IMG/VR virus record: IMGVR_UViG_2609459840_000009
Reading direction: 5' to 3' (one strand)
Length of the DNA: 38,416 nucleotides
Origin: a virus
Lineage: Duplodnaviria > Heunggongvirae > Uroviricota > Caudoviricetes
Of the stretch, positions 1-38,416 are shown piece after piece; the first letter of the stretch is position 1, and the number at the start of each line of letters is the position of its first letter. The translations under genes and the position numbers were made by a program. Below the pieces are notes generated by a model that did not search any database, was not told the DNA's origin, and was given only the letters and a program-made list of their open reading frames with translations.

Positions 1-1053
1 TTACGGGGTAATGCCAACCGCTGCCGCCACTTTGTCGCCACTTGGCAGCGTTGCCAGAGGATTGAAACGGAGCGCCGTTTCCAGATGATCCGGTGCCAGA
101 TGTGCGTAACGCATAGTCATTTTTATATCGTGGTGTCCGAGAATTTTTTGTAAGGCCAGAATGTTTCCACCCGACATCATGAAGTGCGCTGCAAACGTAT
201 GGCGCAGAACGTGTGTGAGTTGACCGCGAGGGAGCACGATAGACGTTTTTTCCATCACGGATAAAAATTGAAAATAGCAGTCTGTGAAGAAATTGAACCC
301 ATCGAGCGCCATGATCTCTTCGTAAAGCTCTTTACTGATAGGGATGCTTCTGTTTTTCTTCCCCTTCGTTCTGACAAAGGTAATTCGGTATTTGGTCACC
401 TGTGAGCGGGTAAGATTTACGGCTTCACGCCAGCGTGCGCCTGTGCTTAAGCATATCTTAACTACCAGTGCCAGAATTGGGTCCTGACGTTTGCAATCAG
501 CCAGCAATTCAACAATCTGCTCATGGGTAAGCCATGCCATCTCTTTTTCTGCGATGGTGAATTTTCGCATGTTCTCCAGTGGGTTCGGATACGACCATTC
601 GCCCAGACGGGATAGTTCGCTAAAAACACTACTTAGATAGCTTTGCTCCAGGTTAATGGTGACCGGGCTTGCTCCTTTCTTCCATTTCTCGCTGAAGTAG
701 ATCTCGCCTGTCAGGCGTTTATCTCGATAGTGGGCAAACATTTTAGAGGTTAGATCAGTTGCAAGGGGATTGCCCAGAGCGTCAACCATCAGCAGCAATT
801 TGTCATAGACATGCTGCCCAGCAGTCAGTGATTTACCATGTAGTTTGAACCATAGCTCAACCACGTCTTTCAGTGTTCGACGATCCACTGATTCACCTAG
901 CCAGGGCTTTGCTTCGGTTTCTTCCATCGTGTGACGCTCAAAAGCCAGAGCTTCGCCTTTGGTGGCGAATTGTTTACGCACACGACGTCCACTACGTCCG
1001 GCGGGATAACATTCGCACAGCCATTTTCCTGTGGTGAGTTTTCGTACTGCCAT
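1..1053 (-). CDS. int: phage integrase, tyrosine recombinase (P2/186 Int family)
   Basis: 350 aa ORF with ATG start at 1051-1053 (minus strand) and stop at 1-3. C-terminal HxxR...Y catalytic signature (LRHTFAAHF ... MRYAHL). Position at the prophage end matches P2 organisation. Confidence 0.93.
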   Translation of the reverse strand: MAVRKLTTGKWLCECYPAGRSGRRVRKQFATKGEALAFERHTMEETEAKPWLGESVDRRTLKDVVELWFKLHGKSLTAGQHVYDKLLLMVDALGNPLATDLTSKMFAHYRDKRLTGEIYFSEKWKKGASPVTINLEQSYLSSVFSELSRLGEWSYPNPLENMRKFTIAEKEMAWLTHEQIVELLADCKRQDPILALVVKICLSTGARWREAVNLTRSQVTKYRITFVRTKGKKNRSIPISKELYEEIMALDGFNFFTDCYFQFLSVMEKTSIVLPRGQLTHVLRHTFAAHFMMSGGNILALQKILGHHDIKMTMRYAHLAPDHLETALRFNPLATLPSGDKVAAAVGITP

Positions 1054-1136
1054 AAAAAAGCCCTCATATCAGAGGGCTAAATTTAACTGTATATACAACC
1101 AGTAATCAATGTGTGATTGCTATGAAACATACATTG

Positions 1137-2813
1137 CTAAGCAACATGTAGTTCATCGTTGGCGGAAGTGGCTGCTTTGCGTTCCTGCTCAATAGCTAGT
1201 GACTCTCTATATTCTTTCGCCTCTGCAAACATTGTCCAGTGGGCATTGATGTTCATATCTTCAATAACCGATTTAATTTCTTTAATATTTACGTTAAAAA
1301 ACTCTTTTCGTGAGTTAATTTTATTGACCTGCTTTTCGTTGAAGACTTTATGCAGATGATTTTCTAATGACGGTGCATCATCACTATAAATCATCGCATG
1401 AACATCGAACGAAAAAGGAACACTAGCATCCCCAAGTTCACGAACACGATCAAGTGGTTCAAGGCGGCGTGTCATTCCAATTTTATATACATCTTCGCCA
1501 AATGAGCCAATATTGCTAATTATATAAACATGGCCTGATCTAGTTTGTTGAGCCATAGAAATAGCTCGTTGGTTTTTAGCTTCAGCTTCTTCATATTTTA
1601 ACTGTAGTTCAGCTATTTTTTGCTCTAAAGCTAAGCGTTGTTCTTCATTTGCAAGCATAAGCTCTTTCGTCGCTTTATTTATAGCTTGCTGAATAGCTTT
1701 CTCTTCTTTTTCGGCTTCTTTTATCGCTTTTTCATACTCTCTACGAGCTCTTTCCTCTTCACGAAGCTGTTCTTTAATCCTTCTTTGCTCCTCTTTTTCT
1801 TCGAGCATAATTTCATTAACTGCAACTCCCCATTTTAGCTCGTTGAGTCGTGCCTGAAGATAGATGTCACTTATTTTTGCGGATTTAAAAGCAGAGCCAT
1901 TATAATTTACAAGTTGAAATGCATCTTTTATTTCTTGGGAAAGTTTTCCAAAATTGTTGTGTTTGACTTTTGATAAAATACTGTCAACTCTTCCATTGAA
2001 GGCATCCAAAACAAAGTTGATAGCAGTATTACGCCTGTTTTGCTCAACATAATCACACGAAGCTGCTTTATTAGTTTTTATTAATGATTTTGTTAACTCC
2101 CTGGCTTTTTGTAATTCCTTGCCTGCATCTGTAAACTCATAATTTTCTGCCAATTCATCAAGTACACTACGGTTAGGGATGATCCATTCATCGCCATAAC
2201 CTTCAATTTTATTTTTCATTGATTTAGCAACTGCTTCATATTTTTCTGCAAACTCTTTAGCTTCATATGCTGAACCAGCAATCTCTTTTGCTCTTTCTTC
2301 TGCATCGGAAATAATTTTTACTGCGTTGTCATTAGCATTTGAGATCAGCTCATTTGCTTTACTGTTGGCATTATCAAGACGTTCTTTGGCTTTCAGGCGT
2401 GCATCGCGAGCGTCTTTGGTGATTGCTATAGCTTCGCTATTAGCGTTGCTTATTGTTATCTGAGCTTGATAATTTGCTTCGTTTACTGTCTTAGCAGCCT
2501 TTATTTGGGCTTCTTCTATTTTTTGCCTGGCTATTGAGTCTGCATTTTTTATCTTATTCTCTGCTTCCATCACTGCGCTGTGCAATTCTACGTATTGCCA
2601 TAATGGTGCAGCTCGTCCTTCAAGCTCTGATAGATCTCGTACAGTCTGTGCTAATTCTTCTTGATTTTCTTTCAGTTGGCTGGAAAGAGCTATGTTGTTA
2701 GCCGTCAGGTTATCTATGGCGGTTTTGTGTTCTTTACTTTTCTTAAATAATATTATAGCTAGAACAGGGGCGAGAAATGCTAATAATAATATAACGATGG
2801 AAAATGAATTCAT
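1137..2813 (-). CDS. cargo protein: N-terminal transmembrane anchor, long coiled-coil, C-terminal T5orf172/GIY-YIG-like domain (predicted nuclease or DNA-binding)
   Basis: 558 aa ORF with ATG at 2811-2813 and an AAGGA RBS. Hydrophobic N-terminus (FSIVILLLAFLAPVLAIILF), then Ala/Lys/Glu-rich heptad-like sequence. C-terminal motif GHVYIISN...YKIGMTRR...R...E resembles the T5orf172/GIY-YIG superfamily from memory. Visibly AT-rich compared with neighbouring phage genes. Confidence 0.7.
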   Translation of the reverse strand: MNSFSIVILLLAFLAPVLAIILFKKSKEHKTAIDNLTANNIALSSQLKENQEELAQTVRDLSELEGRAAPLWQYVELHSAVMEAENKIKNADSIARQKIEEAQIKAAKTVNEANYQAQITISNANSEAIAITKDARDARLKAKERLDNANSKANELISNANDNAVKIISDAEERAKEIAGSAYEAKEFAEKYEAVAKSMKNKIEGYGDEWIIPNRSVLDELAENYEFTDAGKELQKARELTKSLIKTNKAASCDYVEQNRRNTAINFVLDAFNGRVDSILSKVKHNNFGKLSQEIKDAFQLVNYNGSAFKSAKISDIYLQARLNELKWGVAVNEIMLEEKEEQRRIKEQLREEERARREYEKAIKEAEKEEKAIQQAINKATKELMLANEEQRLALEQKIAELQLKYEEAEAKNQRAISMAQQTRSGHVYIISNIGSFGEDVYKIGMTRRLEPLDRVRELGDASVPFSFDVHAMIYSDDAPSLENHLHKVFNEKQVNKINSRKEFFNVNIKEIKSVIEDMNINAHWTMFAEAKEYRESLAIEQERKAATSANDELHVA

Positions 2814-2833
2814 TTTTAAATCCTTTTACTATA

Positions 2834-3430
2834 TCAATTTGAAACTATTGTACTTCTTATACAAGCAACCACTTCAATATCAGAAAATGCACATTCAAAG
2901 CTATTCTCTGTAGTTGTAATTTTAATCATACCTTTTGGAAGCTTTGTGATTTTTCGAATGGAATAGGTTCCGTCGATGTTGATTAACCAGTGCCCATCAA
3001 GTACTTCAGAAAATTTTTGATCACAAATGTATGTGACAAGCCCATCCAGAATAACAATTGGTGATGAAAGATTTGCAGGAAGAAATGATGAATCGAAGAC
3101 ATATGAACCATCTTCAATCATTTTGCCTGCGGTAAGGCGAAACTTGGGAAGCTCTTCTGTGGCTACTGTCAGCGAGCTTTGCTTAAGTCCTTGCCCGGTG
3201 GTTAACCATTTCAGTGAGGTTCCTGTTTCAAGAGCACATTGGATTATCCAGTCTGCAGGAAACGTATCCCGCAAATACCTGTTCGCCAGAGTGCTTTTTG
3301 ATACTTCCAAGTGATCAGCTAAAGCCTGTCGTGTCGTAAAGCCATAAGCTTCGACTAATCGCTCAATCGCAGCCTTACCACCTTTATTGGGATTTATTTT
3401 GATCTCACTTGGGTACTTTGATGTTGACAT
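2834..3430 (-). CDS. cI: 186-type CI immunity repressor (HTH DNA-binding)
   Basis: 198 aa ORF with ATG at 3428-3430. N-terminal HTH-like segment (TTRQALADHLEVSKSTLANRY). Divergent from the early operon, as for the repressor of 186-like phages. Confidence 0.8.
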   Translation of the reverse strand: MSTSKYPSEIKINPNKGGKAAIERLVEAYGFTTRQALADHLEVSKSTLANRYLRDTFPADWIIQCALETGTSLKWLTTGQGLKQSSLTVATEELPKFRLTAGKMIEDGSYVFDSSFLPANLSSPIVILDGLVTYICDQKFSEVLDGHWLINIDGTYSIRKITKLPKGMIKITTTENSFECAFSDIEVVACIRSTIVSN

Positions 3431-3525
3431 ATCTCTTTTGCGATCCTAGTATCAGTTTTGTCCCCATTTGGGTACTTGTCACGATTACTACAGGCTCACC
3501 ACAAGCCAATAGGAGATGTTGCATC
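3431..3525. promoter_or_regulatory. divergent lysogenic/lytic promoter-operator region between cI and the early operon
   Basis: 95 bp intergenic region between divergently transcribed cI and the Cox/Apl-like gene; positional inference only, no operator motif resolved. Confidence 0.4.
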
Positions 3526-3747
3526 ATGACCCCTAACATTTCAATAACTCTGAATACGCCACATGTCACAATTGAGCGTTATAGCGAACTTACTGGTCTT
3601 TCAATCGACACAATTAACGATATGCTGGCTGACGGTCGCATCCCTCGGCATCGCCTTCGGAAAGACAAGAAAAGAGAAAAGGTGATGATCAACCTTGCTG
3701 CTCTTACCGTTGATGCACTTACTGATTGCAATGTTGTATTCAACTAG
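3526..3747 (+). CDS. Cox/Apl-like small HTH regulator (excisionase / lysogenic-promoter repressor candidate)
   Basis: 73 aa from ATG 3526 within the 112 aa ORF. First gene of the early operon opposite cI; small basic protein with HTH-like segment ([23 protein letters not shown]). Confidence 0.6.
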
Positions 3748-3779
3748 TTCCATTTTGGGATACATCAGGGGTGTCGACC

Positions 3780-4289
3780 ATGTTTGATTACCAAGTTTCC
3801 AAACATCCACATTTTGATGAAGCCTGTCGTGCATTCGCACTGCGCCACAACCTGGTGCAACTGGCAGAACGTGCAGGCATGAATGTGCAGATTCTGCGGA
3901 ACAAGCTGAACCCAGCTCAACCTCATTTATTAACCGCACCAGATATCTGGCTACTTACCGATCTGACTGAAGATTCAACGCTGGTAGACGGTTTTCTGGC
4001 ACAGATTCATTGTCTGCCATGTGTACCGATTAATGAGGTGGCAAAAGAGAAACTGCCACATTACGTCATGAGTGCAACCGCAGAGATCGGGCGTGTTGCT
4101 GCAGGTGCGGTATCTGGCGATGTAAAAACCAGTGCAGGTCGTCGTGATGCTATCAGCAGCATTAACTCTGTAACACGACTGATGGCGTTGGCTGCTGTTT
4201 CATTGCAGGCCCGTTTACAGGCTAACCCTGCGATGGCGAGTGCAGTTGATACCGTGACTGGCCTCGGTGCTTCATTCGGTTTGCTGTGA
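3780..4289 (+). CDS. cII: phage CII-like regulatory protein
   Basis: 169 aa from ATG 3780. Position directly after the Cox/Apl-like gene and the size match 186 CII; family assignment from memory, not from alignment. Confidence 0.6.
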
Positions 4290-4296
4290 GGTACTT

Positions 4297-4593
4297 ATGC
4301 TGACGAAAGAACCATCATTTGCATCGCTGCTGGTAAAGCAAAGCCCGGCAATGCACTACGGTCACGGCTGGATCATGGGTGAGGATGGAAAACGCTGGCA
4401 TCCATGTCATTCACAAGATGAATTGCTGTCTGAATTGACCACGAGGAAACGGAGAAAGTCAAAATGTATGCAGCGGAAAGTGAAGTGGTTTATCAGTTTC
4501 GTTACAGAGGGGAGAGTTATTCAGTACCTGAAGATGATTTGCTCTGTTGTTATCCGTCGTTGTCGGGCGATGGCAGTTACTTTTTCACGCTAA
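4297..4593 (+). CDS. small early protein, possibly Fil-like; 3' extent uncertain
   Basis: ATG at 4297 preceded by GAGG. The frame stays open to 4593 but overlaps the next gene by about 130 nt, and the C-terminal translation looks low-complexity and out of character. Confidence 0.35.
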   Translation: MLTKEPSFASLLVKQSPAMHYGHGWIMGEDGKRWHPCHSQDELLSELTTRKRRKSKCMQRKVKWFISFVTEGRVIQYLKMICSVVIRRCRAMAVTFSR

Positions 4594-4688
4594 AAGATGG
4601 GACGTTTTTACGGGGAGAGCAGGTTAAAGAGACGATACGAAAAAATGTATCTCCTCTTGAACGTTACCGTAATAACAAACAACGATAG
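4464..4688 (+). CDS. small hypothetical early protein
   Basis: 74 aa ORF with ATG 4464 and GGAG RBS about 10 nt upstream; protein-like composition (MYAAESEVVYQFRYRGESYSVPEDDL...). Confidence 0.55.
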   Translation: MYAAESEVVYQFRYRGESYSVPEDDLLCCYPSLSGDGSYFFTLKDGTFLRGEQVKETIRKNVSPLERYRNNKQR

Positions 4689-4710
4689 TTGCGTTTTGGG
4701 GATATGAATT

Positions 4711-5052
4711 ATGGCAATTAATGGCGCTGCGGCGACTGTTCCATTAAGCCCCGGTGAACGCCTGAATGGACTTAATCACATTGCGGAGCTAAGGGCGAAA
4801 GTTTTTGGCCTGAATATTGAGTCAGAGCTTGAGCGGTTTATTAAAGATATGCGTGATCCACGGGATATCAATAACGAACAAAATAAACGGGCACTGGCTG
4901 CTATATTCTTTATGGCAAAAATTCCAGCTGAACGTCATAGCATCAGCATTAATGAGCTGACCACTGACGAAAAGCGGGAGTTGATTAAAGCAATGAATCA
5001 TTTTCGTGCAGTGGTGAGCTTATTTCCCAGACGGCTAGCCATGCCGAATTAA
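4711..5052 (+). CDS. hypothetical early-operon protein
   Basis: 113 aa ORF with ATG 4711, codirectional in the early operon. Confidence 0.55.
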   Translation: MAINGAAATVPLSPGERLNGLNHIAELRAKVFGLNIESELERFIKDMRDPRDINNEQNKRALAAIFFMAKIPAERHSISINELTTDEKRELIKAMNHFRAVVSLFPRRLAMPN

Positions 5053-5119
5053 CCAACTAATGAAATTAATGGCGTAAACCCGCCGGGTATCCCTTTATCT
5101 AAATTCAGGAGAATTGATT

Positions 5120-5353
5120 ATGCGTAATATTGAAACCCTCACGACTAAAACCGGACCGGATGATGCAGGGCTTAATATTTTACTGACAGAGGCTCGTCTG
5201 GAAGAATGCCGGGCAAGGGCTGAAGCAATGGCAGCTCGCCTTGATAGCCTGGCGTGTCATATCACATCCCGCCAGCTAAACCACGTCGAAGCAGCAGAAC
5301 TACTGCGTGTAACTGCTGAAGCAATCCAGAACGAAGCGCAGGAGATCCACTAA
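5120..5353 (+). CDS. hypothetical early-operon protein
   Basis: 77 aa from ATG 5120 with AGGAGAA RBS (the ORF track starts at an upstream TTG). Its stop overlaps the next start (TAATG). Confidence 0.55.
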   Translation: MRNIETLTTKTGPDDAGLNILLTEARLEECRARAEAMAARLDSLACHITSRQLNHVEAAELLRVTAEAIQNEAQEIH

Positions 5354-5580
5354 TGGCTGATGCAATGGATCTCGTACAGCAGCGCGTTGAAGAAGAACGC
5401 CAGCGCCATATCCGTGCTGCCCGTGCCAAAACGCCGGGCGTGTCCCGCGTGCTTTGCATTGAGTGTGAAGCGCCAATTCCGCCAGCACGCCGTCGCGCCA
5501 TTCCAGGTGTGCAGCTTTGCATTACCTGTCAGGAAATCGCAGAGCTGAAAGGCAAACATTACAACGGAGGTGCTGTATGA
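5353..5580 (+). CDS. TraR/DksA-family C4 zinc-finger protein
   Basis: 75 aa with CxxC...CxxC arrangement (CIECEAPIP...LCITCQE); typical of P2-like early operons. Confidence 0.75.
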   Translation: MADAMDLVQQRVEEERQRHIRAARAKTPGVSRVLCIECEAPIPPARRRAIPGVQLCITCQEIAELKGKHYNGGAV

Positions 5581-6434
5581 GCACCATCCTGAAATGGGCG
5601 GGAAATAAAACCGCAATTATGTCCGAACTGAAAAAACACCTTCCTGCTGGCCCGCGACTGGTTGAACCTTTCGCGGGTTCCTGTGCTGTGATGATGGCGA
5701 CGGATTATCCAAGCTATCTGGTTGCGGATATTAATCCTGATTTAATCAACCTCTATAAAAAGGTTGCCGCTGATTGTGAATCGTTTATATCTCGCGCCAG
5801 AGTTTTATTTAAGGAAGCAAACAGGGAGGTGGCTTATTACAACATAAGGCAGGAGTTTAATTACTCAACTGAAATTACTGATTTCATGAAAGCGGTATAT
5901 TTCCTGTATCTCAATCGTCACGGTTACCGTGGTTTATGTCGCTATAACAAGAGCGGGCATTTCAACATTCCGTACGGTAATTATAAAAATCCGTATTTCC
6001 CTGAAAAAGAAATTCGCGCATTTGCAGAGAAAGCCCAGCGGGCAACGTTTATCTGCGCAAGCTTTGATGAAACGCTGGCGATGCTGCAGGTGGGGGATGT
6101 GGTGTATTGCGATCCGCCGTATGACGGTACGTTTTCCGGCTATCACACTGATGGTTTCACTGAAGATGACCAGTATCACCTGGCATCCGTTCTTGAACAT
6201 CGGTCATCAGAAGGACATCCGGTCATTGTTTCTAACAGTGACACATCCCTGATCCGTTCGCTATATCGCAATTTTACTCACCACTACATCAAGGCAAAAC
6301 GCAGCATCGGTGTGGCAGCTGGTGAGAGTAAATCTGCAACAGAAATCATCGCTGTTTCCGGGCCGCGCTGCTGGGTGGGATTTGATCCTTCGCGTGGCGT
6401 AGATAGTTCTGCCGTGTACGGAGTGCGTGCATGA
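5577..6434 (+). CDS. DNA adenine methyltransferase (Dam-like, N6-adenine)
   Basis: ATG 5577 overlapping the upstream stop. N-terminal SAM-binding motif (KWAGNK...EPFAGSCAV) and catalytic DPPY motif ([11 protein letters not shown]). Confidence 0.85.
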
Positions 6435-8845
6435 GCCATGCTGATATGAACAACTGCAGCGGCTTTAACGAGGTCGCCGCAGCATTCTCATGGAACAGCC
6501 CGAAAAAGGCTATTAACCCTTATCTGGACCCGGCGGAAGTTGCGCCGGTTTCTGCGCTTTCAAACCTGATCACTCTGTACGCTGCCGATAACGAGCAGGA
6601 ACAGCTGCGCCGTGAGGCGCTGAGTGATCAGGTCTGGGAGCGTTATTTCTTTAATGAATCCCGTGATCCTGTCCAGCGCGAAATGGAACAGGATAAGCTC
6701 ATTAGTCGGGCAAAGCTGGCGCATGAGCAGCAGCGTTTTAATCCGGATATGGTCATTCTGGCGGACGTCAACGCCCAGCCTTCCCATATCAGCAAGCCGC
6801 TGATGCAACGTATTGAATACTTCAGCAGCCTGGGCAGGCCAAAGGCTTATTCCCGCTATTTGCGTGAGACGATTAAGCCATGTCTGGAACGACTGGAGCA
6901 TGTACGCGACAGTCAGCTATCCACTTCTTTTCGCTTTATGGCAAGCCATGAAGGGCTGGACGGTCTGCTGATCCTGCCTGAAATGAGTCAGGATCAGGTG
7001 AAACGCCTGTCCACCCTGGTAGCTGCGCATATGAGCATGTGCCTTGATGCCGCTTGTGGCGATTTGTATGCCACCGATGACGTTAAGCCAGAAGAAATCC
7101 GCAAGACATGGGAAAAGGTGGCGGCGGAAACCCTGCGACTGGATGTCATACCGCCTGCGTTTGAGCAACTCCGCCGGAAAAGAAACCGCCGTAAACCCGT
7201 GCCCTATGAACTCATTCCGGGGTCGCTGGCGCGTATGCTGTGCGCCGACTGGTGGTATCGGAAATTGTGGAAGATGCGTTGCGAATGGCGGGAAGAGCAG
7301 TTGCGTGCTGTTTGCCTGGTCAGCAAAAAAGCATCTCCCTATGTCAGCTATGAAGCCGTGATGCATAAACGTGAGCAGCGCCGTAAGTCGCTGGAGTTTT
7401 TCCGTTCTCATGAACTGGTGAACGAAGACGGCGACACGCTGGACATGGAGGATGTGGTAAACGCCAGCAGCAGCAACCCTGCGCATCGCCGCAATGAGAT
7501 GATGGCCTGTGTTAAAGGTCTGGAGCTTATCGCGGAAATGCGCGGTGACTGCGCCGTTTTCTACACCATCACCTGTCCGTCACGTTTCCATTCCACGCTA
7601 AATAACGGCAGGCCCAACCCGACCTGGACAAATGCGACGGTAAGACAAAGCAGTGATTATCTGGTCGGCATGTTTGCTGCATTTCGTAAGGCGATGCACA
7701 AAGCCGGGTTGCGCTGGTATGGCGTGCGGGTGGCTGAGCCGCATCATGACGGCACAGTTCACTGGCACCTGTTGTGTTTCATGCGCAAAAAAGACCGCCG
7801 CGCCATTACTGCATTGTTGCGTAAGTTTGCTATCCGTGAAGACCGCGAGGAGCTGGGTAATAACACGGGGCCACGCTTTAAGTCTGAGCTGATAAACCCG
7901 CGCAAAGGAACGCCGACTAGCTACATCGCGAAATACATCAGTAAGAACATTGACGGGCGTGGTCTGGCTGGCGAGATCAGCAAGGAAACGGGTAAATCTC
8001 TGCGTGATAACGCTGAATACGTTAATGCCTGGGCGTCTCTGCATCGTGTTCAGCAATTCCGCTTCTTTGGCATTCCGGGGCGTCAGGCTTACCGTGAACT
8101 GCGATTGCTGGCTGGTCAGGCGGCAAGGCAACAGGGTGACAAAAAAGCAGGTGCGCCGGTACTGGATAACCCGCGCCTTGATGCCATTCTGGCTGCAGCT
8201 GATGCTGGTTGTTTTGCCACCTACATCATGAAGCAGGGCGGCGTACTGGTTCCCCGTAAATATCACCTCATCAGAACCGCTTATGAAATCAACGAAGAGC
8301 CGACCGCCTATGGCGATCACGGCATTCGTATTTATGGCATCTGGTCACCCATTACAGAGGGCAAAATCTGCACTCATGCCGTGAAGTGGAAAATGGTTCG
8401 TAAGGCCGTTGACGTTCAGGAGGCGGCAGCCGACCAGGGCGCTTGCGCCCCTTGGACTCGTGGCAATAACTGTCCCCTTGCTGAAAATTTGAACCAGCAG
8501 GAGAAAGATAAATCAGCTGATGGGGACACCAGAACGGACATTACCTGCATGGATGACAAGGAGTTGCACGATTATCTGCACAGTATGAGCAAAAAAGATC
8601 GCCGGGAACTGGCAGCAAGGTTACGCCTGGTGAAACCGAAACGGCGTAAAGACTACAAACAGCGAATTACAGACCATCAGCGACAGCAGCTTGTCTATGA
8701 ACTGAAGTCCAGAGGATTTGATGGCAGCGAGAAAGAGGTCGAGTTGCTCCTTCGCGGTGGCAGTGTTCCGTCAGGAGCAGGCCTGCGTATCTTCTATCGG
8801 AACCAGCGTCTGCAGGAGGATGATAAATGGCGGAACATGTATTAA
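6431..8845 (+). CDS. A: replication initiation endonuclease (P2 gpA family, rolling-circle)
   Basis: 804 aa ORF with ATG 6431 overlapping the Dam stop. Contains an HxH-type motif (HWHLLCF) and a tyrosine motif ([12 protein letters not shown]) typical of rolling-circle initiators. Confidence 0.9.
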
Positions 8846-8937
8846 TTACGCTGATTAACAATTCGTGCTCTTAATAATACCAGGCATATCAGGCTGATGA
8901 ACGTAAAAAAACGTTTTACATCAGTAAGATTATTATA

Positions 8938-8957
8938 TACTGTAAATATAAACAGTG
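8938..8957. promoter_or_regulatory. LexA (SOS) box overlapping a promoter-like region
   Basis: TACTGTAAATATAAACAGTG matches the CTGT-N8-ACAG LexA consensus (CTGT 8940-8943, ACAG 8952-8955). Lies about 40 bp upstream of the next ORF; TTTACA and TATTAT-like hexamers are adjacent. Confidence 0.6.
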
Positions 8958-8998
8958 GTTATGCATACAGTATTGCTTGTGGTGTCATAGGAGGAAAA

Positions 8999-9187
8999 AT
9001 GCAGGACTATTTTTTGGAGTCTTTGAAGCTCCAGCGCATTGATTTTTTTCTTAAGCTTGTAGCGGCTAGTGAGTGTAGTGATGAAGAGAAGGGGCTGGCT
9101 TTGCAGTGGGTTTCTGAACTAACAGATGAACTCATGGCAAAAATCAGAACCCACGAATACAACCGCTCAATGGATGTCATCAGTTGA
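8999..9187 (+). CDS. small hypothetical protein downstream of the LexA box (antirepressor candidate, Tum-like by position only)
   Basis: 62 aa from ATG 8999 with GGAGGA RBS at about 8989-8994. Confidence 0.4.
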   Translation: MQDYFLESLKLQRIDFFLKLVAASECSDEEKGLALQWVSELTDELMAKIRTHEYNRSMDVIS

Positions 9188-9197
9188 GGTGACTTTT

Positions 9198-9431
9198 ATG
9201 CGCATTGAAATAATGATCGATAAAGAGCAGAAGATTAGCCAGTCTATCCTGGACGCCCTTGAATCCGAGCTTTACCGCAATCTGCGCCCCCTGTATCCAA
9301 AAACGGTAATTCGTATCCGCAAAGGTAGCTCTAACGGTGTGGAACTGACCGGACTGCAACTGGACGAAGAAAGAAAACAAGTGATGAAAATTATGCAGAA
9401 GGTGTGGGAAGACGACAGCTGGCTGCATTAG
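9198..9431 (+). CDS. DinI-like protein
   Basis: 77 aa from ATG 9198 with GAGGTG RBS. MRIEIMIDK...LRPLYP...VIRIRKGSSNGVELTGLQLDEERKQVMKIMQKVWEDDSW resembles DinI (short, acidic C-terminal WxxDDxW). In 186 the LexA-controlled tum product carries a DinI-like part. Confidence 0.75.
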   Translation: MRIEIMIDKEQKISQSILDALESELYRNLRPLYPKTVIRIRKGSSNGVELTGLQLDEERKQVMKIMQKVWEDDSWLH

Positions 9432-9559
9432 AGAACGTTGCGGATGATAAAACTAGCTTTTACCATCTGCAAGGCTGAACAACGATTGTAGCGAGGTGTT
9501 AGGTGGTTCAAAAGTAAAGCGGTTATTTTGTCCGTAAAAGTGAACCACCTGTATCTTGA

Positions 9560-10300
9560 TCAGTTTTCTTTGAATTTTTCACTTAATCGTTTCGTCAATA
9601 CTTCGACAGATTCTTTGCGACCGGAGAACAAGTCATTGACGACGTACTCCATAATCTCAAAAGCATCCTCAATGTCTTTGACTTTTACTTCATCGTAGGT
9701 ATGGCTTCCGGCATTTCCTAAAAATTTAATTGCCATAAGAGGTCTTGAAAACGATCCGTATAATTCAGGTAGCATCCCTAAACGGTGGTGTAGAGTTATG
9801 CGTTTGCCATTATCATTACGTTCAGCTACATCCATAGCAGTTAGCATTCTTTCAACTGAAATTCGAATTAGGTTTGCTGCTGCGCCAGGCTGTATTAGGA
9901 AAATGGAAAATGAGGCTTCAAGCGGTTCGGTAATTTCTTTTGGGCATTTTTCAGGTATTTCGAAAGGATGCAGTGATGGGTAAAAGGTGAAAGGTCTATA
10001 CCATTGATAGTACTCAATATCATTTCTTTCTTCATCCCAACCTTGTTCCCATCCACTCTTACCAGTACAGGCCACAACTTCACCACATTGCATTCTTGAA
10101 CAGCGGGCCATGCAACTGAAAATAGATGAATCCATTTCTAGTTCAAACCAATCTTCACTGCGGAATTTTCGGGTATCATGTGTGTCATACGAGACGAAAC
10201 TTTCTTTAATGATCTGTAGGGTTTTCTGATTGCAGTTAGGGCAGGGCCACTCAACCTGCATATCGTGGAAAAACGCACCAGAGAGCTTGTGCACAGTCAT
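9560..10300 (-). CDS. cargo protein: N-terminal Cys-rich (zinc-ribbon-like) region, C-terminal DUF4145-like (possibly HEPN-like) region
   Basis: 246 aa ORF with ATG 10298-10300 and GAGGAA RBS. Cys cluster (CPNC ... CMARCSRMQCGEVVAC) and C-terminal motif IKFLGNAGSH reminiscent of DUF4145, from memory. AT-rich, in the P2 tin/old hotspot position. Confidence 0.6.
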   Translation of the reverse strand: MTVHKLSGAFFHDMQVEWPCPNCNQKTLQIIKESFVSYDTHDTRKFRSEDWFELEMDSSIFSCMARCSRMQCGEVVACTGKSGWEQGWDEERNDIEYYQWYRPFTFYPSLHPFEIPEKCPKEITEPLEASFSIFLIQPGAAANLIRISVERMLTAMDVAERNDNGKRITLHHRLGMLPELYGSFSRPLMAIKFLGNAGSHTYDEVKVKDIEDAFEIMEYVVNDLFSGRKESVEVLTKRLSEKFKEN

Positions 10301-10707
10301 TCTTTGTGTTCCTCATTTTTATGATTGGTAGGGATTGTATCTTCATACACGATTACAGTTGCATTAAAGATAAGCCATAGCAAGCTACTGGAAAAGAGAC
10401 GAAACAGTTGGGCATATCAGATGTTTTTTCTTAAGGTAAGTTGTTGTGCATGCCTATACTGCATGAGATTGCATGATCGTTTGAGGATCGTTATTGCTAA
10501 GGCCCACCAGAACTGGCGGGCTTTTGCGTAGATCATGCAGGTGCATGAAAACCACTACATAAAGCGGGCAGGCGTGGCGGGGATACGAGCGCGCGCTGTG
10601 CTGTGTGGTATAGGCCTTAATTTAGTATGATTCAATAGTGTCGGGAGCTTTGCGCTGATCAGTCCTAAGTTATATGATAAGAAAAATGCATAAAAAAGGT
10701 TCGGTTC

Positions 10708-11682
10708 ATGGGGTTAGGATTAAAAGACGCTATTGTGCATACCGCTGCGTTTCATCAAAAGGAAACTAATGAATTGCAATTGCCAAACAATCATTGGCAT
10801 CCTGGTTTTATCACTGTCTTAGCAGCTTACGTGAATCATCACAAAATTACCGAAGATAACTGTGTTTTGTCATGCCCGGGCTATATGCGAGCTATCAATT
10901 TACATGGTGCTTTATGGGGAGAGGATCAGTATCAACAGGAACGTGTAAATGTTGGAAGAAATTACAGTTTGGTTACAGCATTAACCAATGTTGAAGCTGT
11001 TGACGTTGCCACTGGTAGTATTAACAGTTGTGTAAGGCAGTTAACATTCCCTGATCGTGATCCGAGAGATTGTCCCAAGGGACTTACAGATCTAACCCAT
11101 GTTATAGGTGAGCTTCACGATAACGTTTGGTCGCATGGAAAATCAACGGGTTTTTCTTTTGCACAACGTTCGGCTGTACCCCACACTCAAAAAAAAGAGC
11201 ACTATTTAGAATTTTCTTTGGCGGACTGTGGGTTAGGATTTCTCCGAGAATTGCGGCGAGCTGGTATACCCGGAATTGAGACTCACCAGGATGCGATCGC
11301 ATGGTGTATTCAAGAGGGACATTCATCTAAGCATGCTGATTTGCAGGATGATTGGGCACAGCAGCTTCCCCAGGACTTTATTGGGGGTAGTGTGTTTGGC
11401 CACGGGGTTTCGGTCAAAGAAAAAGATAATAATCATCAAGGGCTTGGGTTGTATCACTTGATGAAATTGATAAAAACATATAATGGGGAATTGCAACTGG
11501 CTTCAGGAAATGTATGCTTAGAAGCAATAGGTGATGAAGTGAGCTATACTGAATTACGTACTGAATGGCCGGGTGTAGCAATTTCTTGCCGTTTTAAGAT
11601 TCATGAACTGGCAGTCGATAAAGATAGCGAAGAAAATGACCCTCAGCTTATGGAAATAATGCGGGCGTTAGGAGGAGAGTAA
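10708..11682 (+). CDS. cargo protein: GHKL/Bergerat-fold ATPase (histidine-kinase-like ATPase, RsbW/anti-sigma-kinase-like) with an unassigned N-terminal region
   Basis: 324 aa ORF with ATG 10708. N-box-like ELHDNVWSHG, G1-box-like DCGLGF and G2-box-like GLGLYHL are visible in the translation. AT-rich. Confidence 0.75.
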   Translation: MGLGLKDAIVHTAAFHQKETNELQLPNNHWHPGFITVLAAYVNHHKITEDNCVLSCPGYMRAINLHGALWGEDQYQQERVNVGRNYSLVTALTNVEAVDVATGSINSCVRQLTFPDRDPRDCPKGLTDLTHVIGELHDNVWSHGKSTGFSFAQRSAVPHTQKKEHYLEFSLADCGLGFLRELRRAGIPGIETHQDAIAWCIQEGHSSKHADLQDDWAQQLPQDFIGGSVFGHGVSVKEKDNNHQGLGLYHLMKLIKTYNGELQLASGNVCLEAIGDEVSYTELRTEWPGVAISCRFKIHELAVDKDSEENDPQLMEIMRALGGE

Positions 11683-12020
11683 TGAACAAAATCGCATACA
11701 AGTTACCCGAGGGTGACCTGGCTTCGCGCAATCAGGCTATCCCCCAACGACACAAGATTGAAGGGTTCATTAAAGAAGGGTATACCGTAGATTTAGATCT
11801 GAGCGGTGTTTATTCAATTTCAGAATCATACTCTGATGAAATCTTTGGTGTTTTGGTAGTGAAATTCGGTGTAACCAAAGTTTTGAGTCAAGTTAAGGTT
11901 CGCAATGCACCCCCTTCAATTTTAAAAAGTATTGCAAAAGTGATCCAACGCCGTAGTAATGAAGTAGCATCAAAAAAGGTTCATTCCGTTGGATTTGATG
12001 GTTTATACGCCGTTTGTTAA
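11682..12020 (+). CDS. cargo protein: small STAS-like (DUF4325-like) protein, putative partner of the GHKL ATPase
   Basis: 112 aa from ATG 11682 overlapping the upstream stop (TAATG), with strong GGAGGAGA RBS. Motif VDLDLSGVYSISESYSDEIFGVL resembles DUF4325/STAS-like proteins, from memory. Confidence 0.65.
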   Translation: MNKIAYKLPEGDLASRNQAIPQRHKIEGFIKEGYTVDLDLSGVYSISESYSDEIFGVLVVKFGVTKVLSQVKVRNAPPSILKSIAKVIQRRSNEVASKKVHSVGFDGLYAVC

Positions 12021-12041
12021 TATATGGTTAGTTAGATAAAA

Positions 12042-12068
12042 GGCGCTGAGATTAGCGCCTTTTCTTTT
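12042..12068. terminator. candidate bidirectional rho-independent terminator between the convergent cargo operon and portal gene
   Basis: GGCGCT-gagatt-AGCGCC hairpin at 12042-12059 followed by TTTTCTTTT, with an A-run upstream. Confidence 0.5.
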
Positions 12069-13104
12069 ATTCCTGAACACCTAAAACATAGTCATCAAAA
12101 CGTATTACTTCTGCACCCACCCATTCGTTTAGTTCATGTAGTCGCTTCTGTAGTGGCATCAATTCATTGCGAACAAATACAAGACTAGCCTTCTCCACAT
12201 CCCCAAAACCCCCAACATTATTTGGCATAATCCCCATCATCTGTGGCGGAACGCGATGTGCTGCCATCATGTCATCGCGGCTGACATTTTTGATATTCAG
12301 AAACTCATCCTTCGCCGCAACTTCTGACAAAGGGATGATCTGAAGGCCGTCCTTTTTGCCGTTAGGCGAGTACATAAACAGGTTGCGGAAGTTGCCTGGA
12401 CCTTTGGCGCTTTTCATCGCGTTGCGGAGATTGTTCACATCCTCCTGATTCTGCGCGGCGTCGGTCATGTACATGATGAAGCCTGCATGGCTGCCGTTGA
12501 TGTAATACTTACGGCGGAACAGCGTGGCGGACTCATTGAGCAGGGCTGACGGAATGGCAGAAAGATAGCCGGGCAGGCCGTAGATCTCCTGGTTAATGTC
12601 CGGTTCCATCAGATGAAAGATGCTGCCTTTCGTGAACTGATACGGCTGTGTTGTCATACCGTATTGCACAAACCAGTAGGTTTCTAGGTCTAACCCGCGT
12701 CGGGTGTATTTTGCCAGGGCCGGTTCAAGGGCGATAACTTCACCGAAGCGGTTCGTGCGTTTCTCCAGGTAGGCGTTACCAAATACCAGATAGTCCTGCA
12801 CAAAACGTGAAAAAGCCTGCTGGCTGAGCAGCGGGTGAGGGATGTAGGTACTGGTCAGAATGTTGCACTTTACTGCAATCGGGGAACTGTGATGCACAGC
12901 AGCGCGGAAGGTGCGCGCCAGTCCGTCAAAGCTGACAGGAGGCTCATACCAGCGATCTGTCTGTACGCATTCCACATAGTCCAGCAGTTCGCGGCGGTCA
13001 AGTACTGGAATGGGATCACCGAAGCTGAATGCTTCGGCTGTAGTCTGGCTTTTAAGCTGGCTCTGTTTCGTCGCCGCAGCGCGGTTCTTCTTACTCTTTC
13101 CCAT
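12067..13104 (-). CDS. Q: portal protein (P2 gpQ family)
   Basis: 345 aa from ATG 13102-13104 (the ORF track adds an upstream TTG codon). Convergent with the cargo island and downstream of P, as in P2. Confidence 0.92.
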   Translation of the reverse strand: MGKSKKNRAAATKQSQLKSQTTAEAFSFGDPIPVLDRRELLDYVECVQTDRWYEPPVSFDGLARTFRAAVHHSSPIAVKCNILTSTYIPHPLLSQQAFSRFVQDYLVFGNAYLEKRTNRFGEVIALEPALAKYTRRGLDLETYWFVQYGMTTQPYQFTKGSIFHLMEPDINQEIYGLPGYLSAIPSALLNESATLFRRKYYINGSHAGFIMYMTDAAQNQEDVNNLRNAMKSAKGPGNFRNLFMYSPNGKKDGLQIIPLSEVAAKDEFLNIKNVSRDDMMAAHRVPPQMMGIMPNNVGGFGDVEKASLVFVRNELMPLQKRLHELNEWVGAEVIRFDDYVLGVQE

Positions 13105-14870
13105 CAAAAAATCTCCACAATATTGCTGGTATTGGCGGACTCGCCCTGCAGCGGTTCGTTAAAGAGTGCGTGCATTGTTGCCCAGGCCAGATCGGCATGG
13201 CTGGCTTCTTCGCTGCGGCTGGCTTCATAGGTCGGGCGGTTGCCGCTGGCGGTGGTGGCGCGACGGATTGCCATGAATGACTGCGCAATGTCGGTGTGTC
13301 CGGCGTCAAATTCTAGGCGGCGGTGACTGATAATGTCGTAGGCCTTGAGTACCAGGGCGTTTTTAACGTTGGGGTTGTAGACAAACTCCCGGACGGCAGG
13401 AAAGAATGCTTTCACGTTCTCATAAACCCCGTGGCCGACGCCAGTTGAGTCGATGCCGATGTATGTCACGTTGTACTGTTCGGTCAGTTTTTTGATGGCG
13501 TCAGCCTGGGCGCGGAAGTCCATCCCGCGCCACTGGTGACGCTCAAGAATGCGGAACTTACCGCCCGGCACGGCTGGCGGTGCCACCACTACGCATCCGG
13601 CGCTGTCGCCGTTTTGCGTACCTTTTGCCGGGTCATAACCGATCCACACTTCGCGCCAGCCAAAGGGGCGCAGAGCCAGTGCATGAAAGTCGGTCCAGAC
13701 TTCCCAGCTGTCTACCATGCACGCCTGCAGCTCGCTGAGCGGGAACACGGACGCGAGATCGTCCACGAACTCGCACATCAGCAGGTTCTGGTATTCGTCC
13801 GGGCTGTACTCCATGCGCAACTGGTCAAGGTCGAACAGGTTACAGCCGCCGCGCACCGCATCTTCCACGGTGACTATCTGGCGGTATTGCCCGTCTGCGC
13901 ACAGCAGGCCGGGGGCCAGATTGCTGTGGGACAGGTCGATGTCCACCTTATCGGCTTTGTTGCGCCCACGGTTGAACAGCGCACCGGACCAGAACGGATA
14001 AGCACTGTGTGTCAGACTGGATGGCGTGGAAAAATAGGTTTGTCGCCATTTTTTGTGAATAGCCATACCGGAAGCCACTTTGCGCAGCTCCTGGAATTTC
14101 GGTATCCAGAAATATTCATCCAGATACAGGTTGCCGTGGTAACTCTGGGCCGTGCGGGCATTGGTGCCGAGGAAGTAAAGCGTGGCCCCGTTAGGAAGCA
14201 CCATCGGATCGCCTTTCAGCTCCACCTCCACTTCTTTGGCAAAGTCGATGATGTACTGTTTAAAGACGTGGGCCTGAGCCTTGCTGGCAGAAAGGAAAAT
14301 CTGGTTACGCCCGGTCAGCAGGGCGTCAATCAGGGCTTCACGGGCAAAGTAAAAGGTCGCGCCGATCTGGCGTGACTTCAGCAGGTTGCGGATGCGGTTG
14401 GTTTTTCCAGCTTCCCACCAGTGGCGCTGGTAGTTGAACATAGAGGAATGGAAGATTTCTTCCAGCTTCTCAATCTGTTCATCGGTGAAAACATTCTTTT
14501 CCGGCTGACGGCGCGGGCCTTTGTTGCGGTTGGCGACGTTTGGGTTTAAGTCGGCTTCGTTGCCGCCATTGTTAAACTTGCCGATCCGCGCGTGGCGTTC
14601 CGACTGGCGCGCCAGCAGGTCAATCTCTTTGAAATCTTTCCCTTCTTTGTGCTCCTTCATAATGAGCTGGCAGTAGCGTGCGGCGGTGGTGAGCTGCATC
14701 TGATCCAGTGGCCCATAGTCACCCCACTTGTCGCGTTTTTTCCAGCTGTGAACGGTTGCAACTTTCTCGCCCAGCATTTCAGCAATGCGGGCTACGCGGT
14801 ATCCCTGAAAGTACAGCAGCATGGCCTGCCGACGGGGATCGAGATCTGCGGGTGTCAGTGTGGTGTTCAT
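13104..14870 (-). CDS. P: terminase large (ATPase) subunit (P2 gpP family)
   Basis: 588 aa with ATG 14868-14870; its stop overlaps the Q start. Size and position match P2 gpP. Confidence 0.92.
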   Translation of the reverse strand: MNTTLTPADLDPRRQAMLLYFQGYRVARIAEMLGEKVATVHSWKKRDKWGDYGPLDQMQLTTAARYCQLIMKEHKEGKDFKEIDLLARQSERHARIGKFNNGGNEADLNPNVANRNKGPRRQPEKNVFTDEQIEKLEEIFHSSMFNYQRHWWEAGKTNRIRNLLKSRQIGATFYFAREALIDALLTGRNQIFLSASKAQAHVFKQYIIDFAKEVEVELKGDPMVLPNGATLYFLGTNARTAQSYHGNLYLDEYFWIPKFQELRKVASGMAIHKKWRQTYFSTPSSLTHSAYPFWSGALFNRGRNKADKVDIDLSHSNLAPGLLCADGQYRQIVTVEDAVRGGCNLFDLDQLRMEYSPDEYQNLLMCEFVDDLASVFPLSELQACMVDSWEVWTDFHALALRPFGWREVWIGYDPAKGTQNGDSAGCVVVAPPAVPGGKFRILERHQWRGMDFRAQADAIKKLTEQYNVTYIGIDSTGVGHGVYENVKAFFPAVREFVYNPNVKNALVLKAYDIISHRRLEFDAGHTDIAQSFMAIRRATTASGNRPTYEASRSEEASHADLAWATMHALFNEPLQGESANTSNIVEIF

Positions 14871-14916
14871 GGCACAAACCTACAGCCTTGAATGAAGGCT
14901 TTCCCCGCCTGCGGTT

Positions 14917-14934
14917 TGTGTGGTTGTCGGTACA
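14917..14934. promoter_or_regulatory. Ogr-type late-promoter activator site (TGT-N12-ACA dyad) upstream of O
   Basis: TGTGTGGTTGTCGGTACA has TGT-N12-ACA, centred about 87 bp upstream of the O start codon in the divergent P/O intergenic region. Confidence 0.45.
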
Positions 14935-15012
14935 AATACCGCGCATTGTTTCACTGCCCCCATCACCGCAACCATAAGGCTCCAGTAAGTTTTTTCTAAC
15001 GGAGCACGGCTC

Positions 15013-15846
15013 ATGACAGTGAAAGCAAAGCGTTTTCGCATCGGGGTGGAAGGTGCCACTACCGACGGACGCGAAATCCAGCGTGAATGGCTGGAACAGA
15101 TGGCAGCCAGCTACAACCCGGCGGTGTATACCGCGCTGATTAACCTTGAGCACATCAAGTCTTATCTGCCGGACAGCACCTTTAACCGCTACGGCAAGGT
15201 GACGGCGCTGTTTGCTGAAGAAATCACGGAAGGTCCGCTGGCGGGCAAGATGGCGCTGTATGCCGACGTTGAGCCAACGGAATCCCTGGTAGAGCTGGTG
15301 AAAAAAGGCCAGAAATTATTCACCTCTATGGAAGTCAGCCCGAAGTTTGCTGATACGGGCAAAGCCTACCTGGTCGGCCTGGCTGCCACTGATGATCCCG
15401 CCAGTCTGGGCACTGAAATGCTGACATTCAGCGCCAGTGCGGCCCATAACCCGCTGGCAAACCGCAAGCAGAATCCTGCCAATCTCTTTACCGCTGCAGA
15501 GGAAACGGTGATCGAACTGGAAGAAATCCAGGATGACAAACCGTCCCTGTTTGCCCGTGTCACGGCGCTGTTCGCCAAAAAAGAGCAGTCCGATGACGCC
15601 CGATTCTCTGATGTGCATAAGGCCGTGGAGCTGGTCGCCACTGAGCAGCAGAACCTGAGCGCACGCACCGAAAAATCCCTGTCTGAGCAGGAAGAACGCC
15701 TGTCTGAGCTGGAGACTGCTCTGCAGGAGCAGCAAACCTCCTTTAACGAACTGGTGAATAAGCTGAGTCATGAAGACAGCCGCCAGGACTATCGCCAGCG
15801 TGCAACAGGCGGTAACGCCCCCGCTGACACTCTGACCAATTGCTGA
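15013..15846 (+). CDS. O: capsid scaffolding protein (P2 gpO family)
   Basis: 277 aa with ATG 15013; first gene of the rightward late operon. Confidence 0.9.
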   Translation: MTVKAKRFRIGVEGATTDGREIQREWLEQMAASYNPAVYTALINLEHIKSYLPDSTFNRYGKVTALFAEEITEGPLAGKMALYADVEPTESLVELVKKGQKLFTSMEVSPKFADTGKAYLVGLAATDDPASLGTEMLTFSASAAHNPLANRKQNPANLFTAAEETVIELEEIQDDKPSLFARVTALFAKKEQSDDARFSDVHKAVELVATEQQNLSARTEKSLSEQEERLSELETALQEQQTSFNELVNKLSHEDSRQDYRQRATGGNAPADTLTNC

Positions 15847-15862
15847 TGGAGCACAAAACCTG

Positions 15863-16921
15863 ATGAAGAAGAATACCCGCTTTGCTTTTAACGCTTACCT
15901 GCAGCAGCTGGCGCGTCTGAATGGTGTGGCAGTTGAAGAACTGTCCAGCAAGTTCACCGTGGAGCCATCCGTGCAGCAGACGCTGGAAGACCAGATCCAG
16001 CAGTCCGCTGCTTTCCTGACGCTGATTAATGTCACCCCGGTGACTGAACAGTCCGGTCAACTGCTGGGGCTGGGTGTTGGTAGTACCATTGCCGGAACCA
16101 CTGATACCTCCGCGAAAGAGCGTGAACCCGTCGATCCGACGCTGATGGTCGATGTGGAATACAAATGCGAGCAGACCAACTTTGACACGGTGCTGACCTA
16201 CGCGAAGCTGGACCTGTGGGCGAAGTTTCAGGATTTCCAGGTGCGTATCCGTGACGCCATCGTGAAACGTCAGGCACTGGACCGCATCATGATCGGCTTT
16301 AACGGCGTGAAGCGTGCGAAAACCTCCAACCGTAGTGAAAACCCGCTGCTGCAGGATGTGAACAAAGGCTGGCTGCAGAAAATCCGTGAGGATGCACCGG
16401 ATCACGTCATGGGCAGCACCACCACGGGCGGTGAAACCACACCGGGCGCGGTGAAAGTCGGTAAAGGTGGCGAATATGCCAACCTGGACGCCGTGGTGAT
16501 GGATGCGGTCAATGAGCTTATCGACGTGGTCTACCAGGACGATGACGATCTGGTGGTGATTTGCGGTCGTGAACTGTTGTCTGACAAGTATTTCCCGCTG
16601 GTCAACAAAGAGCAGGAAAACAGTGAAAAACTGGCTGCCGATATGATCATCAGTCAGAAGCGCATGGGTGGCCTGCAGGCCGTGCGTGCGCCGTTCTTCC
16701 CACCGAATGCGCTGCTGATCACCCGTCTGGATAACCTGTCCATCTACTGGCAGGAAGACACCCGCCGCCGTTCAGTTATCGACAACCCGAAACGTGACCG
16801 GATTGAAAACTTTGAATCTGTTAACGAAGCCTATGTGGTTGAGGACTACCGCTGCGCCGCACTGGTGGAAAACATCCAGATTGGCGACTTCAGCGCCGCC
16901 GCAGCAGAAACCGGAGCGTAA
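15863..16921 (+). CDS. N: major capsid protein (P2 gpN family)
   Basis: 352 aa with ATG 15863. Strong resemblance to P2 gpN as I recall it (FNAYL...KFTVEPSV...INFD...DLWA..FQDFQ.RIR). Confidence 0.93.
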   Translation: MKKNTRFAFNAYLQQLARLNGVAVEELSSKFTVEPSVQQTLEDQIQQSAAFLTLINVTPVTEQSGQLLGLGVGSTIAGTTDTSAKEREPVDPTLMVDVEYKCEQTNFDTVLTYAKLDLWAKFQDFQVRIRDAIVKRQALDRIMIGFNGVKRAKTSNRSENPLLQDVNKGWLQKIREDAPDHVMGSTTTGGETTPGAVKVGKGGEYANLDAVVMDAVNELIDVVYQDDDDLVVICGRELLSDKYFPLVNKEQENSEKLAADMIISQKRMGGLQAVRAPFFPPNALLITRLDNLSIYWQEDTRRRSVIDNPKRDRIENFESVNEAYVVEDYRCAALVENIQIGDFSAAAAETGA

Positions 16922-16924
16922 TCC

Positions 16925-17575
16925 ATGAGCCTGAGTCCCGCACGGCAGCATCGCCTGCGCGTTCAGGCTGAGCAGGCCGCCCGTGAGGGTGGCAGTGTTC
17001 GCCACGCGTCGGGCTATGACCTGATGCTGCTGCAACTGGCGGAAGACCGCCGCCGTCTCAAGGGCGTTCAGTCCACGGTGAAAAAAGCGGAAATCAAGGT
17101 GGAGCTGCTGCCGAAATATGCCGCCTGGGCGGAGGGCGTCCTGGCTGCCGGAGGCGCTCAACAGGATGACGTGCTGATGTACGTGATGCTGTGGCGCATT
17201 GATGCCGGAGATTATGCCGGGGCGCTGGAGATCGGGCGTCATGCCCTGCGTCATGGCTGGGTGATGCCGCTGGGTAACCGCAACGTGCAGACCGTGCTGG
17301 CAGAGGAAATGGCAGACGCGGCGCAGAGCGCAATGCTTGCCGCCACCGGCTTTGATGCCGATCTGTTGCTGCAGACGCTGGAGCTGACAGACGGTCTGGA
17401 TATGCCGGACCAGTCACGGGCGCGTCTGCATAAAGCGATTGGCGCTGTCCTGAGTGAAAGCAATCCGGCTTCCGCCCTTAATCATCTCAACCATGCGTTA
17501 CAGCTCGATCCCCGCTGTGGCGTGAAAAAAGACAAACAGCAGCTGGAGCGCAGACTGCGCAATGACAGCCGCTGA
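16925..17575 (+). CDS. M: terminase small / endonuclease subunit (P2 gpM family)
   Basis: 216 aa with ATG 16925; resembles P2 gpM (RHASGYDLMLLQLAEDRRRLK...GAQQDDVLMYVMLWRID). Confidence 0.9.
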   Translation: MSLSPARQHRLRVQAEQAAREGGSVRHASGYDLMLLQLAEDRRRLKGVQSTVKKAEIKVELLPKYAAWAEGVLAAGGAQQDDVLMYVMLWRIDAGDYAGALEIGRHALRHGWVMPLGNRNVQTVLAEEMADAAQSAMLAATGFDADLLLQTLELTDGLDMPDQSRARLHKAIGAVLSESNPASALNHLNHALQLDPRCGVKKDKQQLERRLRNDSR

Positions 17576-17670
17576 CAGAACGTGCCCCCGCGCACGGGCG
17601 GCACGGGGTGGCGAAAGGCACCGCCACATCAAAACCCCGTCCACCGCCCTCTATTTCAGGAGAAAGCAGC

Positions 17671-18135
17671 ATGAAGTTTGTTGCGCCAGAACAGGCACCG
17701 GAACAGTCGGAAATCATCAGAAATACGCCGTTCTGGCCTGATGTGGACCTGTCGGAGTTCCGCAGTGTGATGCGCACTGACGGCACGGTGACGCAGCCGC
17801 GTTTAAAGCAGGTTGCGCTGTCGGCAATTTCGGAGGTCAACGCAGAGCTGTATGAGTTTCGCAGACGCCAGCAGATGCTGGGATATGCCTCGCTGGCAGA
17901 GGTTCCGGCGGAACAGCTGGACGGCAAAAGTGAGCGCATTCAGCACTATTTCAACGCGGTTTACTGCTGGGCACGCGCCATGCTCAACGAACGATACCAG
18001 GACTATGACGCCACGGCATCCGGTGTGAAGCGGGGCGAAGAACTGGCAGAAACCAGCGGTGATTTGTGGCGTGACGCCCGCTGGGCCATCAGCCGGGTAC
18101 AGGATGCGCCGCACTGCACAGTGGAGCTTATCTGA
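17671..18135 (+). CDS. L: head completion/stabilisation protein (P2 gpL family)
   Basis: 154 aa from ATG 17671 with AGGAGAAAG RBS (the ORF track starts at an upstream GTG). Confidence 0.85.
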   Translation: MKFVAPEQAPEQSEIIRNTPFWPDVDLSEFRSVMRTDGTVTQPRLKQVALSAISEVNAELYEFRRRQQMLGYASLAEVPAEQLDGKSERIQHYFNAVYCWARAMLNERYQDYDATASGVKRGEELAETSGDLWRDARWAISRVQDAPHCTVELI

Positions 18136-18338
18136 TGAAAGTGCGTGCGCATCAGTATGACACGGTGGACGCGCTTTGCTGGCGTCATTACGGGCGCACG
18201 CAGGGTGTCACGGAGCAGGTACTGAAGGCAAATCCGGGGCTTGCCGAATACGGCCCCTTTTTACCTCACGGGCTGCAGGTGGAGCTGCCGGACATTCCGA
18301 CAACCACCACCGTGCAGACCGTCCAGCTATGGGACTGA
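18135..18338 (+). CDS. X: tail protein X (P2 gpX family)
   Basis: 67 aa; ATG overlaps the L stop; matches P2 gpX in size and sequence character (YGRT.GV.E.VL.ANPGLAE). Confidence 0.85.
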   Translation: MKVRAHQYDTVDALCWRHYGRTQGVTEQVLKANPGLAEYGPFLPHGLQVELPDIPTTTTVQTVQLWD

Positions 18339-18341
18339 ATT

Positions 18342-18557
18342 ATGACGCTTGAGCGAATCAGCGCCTTTATCACGTATTGCATCGCCGTCGTGCTGGCCTG
18401 GCTGGGCGATTTGTCCATCAAGGATGCCTCAACGCTGGGCGGCCTGATGATTGGTGTGCTGATGCTGGCTATCAACTGGTACTACAAACACAAAGCCTAC
18501 CAGCTTCTGCGCGACGGGCAGATCTCGCGGGAGGATTATGAATCCATCAATCGTTAA
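18342..18557 (+). CDS. holin (small membrane protein)
   Basis: 71 aa with hydrophobic helices, immediately upstream of and overlapping the endolysin gene. Confidence 0.7.
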   Translation: MTLERISAFITYCIAVVLAWLGDLSIKDASTLGGLMIGVLMLAINWYYKHKAYQLLRDGQISREDYESINR

Positions 18558-19050
18558 ACGCTGTCTTGTCGGGACCGTGCTGGCTATTGCTGCCATGCTG
18601 CCGGGTTTTCAGCAGCTTCACACCTCCGTGGAGGGGCTGAAACTGATTGCCGATTACGAAGGCTGTCGTCTGCAGCCGTATCAGTGCAGCGCGGGTGTCT
18701 GGACAGACGGCATTGGTAATACATCTGGCGTCATTCCTGGCAAAACCATTACGGAACGGCAGGCAGCGGAAGGGCTGATCTCCAACGTGCTGCGTGTGGA
18801 GCGGGCACTGGAAAGGTGTGTGAAGCAACAGCCGCCGCAGAAGGTGTATGACGCGGCGGTGTCGTTTGCCTTCAACGTGGGAACGGGCAATGCCTGCAGT
18901 TCCACGCTGGTGAAATTGCTCAATCAGCGGCGCTGGGTGGATGCGTGCCGACAGTTGCCGCGCTGGGTGTATGTAAAAGGTGTGTTTAATCAGGGGCTGG
19001 ATAACCGCCGTGCGCGGGAGATGGCCTGGTGCTTACAGGGAGCAAACTGA
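18538..19050 (+). CDS. endolysin, lysozyme family, with N-terminal signal-anchor-release (SAR)-like segment
   Basis: 170 aa. Lysozyme-like motifs (EG..L.AY.......WT.G.G). Weakly hydrophobic, Gly/Ala-rich N-terminus (LVGTVLAIAAMLPG). Confidence 0.85.
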   Translation: MNPSIVKRCLVGTVLAIAAMLPGFQQLHTSVEGLKLIADYEGCRLQPYQCSAGVWTDGIGNTSGVIPGKTITERQAAEGLISNVLRVERALERCVKQQPPQKVYDAAVSFAFNVGTGNACSSTLVKLLNQRRWVDACRQLPRWVYVKGVFNQGLDNRRAREMAWCLQGAN

Positions 19051-19051
19051 A

Positions 19052-19429
19052 ATGAAAAAGAAATTAATCAGCGGACTGTTTCTGATGTTATGGATGGCGC
19101 TGTTAATCGCAGCAATGGTGTATCCGCAGGGGATTTTTCCGGTACTGGCAGCGTCCGGTGTCTGGGTAGCCTGTCTGCTGACATGGGTGGCAATTCCGGT
19201 AGCACTGGCTGCGTTAATTAAGAACGGCCCGCTCTGGCAGGAGTTGAGGGCATCTTTGCTGAAGACTATCACCCGAAAAGAAAACGTATTTATCACTTGG
19301 GTGATGCGATTGCTGATTGTCGTCAGTCTTGCCTGGACGGGGTGGGCCATTACTCTGGTCTTTTATCTGCTAACTGTTATTGCCTTCTGGATCACCCGTA
19401 AGCAGATGACGCAACAGGTAGCCGCATGA
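19052..19429 (+). CDS. LysA-like membrane protein (lysis-timing accessory)
   Basis: 125 aa from ATG 19052 with AGGGAG RBS; multiple predicted transmembrane helices; position matches P2 lysA. Confidence 0.6.
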   Translation: MKKKLISGLFLMLWMALLIAAMVYPQGIFPVLAASGVWVACLLTWVAIPVALAALIKNGPLWQELRASLLKTITRKENVFITWVMRLLIVVSLAWTGWAITLVFYLLTVIAFWITRKQMTQQVAA

Positions 19430-19854
19430 ACCGGTTGCTGCTGGTTGTGCTGGCGTTATTACTGGCGGCGCTGGGCTGGCAGTCGTGGAGGCTGGCTGAT
19501 GCCAGCCAGACCATCAGCACGCAGGCAGACGAACTGCAGAGCAAAAGCCAGGCGCTGGCAAAGAGCAACAGCCAGCTTATCAGCCTGTCCATTCTGACTG
19601 AAACCAACAACCGGGAGCAGGCGCGGCTCTATGCCGAAGCAGAACAGACCAGTGTACTGCTGAGACAACGACAACACTGGATTGAGGAACTGAAACGTGA
19701 GAACGAGGATTTACGCCGCTGGGCTGATACTCCTTTGCCTGCTGACATTATCCGGCTGCGGGAACGTCCGGCACTCACCGGAGGTGCAGCTTACCGTCAG
19801 TGGTTGTCCGCGAGTGACGCCGTGTCGGCTGGATCAGGCAGCGCCGCGCACTAA
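19426..19854 (+). CDS. LysB-like inner-membrane spanin (Rz-like)
   Basis: 142 aa with N-terminal transmembrane helix then coiled-coil; ATG overlaps the LysA stop. Confidence 0.7.
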   Translation: MNRLLLVVLALLLAALGWQSWRLADASQTISTQADELQSKSQALAKSNSQLISLSILTETNNREQARLYAEAEQTSVLLRQRQHWIEELKRENEDLRRWADTPLPADIIRLRERPALTGGAAYRQWLSASDAVSAGSGSAAH

Positions 19855-19987
19855 CGGTGATCTGAACGCATTGCTGGATGAAACGGAGGCCGCCTGGGCG
19901 GTCTGTGCAGACAAAGTGGACATGATTATTGCGTGTCAGGAGCGAAACAGTGAACAAACCACAATCCCTGCGCCACGCCCTCAATAA
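19697..19987 (+). CDS. LysC-like outer-membrane lipoprotein spanin (Rz1-like), embedded in a different frame of lysB
   Basis: GTG start at 19697; lipobox LTLSGC; Pro-rich C-terminus; begins inside lysB and extends past it. Confidence 0.65.
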   Translation: MRTRIYAAGLILLCLLTLSGCGNVRHSPEVQLTVSGCPRVTPCRLDQAAPRTNGDLNALLDETEAAWAVCADKVDMIIACQERNSEQTTIPAPRPQ

Positions 19988-20381
19988 AGCAGTGCCTTAT
20001 GTCCGAAATAACCCGGACAAACTGCATCTGTTTGTGGATAACGGTTCGCTGGTTGCCACGGGAGCCAGCTCCATGTCATGGGAGTATCGTTACACCCTGA
20101 ACGTAGTGATAGAGGATTTCAGCGGCGACCAGAATCTGTTGATGGCCCCGGTTTTGCTGTGGCTGCGGGATAACCAGTCCGATGCAATCAATAACCCGGT
20201 GTTACGGGAAAAGTTATTCACCTTTGAGGTGGATATTTTGCGCAACGATGTCTGTGATATCAGCCTTAACCTGCAACTGACGGAACGTGTGCTGGTCAGC
20301 ACTGACGGCACTGTGTCCAGCGTTGAAGCTGTAGCGGAACCCGATGAACCTGAAGAAATGTGGACGGTGAAACGTGGCTGA
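19950..20381 (+). CDS. R: tail completion protein (P2 gpR family)
   Basis: GTG 19950 with AGGAGCG RBS (the ORF track starts at an upstream TTG); resembles P2 gpR (NPD.L..FVDNGS...YRYTLNV...DF.GD...L..PVL.WLR.NQ). Confidence 0.85.
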   Translation: MNKPQSLRHALNKAVPYVRNNPDKLHLFVDNGSLVATGASSMSWEYRYTLNVVIEDFSGDQNLLMAPVLLWLRDNQSDAINNPVLREKLFTFEVDILRNDVCDISLNLQLTERVLVSTDGTVSSVEAVAEPDEPEEMWTVKRG

Positions 20382-20826
20382 ACTGCAGAAGGTGGACGAC
20401 TGGCTGAGTGCTTTGCTGGCGAATCTGGAACCAGCCGCAAGAAGCCGCATGATGCGCCAGCTGGCGCAGGAACTGCGCCGGACACAACAGCAGAATATCA
20501 GGATGCAGCGCAACCCTGACGGCAGCAACTATGAACCTCGACGGGTAACAGCACGCAGTAAAAAGGGGCGCATCAAACGTCAGATGTTTGCAAAGCTGCG
20601 CACCACAAAATACCTGAAAACTGCCGCCAGCGCCGATTCTGCCAGCGTACAGTTTGAAGGTAAGGTACAGCGCATTGCCCGCGTTCACCATTACGGCCTG
20701 CGTGATCGCGTCAGCCGCAAAGGACCGGAGGTCCGTTACGCAGAGCGTCGCCTCCTAGGCGTAAATGATGATGTTGAGGCAATGACCCGCGACATGATTC
20801 TGCAATGGCTGGCGGGGGGACTTTGA
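20374..20826 (+). CDS. S: tail completion / virion morphogenesis protein (P2 gpS family)
   Basis: 150 aa, GTG start overlapping the R stop; size and position match P2 gpS. Confidence 0.85.
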   Translation: MAELQKVDDWLSALLANLEPAARSRMMRQLAQELRRTQQQNIRMQRNPDGSNYEPRRVTARSKKGRIKRQMFAKLRTTKYLKTAASADSASVQFEGKVQRIARVHHYGLRDRVSRKGPEVRYAERRLLGVNDDVEAMTRDMILQWLAGGL

Positions 20827-20866
20827 TAACCGTAATCAGAATTTTGTCAGTTCGGTTTAATGTGAG

Positions 20867-22156
20867 TCAATTGGTAAAAATTCTACTCTGCTCACCATAG
20901 CTGTCCTTTGCTTCGTTAATCAGATCCTCCCATGGCCATTTTATGGTTACATATTTTCGATAAATTAAAATGGTTCTGTCGATAGCAGTGACCTCATCAG
21001 TTGCATCATTGTAGGAAAGAACTAACCCTCTATCGTCACTATCAACCTGTAACTCTTCAATTTTTTGAAGTACAGTTCGCAGATTCCCTTTTAATATTCG
21101 ACTTTGTCTTCTTGACGCAATTTTAAAAATGGTATCTAACTCTAATCCTTGAATGAGTTCTTTATCGGATGAGTCCATTATTACAGCCATGGCATGAGCA
21201 TAAATGCCAGTGGTTTCTGTTCTTTTACGTATTCCTGATGATATATCTTTAGCAAATTTTTGATATCGAGAATTTAATTGTTCAGCATATTTCATGGCTG
21301 CATCAACGAATTTTTCTTGATCATCTAACATCGTTAATGTTGTACATTCCTCATCAATTCCTGTCTCGTCAAGAATGTTTAAGGCTAGTTGTTGTAAAAT
21401 CCCAACATTACCATAGCAATCATCAAGGATGCATCTCTTTATATGATCTGAGAACTTAACTTTTAAAGTTTCTGATCCACTTATTATTACTTGTTCAAGA
21501 TCGGCTCTAGACCATGATATGGGAATTTCTTCTATGCGAGAACCAAGGTCAGAATTTAAATAAATTAGTAGGTTTGTTTTTGTCCAAACACCAATGATTA
21601 CGAAAAAACAACCATAATCCCAAAGCGCCTTTAAGTCATAAGCAAATATTTGTCGTTCACGAGTGTTTAAGTAGTGAAAATCTTCAATAACTACTTTTCT
21701 TCCTGCTTCGTTAATTATTTCTGCAATAAATCTCAAATCATTAATATCTTGACCAACATTTCCTTTTTTTATTACCTCCTCTTCAGAAGTCTCAAGTCCA
21801 AATTTAACCTTTAGTTTTGCTATAAGACCAATGCCTCCTGCAGCAGAGCCCTCCATTACGCCTTTAATTGTATCTTTTTCGGTTCTCTCTAGCACAAGGC
21901 TTATACCTAATTGAGATAGAATATCTATATATATATCTAAAACGGTTGTCTTTAATCTGCATTGTACAACAATAGCATTAGGTATGTTCTTTTGTCTTAA
22001 CCATGACTTACCACATTTGGATTCCCCTCTTAAGGCGAGATGTATTGGTCGGCGTAATTTTCTACTGATTTCCTTATCAAGATTTCCTCTGTCTACATAT
22101 GAATCAGCAAGAATCGTTGGTGAAATACCAAAAACTTCGTGTGTTTGTTTCTTCAT
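20867..22156 (-). CDS. cargo protein: orphan P-loop NTPase (AAA+/ORC-like ATPase candidate), antisense to the late operon
   Basis: 429 aa from ATG 22154-22156 with GAGG RBS (the ORF track starts at an upstream TTG). Walker A GESKCGKS and Walker B-like VVIEDF. Visibly AT-rich; inserted between S and V where P2 has only an intergenic promoter. Confidence 0.7.
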   Translation of the reverse strand: MKKQTHEVFGISPTILADSYVDRGNLDKEISRKLRRPIHLALRGESKCGKSWLRQKNIPNAIVVQCRLKTTVLDIYIDILSQLGISLVLERTEKDTIKGVMEGSAAGGIGLIAKLKVKFGLETSEEEVIKKGNVGQDINDLRFIAEIINEAGRKVVIEDFHYLNTRERQIFAYDLKALWDYGCFFVIIGVWTKTNLLIYLNSDLGSRIEEIPISWSRADLEQVIISGSETLKVKFSDHIKRCILDDCYGNVGILQQLALNILDETGIDEECTTLTMLDDQEKFVDAAMKYAEQLNSRYQKFAKDISSGIRKRTETTGIYAHAMAVIMDSSDKELIQGLELDTIFKIASRRQSRILKGNLRTVLQKIEELQVDSDDRGLVLSYNDATDEVTAIDRTILIYRKYVTIKWPWEDLINEAKDSYGEQSRIFTN

Positions 22157-22176
22157 GATGGCCTCACTATCCGTTT

Positions 22177-22194
22177 TGTACTGTTTATCACACA
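22177..22194. promoter_or_regulatory. Ogr-type late-promoter activator site (TGT-N12-ACA dyad) upstream of V
   Basis: TGTACTGTTTATCACACA has TGT-N12-ACA, about 55 bp upstream of the V start codon and just upstream of the divergent cargo ATPase start. Confidence 0.4.
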
Positions 22195-22240
22195 AACAAT
22201 ACTAAAGGAAAGCCGCTTTCTTTTAATTAACTATATCCAT

Positions 22241-22819
22241 ATGAACGCACAATTAACCGAAATCATGCGCCTTATCACCAACCTGATCCGCACAGGGCTA
22301 GTCACCGAAGTGGACAGGGAAAACTGGCTTTGCCGGGTGAAAACGGGCGAGCTTGAAACCAACTGGATCAGCTGGCTGACGCTGCGTGCCGGGAATGCCC
22401 GCACATGGTGGCGACCATCGGAAGGTGAGCAGGTGGTGCTGCTGAGTCTGGGAGGCAATCTGGAAACCGCCTTTGCGTTGCCCGCTGTCTATTCGAATCA
22501 GTTCGCTCCACCGTCGACGTCGGCGGACGCTTGCGTGACAGAGCATCCTGACGGCGGCTGGTTTGAATATGAACCCGCCACCGGGCGCTGGTATGTCAGG
22601 GGCATCAAATCAATGGTCATTGAGGCTGCTGACAACATCACCATGAAAACCAGTGAGTTTGTACTGGAGGCTGACCGCACGAGCATTAACAGCGAAGTGG
22701 TGATCAATGGTGGCGTTACCCAGGGCGGCGGAGCGATGAGTTCTAACGGGATCGTGGTTGATGCGCATCAGCATACTGGCGTCCTGAAAGGCGGCGATAC
22801 AACCGGAGGCCCGGTATGA
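22241..22819 (+). CDS. V: baseplate spike/assembly protein (P2 gpV family)
   Basis: 192 aa from ATG 22241; first gene of the baseplate cluster V-W-J-I. Confidence 0.88.
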   Translation: MNAQLTEIMRLITNLIRTGLVTEVDRENWLCRVKTGELETNWISWLTLRAGNARTWWRPSEGEQVVLLSLGGNLETAFALPAVYSNQFAPPSTSADACVTEHPDGGWFEYEPATGRWYVRGIKSMVIEAADNITMKTSEFVLEADRTSINSEVVINGGVTQGGGAMSSNGIVVDAHQHTGVLKGGDTTGGPV

Positions 22820-23175
22820 CGCTTTATAGCGGGATGAACAATACCAGCGGCAAAGTCATTACTGATATTGACCATCTGCGCCAGTCGGTGCGGGACATTC
22901 TGCTGACACCGCAGGGTAGCCGTATTGCCCGTCGTGAATATGGTTCCCTGCTGTCGGCACTGATAGCCCAGCCACAAAATCCAGCATTACGCCTGCAGGT
23001 CATGTCGGCAGTGTATGTGGCGCTGAGTCGCTGGGAGCCACGGCTGACGCTGGATTCTATCACCATCAACAGCAACTTTGACGGTTCAATGGTGGTGGCG
23101 CTGAGCGGGCAGCGTAATAACGGTGTGCCTGTTTCCCTTTCCGTATCAACAGGAGCAGAGAATGGCAGTGATTGA
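22816..23175 (+). CDS. W: baseplate wedge protein (P2 gpW / gp25-like)
   Basis: 119 aa; ATG overlaps the V stop. Confidence 0.9.
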   Translation: MTLYSGMNNTSGKVITDIDHLRQSVRDILLTPQGSRIARREYGSLLSALIAQPQNPALRLQVMSAVYVALSRWEPRLTLDSITINSNFDGSMVVALSGQRNNGVPVSLSVSTGAENGSD

Positions 23176-24070
23176 CCTTTCGCAGTTGCCTGCGCCGCAG
23201 ATTGTGGATGTGCCGGACTTTGAGACGCTGCTTGCCGAACGCAAGGCCGAATTTGTTGCGCTTCATCCGAAAGATGAGCAGGAAGCAGTGATCCGCACGC
23301 TGGAGCTGGAATCTGAACCCGTCACTAAATTGTTGCAGGAGAACGCTTACCGTGAGTTGCTTCTGCGCCAGCGCATTAACGAAGCCGCGCAGGCGGTGAT
23401 GGTGGCTTACGCGATGGGCGGCGATCTTGACCAGCTCGCTGCCAACTACAACGTGAAACGCCTGACGGTGACGCCTGCTGATAATGATGCTGTGCCGCCC
23501 GTTGCAGCTGTGATGGAAAGCGATGAAGCGTTACGCCTGCGTGTGCCTGCAGCCTTTGAAGGGCTTTCTGTTGCGGGGCCAACTGCAGCTTATGAATTTC
23601 ATGCCCGAAGCGCCGACGGCCGGGTGGCGGATGCCAGTGCAACCAGCCCGGCACCTGCAGAGGTGGTGCTGACTGTCCTTAGCCGCGAAGGCGATGGAAC
23701 TGCAGAAAAAGACCTGCTGGACGTGGTGGAAAAAGCTCTGAACAGTGAGAACGTCCGCCCGGTGGCTGACCGTCTTACGGTTCGCAGCGCAGAAATCATC
23801 CCGTATCGCGTGGAAGCCACCATTTTTCTCTATCCGGGACCGGAAGCAGAGCCGGTAATGGCAGCGGCAAAAGCCAGCCTGCAGAAGTACATTGCCAGCC
23901 AGACGAGGCTTGGTCGGGATATTCGCCGTAGCGCCATCTTTGCTGCTCTGCATGTTGAGGGTGTTCAACGTGTGGAACTGGCTTCTCCGCTGGCGGATGT
24001 GGTCCTGAACAAAACACAGGCGGCATCATGTACGCAGTGGAGCGTAACCAACGGAGGAACGGATGAATAG
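23162..24070 (+). CDS. J: baseplate assembly protein (P2 gpJ family)
   Basis: 302 aa from ATG 23162; size matches P2 gpJ. Confidence 0.9.
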   Translation: MAVIDLSQLPAPQIVDVPDFETLLAERKAEFVALHPKDEQEAVIRTLELESEPVTKLLQENAYRELLLRQRINEAAQAVMVAYAMGGDLDQLAANYNVKRLTVTPADNDAVPPVAAVMESDEALRLRVPAAFEGLSVAGPTAAYEFHARSADGRVADASATSPAPAEVVLTVLSREGDGTAEKDLLDVVEKALNSENVRPVADRLTVRSAEIIPYRVEATIFLYPGPEAEPVMAAAKASLQKYIASQTRLGRDIRRSAIFAALHVEGVQRVELASPLADVVLNKTQAASCTQWSVTNGGTDE

Positions 24071-24668
24071 TCTGCTGCCACCGGGTTCAACTTCACTGGA
24101 GCGCCGACTGGCGCAAACCTGTAGCGGGATTTCTGATTTGCAGGTGCCGCTGCGTGACTTGTGGAATCCGGCTACCTGTCCGGTCAGCTTCCTGCCTTAT
24201 CTCGCCTGGGCGTTCTCTGTGGATCGCTGGGACGAGGGCTGGACAGAAAGCGTCAAACGCCAGGTAGTGAAGGATGCTTTTTATATTCATCAGCATAAAG
24301 GAACCACCAGTGCCGTGCGGCGGGTGGTGGAACCGTTCGGATTCCTGATCCGCATTATTGAGTGGTGGCAGACCGGAGAAACACCGGGCACGTTTCGCCT
24401 GGATATCGGCGTGCAGGACCAGGGCATCACTGAAGATACCTATCTGGAACTTGAGCGACTGATAAGCGATGCCAAACCATGTAGCCGCCACATGATCGGC
24501 ATGTCCATCAATCTGCAGACCAGCGGCCCGCATTGGGTGGGAGCCGCCAGCTATCTTGGCGAAGAAATCACGATCTATCCGTATATCAACGAAACGATTA
24601 TTTCCGGTGGCACCGCGCATGAAGGCGGGGCGGTCCATGTTATTGACACAATGAGAGTGAATCCATGA
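24063..24668 (+). CDS. I: baseplate/tail protein (P2 gpI family)
   Basis: 201 aa, overlapping starts and stops with J and H. Confidence 0.88.
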   Translation: MNSLLPPGSTSLERRLAQTCSGISDLQVPLRDLWNPATCPVSFLPYLAWAFSVDRWDEGWTESVKRQVVKDAFYIHQHKGTTSAVRRVVEPFGFLIRIIEWWQTGETPGTFRLDIGVQDQGITEDTYLELERLISDAKPCSRHMIGMSINLQTSGPHWVGAASYLGEEITIYPYINETIISGGTAHEGGAVHVIDTMRVNP

Positions 24669-26182
24669 GCACAAAATTTTATACCCTGCTGACGGATATT
24701 GGCGCGGCGAAACTTGCCAGCGCCGCCGCGCTCGGTGTGCCGCTAAAAATTACCCATATGGCGGTGGGCGATGGCGGCGGAGTATTGCCAACGCCGGACG
24801 CAAAGCAGACGGCACTGGTAAATGAGAAACGCCGGGCTGCGCTGAATATGCTTTATATCGACCTGCAGAACAGCAGCCAGATTATTGCTGAACAGGTGAT
24901 CCCTGAAAACGAGGGCGGTTGGTGGATACGTGAAGTGGGCCTGTTTGATGAGTCAGGGGCATTGATTGCCGTGGGCAACTGCCCGGAAAGCTATAAGCCG
25001 CAACTGGCTGAAGGCAGCGGGCGCACCCAGACCGTGCGTATGGTGTTGATTACCAGCAGCACGGACAATATCACCCTGAAAATCGACCCTGCCGTAGTGC
25101 TGGCAACCCGCAAGTATGTGGATGACAAGGCACTGGAGCTGAAGGTGTACGTGGATGACCAGCTGGCAAAACACCTTGCCGCACCGGACCCGCATTCACA
25201 ATATGCACAGAAAGAAAGTCCGACGTTTACCGGGACACCAAAAGCGCCAACACCTGCGGCAGGCAATAACACCACGCAGGTTGCGACCACTGCGTTTGTT
25301 CAGGCGGCACTGACGGCTCTTATTAATGGTGCGCCAGCCACGCTGGACACACTGAAAGAAATAGCCGCAGCCATTAACAATGACCCGAAATTCAGTACCA
25401 CCATTAATGATGCGCTGGCACTCAAAGCGCCGCTGTCGAGTCCTGCACTTACCGGGACGCCGACAGCCCCCACGGCGGCACAGTCGGTCAACAATACACA
25501 GATTGCCACCACGGCTTTTGTGAAATCGGCGATTGCGGCAATGGTGGGTTCTGCACCTGCTGCACTGGATACACTGAACGAACTGGCGGCGGCGCTGGGA
25601 AATGACCCGAACTTTGCCACGACAATGTTGAATGCTCTGTCAGGTAAACAACCGCTGGACAATACGCTGACTAATTTGAGTGGAAAGGATGTAGCTGGTC
25701 TTCTCGCATACCTTGGTTTGGGAGAAACGATAAATAAAGCCTCCGGAGCTATGCAGAAATCGGCTAATGGATCTGATATTTCTGATGTATCAGCCTTCCG
25801 AAATGCGCTCCAGTTAGGGACCGCTGCAACACGAGATGTTGGAGCAGATAATCCCTCGAAGTTACTGGATTTAGACAGCTTCAGGTCAATGATGTCAGGT
25901 AATGGCTACATCTACATTCCATGCATTGCGACGACAGGAAACCCGGTGAAACTTATGTTGCAGTGGGGAACGGTGGCAACACAAAAGGGAGCTGATGTTG
26001 GATATGCCTTACCATTTGCTTTTCCCTATGCAGGCTTGTTTGCGACCGGAAACCGTGGAACATCTGGCTACAATGCCGCGATGAATGTGCGTATTGCCAG
26101 CAGAACGCATATCAGTATTCAGAACTGGTCGCCATCCGGAGAGGGCACCGAAGATTGTTGTTTTATCGCGCTGGGGTATTAA
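24665..26182 (+). CDS. H: tail fibre protein (P2 gpH family); C-terminal part lies inside an invertible segment
   Basis: 505 aa with conserved N-terminus (MSTKFYTLLTDIGAAKLA...), internal tandem repeats and a recombination crossover site at 25701-25726. Confidence 0.9.
   Translation: MSTKFYTLLTDIGAAKLASAAALGVPLKITHMAVGDGGGVLPTPDAKQTALVNEKRRAALNMLYIDLQNSSQIIAEQVIPENEGGWWIREVGLFDESGALIAVGNCPESYKPQLAEGSGRTQTVRMVLITSSTDNITLKIDPAVVLATRKYVDDKALELKVYVDDQLAKHLAAPDPHSQYAQKESPTFTGTPKAPTPAAGNNTTQVATTAFVQAALTALINGAPATLDTLKEIAAAINNDPKFSTTINDALALKAPLSSPALTGTPTAPTAAQSVNNTQIATTAFVKSAIAAMVGSAPAALDTLNELAAALGNDPNFATTMLNALSGKQPLDNTLTNLSGKDVAGLLAYLGLGETINKASGAMQKSANGSDISDVSAFRNALQLGTAATRDVGADNPSKLLDLDSFRSMMSGNGYIYIPCIATTGNPVKLMLQWGTVATQKGADVGYALPFAFPYAGLFATGNRGTSGYNAAMNVRIASRTHISIQNWSPSGEGTEDCCFIALGY
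25214..25657 (+). repeat. in-frame tandem duplication (about 2 x 74 codons) inside the tail fibre gene
   Basis: Two consecutive protein units: SPTFTGTPKAPTPAAGNNTTQVATTAFVQAALTALINGAPATLDTLKEIAAAINNDPKFSTTINDALALKAPL and SPALTGTPTAPTAAQSVNNTQIATTAFVKSAIAAMVGSAPAALDTLNELAAALGNDPNFATTMLNALSGKQPL. Boundaries approximate. Confidence 0.5.
25701..25726. other. 26-bp serine-invertase crossover site (gix/hix/cix-like), left site inside gene H
   Basis: TTCTCGCATACC-TT-GGTTTGGGAGAA is an imperfect palindrome around a central dinucleotide and shares the 14-mer TTGGTTTGGGAGAA with the inverted partner at 27625-27650. Confidence 0.7.
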
Positions 26183-26184
26183 GA

Positions 26185-26601
26185 ATGAATAAATTTTATA
26201 AAGGCTCTTTCTATCCGGAAGCACTAAAAGATGTATATATCAGCGCCGGTTCATGGCCTGAAAATGGCGCTGATGTTGATGATGAAACAATGGCAATTTA
26301 CACAGGCGTAGCGCCAGAAGGCAAAACGCTGGGGGCTGATAAAAATGGTAATCCTGCGTGGATTGATATCCCGCCACTCTCCGCTGAACAACAGATTATT
26401 CTGGCTGAACAGAAAAGAACGGTATTGCGTTCTATGGCTGATAAGGAAATAGTCTGGAGACAGGATGCTTTTGATGCGGAAATCGCGACGGCAGAAGAAA
26501 CCGCCGCGTTATCTGAATGGAAAAAATACCGGGTCTTGCTGATGCGCGTTGATACATCAAATCCCGTCTGGCCTACGCCTCCGGGGGAGCAGGCCAATTG
26601 A
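26185..26601 (+). CDS. G: tail fibre assembly protein (P2 gpG family), current orientation
   Basis: 138 aa from ATG 26185, just after the H stop. Confidence 0.8.
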   Translation: MNKFYKGSFYPEALKDVYISAGSWPENGADVDDETMAIYTGVAPEGKTLGADKNGNPAWIDIPPLSAEQQIILAEQKRTVLRSMADKEIVWRQDAFDAEIATAEETAALSEWKKYRVLLMRVDTSNPVWPTPPGEQAN

Positions 26602-27175
26602 TATCCGGCGCGGTGCTGGTATCAGTTGCCGTCACCGCGTCAATGTAATCCAGCACAGCGTTAAGTCGGGTGTTTTCTGTCTGCGTCAGCTTCCGCCCGG
26701 TCTGCAATTTCAGTTGAATCAGACTAATGGAAGCCATTGCAGTATCAATCAGTGACTGACGCTGTGCTTCTGCCGCGCCTACTGCGGCACTATGCTGTGC
26801 CTCAGTATCTGTCACCCATTTCTCACCATCCCATTTATCGTATGGCGTTAACGGTGCGAGAGTGGTTGTATTATCAGGGTAATCACCCGGTGCTGTGATT
26901 TCTTTTGATTCTCCTGTTTCGGTGCTAAAGACAATTTCACCGCGATGGTCCGGCACATATTCCCATGAATTTAAATCCACAGAGCGGCAAATTGAATAAC
27001 CATCCTTATGTGTACCAGGAGCCTCTAAACAGGAACATGCCGGAATACCAACACCCACAGCAAGATATTCAGATGATTCGGAAATATATTCCCGCGTATC
27101 ACCATCATAGTTATAAACGATGACGTTTCCCGCCTGTACGGCAATAAGGTCATTATTTAATATCGCGTTATTCAT
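26573..27175 (-). CDS. alternative tail fibre assembly protein (G'), inverted orientation
   Basis: 200 aa with ATG 27173-27175; convergent with G and overlapping its 3' end; downstream of the alternative fibre C-terminal segment on the minus strand. Confidence 0.75.
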   Translation of the reverse strand: MNNAILNNDLIAVQAGNVIVYNYDGDTREYISESSEYLAVGVGIPACSCLEAPGTHKDGYSICRSVDLNSWEYVPDHRGEIVFSTETGESKEITAPGDYPDNTTTLAPLTPYDKWDGEKWVTDTEAQHSAAVGAAEAQRQSLIDTAMASISLIQLKLQTGRKLTQTENTRLNAVLDYIDAVTATDTSTAPDINWPAPPEA

Positions 27176-27678
27176 TATGCAGCTCTCACAATATAATTGA
27201 AGGCGATGTTACGTGGGCGGGTTTCATTTCCCCCTGAAAACTCCGTTCTGTATTGACTGTTAAACCTCCCGTTAATCGCACCTTCCTGCACGGCGTTATC
27301 TGTCGACAACAGACTGTCGCCCTGTCTGTCATTTGGTTCCAGTACTGTATTATTCCACGCGTCCCATGATCGGATATAGTGACAATGACTCCCTGTCAAC
27401 CATTCCTGTGCGCTTAAGATGGCTCGACCTGTATCCACACCGCGCCCGTCATCCCAGCCACGAATAAATTCACCGCGTAAATCAGGTAATTTTCCGCTCG
27501 GGTAAGCCTTTGCCAGTTCCGGGTATTCTTCAGCAGAAAAAGCCGCACCGTTGCATTTCAGCCAGCCTGTCGGAGGTGTGACAGAAGGCCAGGGAACAGG
27601 GACACCAACGGGTAATGCTGAGCCTTCTCCCAAACCAACGTTTAAGAAAATGCAGAGGTAACAGCTAACTGGCATCAT
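27175..27678 (-). CDS. alternative tail-fibre C-terminal segment (H variable part'), predicted to be expressed only after inversion fuses it to the constant part of H
   Basis: Open frame on the minus strand with no convincing independent start. Its N-terminal GLGE codons coincide with the crossover site and mirror the GLGE at the H crossover site. Confidence 0.65.
   Translation of the reverse strand: MMPVSCYLCIFLNVGLGEGSALPVGVPVPWPSVTPPTGWLKCNGAAFSAEEYPELAKAYPSGKLPDLRGEFIRGWDDGRGVDTGRAILSAQEWLTGSHCHYIRSWDAWNNTVLEPNDRQGDSLLSTDNAVQEGAINGRFNSQYRTEFSGGNETRPRNIAFNYIVRAA
27625..27650. other. 26-bp serine-invertase crossover site, right site (inverted relative to 25701-25726)
   Basis: TTCTCCCAAACC-AA-CGTTTAAGAAAA; its reverse complement ends in TTGGTTTGGGAGAA, identical to the right half of the left site. 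Confidence 0.7.
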
Positions 27679-27705
27679 CTCCGGTTTTTATTCAGGGGGA
27701 TGATC

Positions 27706-28272
27706 ATGCTTATTGGCTATGTACGTGTGTCAACAAATGACCAGAACACCGATTTGCAACGTAATGCACTGAACTGCGCGGGATGTGAGCGAATTTTTGA
27801 GGACAAAATCAGTGGCACTAAGTCCGACAGACCGGGACTGAAAAAACTACTCAGGACACTATCGGCAGGAGACACGCTGGTTGTCTGGAAGCTGGACAGG
27901 TTGGGACGCAGTATGCGGCATCTTGTTACGCTGATAGAAGAGTTGCGCCAGCGTGGCGTGAATTTCCGAAGCCTGACTGACAGTATTGATACCAGTACCC
28001 CAATGGGCCGTTTCTTTTTTCATGTCATGGGTGCCCTGGCTGAAATGGAACGCGAACTGATAGTTGAACGTACCAGGGCGGGGATTGCTGCAGCTCGCGA
28101 CAAAGGCAGAGTAGGTGGACGTCGTCCTAAGTTGACCACCGAACAGTGGGCACAGATTGGACGTTTACTCGAGGCCGGAGAATCAAGACAGCGTATTGCA
28201 CTGATTTTTGATGTGGGCGTTTCTACCATTTATAGAAAATTTCCGGCAAATAAGAGCAGTGAATCCCCCTGA
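27706..28272 (+). CDS. serine recombinase, DNA invertase (Gin/Hin/Cin/Pin family)
   Basis: 188 aa from ATG 27706 (alternative ATG at 27700). N-terminal catalytic motif GYVRVSTNDQ with the active-site serine; C-terminal HTH (GVSTIYRKF). Confidence 0.9.
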   Translation: MLIGYVRVSTNDQNTDLQRNALNCAGCERIFEDKISGTKSDRPGLKKLLRTLSAGDTLVVWKLDRLGRSMRHLVTLIEELRQRGVNFRSLTDSIDTSTPMGRFFFHVMGALAEMERELIVERTRAGIAAARDKGRVGGRRPKLTTEQWAQIGRLLEAGESRQRIALIFDVGVSTIYRKFPANKSSESP

Positions 28273-28320
28273 ATCAGCATAATTTTGATTATCCCTGCAA
28301 GTAGACAAATACCGTCATTT

Positions 28321-28338
28321 TGTGTGAATAACGGCACA
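28321..28338. promoter_or_regulatory. Ogr-type late-promoter activator site (TGT-N12-ACA dyad) upstream of FI
   Basis: TGTGTGAATAACGGCACA has TGT-N12-ACA, centred about 85 bp upstream of the FI start codon. Confidence 0.45.
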
Positions 28339-28414
28339 ACGACACTTAGCTGTTTGTCGGGCACAATCACTTCAACATAGGGCGAAGCCTAATCCAATCA
28401 GGAGGTTCGCCGCT

Positions 28415-29587
28415 ATGGCTCAGGATTACCACCACGGGGTGCGCGTTGTTGAAGTCAACGAAGGCACCCGATCCATTACCACGGTGAGCACCGCCATCGT
28501 GGGTATGGTCTGCACGGGCGATGATGCCGATGCAAAAATGTTTCCTCTTAATAAACCCGTGCTGATCACTGATGTGCTGACTGCCAGCGGTAAAGCGGGT
28601 GAGTCCGGTACTCTGGCCCGTTCGCTGGATGCCATCGCTGATCAGGCAAAACCCGTGACCGTTGTTGTGCGTGTGCCGCAGGGTGAAACGGAAGACGAAA
28701 CCACGACCAATATCATCGGCGCTGTGACTGCTGAAGGTAAAAAAACAGGCATGAAAGCCCTGCTATCTGCCCAGTCACAGCTCGGCGTTAAACCGCGCAT
28801 TCTCGGCGTGCCAGGTCACGATAACAAAGCCGTTGCGACTGAGTTGCTGAGCGTGGCGCAAAGCCTGCGTGGGTTTGCTTACCTGTCAGCGTATGGCTGC
28901 AAGACGGTACAGGAGGCGATCACTTATCGTGAAAACTTCAGCCAGCGCGAAGGAATGCTGATCTGGCCCGACTTTACTGGCTGGGACACGGTGCTGAATG
29001 CCGAAGCAACGGCATATGCCACCGCCCGTGCGCTTGGTCTGCGTGCCAAAATTGATGAGCAGACCGGGTGGCACAAAAGCCTGTCCAACGTGGGCGTGAA
29101 CGGTGTCACCGGAATTTCTGCAGATGTGTTCTGGGATCTGCAGGACCCGGCAACCGATGCAGGTCTGCTGAACCAGAACGACGTCACCACGCTTGTGCGC
29201 AAGGACGGTTTCCGCTTCTGGGGTTCCCGCTGCCTGAGTGATGACCCGCTCTTTGCCTTCGAAAACTACACCCGCACGGCGCAGGTGCTGATGGACACGA
29301 TGGCAGAAGCACACATGTGGGCGGTGGATAAACCGCTTAACCCGTCGCTGGCCCGCGACATTATCGAAGGTATCCGCGCCAAAATGCGCAGCCTGGTCAG
29401 TCAGGGCTATCTCATTGGTGGTGATTGCTGGCTGGATGAGTCGGTGAACGACAAAGACACGCTGAAAGCCGGAAAACTCACTATCGACTATGACTACACG
29501 CCAGTGCCGCCACTTGAAAATCTGATGCTGCGCCAGCGCATCACCGATCAGTACCTGGTGAATTTCGCCAGCCAGGTCAGCGCGTAA
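28415..29587 (+). CDS. FI: tail sheath protein (P2 gpFI family)
   Basis: 390 aa with ATG 28415 and GGAGG RBS. Confidence 0.93.
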
Positions 29588-29596
29588 GGGGACAAC

Positions 29597-30112
29597 ATGG
29601 CTTTACCACGCAAATTAAAACATCTGAACCTGTTTAACGACGGGAACAACTGGCAGGGGATCGTAGAGTCGCTGACGCTGCCGAAATTCACCCGCAAATA
29701 TGAGAAGTATCGCGGCGGCGGAATGCCTGGTGCAGTGGATGTGGATCTGGGGCTTGATGACAGTGCGCTGGACACAGAATTTTCCATTGGTGGTACTGAA
29801 CTGCTGCTGTTTAAGCAGATGGGCAAAGCCACGGTGGATGGCATCCAGTTGCGCTTTACCGGCTCTATCCAGCGTGACGATACCGGAGAAGTGCAGGCCG
29901 TGGAGCTTGTGGTGCGTGGACGTCACAAAGAAGTGGATTCCGGCGAGTGGAAGACGGGCGAAAGCAACACCACCAAAGTGACCAGTACCAACAGCTACGC
30001 GAAGCTGACCATCAATGGTGAGGTGCTCTATGAAGTGGACCTTATCAATATGGTGGAAATTGTGGACGGTATGGACCTGATGGAAGCGCACCGCAACGCC
30101 CTCGGCCTCTGA
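29597..30112 (+). CDS. FII: tail tube protein (P2 gpFII family)
   Basis: 171 aa immediately after the sheath gene. Confidence 0.92.
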   Translation: MALPRKLKHLNLFNDGNNWQGIVESLTLPKFTRKYEKYRGGGMPGAVDVDLGLDDSALDTEFSIGGTELLLFKQMGKATVDGIQLRFTGSIQRDDTGEVQAVELVVRGRHKEVDSGEWKTGESNTTKVTSTNSYAKLTINGEVLYEVDLINMVEIVDGMDLMEAHRNALGL

Positions 30113-30166
30113 TGTATCTGAACGGCGCGGAATGCCGCGCCAGAACCCAATTTACAGGACAACAAA

Positions 30167-30469
30167 ATGAGCGATAAGCAGACTGAAAAGACTATTCAAC
30201 TGGATACTCCCATCAAGCGCGGTAAAACAGAAATTACCGAAATTGTGCTGCGTAAACCTCAGTCTGGTGCGCTGCGCGGCACACGCCTGCAGGCCATTAT
30301 GGATATGGATGTGAACGCGATGATGACCGTGATCCCCCGCATCTCCAGTCCGGCACTGACTGCACAGGAAATTGCAGAGATGGACCCGGCAGATCTCACT
30401 GCCATGTCGGTTGAGGTTGTCACTTTTTTGTTGAAGAAGTCGGTGCTTGCCGGTTTACCGACAGCCTGA
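30167..30469 (+). CDS. E: tail assembly chaperone (P2 gpE family)
   Basis: 100 aa ORF between the tube and tape-measure genes; contains a T-TTT-TTG slippery heptamer near its 3' end. Confidence 0.85.
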   Translation: MSDKQTEKTIQLDTPIKRGKTEITEIVLRKPQSGALRGTRLQAIMDMDVNAMMTVIPRISSPALTAQEIAEMDPADLTAMSVEVVTFLLKKSVLAGLPTA

Positions 30470-30603
30470 CGGTTGACGATCTGGTGGCTGATATCGCCAC
30501 CATCTTTCACTGGCCGCCATCCGTTACTGACGTTATGCCGCTGACCGAAGTGCTGGAATGGCGGTATAAAGCGATTCAGAGAAGCGGGGCCAACGATGAG
30601 TGA
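30167..30603 (+). CDS. tail assembly chaperone frameshift product (gpE+E'), made by programmed -1 ribosomal frameshift
   Basis: Slippery heptamer TTTTTTG at 30424-30430 sits in the X-XXY-YYZ register of the E frame. The -1 frame is open from 30430 to TGA at 30601-30603, overlapping the T start; I translated it manually and found no stop. Confidence 0.6.
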
Positions 30604-33600
30604 TAATAACCTGCGCCTGCAGGTCATTCTTAATGCGGTTGACAAACTCACCCGCCCATTCCGTGCTGCACAGGCCAGTTCGAAAGAGCTGGCTGGCGCA
30701 ATTCAGAATACCAGAAACAGCCTCAAAGAACTGAATAAGCAGGCTGGCAGAATTGATGAGTTTCGCAAGACGCGCTCGCAACTAGCCATAACAGCCAACA
30801 ACCTGAACGCAGCCCGCGAAGAGGCGGCAAAACTCGCCACACAATTTGCTGCCACTAACAGGCCAACCGCCGCGCAGGCAAAGTTATTCAGTCAGGCCAA
30901 AACACGAGTACAGGAACTTCAGCAGACCTATAACGGCTTGTTGGGGGCGGTCCAGAGACAACGTCAGGCCCTTAAAGAATCAGGGATTGATACCAGGCAA
31001 CTCAGTAGTGCCCAGCGAGAACTTAAGAAAAATGCTGAAGAAACAAGGCAGGCACTGGAGGGCCAGCAAAAAGCACTTAAACGTCTGGGTGAACAACAGG
31101 CACGGATGAACGCTGCCAGAGAACAATACTCAAGACGGCTTGAAGTGCGCGATCGTATCGCAGGAGCCGGAGCCACCACCACGGCTGCAGGGCTGGTAAT
31201 GGGCGCACCAGTGATGGCGGCAGTAAAAAGCTATACCAGCATGGAAGATGCCATGAAAGGTGTGGCAAAGCAGGTCAATGGTCTGCGTGACGATAATGGC
31301 AACCGCACTGCGCGTTTTTATGAAATGCAGGATGCCATCAAGGCTGCCAGCGAACAGTTGCCGATGGAAAACGGTGCTGTGGACTTCGCCGCACTGGTTG
31401 AAGGTGGGGCGCGCATGAACGTCGCAAACCCTGACGACAGCTGGGAAGACCAGAAACGTGACCTGCTGGCCTTCGCCAGCACGGCGGCAAAGGCGGCAAC
31501 AGCCTTTGAGCTGCCAGCGGATGAACTGTCAGAAAGTCTGGGGAAAATCGCCCAGCTCTACAAAATCCCTACCCGCAATATTGAACAGCTCGGTGATGCG
31601 CTGAACTATCTGGATGATAACGCCATGTCGAAAGGGGCAGACATCATTGATGTCATGCAACGCCTGGGCGGTGTGGCTGATCGTCTGGATTACCGTAAAG
31701 CGGCGGCGCTGGGTTCCACCTTCCTGACACTGGGCGCTGCGCCGGAGGTTGCAGCCAGTGCAGCAAACGCGATGGTGCGTGAATTGTCCATTGCCACCAT
31801 GCAAAGCAAGAGTTTCTTTGAAGGGATGAATCTGCTGAAACTCAATCCTGAATTGATTGAAAAGCAGATGACGAAGGATGCGATGGGAACCATCCAGCGC
31901 GTGCTGGAGAAGGTGAATGCTCTGCCGCAGGATAAGCGCCTGTCTGCCATGACCATGTTGTTTGGTAAAGAGTTTGGCGATGACGCAGCGAAACTGGCAA
32001 ACAACCTGCCGGAACTGCAGCGCCAGTTAAAGCTGACAGCGGGCAATGATGCGCTCGGCTCCATGCAGAAAGAATCCGACATTAACAAGGACTCACTTTC
32101 TGCGCAGTGGTTGCTGGTCAAAACCGGAGCGCAGAACACCTTCAGCAGCCTGGGCGAAACGCTGCGCCAGCCGCTGATGGATATTCTGTACATGGTGAAA
32201 AGCGTCACGGGAGCGTCGCGCCGCTGGGTGGAAGCTAACCCGGAACTGACAGGCACACTGATGAAAGTAGCGGCTGTTGTGGCTGCGGTTACCGTAGGCC
32301 TCGGCACCTTAGCGGTGGCGCTGGCTGCAGTGCTGGGGCCGCTGGCAGTGATCCGTCTGGGATTCTCTGTGCTGGGTATCAAAACGTTACCTTCCGTTAC
32401 GGCAGCAGTAACTCGAACCAGCAGCGCGTTGTCCTGGCTGGCTGGCGCACCACTGGCACTGCTGCGACGCGGGCTTGCTTCATCGGGCAACGCAGCGGGT
32501 TTACTTACTGCGCCGTTGTCGTCTTTGCGTCGCACGGCATCACTGACGGGGAATGTCCTGAAAACTGTAGCAGGTGCGCCGGTTGCACTATTGCGGTCTG
32601 GATTATCCGGTTTACGTGCTGTTGCTGTGATGTTTATGAATCCTCTGGCAGCACTACGCGGCGGGCTGACTGCCACAGGCGCGGTGCTTCGTGTGCTGGC
32701 ATCCGGTCCGCTGGCGATGCTGCGCGTGGCCCTGTATGCCATATCTGGTCTGTTAGGTGCTCTGCTCAGTCCGATAGGTCTTGTGGTTACTGCACTGGCA
32801 GGCGTGGCGCTGGTTGTCTGGAAATACTGGCAACCCATCACCGCATTTCTCGGTGGCGTGGTGGAAGGATTCAAAGCAGCGGCTGGTCCCATCAGTGCCG
32901 CATTCGAACCACTTAAGCCTGTGTTCCAGTGGATTGGAGACAAAGTGCAGGCGCTGTGGGGCTGGTTTACTGACCTGCTGATGCCTGTTAAGTCGACCTC
33001 TGCCGAACTGCAGAGTGCAGCGGCAATGGGGCGACGATTCGGGGAGGCTCTGGCGGAGGGGCTGAATATGGTCATGCATCCGCTGGACTCCCTGAAATCC
33101 GGTGTTTCCTGGTTGCTGGATAAACTCGGCATTGTCAGTAAAGAAGCTGCAAAGGCGAAACTGCCGGAAAGCGTGACGCGTCAGCAACCTGCGACGGTGA
33201 ATGCAGACGGTAAAGTGATGATGCCATCGGGTGGTTTTCCATCATGGGGATATGGCTTTGCGGGGATGTATGACAGCGGCGGCTATATCCCGCGCGGGCA
33301 GTTCGGCATTGTCGGTGAAAACGGGCCTGAAATTGTTAACGGTCCGGCAAACGTGACCAGCCGGAGAAATACAGCTGCACTGGCTGCGGTTGTTGTCGGA
33401 ATGATGGGTGTTGCTGCCGCACCAGCAGAGCTTCCACCGTTGCACCCTTTGGCACTTCCCGCGAAAGGCGGCGAAGCGATGGTGAGTCGCGCAGCTGCTG
33501 TGCCGCCCGTTCACCGGATTGAGGCACCGACGCAGATCATCATCCAGACGCAGCCAGGACAAAGTGCGCAGGATATTGCGCGGGAGGTGGCACGCCAGCT

Positions 33601-33673
33601 TGATGAACGTGAACGCAGACTGAAGGCAAAGGCCAGGAGTAACTACAGCGATCAGGGGGGATACGACGCATGA
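30596..33673 (+). CDS. T: tail tape measure protein (P2 gpT family)
   Basis: 1025 aa; coiled-coil-rich N-terminus and Gly/Ala-rich hydrophobic central repeats typical of tape measure proteins; correct position. Confidence 0.9.
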   Translation: MSDNNLRLQVILNAVDKLTRPFRAAQASSKELAGAIQNTRNSLKELNKQAGRIDEFRKTRSQLAITANNLNAAREEAAKLATQFAATNRPTAAQAKLFSQAKTRVQELQQTYNGLLGAVQRQRQALKESGIDTRQLSSAQRELKKNAEETRQALEGQQKALKRLGEQQARMNAAREQYSRRLEVRDRIAGAGATTTAAGLVMGAPVMAAVKSYTSMEDAMKGVAKQVNGLRDDNGNRTARFYEMQDAIKAASEQLPMENGAVDFAALVEGGARMNVANPDDSWEDQKRDLLAFASTAAKAATAFELPADELSESLGKIAQLYKIPTRNIEQLGDALNYLDDNAMSKGADIIDVMQRLGGVADRLDYRKAAALGSTFLTLGAAPEVAASAANAMVRELSIATMQSKSFFEGMNLLKLNPELIEKQMTKDAMGTIQRVLEKVNALPQDKRLSAMTMLFGKEFGDDAAKLANNLPELQRQLKLTAGNDALGSMQKESDINKDSLSAQWLLVKTGAQNTFSSLGETLRQPLMDILYMVKSVTGASRRWVEANPELTGTLMKVAAVVAAVTVGLGTLAVALAAVLGPLAVIRLGFSVLGIKTLPSVTAAVTRTSSALSWLAGAPLALLRRGLASSGNAAGLLTAPLSSLRRTASLTGNVLKTVAGAPVALLRSGLSGLRAVAVMFMNPLAALRGGLTATGAVLRVLASGPLAMLRVALYAISGLLGALLSPIGLVVTALAGVALVVWKYWQPITAFLGGVVEGFKAAAGPISAAFEPLKPVFQWIGDKVQALWGWFTDLLMPVKSTSAELQSAAAMGRRFGEALAEGLNMVMHPLDSLKSGVSWLLDKLGIVSKEAAKAKLPESVTRQQPATVNADGKVMMPSGGFPSWGYGFAGMYDSGGYIPRGQFGIVGENGPEIVNGPANVTSRRNTAALAAVVVGMMGVAAAPAELPPLHPLALPAKGGEAMVSRAAAVPPVHRIEAPTQIIIQTQPGQSAQDIAREVARQLDERERRLKAKARSNYSDQGGYDA

Positions 33674-34155
33674 TGATGGTGCTGGGATTGTACGTGTTTA
33701 TGCTGCGCACCGTACCGTATCAGGAGCTGCAGTATCAACGCAGCTGGCGATATGCGGCAAACAGTCGGGTAAATCGTCGTCCGTCCACGCAGTTTCTGGG
33801 ACCGGACAACGACATGCTGACGCTTTCTGGTGTTCTTATGCCGGAGATAACAGGCGGCAGGCTGTCGTTGCTGGCACTGGAGCAGATGGCAGAACAGGGG
33901 AAAGCATGGCCCCTGATTGAAGGCAGCGGCACGATTTATGGCATGTATGTGATTGAGGGACTGAATCAGACTAAAACGGAGTTTTTCCGCGATGGTATGC
34001 CGCGCCGGATTGAGTTCACCCTGTCGCTCAAACGGGTGGATGAATCCCTGTCCGATATGTTCGGTGATCTCAGTGCGCAGCTGAATAATCTGCAGGACAC
34101 GGCAACGTCTGCATTAAGCGATATCAGTAAAACGGTGGGAGGGCTGCTGTCGTGA
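33670..34155 (+). CDS. U: tail protein (P2 gpU family)
   Basis: 161 aa; ATG overlaps the T stop. Confidence 0.88.
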   Translation: MMMVLGLYVFMLRTVPYQELQYQRSWRYAANSRVNRRPSTQFLGPDNDMLTLSGVLMPEITGGRLSLLALEQMAEQGKAWPLIEGSGTIYGMYVIEGLNQTKTEFFRDGMPRRIEFTLSLKRVDESLSDMFGDLSAQLNNLQDTATSALSDISKTVGGLLS

Positions 34156-35252
34156 ATTTCAGCTCTGAACTGCTTAACAAAGGCAACAAAACTCCGGCAT
34201 TCAGCATCAGTATTGAAGGCAAGGATATCACCACAGTGCTGGACAACCGCCTGATGAGTCTGACGCTGACGGATAACCGGGGCTTTGAAGCAGACCAGCT
34301 TGATCTGGAACTGGACGACGCCGATGGAAAAATCGTGCTGCCGCGTCGTGGTGCGGTTATTACGCTGGCGCTGGGCTGGAAGGGGCAGCCGCTTTTCCCG
34401 AAAGGGGCATTCACGGTGGACGAGATTGAACACACTGGCGCACCGGATCGCCTGACTATCCGGGCGCGAAGTGCTGATTTTCGTGAAACGCTGAATACCC
34501 GCCGTGAAAAGTCGTGGCACAAGACCACCGTTGGGGAAGTGGTGAAGGAAATAGCTGCGCGGCACAAACTGAAGATGGCATTGGGTAAAGACCTGTCAGA
34601 TAAACCCGTGGAACATATAGACCAGACCAATGAGAGTGACGGCAGTTTTCTGATGCGGTTGGCGCGCCAGTACGGTGCTATTGCGTCGGTGAAAAATGGC
34701 AATCTGTTATTCATCCGACAGGGACAGGGTAAAAGCGCCAGCGGTAAACCACTACCGGTGATCACTATCACACGTAAGGACGGCGACAGTCACCGCTTTA
34801 CCCTGGCAGATCGCGGAGCTTACACGGGGGTAATTGCCAGCTGGTTGCATACCCGCGAACCCGCGAAGAAAGAAAGCACTACGGTGAAGCGTAAGCGCAG
34901 GACTAAGAAGCAGAAGAAAGAGCCGGAAGCGAAGCAGGGCGATTACCTGGTGGGGACGGATGAAAACGTGCTGGTACTTAATCGCACTTATGCCAACCGG
35001 AGCAACGCTGAACGGGCAGCGAAAATGCAGTGGGAACGCCTGCAACGTGGCGTTGCGTCATTCTCGCTACAACTGGCGGAAGGGCGGGCAGATCTCTACA
35101 CGGAAATGCCAGTGAAAGTCAGTGGCTTTAAACAGCCGATAGATGATGCGGAATGGACCATTACGACTCTGACGCATACCGTAAGCCCGGATAATGGTTT
35201 TACGACCAGTCTGGAGCTTGAAGTGAGGATTGATGATTTCGAAATGGAATGA
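34152..35252 (+). CDS. D: tail protein / late control D (P2 gpD family)
   Basis: 366 aa with GTG start overlapping the U stop; last structural gene before ogr. Confidence 0.9.
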   Translation: MNFSSELLNKGNKTPAFSISIEGKDITTVLDNRLMSLTLTDNRGFEADQLDLELDDADGKIVLPRRGAVITLALGWKGQPLFPKGAFTVDEIEHTGAPDRLTIRARSADFRETLNTRREKSWHKTTVGEVVKEIAARHKLKMALGKDLSDKPVEHIDQTNESDGSFLMRLARQYGAIASVKNGNLLFIRQGQGKSASGKPLPVITITRKDGDSHRFTLADRGAYTGVIASWLHTREPAKKESTTVKRKRRTKKQKKEPEAKQGDYLVGTDENVLVLNRTYANRSNAERAAKMQWERLQRGVASFSLQLAEGRADLYTEMPVKVSGFKQPIDDAEWTITTLTHTVSPDNGFTTSLELEVRIDDFEME

Positions 35253-35342
35253 TTCTTCGCAATGGAGAACTTTTAAGTTTGCAAAATGGAATAATGCGGT
35301 ATCATTATTGTGAATTTAGCAAAAATGGGGAGAACTCGAAAA

Positions 35343-35561
35343 ATGATGATTTGCCCACTGTGTGGAAGTGCCGCCCATACTCGCAGCAGTTTTCAGGTAT
35401 CTTCATTGACCAAAGAGCGTTACAACCAGTGCCAGAACATTAACTGCAGCCATACTTTTGTTACCCATGAAACTTTTGTTCGTTCGATTGCAACGCCAAA
35501 AGAGTCAAATCCGGTTCAGCCGCATCCAATGAAATCAGGACAGGTGGCGCTCTCTCTTTGA
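35343..35561 (+). CDS. ogr: Ogr/Delta-family zinc-finger late-gene transcription activator
   Basis: 72 aa from ATG 35343 with GGGGAGAA RBS (the ORF track starts at an upstream GTG). CPLCG...CQNINCSHTF zinc-finger resembles P2 Ogr; last phage gene at the right prophage end. Confidence 0.88.
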   Translation: MMICPLCGSAAHTRSSFQVSSLTKERYNQCQNINCSHTFVTHETFVRSIATPKESNPVQPHPMKSGQVALSL

Positions 35562-35641
35562 CGCTGCCGCCATTTTGTCGCCATCGTTAAAAAACAGTGC
35601 TTCTAACATCATGATTTTAAACAGCTTAAATTTCAGGCAAC

Positions 35642-35720
35642 AAAAAACCCATCAACCTTGAACCGAAATGGCGGGGGTGATGGGCTCCACAAAATGGGGA
35701 CATCAAAGAAAAGCAGTGGC
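35642..35720 (-). ncRNA. rybB: RybB small regulatory RNA (sigma-E-dependent, Hfq-binding)
   Basis: The minus strand reads GCCACTGCTTTTCTTTGATGTCCCCATTTTGTGGAGCCCATCACCCCCGCCATTTCGGTTCAAGGTTGATGGGTTTTTT, matching my recollection of E. coli RybB apart from about one base. It ends in a terminator hairpin plus U-run and sits next to ybjL as in E. coli K-12. A GAACTT ... TCTTA sigma-E-like promoter lies just upstream at about 35721-35765. Confidence 0.8.
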
Positions 35721-35796
35721 ACTAATTAAGACTGATGCCCTGCGGAAAAGTTCTGCGGTTGTGCAAAAAAATTTCATTTTCAGGGCAACTTCAGTT

Positions 35797-37482
35797 TTAT
35801 CCTAATCCTGGCCATACCATGACGATGATTGTCCCTGCCAGCGTCAGCAGGACGTTGGCGATTGCATAGGTGCCCGCATAGCCCAGCGCCGGGATGTTAC
35901 TGCGAGCTGTATCACTGATGATCTCCATTGCCGGCGCGCAGGTACGTGCGCCCATCATTGCGCCGAACAACAGCGCGCGGTTCATTCGCAATACATAAGC
36001 ACCGAACAAGAAACAGATAACCACGGGCACCAGACTGACAATCAATCCGGCAATCAACATCTGACCGCCAATCGCGCCCAGGCCGTTATTAATACCGCTA
36101 CCGGCGCTCAGACCAACGCCTGCCATAAACACCATCAAGCCGAACTCTTTCACCATGCTTAATGCACCCTGCGGAATGTAACCGAAGGTCGGGTGGTTAG
36201 CACGCATAAAGCCCAGCATAATTCCGGCGAATAACAACCCGGCAGCGTTCCCCATGCCGAAACTGAATGTGCTGAACTGGAAGGTGATCATCCCGATCAT
36301 CAGCCCAATAACAAAGAAGGCGCAGAATGCCAGCAGGTCAGTGACCTGGCTGTGAATCGAGATAAAGCCGATGCGATCGGCGATGGTTTTTACGCGGCGG
36401 GCATCGCCGCTGACTTGTAAAACGTCACCTTTGTTAAGCACGACGTTGTCATCTATCGGCATCTCAATCTGGCTACGAATGACGCGGTTAAGGAAGCAAC
36501 CGTGATCGGTCAACTTCAGTTGTGCGAGACGTTTACCTACAGCGTTATGGTTTTTAACGACCACTTCTTCAGTGACGATACGCATGTCGAGAAGGTCACG
36601 ATCGAAAACTTCTTTACCGTTACGGAAGCTGGGATCGAGTCGGGCATGGGCGTCGGGATAGCCTACCAACGCTATTTCATCGCCCATTTGTAGCACGGCA
36701 TCACCGTCTGGATTTGCCAGAATCCCGTTACGTCGAATACGTTCAATGTAGCAGCCGGTTTGTCGATAAATACCCAGTTCACGCAGATTTTTGCCGTCGG
36801 TCCAGGCCACCAGTTCCGGGCCGACGCGATAGGCGCGGATCACCGGTAAATAAACCTTACGGTTGGCATCAGTGTCCAGGCCACGTTCGCGGGCGATTTG
36901 CTGGGCGCTGGTCTGTAAGTCCTGATGCTGCAATTTCGGCAAGTAACGCGCACCAACAATCAAACTCACCAGACCGATTAAATAGGTTAAGGCATACCCG
37001 AGGCTCAGATTATCCAGTGCCAGTGAGAGCTGCCTGCTTTCCATGCCGGAATGACGCAGTGTATCGCCAGCACCGACCAGAACCGGTGTCGACGTCATAG
37101 AGCCTGCTAACATACCGGCCGTCAGGCCAATATCCCAGCCAAACAGCTTACCTAACCCTAAGGCGATCACCAGCGCACTGCCAACCATCACCAGTGCTAA
37201 CATTAGGTAATTTTTCCCATCGCGAAAAAAAATGGAAAAAAAGTTCGGTCCGGCTTCGACCCCGACGCAGAAAATAAACAGCATAAAGCCAAGATTAAGC
37301 GCATCGGTGTTAATGCTGAAATGTTGTTGGCCTAATAACAGCGATACGACTAAAACGCCAATGGAATTACCCAGTTGGATCGAACCAAGTCGTAACTTTC
37401 CGAGACATAGCCCAAGCGCGAGGACCACAAATAATAACAGAATGTAATTCCCATTTAACAATTCGGCGACGTTTATATTCAC
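35797..37482 (-). CDS. ybjL: putative transport protein YbjL (AAE-family transporter with TrkA-C domains)
   Basis: 561 aa, multi-pass membrane protein with central soluble domains; GTG start; sequence and context (ybjM and grxA downstream) match the E. coli ybjL locus. Confidence 0.92.
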
Positions 37483-37751
37483 GGAGGCTAACTTCTTGTT
37501 TACTAGTAAGCTGTTGAAAGAAATGGTAATTTACGATAATGTTTTTTACCAGAATTCAGGGCGCAGATTCATTCAGCGCACCTAAACGATAGTAAAGTAA
37601 CAATATATTTTACTAGTGTAATCACATTAGGTATCAACGGCTATATGAATTGCGTTGGCCTATATTAGCATGGAATGCGAAGCGGCTTTATCTTACTGAA
37701 CGCCACACTGGCGAAAAATGTGTTCGATAGACGCAGTGTCAGGAGGAACGA

Positions 37752-38129
37752 GTGAAACATAAACAACGTTGGGCGGGGGCAATCTGCTGTTTTGTCCTCT
37801 TCATTGTGGTGTGCCTTTTTCTGGCGACGCACATGAAAGGCGCTTTTCGGGCTGCCGGGCATCCTGAAATCGGCTTGCTATTTTTCATTCTTCCTGGAGC
37901 AGTCGCCAGCTTCTTTTCACAGCGTAGAGAAGTCCTGAAACCTCTGTTTGGCGCAATGCTGGCGGCACCCTGTTCGATGCTCATTATGCGGCTGTTTTTT
38001 TCACCGACGCGCTCATTCTGGCAAGAGCTGGCATGGTTACTAAGCGCGGTGTTCTGGTGTGCGCTGGGGGCACTGTGTTTCTTATTTATCAGTAGTTTGT
38101 TTAAACCACAGCACAGAAAAAATCAGTAA
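37752..38129 (+). CDS. ybjM: inner membrane protein YbjM
   Basis: 125 aa hydrophobic protein with GTG start and AGGAGG RBS; position between ybjL and grxA. Confidence 0.85.
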   Translation: MKHKQRWAGAICCFVLFIVVCLFLATHMKGAFRAAGHPEIGLLFFILPGAVASFFSQRREVLKPLFGAMLAAPCSMLIMRLFFSPTRSFWQELAWLLSAVFWCALGALCFLFISSLFKPQHRKNQ

Positions 38130-38158
38130 AGCCCTCAACGCGAGGGCTTGTCAGACGA

Positions 38159-38416
38159 TCAGGCGTCCAGATTTTCTTTCACCCATGCAGCAAAATCGGT
38201 ATAGCCGCCGATATGTTGCTGATCGACAAAAATCTGCGGCACGGTTTCTACGGGTTTACCTGCCTTTTGTTGTAGATCTTCTTTAGTGATCCCTTCCGCA
38301 CGAATATCTACATACTGATACTGAAAATCATCGCGTTCATTGCTCAATTTCTCAGCCAGATCTTTTGCACGCACACAGTAAGGGCAACCCGAACGACCAA
38401 AAATAACGGTTTGCAT
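38159..38416 (-). CDS. grxA: glutaredoxin 1
   Basis: 85 aa with CPYC active site (GRSGCPYCVRAK); complete, with ATG at the window end (38414-38416). Confidence 0.93.
   Translation of the reverse strand: MQTVIFGRSGCPYCVRAKDLAEKLSNERDDFQYQYVDIRAEGITKEDLQQKAGKPVETVPQIFVDQQHIGGYTDFAAWVKENLDA

Follow-up and report, generated by a model that had tools for sequence, protein, structure and literature searches.

At the left end of the window, the whole 38,416-nt stretch of viral DNA analyzed here, an ORF with an ATG start (positions 1137–2813, minus strand) encodes a 558-aa homolog of SNIPE/PD-λ-1. A tyrosine integrase gene (int; 1–1053, minus strand; Pfam Int_N and Phage_integrase) lies downstream of it and a 186-type cI repressor gene (2834–3430, minus strand; Pfam Phage_CI_repr and Phage_CI_C) immediately upstream, which agrees with the int–cI placement described in the original prediction. 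The cI stop codon is separated from the 558-aa gene by 20 nt, and this spacer holds a Shine-Dalgarno sequence read directly from the DNA (AAGGA; 2821–2825, minus strand), 7 nt upstream of the ATG. The strong AT-richness noted earlier was borne out by a GC content of 37.1% in the gene vs. 50.6% in the whole window, and by a GC3 of 27.5% vs. 49.9% in int. A minus-strand scan detected no promoter-like or terminator-like site between cI and the 558-aa gene, while the promoter scan yielded fewer promoter-like sites than shuffled sequence and none for the 558-aa gene itself. Given the 20-nt distance and the lack of any predicted signal in between, the gene is presumed to be transcribed from the cI transcript in the lysogen, as had been anticipated. 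A terminator-like hairpin with a T-run directly before the int ATG (1059–1078, minus strand; AGCCCTC-TGATAT-GAGGGCT-TTTTTT-ATG) occurs in all relatives, in two covarying stem versions, and belongs to the conserved int leader, marking the downstream end of the cargo.

Profile searches matched residues 103–550 of the protein to the PADLOC PD-Lambda-1 model PDLC03976 (model positions 33–481 of 491; E = 9e-120), and the protein also matched a second PADLOC model, PDLC03977 (E = 3.5e-116), and PHROG 1847 (E = 1.9e-132). In Pfam, T5orf172 (PF10544; residues 427–520, E = 1.1e-16) and MUG113 (PF13455; residues 443–520, E = 1.6e-19) both exceeded their curated cut-offs, which upholds the T5orf172/GIY-YIG-like C-terminal module recognized from the sequence beforehand, and the DUF4041 profile check proposed with it was positive (PF13250; residues 267–322, E = 3.1e-12, 46.6 bits vs. 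a cut-off of 27). A locus in strain JML285 with 99.9% identity is annotated in RefSeq as WP_001084071.1, "SNIPE associated domain-containing protein," and diverse relatives of the N-terminal region carried DUF4041 in 41 of 42 cases and T5orf172 in 33 of 42. For an ORF of 1.7 kb in AT-rich DNA, profile E-values as low as 1e-132 lie far beyond chance and, judged on these matches, the gene is a genuine, intact representative of the characterized SNIPE (PD-λ-1) family.

From its N-terminus, the protein comprises a predicted transmembrane signal-anchor (residues ~5–23; 2745–2801), a helical stalk or "adapter" that is its most divergent part (residues 24–204; 2202–2744), a globular helical DUF4041 ("SNIPE") domain (residues ~205–335; 1809–2201, with the Pfam core at 1848–2015), a helical linker rich in Glu (23.8%), Ala (13.9%), and Lys (11.9%) (residues 336–423; 1545–1808), and a T5orf172/MUG113 (GIY-YIG-type) nuclease domain (residues 424–525; 1239–1544), all on the minus strand. 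The anchor, proposed originally and retained here as a prediction, is the sole hydrophobic segment of the protein (Kyte-Doolittle 19-residue mean of 3.04) and is followed by KKSKEHK on the cytoplasmic side; by the positive-inside rule, its N-terminus is predicted to face out. In the AlphaFold2 model (mean pLDDT 77), a long helix at residues 2–179 is followed by one at 182–200, a compact helical DUF4041 domain at ~217–315 (pLDDT 85–92), linker helices at 316–425 (316–387 and 390–425), and a beta/alpha domain at 427–526, the nuclease domain, with elements in the order beta-beta-alpha-beta-alpha. The model therefore supports a helical stalk but not the ~350-aa coiled coil that had been described as one unit, as it divides that stretch into the long helix, the compact domain, and the linker. 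An AlphaFold2 run on an alignment of low depth (28 sequences with identities of 81% or more) was discarded (mean pLDDT 51, both globular domains below 50). PDB sequence searches with the 558-aa protein and with a nuclease-domain profile built from 21 sequences gave no meaningful match, the sole match, phage gpW, being a chance one (E = 0.99). Separately, the Pfam entry for DUF4041 now carries the label "SNIPE."

The 558-aa protein has the GIY-YIG motif residues in the order and spacing that are canonical for I-TevI and UvrC (Y430 of GIY, Y443 of YIG, R449/R450, E484, and N497, at spacings of 13, 6–7, 34, and 13), with VYIISN at residues 429–434 and YKIGMTRR at 443–450. Among 120 diverse homologs (46%–53% identical), Y430, R449, R450, E484, and N497 were invariant and Y443 was conserved in 81%. 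Mean identity to the same homologs was only 14%–16% over residues 1–140 and 59%–65% in DUF4041, and dN was ~0.18 in the N-terminal stalk vs. ~0.06 in the globular domains. Synonymous sites were saturated between genera, which precludes a proper dN/dS, so that only the dN values and the saturation were used; low dN with synonymous saturation across genera shows that the gene is under purifying selection.

SNIPE is PD-λ-1 of Escherichia coli ECOR26 (RCP76574.1, 500 aa; Vassallo et al. 2022, PMC9519451; Saxton et al., PMC13190303), discovered as a defense protein by functional selection (Vassallo et al. 2022, PMC9519451) and later described as a membrane-tethered nuclease that cuts phage DNA during injection and spares host DNA (Saxton et al., bioRxiv 10.1101/2025.11.03.685801 = Nature 2026, PMC13190303). 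Saxton et al. assayed one SNIPE homolog, the 500-aa protein, which provided direct, nuclease-dependent defense and not abortive infection, localized to the inner membrane with an N-out topology by PhoA-LacZα fusions, associated with ManYZ and siphovirus tape measure proteins, had a siphovirus range, and left an induced resident prophage unaffected (PMC13190303). When untethered (ΔTM), the tested protein was highly toxic and cut host DNA (PMC13190303). A single TM helix is found in the tested SNIPE and in 59% of homologs.

We represented RCP76574.1 by a 500-aa E. coli proxy, matched by length, E. coli origin, and nine published residue positions rather than by accession; the proxy carries the residue given in the SNIPE paper at each of the nine. 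The 558-aa protein resembles the tested SNIPE in being prophage-borne and in the order of its parts (TM anchor, helical stalk, DUF4041, helical linker, and T5orf172/GIY-YIG-type nuclease), with the tested TM helix at the same position as the predicted anchor. The two align collinearly, with 195 of 488 positions identical (~40%); DUF4041 (197–252) and T5orf172 (357–448) of PD-λ-1 recur in the 558-aa protein shifted by exactly 70 residues, and the catalytic Glu is kept, E414 aligning to the predicted catalytic E484 (codon at 1362–1364, minus strand). Identity to the tested allele is unevenly distributed, at 68.6% in the nuclease domain, 47.5% in the linker, 25% in DUF4041, and 28%–30% in the N-terminal region (28%, with 40 gap positions, in the stalk); the 58 residues by which the 558-aa allele is longer all precede DUF4041. 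In DUF4041 it is the 558-aa allele that lies near the family consensus, whereas the tested SNIPE is an outlier. Four substitutions in the tested SNIPE (E223K, W257R, K305N, and T319A) enhanced defense against Bas14 (PMC13190303), and the 558-aa allele has S292, K327, Q375, and N389, respectively, at these sites and Q320 at the crosslink position N250. The N-terminal region and DUF4041 are, by analogy with the tested protein, the parts implicated in target recognition. Because identity is so low in both, the ManYZ association, tape-measure contacts, and siphovirus-only range cannot be assumed for the 558-aa allele.

The genomic setting also differs. The 558-aa allele is found at the int–cI junction of an E. 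coli prophage of the P2/186-like myovirus type; the 500-aa proxy alleles examined belong to lambdoid prophages, in which they are located between the replication genes and the nin region. Because the 500-aa allele has unrelated neighbors there, with no conserved partner gene, and the 558-aa allele is adjoined by the phage core genes cI and int, both fit a single-gene system. The 558-aa gene and the cI C-terminal domain form a low-GC mosaic module (1117–3177), delimited by homology breakpoints and replaced in related prophages. Homology with three relatives (L005, L008, and L009) stops at window position 1116 and restarts at 3178–3189, and their cI proteins are 75%–78% identical in the HTH part vs. 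39%–40% in the C-terminal domain; with two others (L002 and L007), it stops at 1112–1136 and restarts at 3423–3480, save for a short stretch of 70%–74% identity within 3195–3384. At the same integration site and with the same int (90%–99% nucleotide identity), the junction instead holds a KAP NTPase, a 314-aa protein of unknown function, or only a 63-aa ORF, and Klebsiella phage 4LV2017 has a 349-aa unknown protein there, an alternative cargo in which PADLOC found nothing.

Full-length copies of the 558-aa gene were found in 165 complete E. coli genomes (3%) and the cI allele of this prophage in 163, compared with 1,112 genomes having an int match covering at least 80%; ~950 genomes with a closely related integrase lack the gene, which is thus not a conserved backbone gene. 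By its presence and absence, its replacement, and its atypical composition, it is prophage cargo (a "moron") at a variable hotspot, as the original prediction held. Klebsiella and Enterobacter prophages likewise have this cI followed by the gene after a gap of 20 nt, and the 558-aa-type allele is also present in Citrobacter and Salmonella. Its linkage to cI can be put down to the module they share. A cI–int cargo hotspot has been described in P2-related Vibrio phages (K139-like; Rousset et al. 2022, PMC9122126), which belong to another host family and phage lineage, and the published E. coli P2 hotspots are at the gpA-portal and Z/fun positions (PMC9519451). The old/tin and Z/fun sites of P2 are comparable cargo hotspots; unlike at the K139-like and P2 sites, the cargo here is co-inherited with a particular cI allele and does not assort freely.

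We consider the 558-aa gene to encode a single-gene anti-phage defense protein of the SNIPE (PD-λ-1) family, carried as cargo of a P2/186-like prophage, with a probability of roughly 85%. Computation yielded the ORF, anchor, domain order, catalytic residues, collinearity, operon position, cI linkage, and purifying selection, and by analogy we infer that the allele behaves as its 40%-identical tested homolog does, phage range included. The gene would be transcribed leftward with cI in the lysogen, and the N-terminal helix would anchor the protein in the inner membrane so that hardly any of it reaches the periplasm, leaving the helical stalk, DUF4041, and the GIY-YIG-type nuclease on the cytoplasmic side. 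When another phage injects its genome, DUF4041 may engage both the incoming DNA and the machinery that injects it (for siphoviruses, the tape measure protein), upon which the nuclease would cut the DNA during membrane crossing. Host and resident prophage DNA would escape cleavage owing to the tethering of the enzyme and its inactivity at other times. The phages recognized are probably set by the divergent N-terminal stalk together with the DUF4041 surface.

The original prediction had offered superinfection exclusion and abortive infection side by side, and family data on the tested homolog favor the former. In an abortive-infection scheme, infection would release or activate the nuclease against the host chromosome, killing the cell and protecting the population; the toxicity and host DNA cleavage of the ΔTM form lend this some plausibility, and the divergent N-terminal region and DUF4041 leave room for another activation mode, but the tested homolog acts by direct defense, cleaving phage DNA at injection with host DNA spared, and the 558-aa allele retains the anchor and the architecture in full, making such a scheme improbable. 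Slightly less probable again is a selfish or phage-housekeeping nuclease, either homing-endonuclease-like or engaged in prophage DNA transactions. T5orf172/GIY-YIG domains are indeed widespread in phage genomes, including as short stand-alone forms, and the gene sits between a repressor and an integrase, both DNA-transaction genes. However, its full-length match is a functionally selected defense protein, a membrane anchor is hard to square with homing or chromosomal recombination, sister prophages whose int and backbone are nearly identical either have no such gene or bear unrelated cargo, and one related copy is interrupted by ISVsa5 in an otherwise intact region.

That same ISVsa5 insertion, along with truncated cluster members, could point to an inactive relic of a SNIPE gene, yet the ORF considered here is intact with a good Shine-Dalgarno sequence, all catalytic-motif residues are kept, dN is low while synonymous sites are saturated between genera, and 165 E. 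coli genomes have full-length copies, so that we regard decay as very unlikely. Least credible of all, with hardly any probability left to it, is an SMC-like "chromosome segregation ATPase" or DivIVA-like structural coiled-coil protein, a reading that draws on the records of phages KP12 and vB_EcoM-813R9 ("chromosome segregation ATPase"), on the JGI label of relatives ("vacuolar-type H+-ATPase subunit H"), and on a weak NCBIfam DivIVA_Wag31 match. Pfam detects no ATPase domain in the 558-aa protein, which refutes the SMC reading at the level of domain content; both ATPase labels are artefacts of coiled-coil composition, as is the DivIVA_Wag31 match, at 24.4 bits vs. a cut-off of 260.

Returning to the SNIPE-family defense protein, the gene itself is not new, the family being already named, mechanistically characterized, and annotated in RefSeq; with the 558-aa gene already recognized by PADLOC, a standard defense finder, and by current RefSeq annotation, and with the family mechanism in print since 2026, it carries little weight as a discovery. 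What it represents is a second, abundant enterobacterial SNIPE allele, fixed beside one 186-type repressor in particular. Its differences from the tested protein fall precisely in the regions presumed to govern phage specificity. With a stalk that is 58 residues longer and unrelated and a DUF4041 only 25% identical, docking and recognition may differ, and we tentatively suggest, at somewhat less than even odds, that the 558-aa allele is a natural specificity variant that uses another inner-membrane entry complex than ManYZ, meets other injection machineries, and possibly acts on phages outside the range of the tested allele. As the tested protein lies farther from the family consensus, the 558-aa allele could likewise be the better model of how most SNIPE homologs work, and its near-perfect co-inheritance with one cI allele could exceed mere linkage. 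The allele would be a convenient natural partner for domain swaps addressing SNIPE injection-site recognition, and could be of use in predicting phage-therapy resistance of strains lysogenic for this prophage.

The discussion of the SNIPE paper points to the membrane-associated defenses Zorya and Kiwa and to superinfection-exclusion proteins such as HK97 gp15 as likewise working at the inner membrane while the genome is being injected (PMC13190303); we detected no sequence or domain relationship between these and the 558-aa protein, the likeness being one of functional analogy alone, and unlike SNIPE, Zorya and Kiwa are multi-component and HK97 gp15 is not a nuclease. Stand-alone T5orf172/GIY-YIG proteins of phages and prophages are related by sequence, as the PADLOC candidate PDC-S57 matched residues 424–546 of the 558-aa protein with E = 3.7e-20 and proteins of the phiP27 and ES18 gp19 type were 55%–60% identical over ~150 residues (tblastn), these matches being confined to query residues ~380–545, the C-terminal nuclease part.

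The gene between the integrase and repressor genes encodes a 558-aa homolog of the anti-phage protein SNIPE (1137–2813, minus strand; ATG start, preceded at 7 nt by an AAGGA Shine-Dalgarno sequence). It starts 20 nt past the stop codon of the upstream 186-type cI repressor gene (2834–3430) and is followed downstream by a tyrosine integrase gene (1–1053), both assigned by Pfam. Its GC content is 37.1% against 50.6% for the whole window, and its GC3 27.5% against 49.9% in int, so the AT-rich int–cI gene of the original prediction, made before database searches, was borne out. The protein matched the PADLOC model PD-Lambda-1 over nearly its full length (E = 9e-120) and PHROG 1847 (E = 1.9e-132). 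PD-λ-1 was identified in E. coli by functionally selecting anti-phage genes (PMC9519451) and was later characterised and renamed SNIPE (bioRxiv 10.1101/2025.11.03.685801, published as Nature 2026, PMC13190303). The window gene is a known, previously annotated member of this mechanistically characterised family: the protein is publicly available in exactly this sequence and falls in a 90%-identity cluster of 920 members, PF13250 (DUF4041) carries the label "SNIPE" in precomputed Pfam annotation of contigs, and a 99.9% identical locus in E. coli JML285 bears the RefSeq name "SNIPE associated domain-containing protein". The same gene is present in INPHARED in Klebsiella phage KP12 (OM835953.1, 98.4% protein identity) and Escherichia phage vB_EcoM-813R9 (ON470620.1, 96.8%). 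Both are labelled "chromosome segregation ATPase", a wrong annotation due to the coiled-coil stalk.

A single strongly hydrophobic segment at the N-terminus (residues ~5–23, Kyte-Doolittle 3.04), followed by KKSKEHK, is the predicted counterpart of the membrane anchor originally proposed. Above curated Pfam cut-offs, the protein matched both domains to which that proposal had pointed, DUF4041 (residues 267–322, E = 3.1e-12) and T5orf172 (PF10544, 427–520, E = 1.1e-16), as well as MUG113 (443–520, E = 1.6e-19); the motifs VYIISN and YKIGMTRR were located at residues 429–434 and 443–450. In an AlphaFold2 model built on a 138-sequence deep alignment (mean pLDDT 77.3; a shallow-alignment model was discarded as unusable), a very long helix including the anchor (2–179) precedes a compact helical domain (~217–315, pLDDT 85–92), linker helices (316–425), and a beta/alpha domain (427–526). 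This corrects the first description in one respect, as the middle of the protein does not form a single ~350-aa coiled coil.

Across 120 diverse homologs, no variation occurs at Y430, R449, R450, E484, or N497, and Y443 is 81% conserved; these residues are spaced as in GIY-YIG nucleases. PDB sequence and profile searches for the protein and its nuclease domain returned no meaningful match, and the putative GIY-YIG assignment is based on Pfam family matches, the conserved motif residues, and what has been published on a 69%-identical domain. Exhaustive search with residues 1–266 as the sole query yielded 324 cluster representatives. In a sample of 42 proteins that look full-length (comprising the window protein, a 500-aa proxy for the tested SNIPE, and 40 matches to residues 1–266), DUF4041 was found in 41, T5orf172/MUG113 in 33, and a hydrophobic segment at the start of most; the domain architecture of the window protein is canonical for the family.

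The tested SNIPE, from E. coli ECOR26 (RCP76574.1, 500 aa), is placed in the inner membrane by a single N-terminal transmembrane helix, N-terminus out, and is an associate of ManYZ (PMC13190303). Its DUF4041 promotes DNA binding and also contacts siphovirus tape measure proteins, and defence needs the GIY-YIG nuclease, since E414A abolishes it (PMC13190303). It cleaves λ DNA during injection and not afterwards, has no effect on an induced resident prophage, and defends directly rather than abortively, while the protein lacking its anchor is toxic because host DNA is then cut (PMC13190303).

We consider it probable (roughly 0.85) that the window allele, an abundant one, is a functional SNIPE. 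Anchored in the lysogen's inner membrane, it would cleave the DNA of superinfecting phages during entry, and its particular stalk and DUF4041 surface would determine its phage range; by analogy with the tested protein, the resident prophage would be unharmed on induction. The original interpretation is supported, as the anti-phage role is upheld by the defence family match, but its abortive option is unlikely to apply to this gene product, the tested homolog acting directly. It is very unlikely that the nuclease serves some purpose other than defence, and we give yet less credence to an inactive SNIPE relic. An SMC/DivIVA-type protein, as labelled in some records, is scarcely conceivable, since these labels fail on domain content.

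As a proxy for RCP76574.1, we used a 500-aa DUF4041 protein of E. coli lambdoid prophages, picked by nine published residues, all of which (E414, E223, W257, L253, E264, K305, I308, T319, and N250) it has at the positions given in the SNIPE paper. The window protein and this proxy are collinear, with 195 identities over 488 positions, and E484 aligns with E414; Pfam domain positions are offset by exactly 70 residues from those of tested PD-λ-1. Identity to the proxy is 68.6% in the nuclease domain, 47.5% in the linker, 28%–30% in the N-terminal region (with ~50 gap positions), 25.5% in DUF4041, and 16% in the segment before DUF4041. Compared with the 120 homologs, which are 46%–53% identical to it overall, the window protein has 59%–65% identity in DUF4041 and 69% in the nuclease, and only 14%–16% in the first 140 residues. 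The window allele is therefore typical of the family, and it is the tested protein that stands apart in DUF4041, its domain being far from the family consensus, unlike that of the window allele. Between genera, dN is ~0.06 in the globular domains and ~0.18 in the stalk, with synonymous sites saturated, which indicates strong purifying selection on the globular domains and a faster-changing stalk. The 500-aa tested-type allele lies at 5805–7307 (minus strand) in two lambdoid prophage loci (L003 and L004), between replication genes (P, ren) and the nin region, and in one of them adjoins an HD-domain protein.

The window comprises a complete P2/186-like prophage and the host genes ybjL (Asp-Al_Ex/TrkA_C transporter, 35797–37482, minus strand) and ybjM (37752–38129, plus strand). 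As the right end (35797–38129) is host DNA, the prophage ends between gpD (34152–35252) and 35797; in matching complete genomes, the integration site is beside rcdA. The SNIPE homolog is prophage cargo: only 165 complete E. coli genomes have it, as against 1112 with an integrase match of 80% coverage or more. That the int–repressor junction holds cargo, as predicted, was confirmed in related prophages: PG20180057 (L005) has a 443-aa KAP-family NTPase (5633–6964, minus strand) and a 60-aa ORF, 08-00022 (L007) a 314-aa hypothetical protein (5645–6589, minus strand) and a longer cI, Klebsiella phage 4LV2017 (L002) a 349-aa hypothetical protein (1851–2900, minus strand) with no PADLOC match, and NC22 and M7424 only a 63-aa ORF. 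By position, the KAP NTPase and the 314-aa and 349-aa proteins are candidate defence genes. A repressor–integrase cargo hotspot has been described in P2-related Vibrio phages (PMC9122126), so this type of site is also known. In E. coli DETEC-S560 (NZ_CP116094.1; L006, 5636–8450), ISVsa5 (IS4-like) lies inside the SNIPE homolog at about codon 29 (window ~2724–2729), just past the transmembrane anchor, and what remains is annotated as a 543-aa ORF that lacks the anchor. Because expression of an untethered SNIPE is toxic, the disrupted copy is presumably silent.

Homology breakpoints fall at 1112–1136 on the int side and, on the other, either within cI, separating the HTH domain from the C-terminal domain (3178–3189), or past cI (3423–3480); thus, the exchanged unit comprises the gene and the C-terminal half of cI or more. 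Relative to cI of three prophages without the gene (L005, L008, and L009), the HTH domain (residues 1–84) is 75%–78% identical and the C-terminal domain only 39%–40%. Given this mosaic boundary near 3178, the SNIPE gene therefore moves together with one particular version of the cI C-terminal domain. This cI allele and the gene practically always occur together (163 and 165 genomes, respectively, and the whole block in 164). Klebsiella and Enterobacter prophages in different chromosomal contexts have identical spacing, with cI (198 aa), a 20-nt gap, the gene (558 aa), an 82-nt gap, and int; their genes are 83%–84% and their cI C-terminal domains 77%–78% identical to those of the window.

Scanning of the minus strand showed no promoter-like or terminator-like site separating cI from the gene, and given this 20-nt spacer without predicted signals, the simplest reading is that both are co-transcribed in the lysogen. 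Downstream of the gene, a hairpin with a T-run (1059–1078, minus strand) runs into the int ATG, its 3' arm containing the GAGGG Shine-Dalgarno sequence of int. It is kept in all relatives (L002, L005, L007–L010, and L013) in two covarying stem versions, GCCCTC/GAGGGC and GCTCTCC/GGAGGGC, that preserve pairing. The hairpin belongs to the int leader, not the cargo, and could act by transcription attenuation or by masking int translation in the lysogen.

Elsewhere in the prophage, another AT-rich island (GC 0.336), at the P2 Z/fun-type cargo position and flanked by tail and baseplate genes, encodes a 442-aa ORF (20867–22195, minus strand) that has no Pfam domain and matches the PADLOC candidate system PDC-S59 (E = 1.9e-197). 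This insertion is absent from JML285, whose int-to-cII block (window 1–4300) is 99.9% identical to that of the window. The classical P2 old/tin hotspot (8845–12067), between gpA (replication endonuclease, 6431–8845) and the portal gene (12067–13107), holds a DinI-like gene (9126–9431, plus strand), a DUF4145 protein with weak PD-T7-4 similarity (9560–10300, minus strand; 2.9e-5), a 324-aa protein with no Pfam match (10708–11682, plus strand), and a DUF4325/STAS-like protein (11682–12020, plus strand). The stop of the 324-aa gene overlaps the start of the DUF4325/STAS-like gene, and the two are possibly a two-gene cassette; JML285 carries different cargo at this hotspot.

Follow-up and report, generated by a model that had tools for sequence, protein, structure and literature searches.

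The antirepressor Tum of phage 186 binds the phage repressor CI reversibly and blocks its binding to DNA, according to the accounts of Shearwin 1998 given in PMC3121763 and PMC7708051. In Fels-2, a prophage of Salmonella LT2, and in PSP3 the tum gene is split in two, and the upstream gene of PSP3 is the antirepressor (PMC3121763). The PSP3 sequence record describes this gene, tumA, as "similar to 5' end 186 tum; UV induction of prophage", and its neighbour tumB as DinI-like. The Fels-2 genes STM2726-2728 are among the operons that respond to the mutagen MX (PMC2225428); PMC8072944, which deals with the Salmonella SOS regulon, holds nothing on this locus. Genetic data come from the prophage of E. 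coli HS. Neither delta-tum nor lexA(Ind-) cells show lysis or viral foci upon treatment with mitomycin C (PMC11195241), the delta-tum allele being one in which the start and stop codons of tum were fused (PMC11195241, Phollow preprint).

Here we analyze a module of this kind in a 38.4-kb stretch of DNA, hereafter the window (38,416 nt in full). We consider it very likely that the operon is the SOS switch of a Fels-2/186-like prophage of the P2 family, that it is repressed by LexA, and that the product of its first gene, TumA, induces the prophage by way of CI.

The prophage and its lysis-lysogeny switch

The window is a P2-family prophage of the Fels-2/186-like kind with a 186-type lysis-lysogeny switch (Table 1). 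An E. coli chromosome matches its first 12.1 kb at full length with 97.3% identity. As in 186, the switch consists of a 186-type CI, Apl and CII. By its domains and by identity, the repressor of the prophage is a 186-type CI, and neither P2 C nor a lambda-like cleavable CI. It is 33% identical to 186 CI. A gene of 558 aa between int and cI (1137-2813, minus strand) gives a PADLOC match to PD-Lambda-1, an anti-phage defence protein (E = 9e-120). It carries the domains DUF4041 and T5orf172/MUG113 and is called a "DUF4041" or "SNIPE associated" protein in E. coli records. It looks like cargo inserted into the region of the lysogenic operon.

Table 1. Features of the window discussed in the text, in order of position
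Feature	Position	Strand	Remarks
Integrase	1-1053	-	
cI, 186-type immunity repressor, presumed target of TumA	2834-3430	-	Pfam Phage_CI_repr and Phage_CI_C
Apl-like ORF	end at 3747		
CII, 186-type	3780-4289		family Phage_CP76
DNA adenine methylase ORF	end at 6434		named so in the annotation of the E. coli HS prophage
Replication gene A	6431-8845		Pfam Phage_GPA, E = 6.5e-128
-35-like hexamer TTTACA	8915-8920	+	5/6 positions as TTGACA; 17-bp spacer to the -10
-10 hexamer TACTGT	8938-8943	+	3/6 positions as TATAAT
LexA operator TACTGTAAATATAAACAGTG	8938-8957	+	17/20 positions as consensus; first six bases, TACTGT, are the -10
tumA, 62-aa antirepressor	8999-9187	+	homologue of Fels-2 STM2728, E. 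coli HS "tum" and the N-terminal part of 186 Tum
tumB, 77-aa DinI-family protein	9198-9431	+	homologue of PSP3 TumB and of 186 Tum residues 71-145 / Tum95.5
Stable hairpin just after the tumB stop	9436-9474	+	no U tract; putative role as a possible operon end
Second stable hairpin	9484-9565		no U tract; 10-bp stem AGGTGGTTCA/TGAACCACCT, long loop

LexA operator and promoter

The sequence TACTGTAAATATAAACAGTG is the sole match in the window to the LexA consensus TACTGTATATATATACAGTA at three mismatches or fewer, and none of 100 shuffled sequences contained such a match. The bare core CTGT-N8-ACAG is not significant when taken alone, since 0.43 matches are expected by chance and 36 of the 100 shuffles held at least one. 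The box starts 92 bp downstream of the end of gene A. Gene A of 186 is likewise followed directly by a promoter whose -10 is covered by a LexA site; this promoter, p95, is annotated as TTCACA-18 bp-TACTGT with the LexA site beginning at the -10, and the promoter of the window has an equal layout except for its 17-bp spacer. A generic promoter scan called no promoter at TTTACA/TACTGT, because TACTGT agrees with TATAAT at so few positions (Table 1).

The arrangement recurs in other phages. The LexA box is present without a single base change in Fels-2 and E. coli HS, and in Fels-2, 186, PSP3, ESSI-2 and ev015 a hexamer comparable to TTTACA precedes the LexA box by 16-18 bp. All nine divergent phages examined carry a perfect CTGT-N8-ACAG box (17-19 of 20 positions as consensus) upstream of a tumA homologue, at a distance of 18-41 nt from its start, and the flanking DNA cannot be aligned between phages. 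From this match, LexA would be expected to bind the copy at 8938-8957. The initial annotation of this DNA, which was made by a model from the letters and their open reading frames, had placed a near-consensus LexA operator over promoter-like hexamers immediately after gene A, followed by the 62-aa ORF and a DinI-like gene in different frames. The operator, the order of the elements and the difference in frame are borne out, the starts of the two genes being 199 nt apart.

The leader between the box and tumA (8958-8998) is 41 nt long in the window, Fels-2 and E. coli HS, whereas it measures 18 nt in 186 and 18-28 nt across the seven phages other than these three. The extra stretch of the longer leader holds CATACAGTA, which is similar to a LexA half-site and may be the remnant of a second LexA box.

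The 62-aa ORF, tumA

The first gene of the operon, tumA, has a Shine-Dalgarno sequence, GGAGG, 5 nt upstream of its start. Its product is identical to the E. coli HS protein at 61 of 62 positions (98%) and 98% identical to Fels-2 STM2728. At the DNA level, both the Fels-2 locus (STM2728/STM2726.1) and the E. coli HS "tum" locus are 98% identical to the window from the promoter to the tumB stop, and both are likewise placed after gene A. This closeness allowed the delta-tum allele of E. coli HS to be read on the window. One junction primer maps to 8979-9001 and, with one mismatch, ends on the ATG at 8999; the other matches 9185-9207 exactly and begins on the TGA at 9185. These are the ends of the 62-aa ORF, and therefore the gene deleted in E. 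coli HS is the tumA homologue, with the DinI-like gene left intact.

The relationship of TumA to 186 Tum is remote. BLASTP gave no alignment between the 62-aa ORF and 186 Tum, and a tblastn search of the window with PSP3 TumA returned nothing meaningful. When family profiles were compared with hhalign, however, the TumA family matched the family of the 186 Tum N-terminal part with a probability of 95.7% in one run (E = 9e-9) and 95.2% in a second, residues 1-44 of TumA being aligned on residues 1-44 of Tum. Controls scored far below this, with at most 14% for 100 column-permuted profiles and 0.1% for the reversed one. Remote relatives of TumA were collected from small proteins behind gene A of other Peduoviridae, namely ENT90, ESSI-2, ev015, PSP3 and two Yersinia enterocolitica phages. 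They form a continuum with a common motif, ER[IV]..[IF]..[LM].A...C...[DE][RK]..AL.W[IV].E[LI], and proteins of Yersinia phages at one locus are matched by both TumA and 186 Tum queries. Profiles and intermediate sequences together argue for a remote homology between the 62-aa ORF and Tum residues 1-44. Given its near-identity to loci that have been studied, this remote homology and the literature, the 62-aa ORF is an antirepressor.

AlphaFold2 models TumA as a two-helix hairpin (helices 2-23 and 28-61, pLDDT 90.5). A Foldseek search of the PDB with this model gave non-specific helical matches only, none with E at or below 0.001. TumA belongs to PHROG 698, of unknown function, and the 62-aa ORF matched no Pfam family and no PADLOC entry. 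Among the matches listed in a large protein search, all 120 TumA homologues exceed 80% identity and none is a fused TumA-DinI form. RefSeq records of E. coli and of phages label the family "hypothetical protein" or sometimes "levan regulatory protein".

The DinI-like gene, tumB

The second gene, tumB, is preceded by a Shine-Dalgarno sequence of its own, GAGGTG (9186-9191), and is separated from tumA by a 10-nt spacer. Its product matches the Pfam family DinI (PF06183) with E = 1.3e-22 and 80.4 bits, against a gathering cut-off of 24.2. It also matches the solved structure of E. coli DinI, 1GHH, over residues 1-75 (E = 3.6e-6), including the acidic C-terminal segment W-E-D-D-S-W, and with 186 Tum it shares 41% identity over Tum residues 71-145. 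The second ORF is thus DinI-like, as had been proposed. Membership of this family suggests that TumB may bind RecA filaments and modulate their coprotease activity, and an additional modulation of RecA by TumB is plausible. Deletion of the dinI homologues of the Gifsy prophages had no significant effect on induction (PMC3121763).

A rival reading takes the module for a DinI "moron" that is induced by SOS and modulates the RecA of the host, with the small ORF as an irrelevant leader and the prophage induced by another route. LexA-controlled DinI homologues are common in prophages (PMC3121763), and the small ORF lacks a Pfam family and is called "hypothetical" nearly everywhere. However, this ORF has its homologue in the antirepressor part of Tum, and its 98%-identical orthologue in E. 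coli HS is needed for induction, as judged from a mutant in which the DinI gene is intact (PMC11195241). Moreover, the LexA box is accompanied by a tumA homologue in every phage compared, and a DinI gene in only some of them. We find a DinI "moron" very improbable and continue to regard tumA as the inducer gene.

A terminator-like hairpin at 9176-9193, GTCATCAGTTGAGGTGAC with TTTTAT behind it, extends over the stop codon of tumA and the Shine-Dalgarno sequence of tumB. It was considered as an attenuator or an element of translational coupling and rejected, its fold being no better than that of shuffled sequences (z = -1.04). The hairpin is probably due to chance, or serves at most for weak translational coupling.

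A natural gene pair or a broken tum

In 186 both parts reside in one protein of 146 aa, whereas the window has two genes. Since the Tum parts of the window also lie in different frames, 199 nt apart, the two ORFs might be the remains of a single 186-like tum that was broken by a frameshift and is decaying as a pseudogene. The relatives speak against this. The two-ORF arrangement, with a Shine-Dalgarno sequence and an ATG for each gene, is conserved at 98% identity in Fels-2 and E. coli HS, and codon differences from these two run at 3-5 synonymous to 1 non-synonymous in each gene. We found neither a disruption relative to intact close relatives, all of which are of the two-ORF form, nor relaxed selection. 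Of 5426 complete E. coli genomes, 1125 (~21%) carry the two-gene module, and homologues of the 62-aa protein come, among the matches listed, from Salmonella, Klebsiella, Enterobacter, Citrobacter, Pectobacterium and other genera. In ENT90, ESSI-2, ev015 and the Yersinia phages, tumA homologues stand without any DinI gene. Finally, the split form works in E. coli HS (PMC11195241). A decaying pseudogene is therefore exceedingly improbable; tumA and tumB are a natural split form and not a frameshifted tum.

Only in 186 and the phages nearest to it, such as BIS20 and the Yersinia pestis phages with an annotated "SOS operon TUM protein", is the fused Tum found. Even in 186 the DinI-like part can be made alone, as Tum95.5, from internal starts annotated in the record. 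Because stand-alone tumA homologues exist and the internal starts of 186 give Tum95.5, the antirepressor and DinI-like parts are separable modules. The initial annotation had left it between a module split into two ORFs and a frameshifted tum. The first of these stands and the second falls, given the two-ORF form at 98% DNA identity in relatives and the mostly synonymous changes. Its wider proposal, a 186-style antirepressor pathway under LexA control, agrees with the similarity of TumB to Tum residues 71-145, with the profile homology of TumA to Tum residues 1-44 (a match at 95-96% against controls at or below 14%, though BLASTP was negative), and with the presence of a 186-type CI and CII.

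Proposed mechanism of induction

We propose that in a lysogen host LexA would sit on the operator at 8938-8957, occlude the -10 of the p95-like promoter and keep the operon off. Upon DNA damage RecA would become active, LexA would cleave itself, and tumA-tumB would be transcribed. Derepression by damage through LexA cleavage is predicted here from the genetics of the 98%-identical E. coli HS module (PMC11195241). TumA, the helical hairpin, would then bind the 186-type CI and block its binding to the operator. With CI inactivated, the lytic promoter would be free and the prophage would be induced. The co-transcribed TumB would not itself be the inducer; its probable role is to bind RecA filaments and adjust how strong the SOS signal is or how long it lasts.

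The step that concerns the partner of TumA deserves separate consideration. TumA is predicted to contact the CI of the window prophage itself, a repressor that is 55% identical overall to E. coli HS CI and 41-42% to Fels-2 CI. It is conceivable that the operon is intact and SOS-inducible, but that recombination has left TumA non-cognate to the CI of the window and the prophage non-inducible or weakly inducible. Phages whose TumA is at least 98% identical have CIs just 39-55% identical overall to window CI; the stop codon of tumB is the exact point at which homology to Fels-2 and E. coli HS is lost, a sign of recombination in the region; and the Salmonella prophage BTP5 has a tum homologue, yet could not be induced (PMC7067206). 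When the CI domains are taken separately, however, phages with this TumA show 71-83% identity in the N-terminal, DNA-binding domain, against 42-55% for phages of other Tum types, and the C-terminal domain has diverged to the same degree in the two groups. Such a pattern is in line with a conserved target of TumA in the N-terminal domain. We therefore judge a non-cognate TumA to be quite unlikely, and a TumA that acts on the prophage's own CI remains the preferred reading.

TumA type and CI domains

The domain comparison covered 16 phages, the N- and C-terminal domains of each CI being compared separately with those of window CI. In phages with TumA 98-100% identical to that of the window, the identities stated above for the N-terminal domain, which is the HTH domain, go with 27-41% for the C-terminal domain. 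The corresponding C-terminal value for the other Tum types is 20-37%. The group that shares the TumA of the window has the N-terminal signature SKST-A-R--RD-FPA-W-IQC-LETG. Hence the Tum type tracks the type of the CI N-terminal domain, and not that of the C-terminal, oligomerisation domain.

It is possible that one near-invariant TumA serves a whole set of P2-family prophages, that it recognises the N-terminal domain of CI, and that it can induce co-resident prophages in trans, like the Gifsy antirepressors. We offer this only tentatively, as the correlation of types suggests it but we think it somewhat unlikely to hold. The alternative is simple linkage, in which the stretch from the N-terminal domain of cI through tumA is inherited as one recombination block with a breakpoint in the cI linker.

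Another CI has an unusual form. The CI of Klebsiella phage ST11-OXA48phi15.3 (MK433580.1 32448-33326) is 292 aa long by its annotated coordinates, and the longest ORF that we extracted is 311 aa. Its single C-terminal domain is preceded by two N-terminal HTH domains in tandem. This is either a repressor with a duplicated N-terminal domain or a fusion that arose from where the record was cut.

The region downstream of tumB

Two hairpins follow the operon (Table 1). The combined fold of 9425-9565 has z = -3.57, and none of 200 shuffled sequences folds as well. The DNA stays homologous to Fels-2, E. coli HS and Klebsiella phages like KP12 exactly up to the tumB stop (9429); with another set of phages, vB_EcoM-813R9, 500465-1 and Cartapus, the homology continues to about 9502. 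The interval 9429-9502 marks a recombination boundary where the cargo hotspot starts.

Beyond this boundary lies a gene for a 246-aa DUF4145 protein (9560-10300, minus strand; Pfam E = 5e-13, PHROG 1305), with a weak match to PD-T7-4 (2.9e-5). It is convergent with the SOS operon, and no terminator with a U tract lies between the two. Because of this arrangement, read-through during the SOS response could yield antisense RNA to the DUF4145 gene. Further on, before the portal-side genes, is a two-gene cassette (10708-12020, plus strand). Its first gene encodes 324 aa without a Pfam or PADLOC family. The product of the second, 112 aa long, has a DUF4325 domain, which is STAS-like, and weakly matches a segment of DrmA. 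The cassette is a candidate for defence cargo in a variable region.

Significance

The prophage in the window is very probably SOS-inducible by means of an antirepressor and not by repressor cleavage. This type of induction matters for predicting the release of phage after treatment with DNA-damaging antibiotics. There is also a gap in annotation. About 21% of complete E. coli genomes carry the module in which TumA is the inducer, yet TumA has neither a Pfam family nor a PHROG function.

Comparison with known systems

The closest counterparts are the loci of Fels-2 and E. coli HS, from which the window differs mainly in its repressor and in what follows the operon. Downstream of tumB, Fels-2 has STM2726, and 186 has orf97 downstream; the window has the convergent DUF4145 gene instead, and no homologue of either orf97 or STM2726 was found in it. 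PSP3 resembles the window in having a split pair, antirepressor and DinI-like, behind a LexA box after gene A. Its TumB is closely similar to that of the window, whereas its TumA is without BLAST-level similarity to window TumA. In PSP3, moreover, tumA and tumB (2635 and 2821) share a frame with a stop codon between them, while the genes of the window are in different frames and are set apart by a spacer.

A more distant parallel is found in the dinI-gfoA/gftA operons of the Gifsy prophages and in AntC of N15. As in the window, these are LexA-repressed and direct a small antirepressor against a non-cleavable repressor (PMC3121763). The Gifsy antirepressor operon is also linked to a dinI homologue, but there dinI comes first, the reverse of the order in the window (PMC3121763). 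Both the antirepressors and the repressors of Gifsy and N15 belong to families unrelated to those of the window.

Taken together, the module is the already described and very common tumA-tumB operon of Fels-2, PSP3 and E. coli HS, and its mechanism is not new. What our analysis adds is the annotation gap and the lead from the CI domains, and it leaves the current view of how these prophages are induced unchanged.

Follow-up and report, generated by a model that had tools for sequence, protein, structure and literature searches.

Does the tail-fibre region examined here exist in two orientations, so that one prophage can be equipped with either of two fibre tips? Or has it settled into an arrangement that no longer changes? 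The DNA analysed, hereafter the window, is a stretch of 38,416 nucleotides that holds an apparently complete P2-like prophage. Its host is E. coli, and the integration site adjoins ybjL. The original prediction, made from the letters of the window, was of an invertible tail-fibre segment with two inverted sites and an adjacent invertase. It is borne out by the sites, by the genes and their reading frames, and by the existence of both orientations in nature. We put the probability that this is a two-state invertible tail-fibre segment of the Pin/Gin/Cin type at about 93%. The mechanism of tail-fibre inversion is textbook material that was already known, and its presence here advances no open question.

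Crossover sites, fibre tips and chaperones

The left crossover site is at 25701-25726 on the + strand, inside the tail-fibre gene H, where it encodes LLAYLGLGE. It reads TTCTCGCATACC-TT-GGTTTGGGAGAA, with the central TT at 25713-25714. The right site is at 27625-27650 on the - strand, on which it reads TTTTCTTAAACG-TT-GGTTTGGGAGAA with its centre at 27637-27638; on the + strand the same bases are TTCTCCCAAACC-AA-CGTTTAAGAAAA. Both sites consist of two imperfect inverted 12-bp half-sites around a 2-bp core, which is TT on the reading strand. The 12-2-12 layout is that of gix and cix, and the half-sites are consistent with the ones known from e14, Mu and P1. Alignment to the known invertase sites, proposed as a check on the original prediction, returned the gix/cix/pix architecture and a sequence that is almost that of the e14 pix sites.

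How many such sites are there? The pair is the longest inverted repeat within 24600-28400, being 26 nt long and 81% complementary. The inner 14-mer is identical in both sites and has exactly two copies in the window, one per strand. This count by itself is weak evidence, because 9 of 100 shuffled sequences contained at least two matches when 2 mismatches were allowed. A half-site matrix derived solely from the e14, Mu and P1 sites was also used to scan the 38-kb window and 30 shuffles of it. The left site scored 27.9 and the right site 27.2, and the maximum in the shuffles was 14.8. Since the next best position in the window scored just 13.1, there are exactly two crossover sites in its 38 kb.

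As read in the window, H occupies 24665-26182 (+ strand, 505 aa). Its constant part, the N-terminal 349 aa encoded at 24665-25712 on the + strand, is retained in both orientations. Residues 1-150 match Pfam Phage_tail_fib (E 9.6e-64), and colinearity of the constant part with KP12, 500465-1 and ES1 extends to position 25726. It is followed by the variable C-terminus that H expresses in the window orientation, tip A (25715-26182, + strand, 155 aa), which has a Pfam Gp53-like_C domain (E 9.9e-8) and matches PHROG tail-fibre and virion-structural families. Behind tip A is G, its tail-fibre assembly chaperone (26185-26601, + strand, 138 aa; Pfam Caudo_TAP, E 1.7e-30). The remaining two genes of the segment are on the - strand. 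The alternative chaperone G' (26573-27175, 200 aa; Caudo_TAP, E 3.9e-33) is convergent with G, with a 29-bp overlap of the 3' ends. Tip B, the silent alternative C-terminus of H (27175-27636, 153 aa from GLGE), contains a Pfam Collar domain (E 4.8e-15) and belongs to a PHROG tail collar fibre family (E 1.4e-70). Judged by their ORFs and Pfam domains, H, G, the convergent G', the silent tip and the invertase are as first described.

Inversion in silico joins the constant part of H in frame to tip B. The product, H', is 503 aa long, which matches the length of the fibre CDS in strain 8GC (1512 nt), and it ends at a stop codon that overlaps the start of G'. One constant N-terminal part therefore joins either tip in frame, and each tip has its own chaperone behind it. 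The claim that inversion swaps the fibre tip together with its chaperone agrees with this in-frame H' followed by G'. Tip B had also been called start-less. It is an alternative C-terminus, as stated, but its ORF does contain an ATG in the right frame, at 27678, beyond the segment. In RefSeq the equivalent ORF is entered as a free CDS of 167 aa. Independent translation of the silent tip from this ATG nevertheless appears doubtful, because GGAG directly abuts the ATG with a spacer of zero.

The two tips probably bind different receptors, as suggested by their unrelated folds (gp53-like_C and Collar) and by analogy with Mu and P1. Among the tips of Mu, P1 and e14 that were compared, the sole good match is that of tip B to StfE of e14. 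Tip A has no close characterised relative among them, and therefore no receptor can be assigned.

Could the segment instead belong to a multiple-inversion system, shufflon-like or resembling p15B Min or the three-site EPEC locus, with hidden sites that raise the number of fibre variants above two? One P2-like prophage is described as having three inverted repeats and four variants (PMC4272514). However, only the two sites rise above background in the matrix scan of the 38-kb window, the 14-mer search likewise found no extra crossover sites in it, and the segment contains only two tips and two chaperones. A multiple-inversion system has next to no likelihood here, and we regard the segment as a two-state switch.

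Both orientations in nature

The window as read matches strain ES1 in a single alignment with 100% coverage and 97.7% identity. When the segment is inverted in silico, the window aligns in one piece with each of 8GC, A30 and 3090, again with 100% coverage and with 97.6-97.7% identity. The inverted form is thus present in the public assemblies of these three strains, and the view that the window captures one orientation of two stands. Among the matches with at least 80% coverage, two are oriented as in the window and seven are inverted.

ES1 and 8GC can also be compared with each other. Their flanks of 1.9 kb and 2.3 kb are 100% identical, while the segment between them is inverted at 99.5% identity. 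The two 26-bp sites are exactly the stretches that the colinear and the inverted alignments have in common. From this comparison of other strains, the segment appears to invert with breakpoints inside the 26-bp sites. Because the flanks are 100% identical, the inversion that separates ES1 from 8GC is probably very recent.

Those matches of 99% or more that covered only query positions 411-2339 were first read as a cassette in unrelated phage contexts. This reading was ruled out, as at least 8GC, 3090 and A30 carry the same prophage with the segment inverted. Searching complete genomes with a query inverted in silico is a quick, read-free test of suspected invertible segments. E. coli genomes often hold several such loci, with a median of 2 and a maximum of 11 matching places per genome.

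The invertase and a putative enhancer

The gene beside the right site, at 27706-28272 on the + strand, encodes a serine DNA invertase of the Pin/Cin/Gin group (188 aa; Pfam Resolvase, E 7e-53; HTH_7, E 1.2e-15). Residues 1-184 match the Gin structures 3uj3 and 4m6f (E 7e-93), and the protein is 84% identical to PinE, 76% to Cin and 73% to Gin. Ser9 is conserved, and D64, R65 and R68 are retained. Far from being inactivated, the gene is full length and has its catalytic residues.

Is the invertase of the kind that depends on Fis? Positions 47, 48, 51, 151, 154 and 155 of Hin are conserved only among Fis/enhancer-dependent invertases, the signature being basic residues in helix B (47, 48 and 51) and Q151, R154 and L155 in helix 1 of the DNA-binding domain (PMC3798978). 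The invertase of the window has K46, K47, R50, Q150, R153 and L154, in a numbering that is that of Hin minus 1. Additionally, H106 and M114 are wild type, both positions being altered in Fis-independent mutants; the chain in the Gin structure 3uj3 has V at residue 114. We infer both the Fis dependence of the segment and its switching rate.

A putative Fis-dependent recombinational enhancer lies inside the 5' end of the invertase gene, at 27724-27795 on the + strand. It is homologous, in the same register, to the enhancer that the P1 GenBank entry places at nt 19-90 of cin. Its identity is 56/72 to cin and 61/72 to pinE, in a stretch that is also coding and conserved as such. Two Fis-like 15-mers, at 27727-27741 and 27776-27790, form conserved G-N13-C cores (gene nt 22-36 and 71-85) with ATTTG/TAATG in between. 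About 96 bp separate the first core from the centre of the right site. In the register used the cores are 49 bp apart, and the second has a G/C-rich centre. Synonymous sites were compared between the enhancer (codons 7-30) and the rest of the gene (codons 31-135), giving 0.35 versus 0.47 for the window and pinE, and 0.64 versus 0.62 for the window and gin. These differences are small and inconsistent, and there is no clear excess of synonymous-site conservation in the enhancer codons against pinE and gin. On its sequence features, this stretch may function as the enhancer of the system.

Expression of the invertase is unproven, because no sigma-70-like promoter turned up upstream of the gene in a simple consensus scan. 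The same result would suit a frozen relic, in which the segment no longer inverts here, for example with the invertase unexpressed, and the differences between strains are old events. We consider this unlikely. The full-length invertase has lost none of its catalytic or Fis-contact residues, and the inversion between ES1 and 8GC looks very recent. Moreover, the homologous switches of e14 and of P2-like prophages flip under standard growth conditions (PMC4272514). A segment that still inverts is the reading we retain.

Which enzyme would invert it? Inversion might be real and yet be mainly the work, in trans, of a different resident invertase, such as Pin of e14 or that of another prophage. Gin, Cin, Pin and Hin are able to complement one another. 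The sites here are nearly identical to e14 pix, and several such loci per E. coli genome are common, as the median of 2 and maximum of 11 attest. However, the adjacent invertase is intact and is found beside the right site in all relatives examined, and the window contains no second invertase. It is extremely unlikely that catalysis is mainly in trans, and we keep to the adjacent invertase as the enzyme of the switch.

A 12-bp perfect inverted repeat, ATTCAGGGGGAT/ATCCCCCTGAAT, exactly brackets the invertase gene (27690-27701 and 28263-28274). Outside close relatives the repeat is not conserved, and chance alone would produce about 0.4 such repeats in a region this large. That this repeat marks the invertase as a separately mobile or invertible cassette, or that the silent tip is made alone from the ATG at 27678, is very unlikely, the sole argument for either being one of position. 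If true, a separately mobile invertase cassette would help explain the presence of such invertases in many unrelated phage hotspots.

Comparison with known switches and meaning for the phage

The proposed mechanism follows that of the known systems. The serine invertase (27706-28272) would bind the two inverted 26-bp sites as dimers, and host Fis, bound to the enhancer within the 5' end of the invertase gene, would help the complex to assemble, by analogy with Hin and Gin. The invertase would then cut the central TT/AA dinucleotides and exchange strands, so that positions 25713-27638 would be flipped. In the window orientation, H ends in tip A, with its gp53-like C-terminal domain, and is followed by chaperone G. 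In the flipped orientation, the constant part of H is fused in frame at GLGE to tip B, with its Collar domain, followed by chaperone G'.

A close counterpart is the e14 P-segment of E. coli K-12 with Pin (pinE, stfP/tfaP/tfaE/stfE). In both, the order is fibre, chaperone, convergent chaperone, silent tip and invertase, and the convergent chaperone genes of e14 have the same 29-bp overlap. The e14 sites are pixL, CTCTCGAAAACC TT GGTTTGGGAGAA, which aligns with the left site, and pixR, TTTTCATAAACG TT GGTTTGGGAGAA, which aligns with the right one. Their inner half-sites and central TT are identical to those of the window, while in the outer half-sites there are differences of 3 nt and 1 nt. Beside the 84% identity of the invertase to PinE, there is 85% identity between G' and TfaE and 61% between tip B and StfE. 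Tip A and G, in contrast, are another cassette than StfP/TfaP of e14: G has just a 37-aa C-terminal match to TfaP, and tip A does not match StfP. Also, e14 is a defective lambdoid element, whereas the window holds an apparently complete P2-like myovirus prophage.

The G segment of Mu has the same layout, with constant S, a variable tip, U, U', S' and gin beside the right site. Its sites are likewise 26 bp in the 12-2-12 arrangement and its Gin is the 73% identical relative noted above, but the central dinucleotide of gix is TC/GA rather than TT/AA and the segment is larger (about 3 kb versus 1.9 kb). The Mu tips are essentially unrelated to those of the window, with only a faint match of tip A to S' (34% over 71 aa). 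The C segment of P1, with Cin (76% identical), shares the central TT and has very similar half-sites. It differs in its size of 4.2 kb versus 1.9 kb, and in that the 3' end of cin abuts cixL, whereas in the window, Mu and e14 it is the 5' end of the invertase gene that faces the site.

Invertible tail-fibre loci are also known from the same type of phage, in prophages of EPEC E2348/69 (PMC4272514) and in the phages 500465-1, KP12, pro483 and Cartapus. Like the locus of the window, they lie in the P2 Z/fun region, with I/H on one side and the sheath gene FI on the other. In KP12 and 500465-1 the invertase and flanks are 95-97% identical to those of the window; there the Collar/TfaE-type half occupies the expressed position, with its junction at the same site, and the silent half differs. 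One EPEC locus has three sites, in contrast to the two here. Inversion in e14 has been documented by read-level and PCR evidence, and inversion in the P2-like prophages of EPEC by read-level evidence (PMC4272514). The iLund4u preprint reports that the P2 Z/fun hotspot often has an invertase together with inverted neighbouring genes.

What does this mean for the phage and for those who annotate it? A lysogen population would release particles with either of two receptor-binding tips, and a phage from such a lysogen should carry one of the two, which bears on host-range prediction and on annotation. In RefSeq-style annotation the silent tip appears as a free-standing 'phage tail protein', and each assembly displays only one of the two fibre proteins.

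Crossover sites and the adjacent invertase

The original prediction placed a pair of 26-bp crossover sites in this P2-like prophage, and the sequence bears out both positions. The left site (25701-25726) is TTCTCGCATACC-TT-GGTTTGGGAGAA and the right site (27625-27650) is TTCTCCCAAACC-AA-CGTTTAAGAAAA, which in reverse complement reads TTTTCTTAAACG-TT-GGTTTGGGAGAA. Together they form the longest inverted repeat within 24600-28400 (26 nt, 81% complementary), and the 14-mer common to both occurs exactly twice in the whole window, once on each strand. By itself this count is weak evidence, since 9 of 100 shuffles had at least two matches to the 14-mer when up to two mismatches were allowed. A stronger test was to scan the full window with a half-site weight matrix derived exclusively from e14, Mu and P1 sites. 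On this matrix the two sites scored 27.9 and 27.2, no other position exceeded 13.1, and the top score over 30 shuffled windows was 14.8. The scan thus finds exactly two crossover sites, which makes this a simple two-state switch and leads us to reject a multiple-inversion system. Both sites encode a GLGE motif, each in its own frame.

Comparison with known invertase sites, proposed earlier as a check, likewise came out in favour of the pair. The e14 sites pixL (CTCTCGAAAACC-TT-GGTTTGGGAGAA) and pixR (reverse complement TTTTCATAAACG-TT-GGTTTGGGAGAA) have the inner half-site and central TT in common with the window sites, and differ from them in the outer half-sites by 3 nt and 1 nt. The gix sites of Mu and cix sites of P1 have the same 12-2-12 design.

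The serine invertase gene recognized beside the segment (27706-28272) encodes 188 aa with Resolvase and HTH_7 domains. The protein shares 84% identity with PinE of e14, 76% with Cin of P1 and 73% with Gin of Mu. Its residues 1-184 align with 3uj3 and 4m6f, crystal structures of Gin (E 7e-93), and Ser9 is conserved. It carries K46, K47, R50, Q150, R153 and L154, equivalent to Hin residues 47, 48, 51, 151, 154 and 155, which are reported to be conserved only among Fis/enhancer-dependent invertases (McLean et al., PMC3798978). H106 and M114 are wild type.

A putative Fis-dependent enhancer lies within the 5' part of the invertase gene, where nt 19-90 (27724-27795) correspond, by homology and in the same register, to the enhancer that the P1 record marks, with identities of 56/72 to cin and 61/72 to pinE. 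All four genes keep two G-N13-C 15-mers, and ATTTG and TAATG lie in the interval between the two. The first Fis-like core is ~96 bp from the right-site centre, a spacing similar to that in the Hin system, where hixL is roughly 100 bp from the proximal Fis site (PMC3798978). We infer this enhancer rather than assert it, because the stretch is also coding and a synonymous-site test on it gave no clear signal.

The gene is also flanked, from ribosome-binding site to stop codon, by a perfect 12-bp inverted repeat (ATTCAGGGGGAT / ATCCCCCTGAAT, 27690-27701 and 28263-28274). This repeat is retained in the related phages KP12 and 500465-1 and in E. coli ES1; e14, Mu and P1 lack it. It may be due to chance, as ~0.4 such repeats are expected in the region.

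Genes exchanged by inversion

The tail-fibre gene H (24665-26182, 505 aa) has a Phage_tail_fib N-terminus and a Gp53-like_C terminus, and is followed by the Caudo_TAP chaperone gene G (26185-26601, 138 aa). On the minus strand are a second Caudo_TAP gene, G' (26573-27175, 200 aa), 85% identical to e14 TfaE, and the silent alternative fibre C-terminus, tip B (27175-27636), which has a Collar domain and is 61% identical to e14 StfE. An in silico flip of 25713-27638 changes neither site, because their inner 14 nt are identical, and puts tip B in frame behind the constant portion of H. The product, H', is 503 aa long and its stop codon overlaps the ATG of G', in agreement with the proposed swap of fibre tip together with chaperone.

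Past the crossover site, the silent-tip ORF continues as far as an ATG at 27678 (27651-27678, minus strand). RefSeq lists the equivalent ORF (L003 3376-3879) as a separate CDS of 167 aa, named 'phage tail protein'. Since GGAG abuts the ATG with zero spacer, this separate CDS is probably an artefact of annotating the silent orientation.

The convergent G and G' overlap at their 3' ends by 29 bp (window 26569-26601), and e14 tfaP/tfaE, KP12 and 500465-1 have the same overlap. Because homology to other cassettes begins at 26569, each tip seems to travel together with its chaperone as one exchangeable half, bounded by the overlap. An internal repeat (25217-25251 and 25439-25473) with a period of 222 bp, ~74 aa, lies in the constant part of H; for S of P1, the record lists 'repeated elements b1/b2' with that period, likewise in the constant part.

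Both orientations among public genomes

Taken as read, the window aligns in one piece with E. coli ES1 (100% coverage, 97.7% identity). With only the segment inverted in silico, it aligns in one piece with each of strains 8GC, A30 and 3090 (100% coverage, 97.6-97.7% identity). ES1 and 8GC have RefSeq protein accessions in common for the invertase, both chaperones, and the sheath and baseplate genes. When ES1 is compared with 8GC directly, both flanks (1927 and 2276 bp) match at 100% identity, and the segment between them aligns in reverse orientation at 99.5%. The overlap of colinear with inverted alignments coincides exactly with the two 26-bp sites. The 8GC fibre CDS, 1512 nt, is that of the predicted H'. 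Segment inversion is thus upheld by the public genomes, and among those at 80% coverage or more, 2 have the window orientation and 7 the other.

The KP12 and 500465-1 flanks are colinear with the window to 25726 and from 27624, and in both phages the half placed for expression is the Collar/TfaE type, with its junction at the same site. Within L001 866-2418 of Klebsiella phage KP12, the annotated fibre gene spans just 1269 nt and a 'hypothetical protein' of 243 nt comes next; the match to tip B ends after 70 aa, which suggests a frameshift or sequencing error in that record.

Prophage setting and relation to known switches

The right flank of the window matches the ybjL-ybjM-grxA region of E. 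coli at 100% identity. The element encodes an integrase, CI repressor, gpA, gpD and other P2-type genes, and most of its length shows 96-97% identity to Peduoviridae-type phages of E. coli and Klebsiella. Amid the tail gene block, on the opposite strand, is a 442-aa ORF (20867-22195, minus) with no Pfam match and a full-length match to PADLOC PDC-S59, a candidate defence family (E 1.9e-197); it is probably anti-phage cargo of the prophage. A second gene with a likely role in defence sits between the integrase (1-1053) and CI repressor (2834-3430) genes, where P2 phages are known to carry cargo. Its 558-aa product (1137-2813, minus) has T5orf172/MUG113 and DUF4041 domains and matches PADLOC PD-Lambda-1 (E 9e-120). 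Between the replication and packaging genes, 9560-12020 resembles another cargo island, with a DUF4145 protein weakly matching PD-T7-4 (9560-10300, minus) and, at 10708-12020 (plus), a 324-aa protein with no Pfam match (best match phrog_3364, of unknown function) and a 112-aa ORF that faintly resembles DrmA.

Switches of this kind are already known. Inversion of the e14 segment was detected from read pairs and confirmed by PCR (Goldberg et al., PMC4272514), and in EPEC E2348/69 read pairs likewise revealed inversion of two P2-like prophage segments, one of the two prophages having three sites (PMC4272514). The P2 Z/fun hotspot often has a DNA invertase and inverted neighbouring genes (iLund4u preprint), and related phage records already carry 'DNA invertase' and paired tail-fibre assembly genes. 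The original observation is confirmed and its interpretation supported: judged on the defining features that sequence can address, the enhancer excepted, the system belongs to the Pin/Gin/Cin group. We infer that the segment switches in this particular lysogen, presumably catalysed by the neighbouring enzyme and not by some other invertase of the host cell, and that the two tips would bind different receptors.

Follow-up and report, generated by a model that had tools for sequence, protein, structure and literature searches.

The right-hand end of the window (i.e., the whole 38,416-nucleotide stretch of DNA that was analysed) raises the question of whether its prophage recombined into the 3' end of a small RNA gene, and at which bases. 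The original prediction had ogr, the last phage gene, ending at 35561, followed by a RybB-like sRNA on the opposite strand and by ybjL, ybjM and grxA, with an integrase gene at the far left edge; Pfam, Rfam and the open reading frames bore out these coordinates and gene calls. The final phage gene, ogr (35310-35561, plus strand), encodes a late-gene activator (Pfam Ogr_Delta, E=6.7e-22) and is annotated as such by RefSeq in lysogens. An Rfam scan found a single RNA family in the window, a full-length RybB (RF00110, 35639-35717, minus strand), which scored 100.3 bits versus a gathering score of 40 (E=1.3e-19) and covered model positions 1-79 of 79, with 77 nt between the ogr stop and the start of the match. 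Based on this match and the predicted fold, we assigned the rybB gene to 35639-35720 (minus strand), presuming from the mapped RybB 5' end that three further bases (GCC) belong to it. On the same strand, folding placed the terminator hairpin at about 35646-35686 and the U tract at 35642-35647, and the promoter region (35721-35765) is the same as in K-12, where RybB is expressed in a sigma-E-dependent manner and binds Hfq. Rightward of the prophage, the nearest protein-coding gene of the host is ybjL (35797-37482, minus strand; an open reading frame that RefSeq also annotates), and the right-hand host order is rybB, ybjL, ybjM, grxA. In lysogens, rcdA is located past attL, which puts the rybB site between rcdA (ybjK) and ybjL.

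At the left prophage end, the window opens with a tyrosine integrase gene (1-1053, minus strand; Pfam Int_N and Phage_integrase), whose homologue in JML285 carries the RefSeq name 'phage integrase'. Its stop codon lies at the window edge, leaving attL and the remaining P' arm just beyond, in line with the expectation that attL would fall outside. The integrase is 55% identical to that of PSP3, 49% to HP2, 39% to P2 and 38% to Wphi, and is a member of the P2/HP1 group. The prophage also has the gene content and arrangement of P2 (int, repressor, ... D, ogr, attP), with Pfam matches to the CI repressor, gpD and Ogr; the homologous prophage of ATCC 8739 bears a complete P2-type annotation, and related phage records are classed as Peduoviridae.

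We defined the junction by a three-way comparison of attR (from the window), attL (from ATCC 8739 and JML285) and the empty site of K-12, the core being derived from the attL of these other lysogens. In the window, attR reads ...cagcttaaatttcaggc AACAAAAAACCCAT caaccttgaacc..., while the empty K-12 attB, located between rcdA/ybjK and ybjL, reads ...gtagtagataagttttagat AACAAAAAACCCAT caaccttgaacc... and the attL of JML285 reads ...gtagtagataaattttagat AACAAAAAACCCAT ttatgtaaacgggtt... The exact common core is thus the 14 bp AACAAAAAACCCAT (35639-35652, plus strand), common to attR, attL, attB and attP. Phage sequence begins directly to the right of this 14-mer in attL and directly to its left in attR; since attL keeps host bases on the left where attR has phage bases, both strand exchanges must have taken place within the 14-mer or at its edges. 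The direct repeat expected at the left prophage junction was found in the attL of JML285 and at both ends of the ATCC 8739 prophage, where the two copies lie 34,893 bp apart and the exact repeat is 14 bp and no more. The window itself holds one copy (0.03 expected by chance). The int gene that adjoins attL in JML285 is identical to that of the window, and the left end of its prophage is 100% identical, though the two prophages differ in length and JML285 is without the base change that the window shows at 35677. The attL of the window's prophage is predicted to read AACAAAAAACCCAT followed by TTATGTAAACGGG, adjoining int.

Alignment to the uninterrupted K-12 site, another comparison that the original prediction had pointed to, found one copy of the core there and, from 35639 to the end of the window (2,778 nt), a single mismatch to K-12 DH5alpha, at 35677. 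Empty sites with one core copy were likewise seen in 2018-01-1CC, MS21324, STEC17-190, an O111:H8 strain and strain 268.2, and the uninterrupted rcdA-rybB-ybjL site is present in thousands of further genomes. In the RNA sense the core reads AUGGG-UUUUUU-GUU, i.e., the last five bases of the terminator's 3' arm, the U tract and three more bases, and it coincides exactly with the final 14 positions of the Rfam RybB model. The proposal that attR lies within 35562-35660 and overlaps the rybB terminator was therefore accurate, and we conclude with high confidence that 35562-35652 is the attR of a P2-like (Peduoviridae) prophage that entered the 3' end of rybB by tyrosine-integrase recombination. 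The exact cleavage positions would lie inside the 14-mer; inspection by eye for a core-type inverted repeat that would place the overlap region revealed no convincing one around the core.

To the left of the core, attR consists of the phage P arm (35562-35638, plus strand), which is absent from empty sites and which in KP12 is contiguous with the core and the P' arm (99%). We reconstructed attP by joining window positions 35300-35652 to the right arm of the JML285 attL (727 nt), and found this sequence uninterrupted between the ogr and int genes of Klebsiella phage KP12 (727/727 nt, 99.0%). The phage P' arm (ttatgtaaacggg...), which contains a tandem 18-nt repeat, TAATGAAAACAATAAGTT, is unrelated to rybB; in attP and attL the 14 bases of the core close another, smaller hairpin, AACCCGUUU-ACAU-AAAUGGGUU, followed by UUUUGUU. 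This hairpin, predicted to have a 9-bp stem and U6 (-9 kcal/mol), is located some 60 nt past the int stop codon and most likely terminates the int transcript. The rybB terminator, for its part, folds into a stem of 9-12 bp with UUUUUU directly after it (-25.2 kcal/mol in K-12, -21.0 kcal/mol in the window). A simple consensus terminator scanner reported no terminator in 35200-36000; the rybB hairpin is internally branched, and its loop of more than 8 exceeds the scanner's limit.

Taken with the junctions, these folds indicate how the phage integrates while sparing the sRNA. Recombination takes place inside the exact 14-bp segment that attP and attB have in common, and integration exchanges the 5' halves of the two predicted hairpins over their common 3' half. 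As the exchange falls inside the common segment, it rebuilds both hairpin-plus-U-tract structures unaltered: RybB retains its full sequence at attR and the int transcript its hairpin at attL, so that rybB and int each possess a complete hairpin and U tract, whether the phage is integrated or free. The sole change for RybB is in the DNA past the U tract, from host ATCTAAAAC to phage GCCTGAAAT, and its expression would be expected to be unaffected by integration.

Flanking the core on both sides, we noticed a 22-nt motif made of two G(C/T)CGCCA units 11 nt apart. It occurs twice in the window, with one mismatch between the copies (0 expected). The P-arm copy, CGCTGCCGCCATTTTGTCGCCA, directly follows the ogr stop (35562-35583, plus strand) and marks the outer limit of the att site, and the P'-arm copy, CGCTGCCGCCAcTTTGTCGCCA, lies at 19-40 (plus strand), where it overlaps the final 13 codons of int (...SGDKVAAAVGITP*); both are candidate Int arm-type sites. 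The P' copy is invariant in 12/12 diverse attP or attL elements, in some of which a cargo ORF overlaps it instead of int, and a related motif is found at a similar distance from the core in 8-9/10 phage-type left arms that are otherwise unalignable. The motif was absent from the host-flank attL sequences compared. One viral contig, IMGVR_UViG_2834054130_000005 (L032, 9937-11700), has a 240-aa cargo ORF between int and attP that carries the original C-terminal tail of int, SGDKVAAAVGIAP*, and its stop, while int is shortened and has acquired a new tail; that the cargo ORF reads into the SGDKVAAAVGIAP* tail indicates that the motif is kept as DNA and not for the integrase protein. From this pattern we infer that the two 22-nt motifs are putative Int arm-type sites bounding an att site of ~200 bp. 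Going further, the att site may be read as a compact ~200-bp module that combines a terminator-mimic crossover, which would leave both transcription units whole in either state, with bounding G(C/T)CGCCA-N4-GTCGCCA arm-type sites, neither feature being known to have been described before, a reading to which we give even chances; in such a module, one arm-type site may lie within the last 13 codons of int and be kept despite cargo between int and attP. Our literature searches turned up no experimental work on an integrase specific for rybB.

Two further observations concern the outer edge of the P arm. In a diverged rybB prophage of E. coli 98207 (L061, 663-1184), a gene for a 173-aa hypothetical protein sits between ogr and the P-arm motif, with a diverged P arm after it; its position looks like one more cargo slot, on the outer border of the att site. 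In addition, the 3' coding end of rcdA, TGACGCTG----CATTTTGTCACC (L002, about 2916-2936), resembles the start of the P arm, TGACGCTGCCGCCATTTTGTCGCC (window 35559-35582). An equal score was reached in just 2/2,000 shuffles, but the likeness was noticed post hoc and may reflect chance or an old exchange between a host flank and a phage arm.

Could the strand exchange instead have fallen in intergenic DNA just past rybB, with the sRNA wholly host-derived? The GUU of the 14-mer (35639-35641) may exceed the true 3' end of RybB, as the U run is where termination usually occurs, the core's imperfect extension (35627-35638) lies downstream of rybB, and an exchange in the AACA end would formally sit just past the 3' end of the mature RNA. 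However, attL leaves the attB sequence only after ...CCCAT, meaning that the identity reaches five bases into the terminator stem, and any overlap of 6-8 bp within 35639-35652 takes in part of the U tract. Moreover, attL and attR of the same genome differ in the five bases left of the 14-mer, so the exchange did not take place left of 35639. We accordingly regard an intergenic exchange as improbable, and retain recombination into the 3' end of rybB. Whether the junction is still functional is a related matter: some rybB prophages have decayed (several late genes of the ATCC 8739 copy are frameshifted), and the attR described here could be the fossil of a defective prophage, no longer a working recombination site. 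This seems unlikely, given that the window's int, repressor gene, ogr, core and both 22-nt motifs are intact, and that near-identical att-int modules are found in sequenced phage records.

The extent of the phage-supplied sequence also bears on the mismatch at 35677. The original prediction correctly noted that one base of the terminator stem differs from K-12, and suggested that the phage might have supplied it. The window has G at 35677 where K-12 has T (C44 versus A44 in the RNA, the gene being on the minus strand), which converts an A-U pair of the upper stem into a one-base bulge and accounts for the weaker predicted fold given above, leaving the nine pairs adjoining the U tract unaltered. 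If the base were phage-borne, the phage-supplied part of rybB would have to extend through the terminator; its position in the terminator near the junction, together with a remaining host flank identical to K-12, would fit such an origin. Yet 35677 is 25 nt from the core on the host side, the P' arm that continues from the core in attP is not rybB sequence, and the attR of both ATCC 8739 and Klebsiella 4LV2017 carries the K-12 base. We also searched 5,426 complete E. coli genomes with a 41-nt probe centred on 35677, in which a central mismatch prevents the seeding of a match, and the variant was found in only one genome, STEC17-190, whose rybB site is empty. These observations rule out a phage origin, to which we assign next to no probability, and here the original suggestion fails: the base is a rare variant of the host or an artefact of sequencing.

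Beyond the exact core, identity between phage and host extends imperfectly to the left, over TAAATTTCAGGC (35627-35638, plus strand), which equals the empty-site allele found in many E. coli and matches at only 8-9/12 positions in the two 'tagat'-type alleles. E. coli empty sites have three alleles left of the core: the phage-identical ataaatttcaggc (26 nt of identity including the core; e.g., O157:H7, 042 and ATCC 25922) and two of the 'tagat' type, ataaattttagat and ataagttttagat, the latter being that of K-12. The phage-identical caggc allele was empty in about 1,400 cases, as estimated from evenly spaced rows, and present as attL in at most about 220, by subtraction, whereas the two tagat alleles together were empty in 2,333 cases and present as attL, i.e., in lysogens, in 884. 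Lysogeny is therefore no commoner with longer host-phage identity, a comparison confounded by phylogroup. The idea that the diverged attB alleles reflect host escape from integration is unsupported, as the diverged alleles are, if anything, occupied more often, with the same confounding. A second element type at rybB was likewise considered, on account of matches starting at query base 340 and not 328, and rejected: one such locus (L005) is a plain empty K-12-type site, and the two starts stem from differing BLAST extension through the imperfect 12 bases.

Across genera, the 14-mer is kept in Klebsiella, Raoultella, Citrobacter, Leclercia, Silvania, Scandinavium and other Escherichia species, the lone exception among those examined being AATAAAAAACCCAT, seen in a single viral contig. 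Immediately left of the 14-mer, five bases are variable (caggc, cagaa, cagac, caagc, caccc, tagat). Within E. coli, the phage-identical and K-12 attB alleles (L002, L007, L022) are separated by four transitions in the 13 nt left of the core, a local excess of change where the right flank of attB differs by only about 1.3%; an allele intermediate between the two exists. In E. coli O145:H28 RM13514 (L006, 2216-3015), an insert of about 0.8 kb with a serine acetyltransferase gene separates rcdA from rybB, and the core is AACAAAAAACCCAC, which turns one pair of the rybB stem into G-U (-24.6 kcal/mol).

Of the 5,426 complete E. coli genomes, about 1,105 have the ogr-rybB-ybjL junction; E. coli B and ATCC 8739 are among them and match a junction query spanning 35300-36000 at 99.4-99.9%. 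The mechanism above accounts for the survival of RybB, a core sigma-E-dependent sRNA, in roughly one-fifth of sequenced E. coli genomes, those with this prophage: the phage supplies an exact copy of the 14 bases that it displaces.

We next set this junction beside known integration systems. In P2, integration at locI, which is not an RNA gene, involves a 27-bp core with imperfect host identity, Int arm sites arranged as direct repeats, and the accessory proteins IHF and Cox. The window's prophage is like P2 in its ogr-attP-int-repressor order, in having direct-repeat motifs on both arms, and in its zone of similarity of ~26 bp, in which mismatches are tolerated outside a shorter exact part; it is unlike P2 in its Int (39% identical, as above) and in the sequences of its core and arm motifs, which are unrelated. 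HP1 integrates in a tRNA gene, and the use of tRNA and tmRNA 3' ends as integration targets was reportedly described by Williams in 2002. As in those cases, the 3' terminus of a structured RNA gene is copied in attP here, so that the gene is restored, and the integrase is related (HP2 Int, 49%); unlike them, the duplication covers only the last 14 nt, which also form the 3' half of a terminator-like hairpin belonging to the phage. The P2-like phage Wphi, the ogrK remnant that K-12 has at the cyaR (ryeE) 3' end and the Salmonella ryeB/sdsR insertion hot spot likewise use an sRNA gene as the attachment site, but the sRNA and the core are different, and the Int of Wphi is only 38% identical.

The Klebsiella rybB prophages Kpn38RybB, 4LV2017 (KY271398) and KP12 (OM835953), which come from another host genus, have the same att-int module as the window. 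The P' arm and core are identical, KP12 holds an intact attP, and the integrase in the record of Klebsiella phage Kp4877-1 is 99.4% identical to that of the window. In 4LV2017, attL and attR are annotated over the window's core, at 19-20 bp, with Klebsiella rybB to the right; the attL/attR identity is longer there because the Klebsiella host flank has caggc adjoining the core.

That rybB serves as an integration site for P2-like phages is real in this window, was correctly read from it and has already been described. Archer et al. (2011, PMC3032704) place three P2-like prophages, Rybb*W, Rybb*B and Rybb*Cr of E. coli W, B and Crooks/ATCC 8739, respectively, at the 'rybB ncRNA', name cyaR in their Table 2 and report that Rybb*B carries retron Ec86. 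Kpn38RybB was placed 'precisely within the gene for ... RybB' (Hudson et al. 2014, PMC4048246), and the sRNA genes cyaR/ryeE and ryeB are cited as known neighbours of integrated P2-like and other phages by Bobay et al. (2013, PMC3603311). An E. coli defence 'hotspot 29', occupied in 109 genomes, is listed by Hochhauser et al. (2023, PMC10121019). Rybb*W/B/Cr and hotspot 29 are like the window in their rybB target, their P2-like phage type and the ogr-rybB-ybjL junction; the cargo differs, Rybb*B having retron Ec86 where the window has a PD-Lambda-1/SNIPE-type gene and a PDC-S59 gene. When we searched the literature for a rybB att core at nucleotide resolution, the text available gave site-level statements only. 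What is added here, i.e., the exact 14-bp core, its coincidence with two hairpins, the three attB alleles and the candidate arm sites, amounts to refinements, not discoveries, and the attR result leaves current understanding unaltered. Still, a core defined at nucleotide level is of use in calling prophage borders, in curing lysogens and, possibly, in employing the integrase as a tool for site-specific integration.

Phages also often bring defence genes into the genome at rybB, and the window carries cargo genes of its own. Between int and the CI repressor gene, at 1137-2813 (minus strand), lies a gene for a 558-aa protein with DUF4041 and T5orf172/MUG113 domains, which matches PADLOC PD-Lambda-1 (E=9e-120) and which RefSeq names 'SNIPE associated domain-containing protein'; these matches identify it as predicted anti-phage cargo at a P2-type hotspot. 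At 20867-22195 (minus strand), opposite in strand to the flanking tail and baseplate genes, is a gene for a 442-aa protein that has no Pfam match and a full-length match to the PADLOC candidate defence family PDC-S59 (E=1.9e-197); in ATCC 8739, another gene pair occupies the equivalent position. A further cargo block, at 9560-12020, encodes a DUF4145 protein with a weak PD-T7-4 match, a 324-aa protein without a family match and a 112-aa DUF4325 (STAS-like) protein. Finally, a serine DNA invertase gene (27700-28272, plus strand; Resolvase and HTH_7) adjoins opposed tail-fibre and assembly ORFs (26573-27678, minus strand), and the whole of 26573-28272 looks like an invertible host-range segment.
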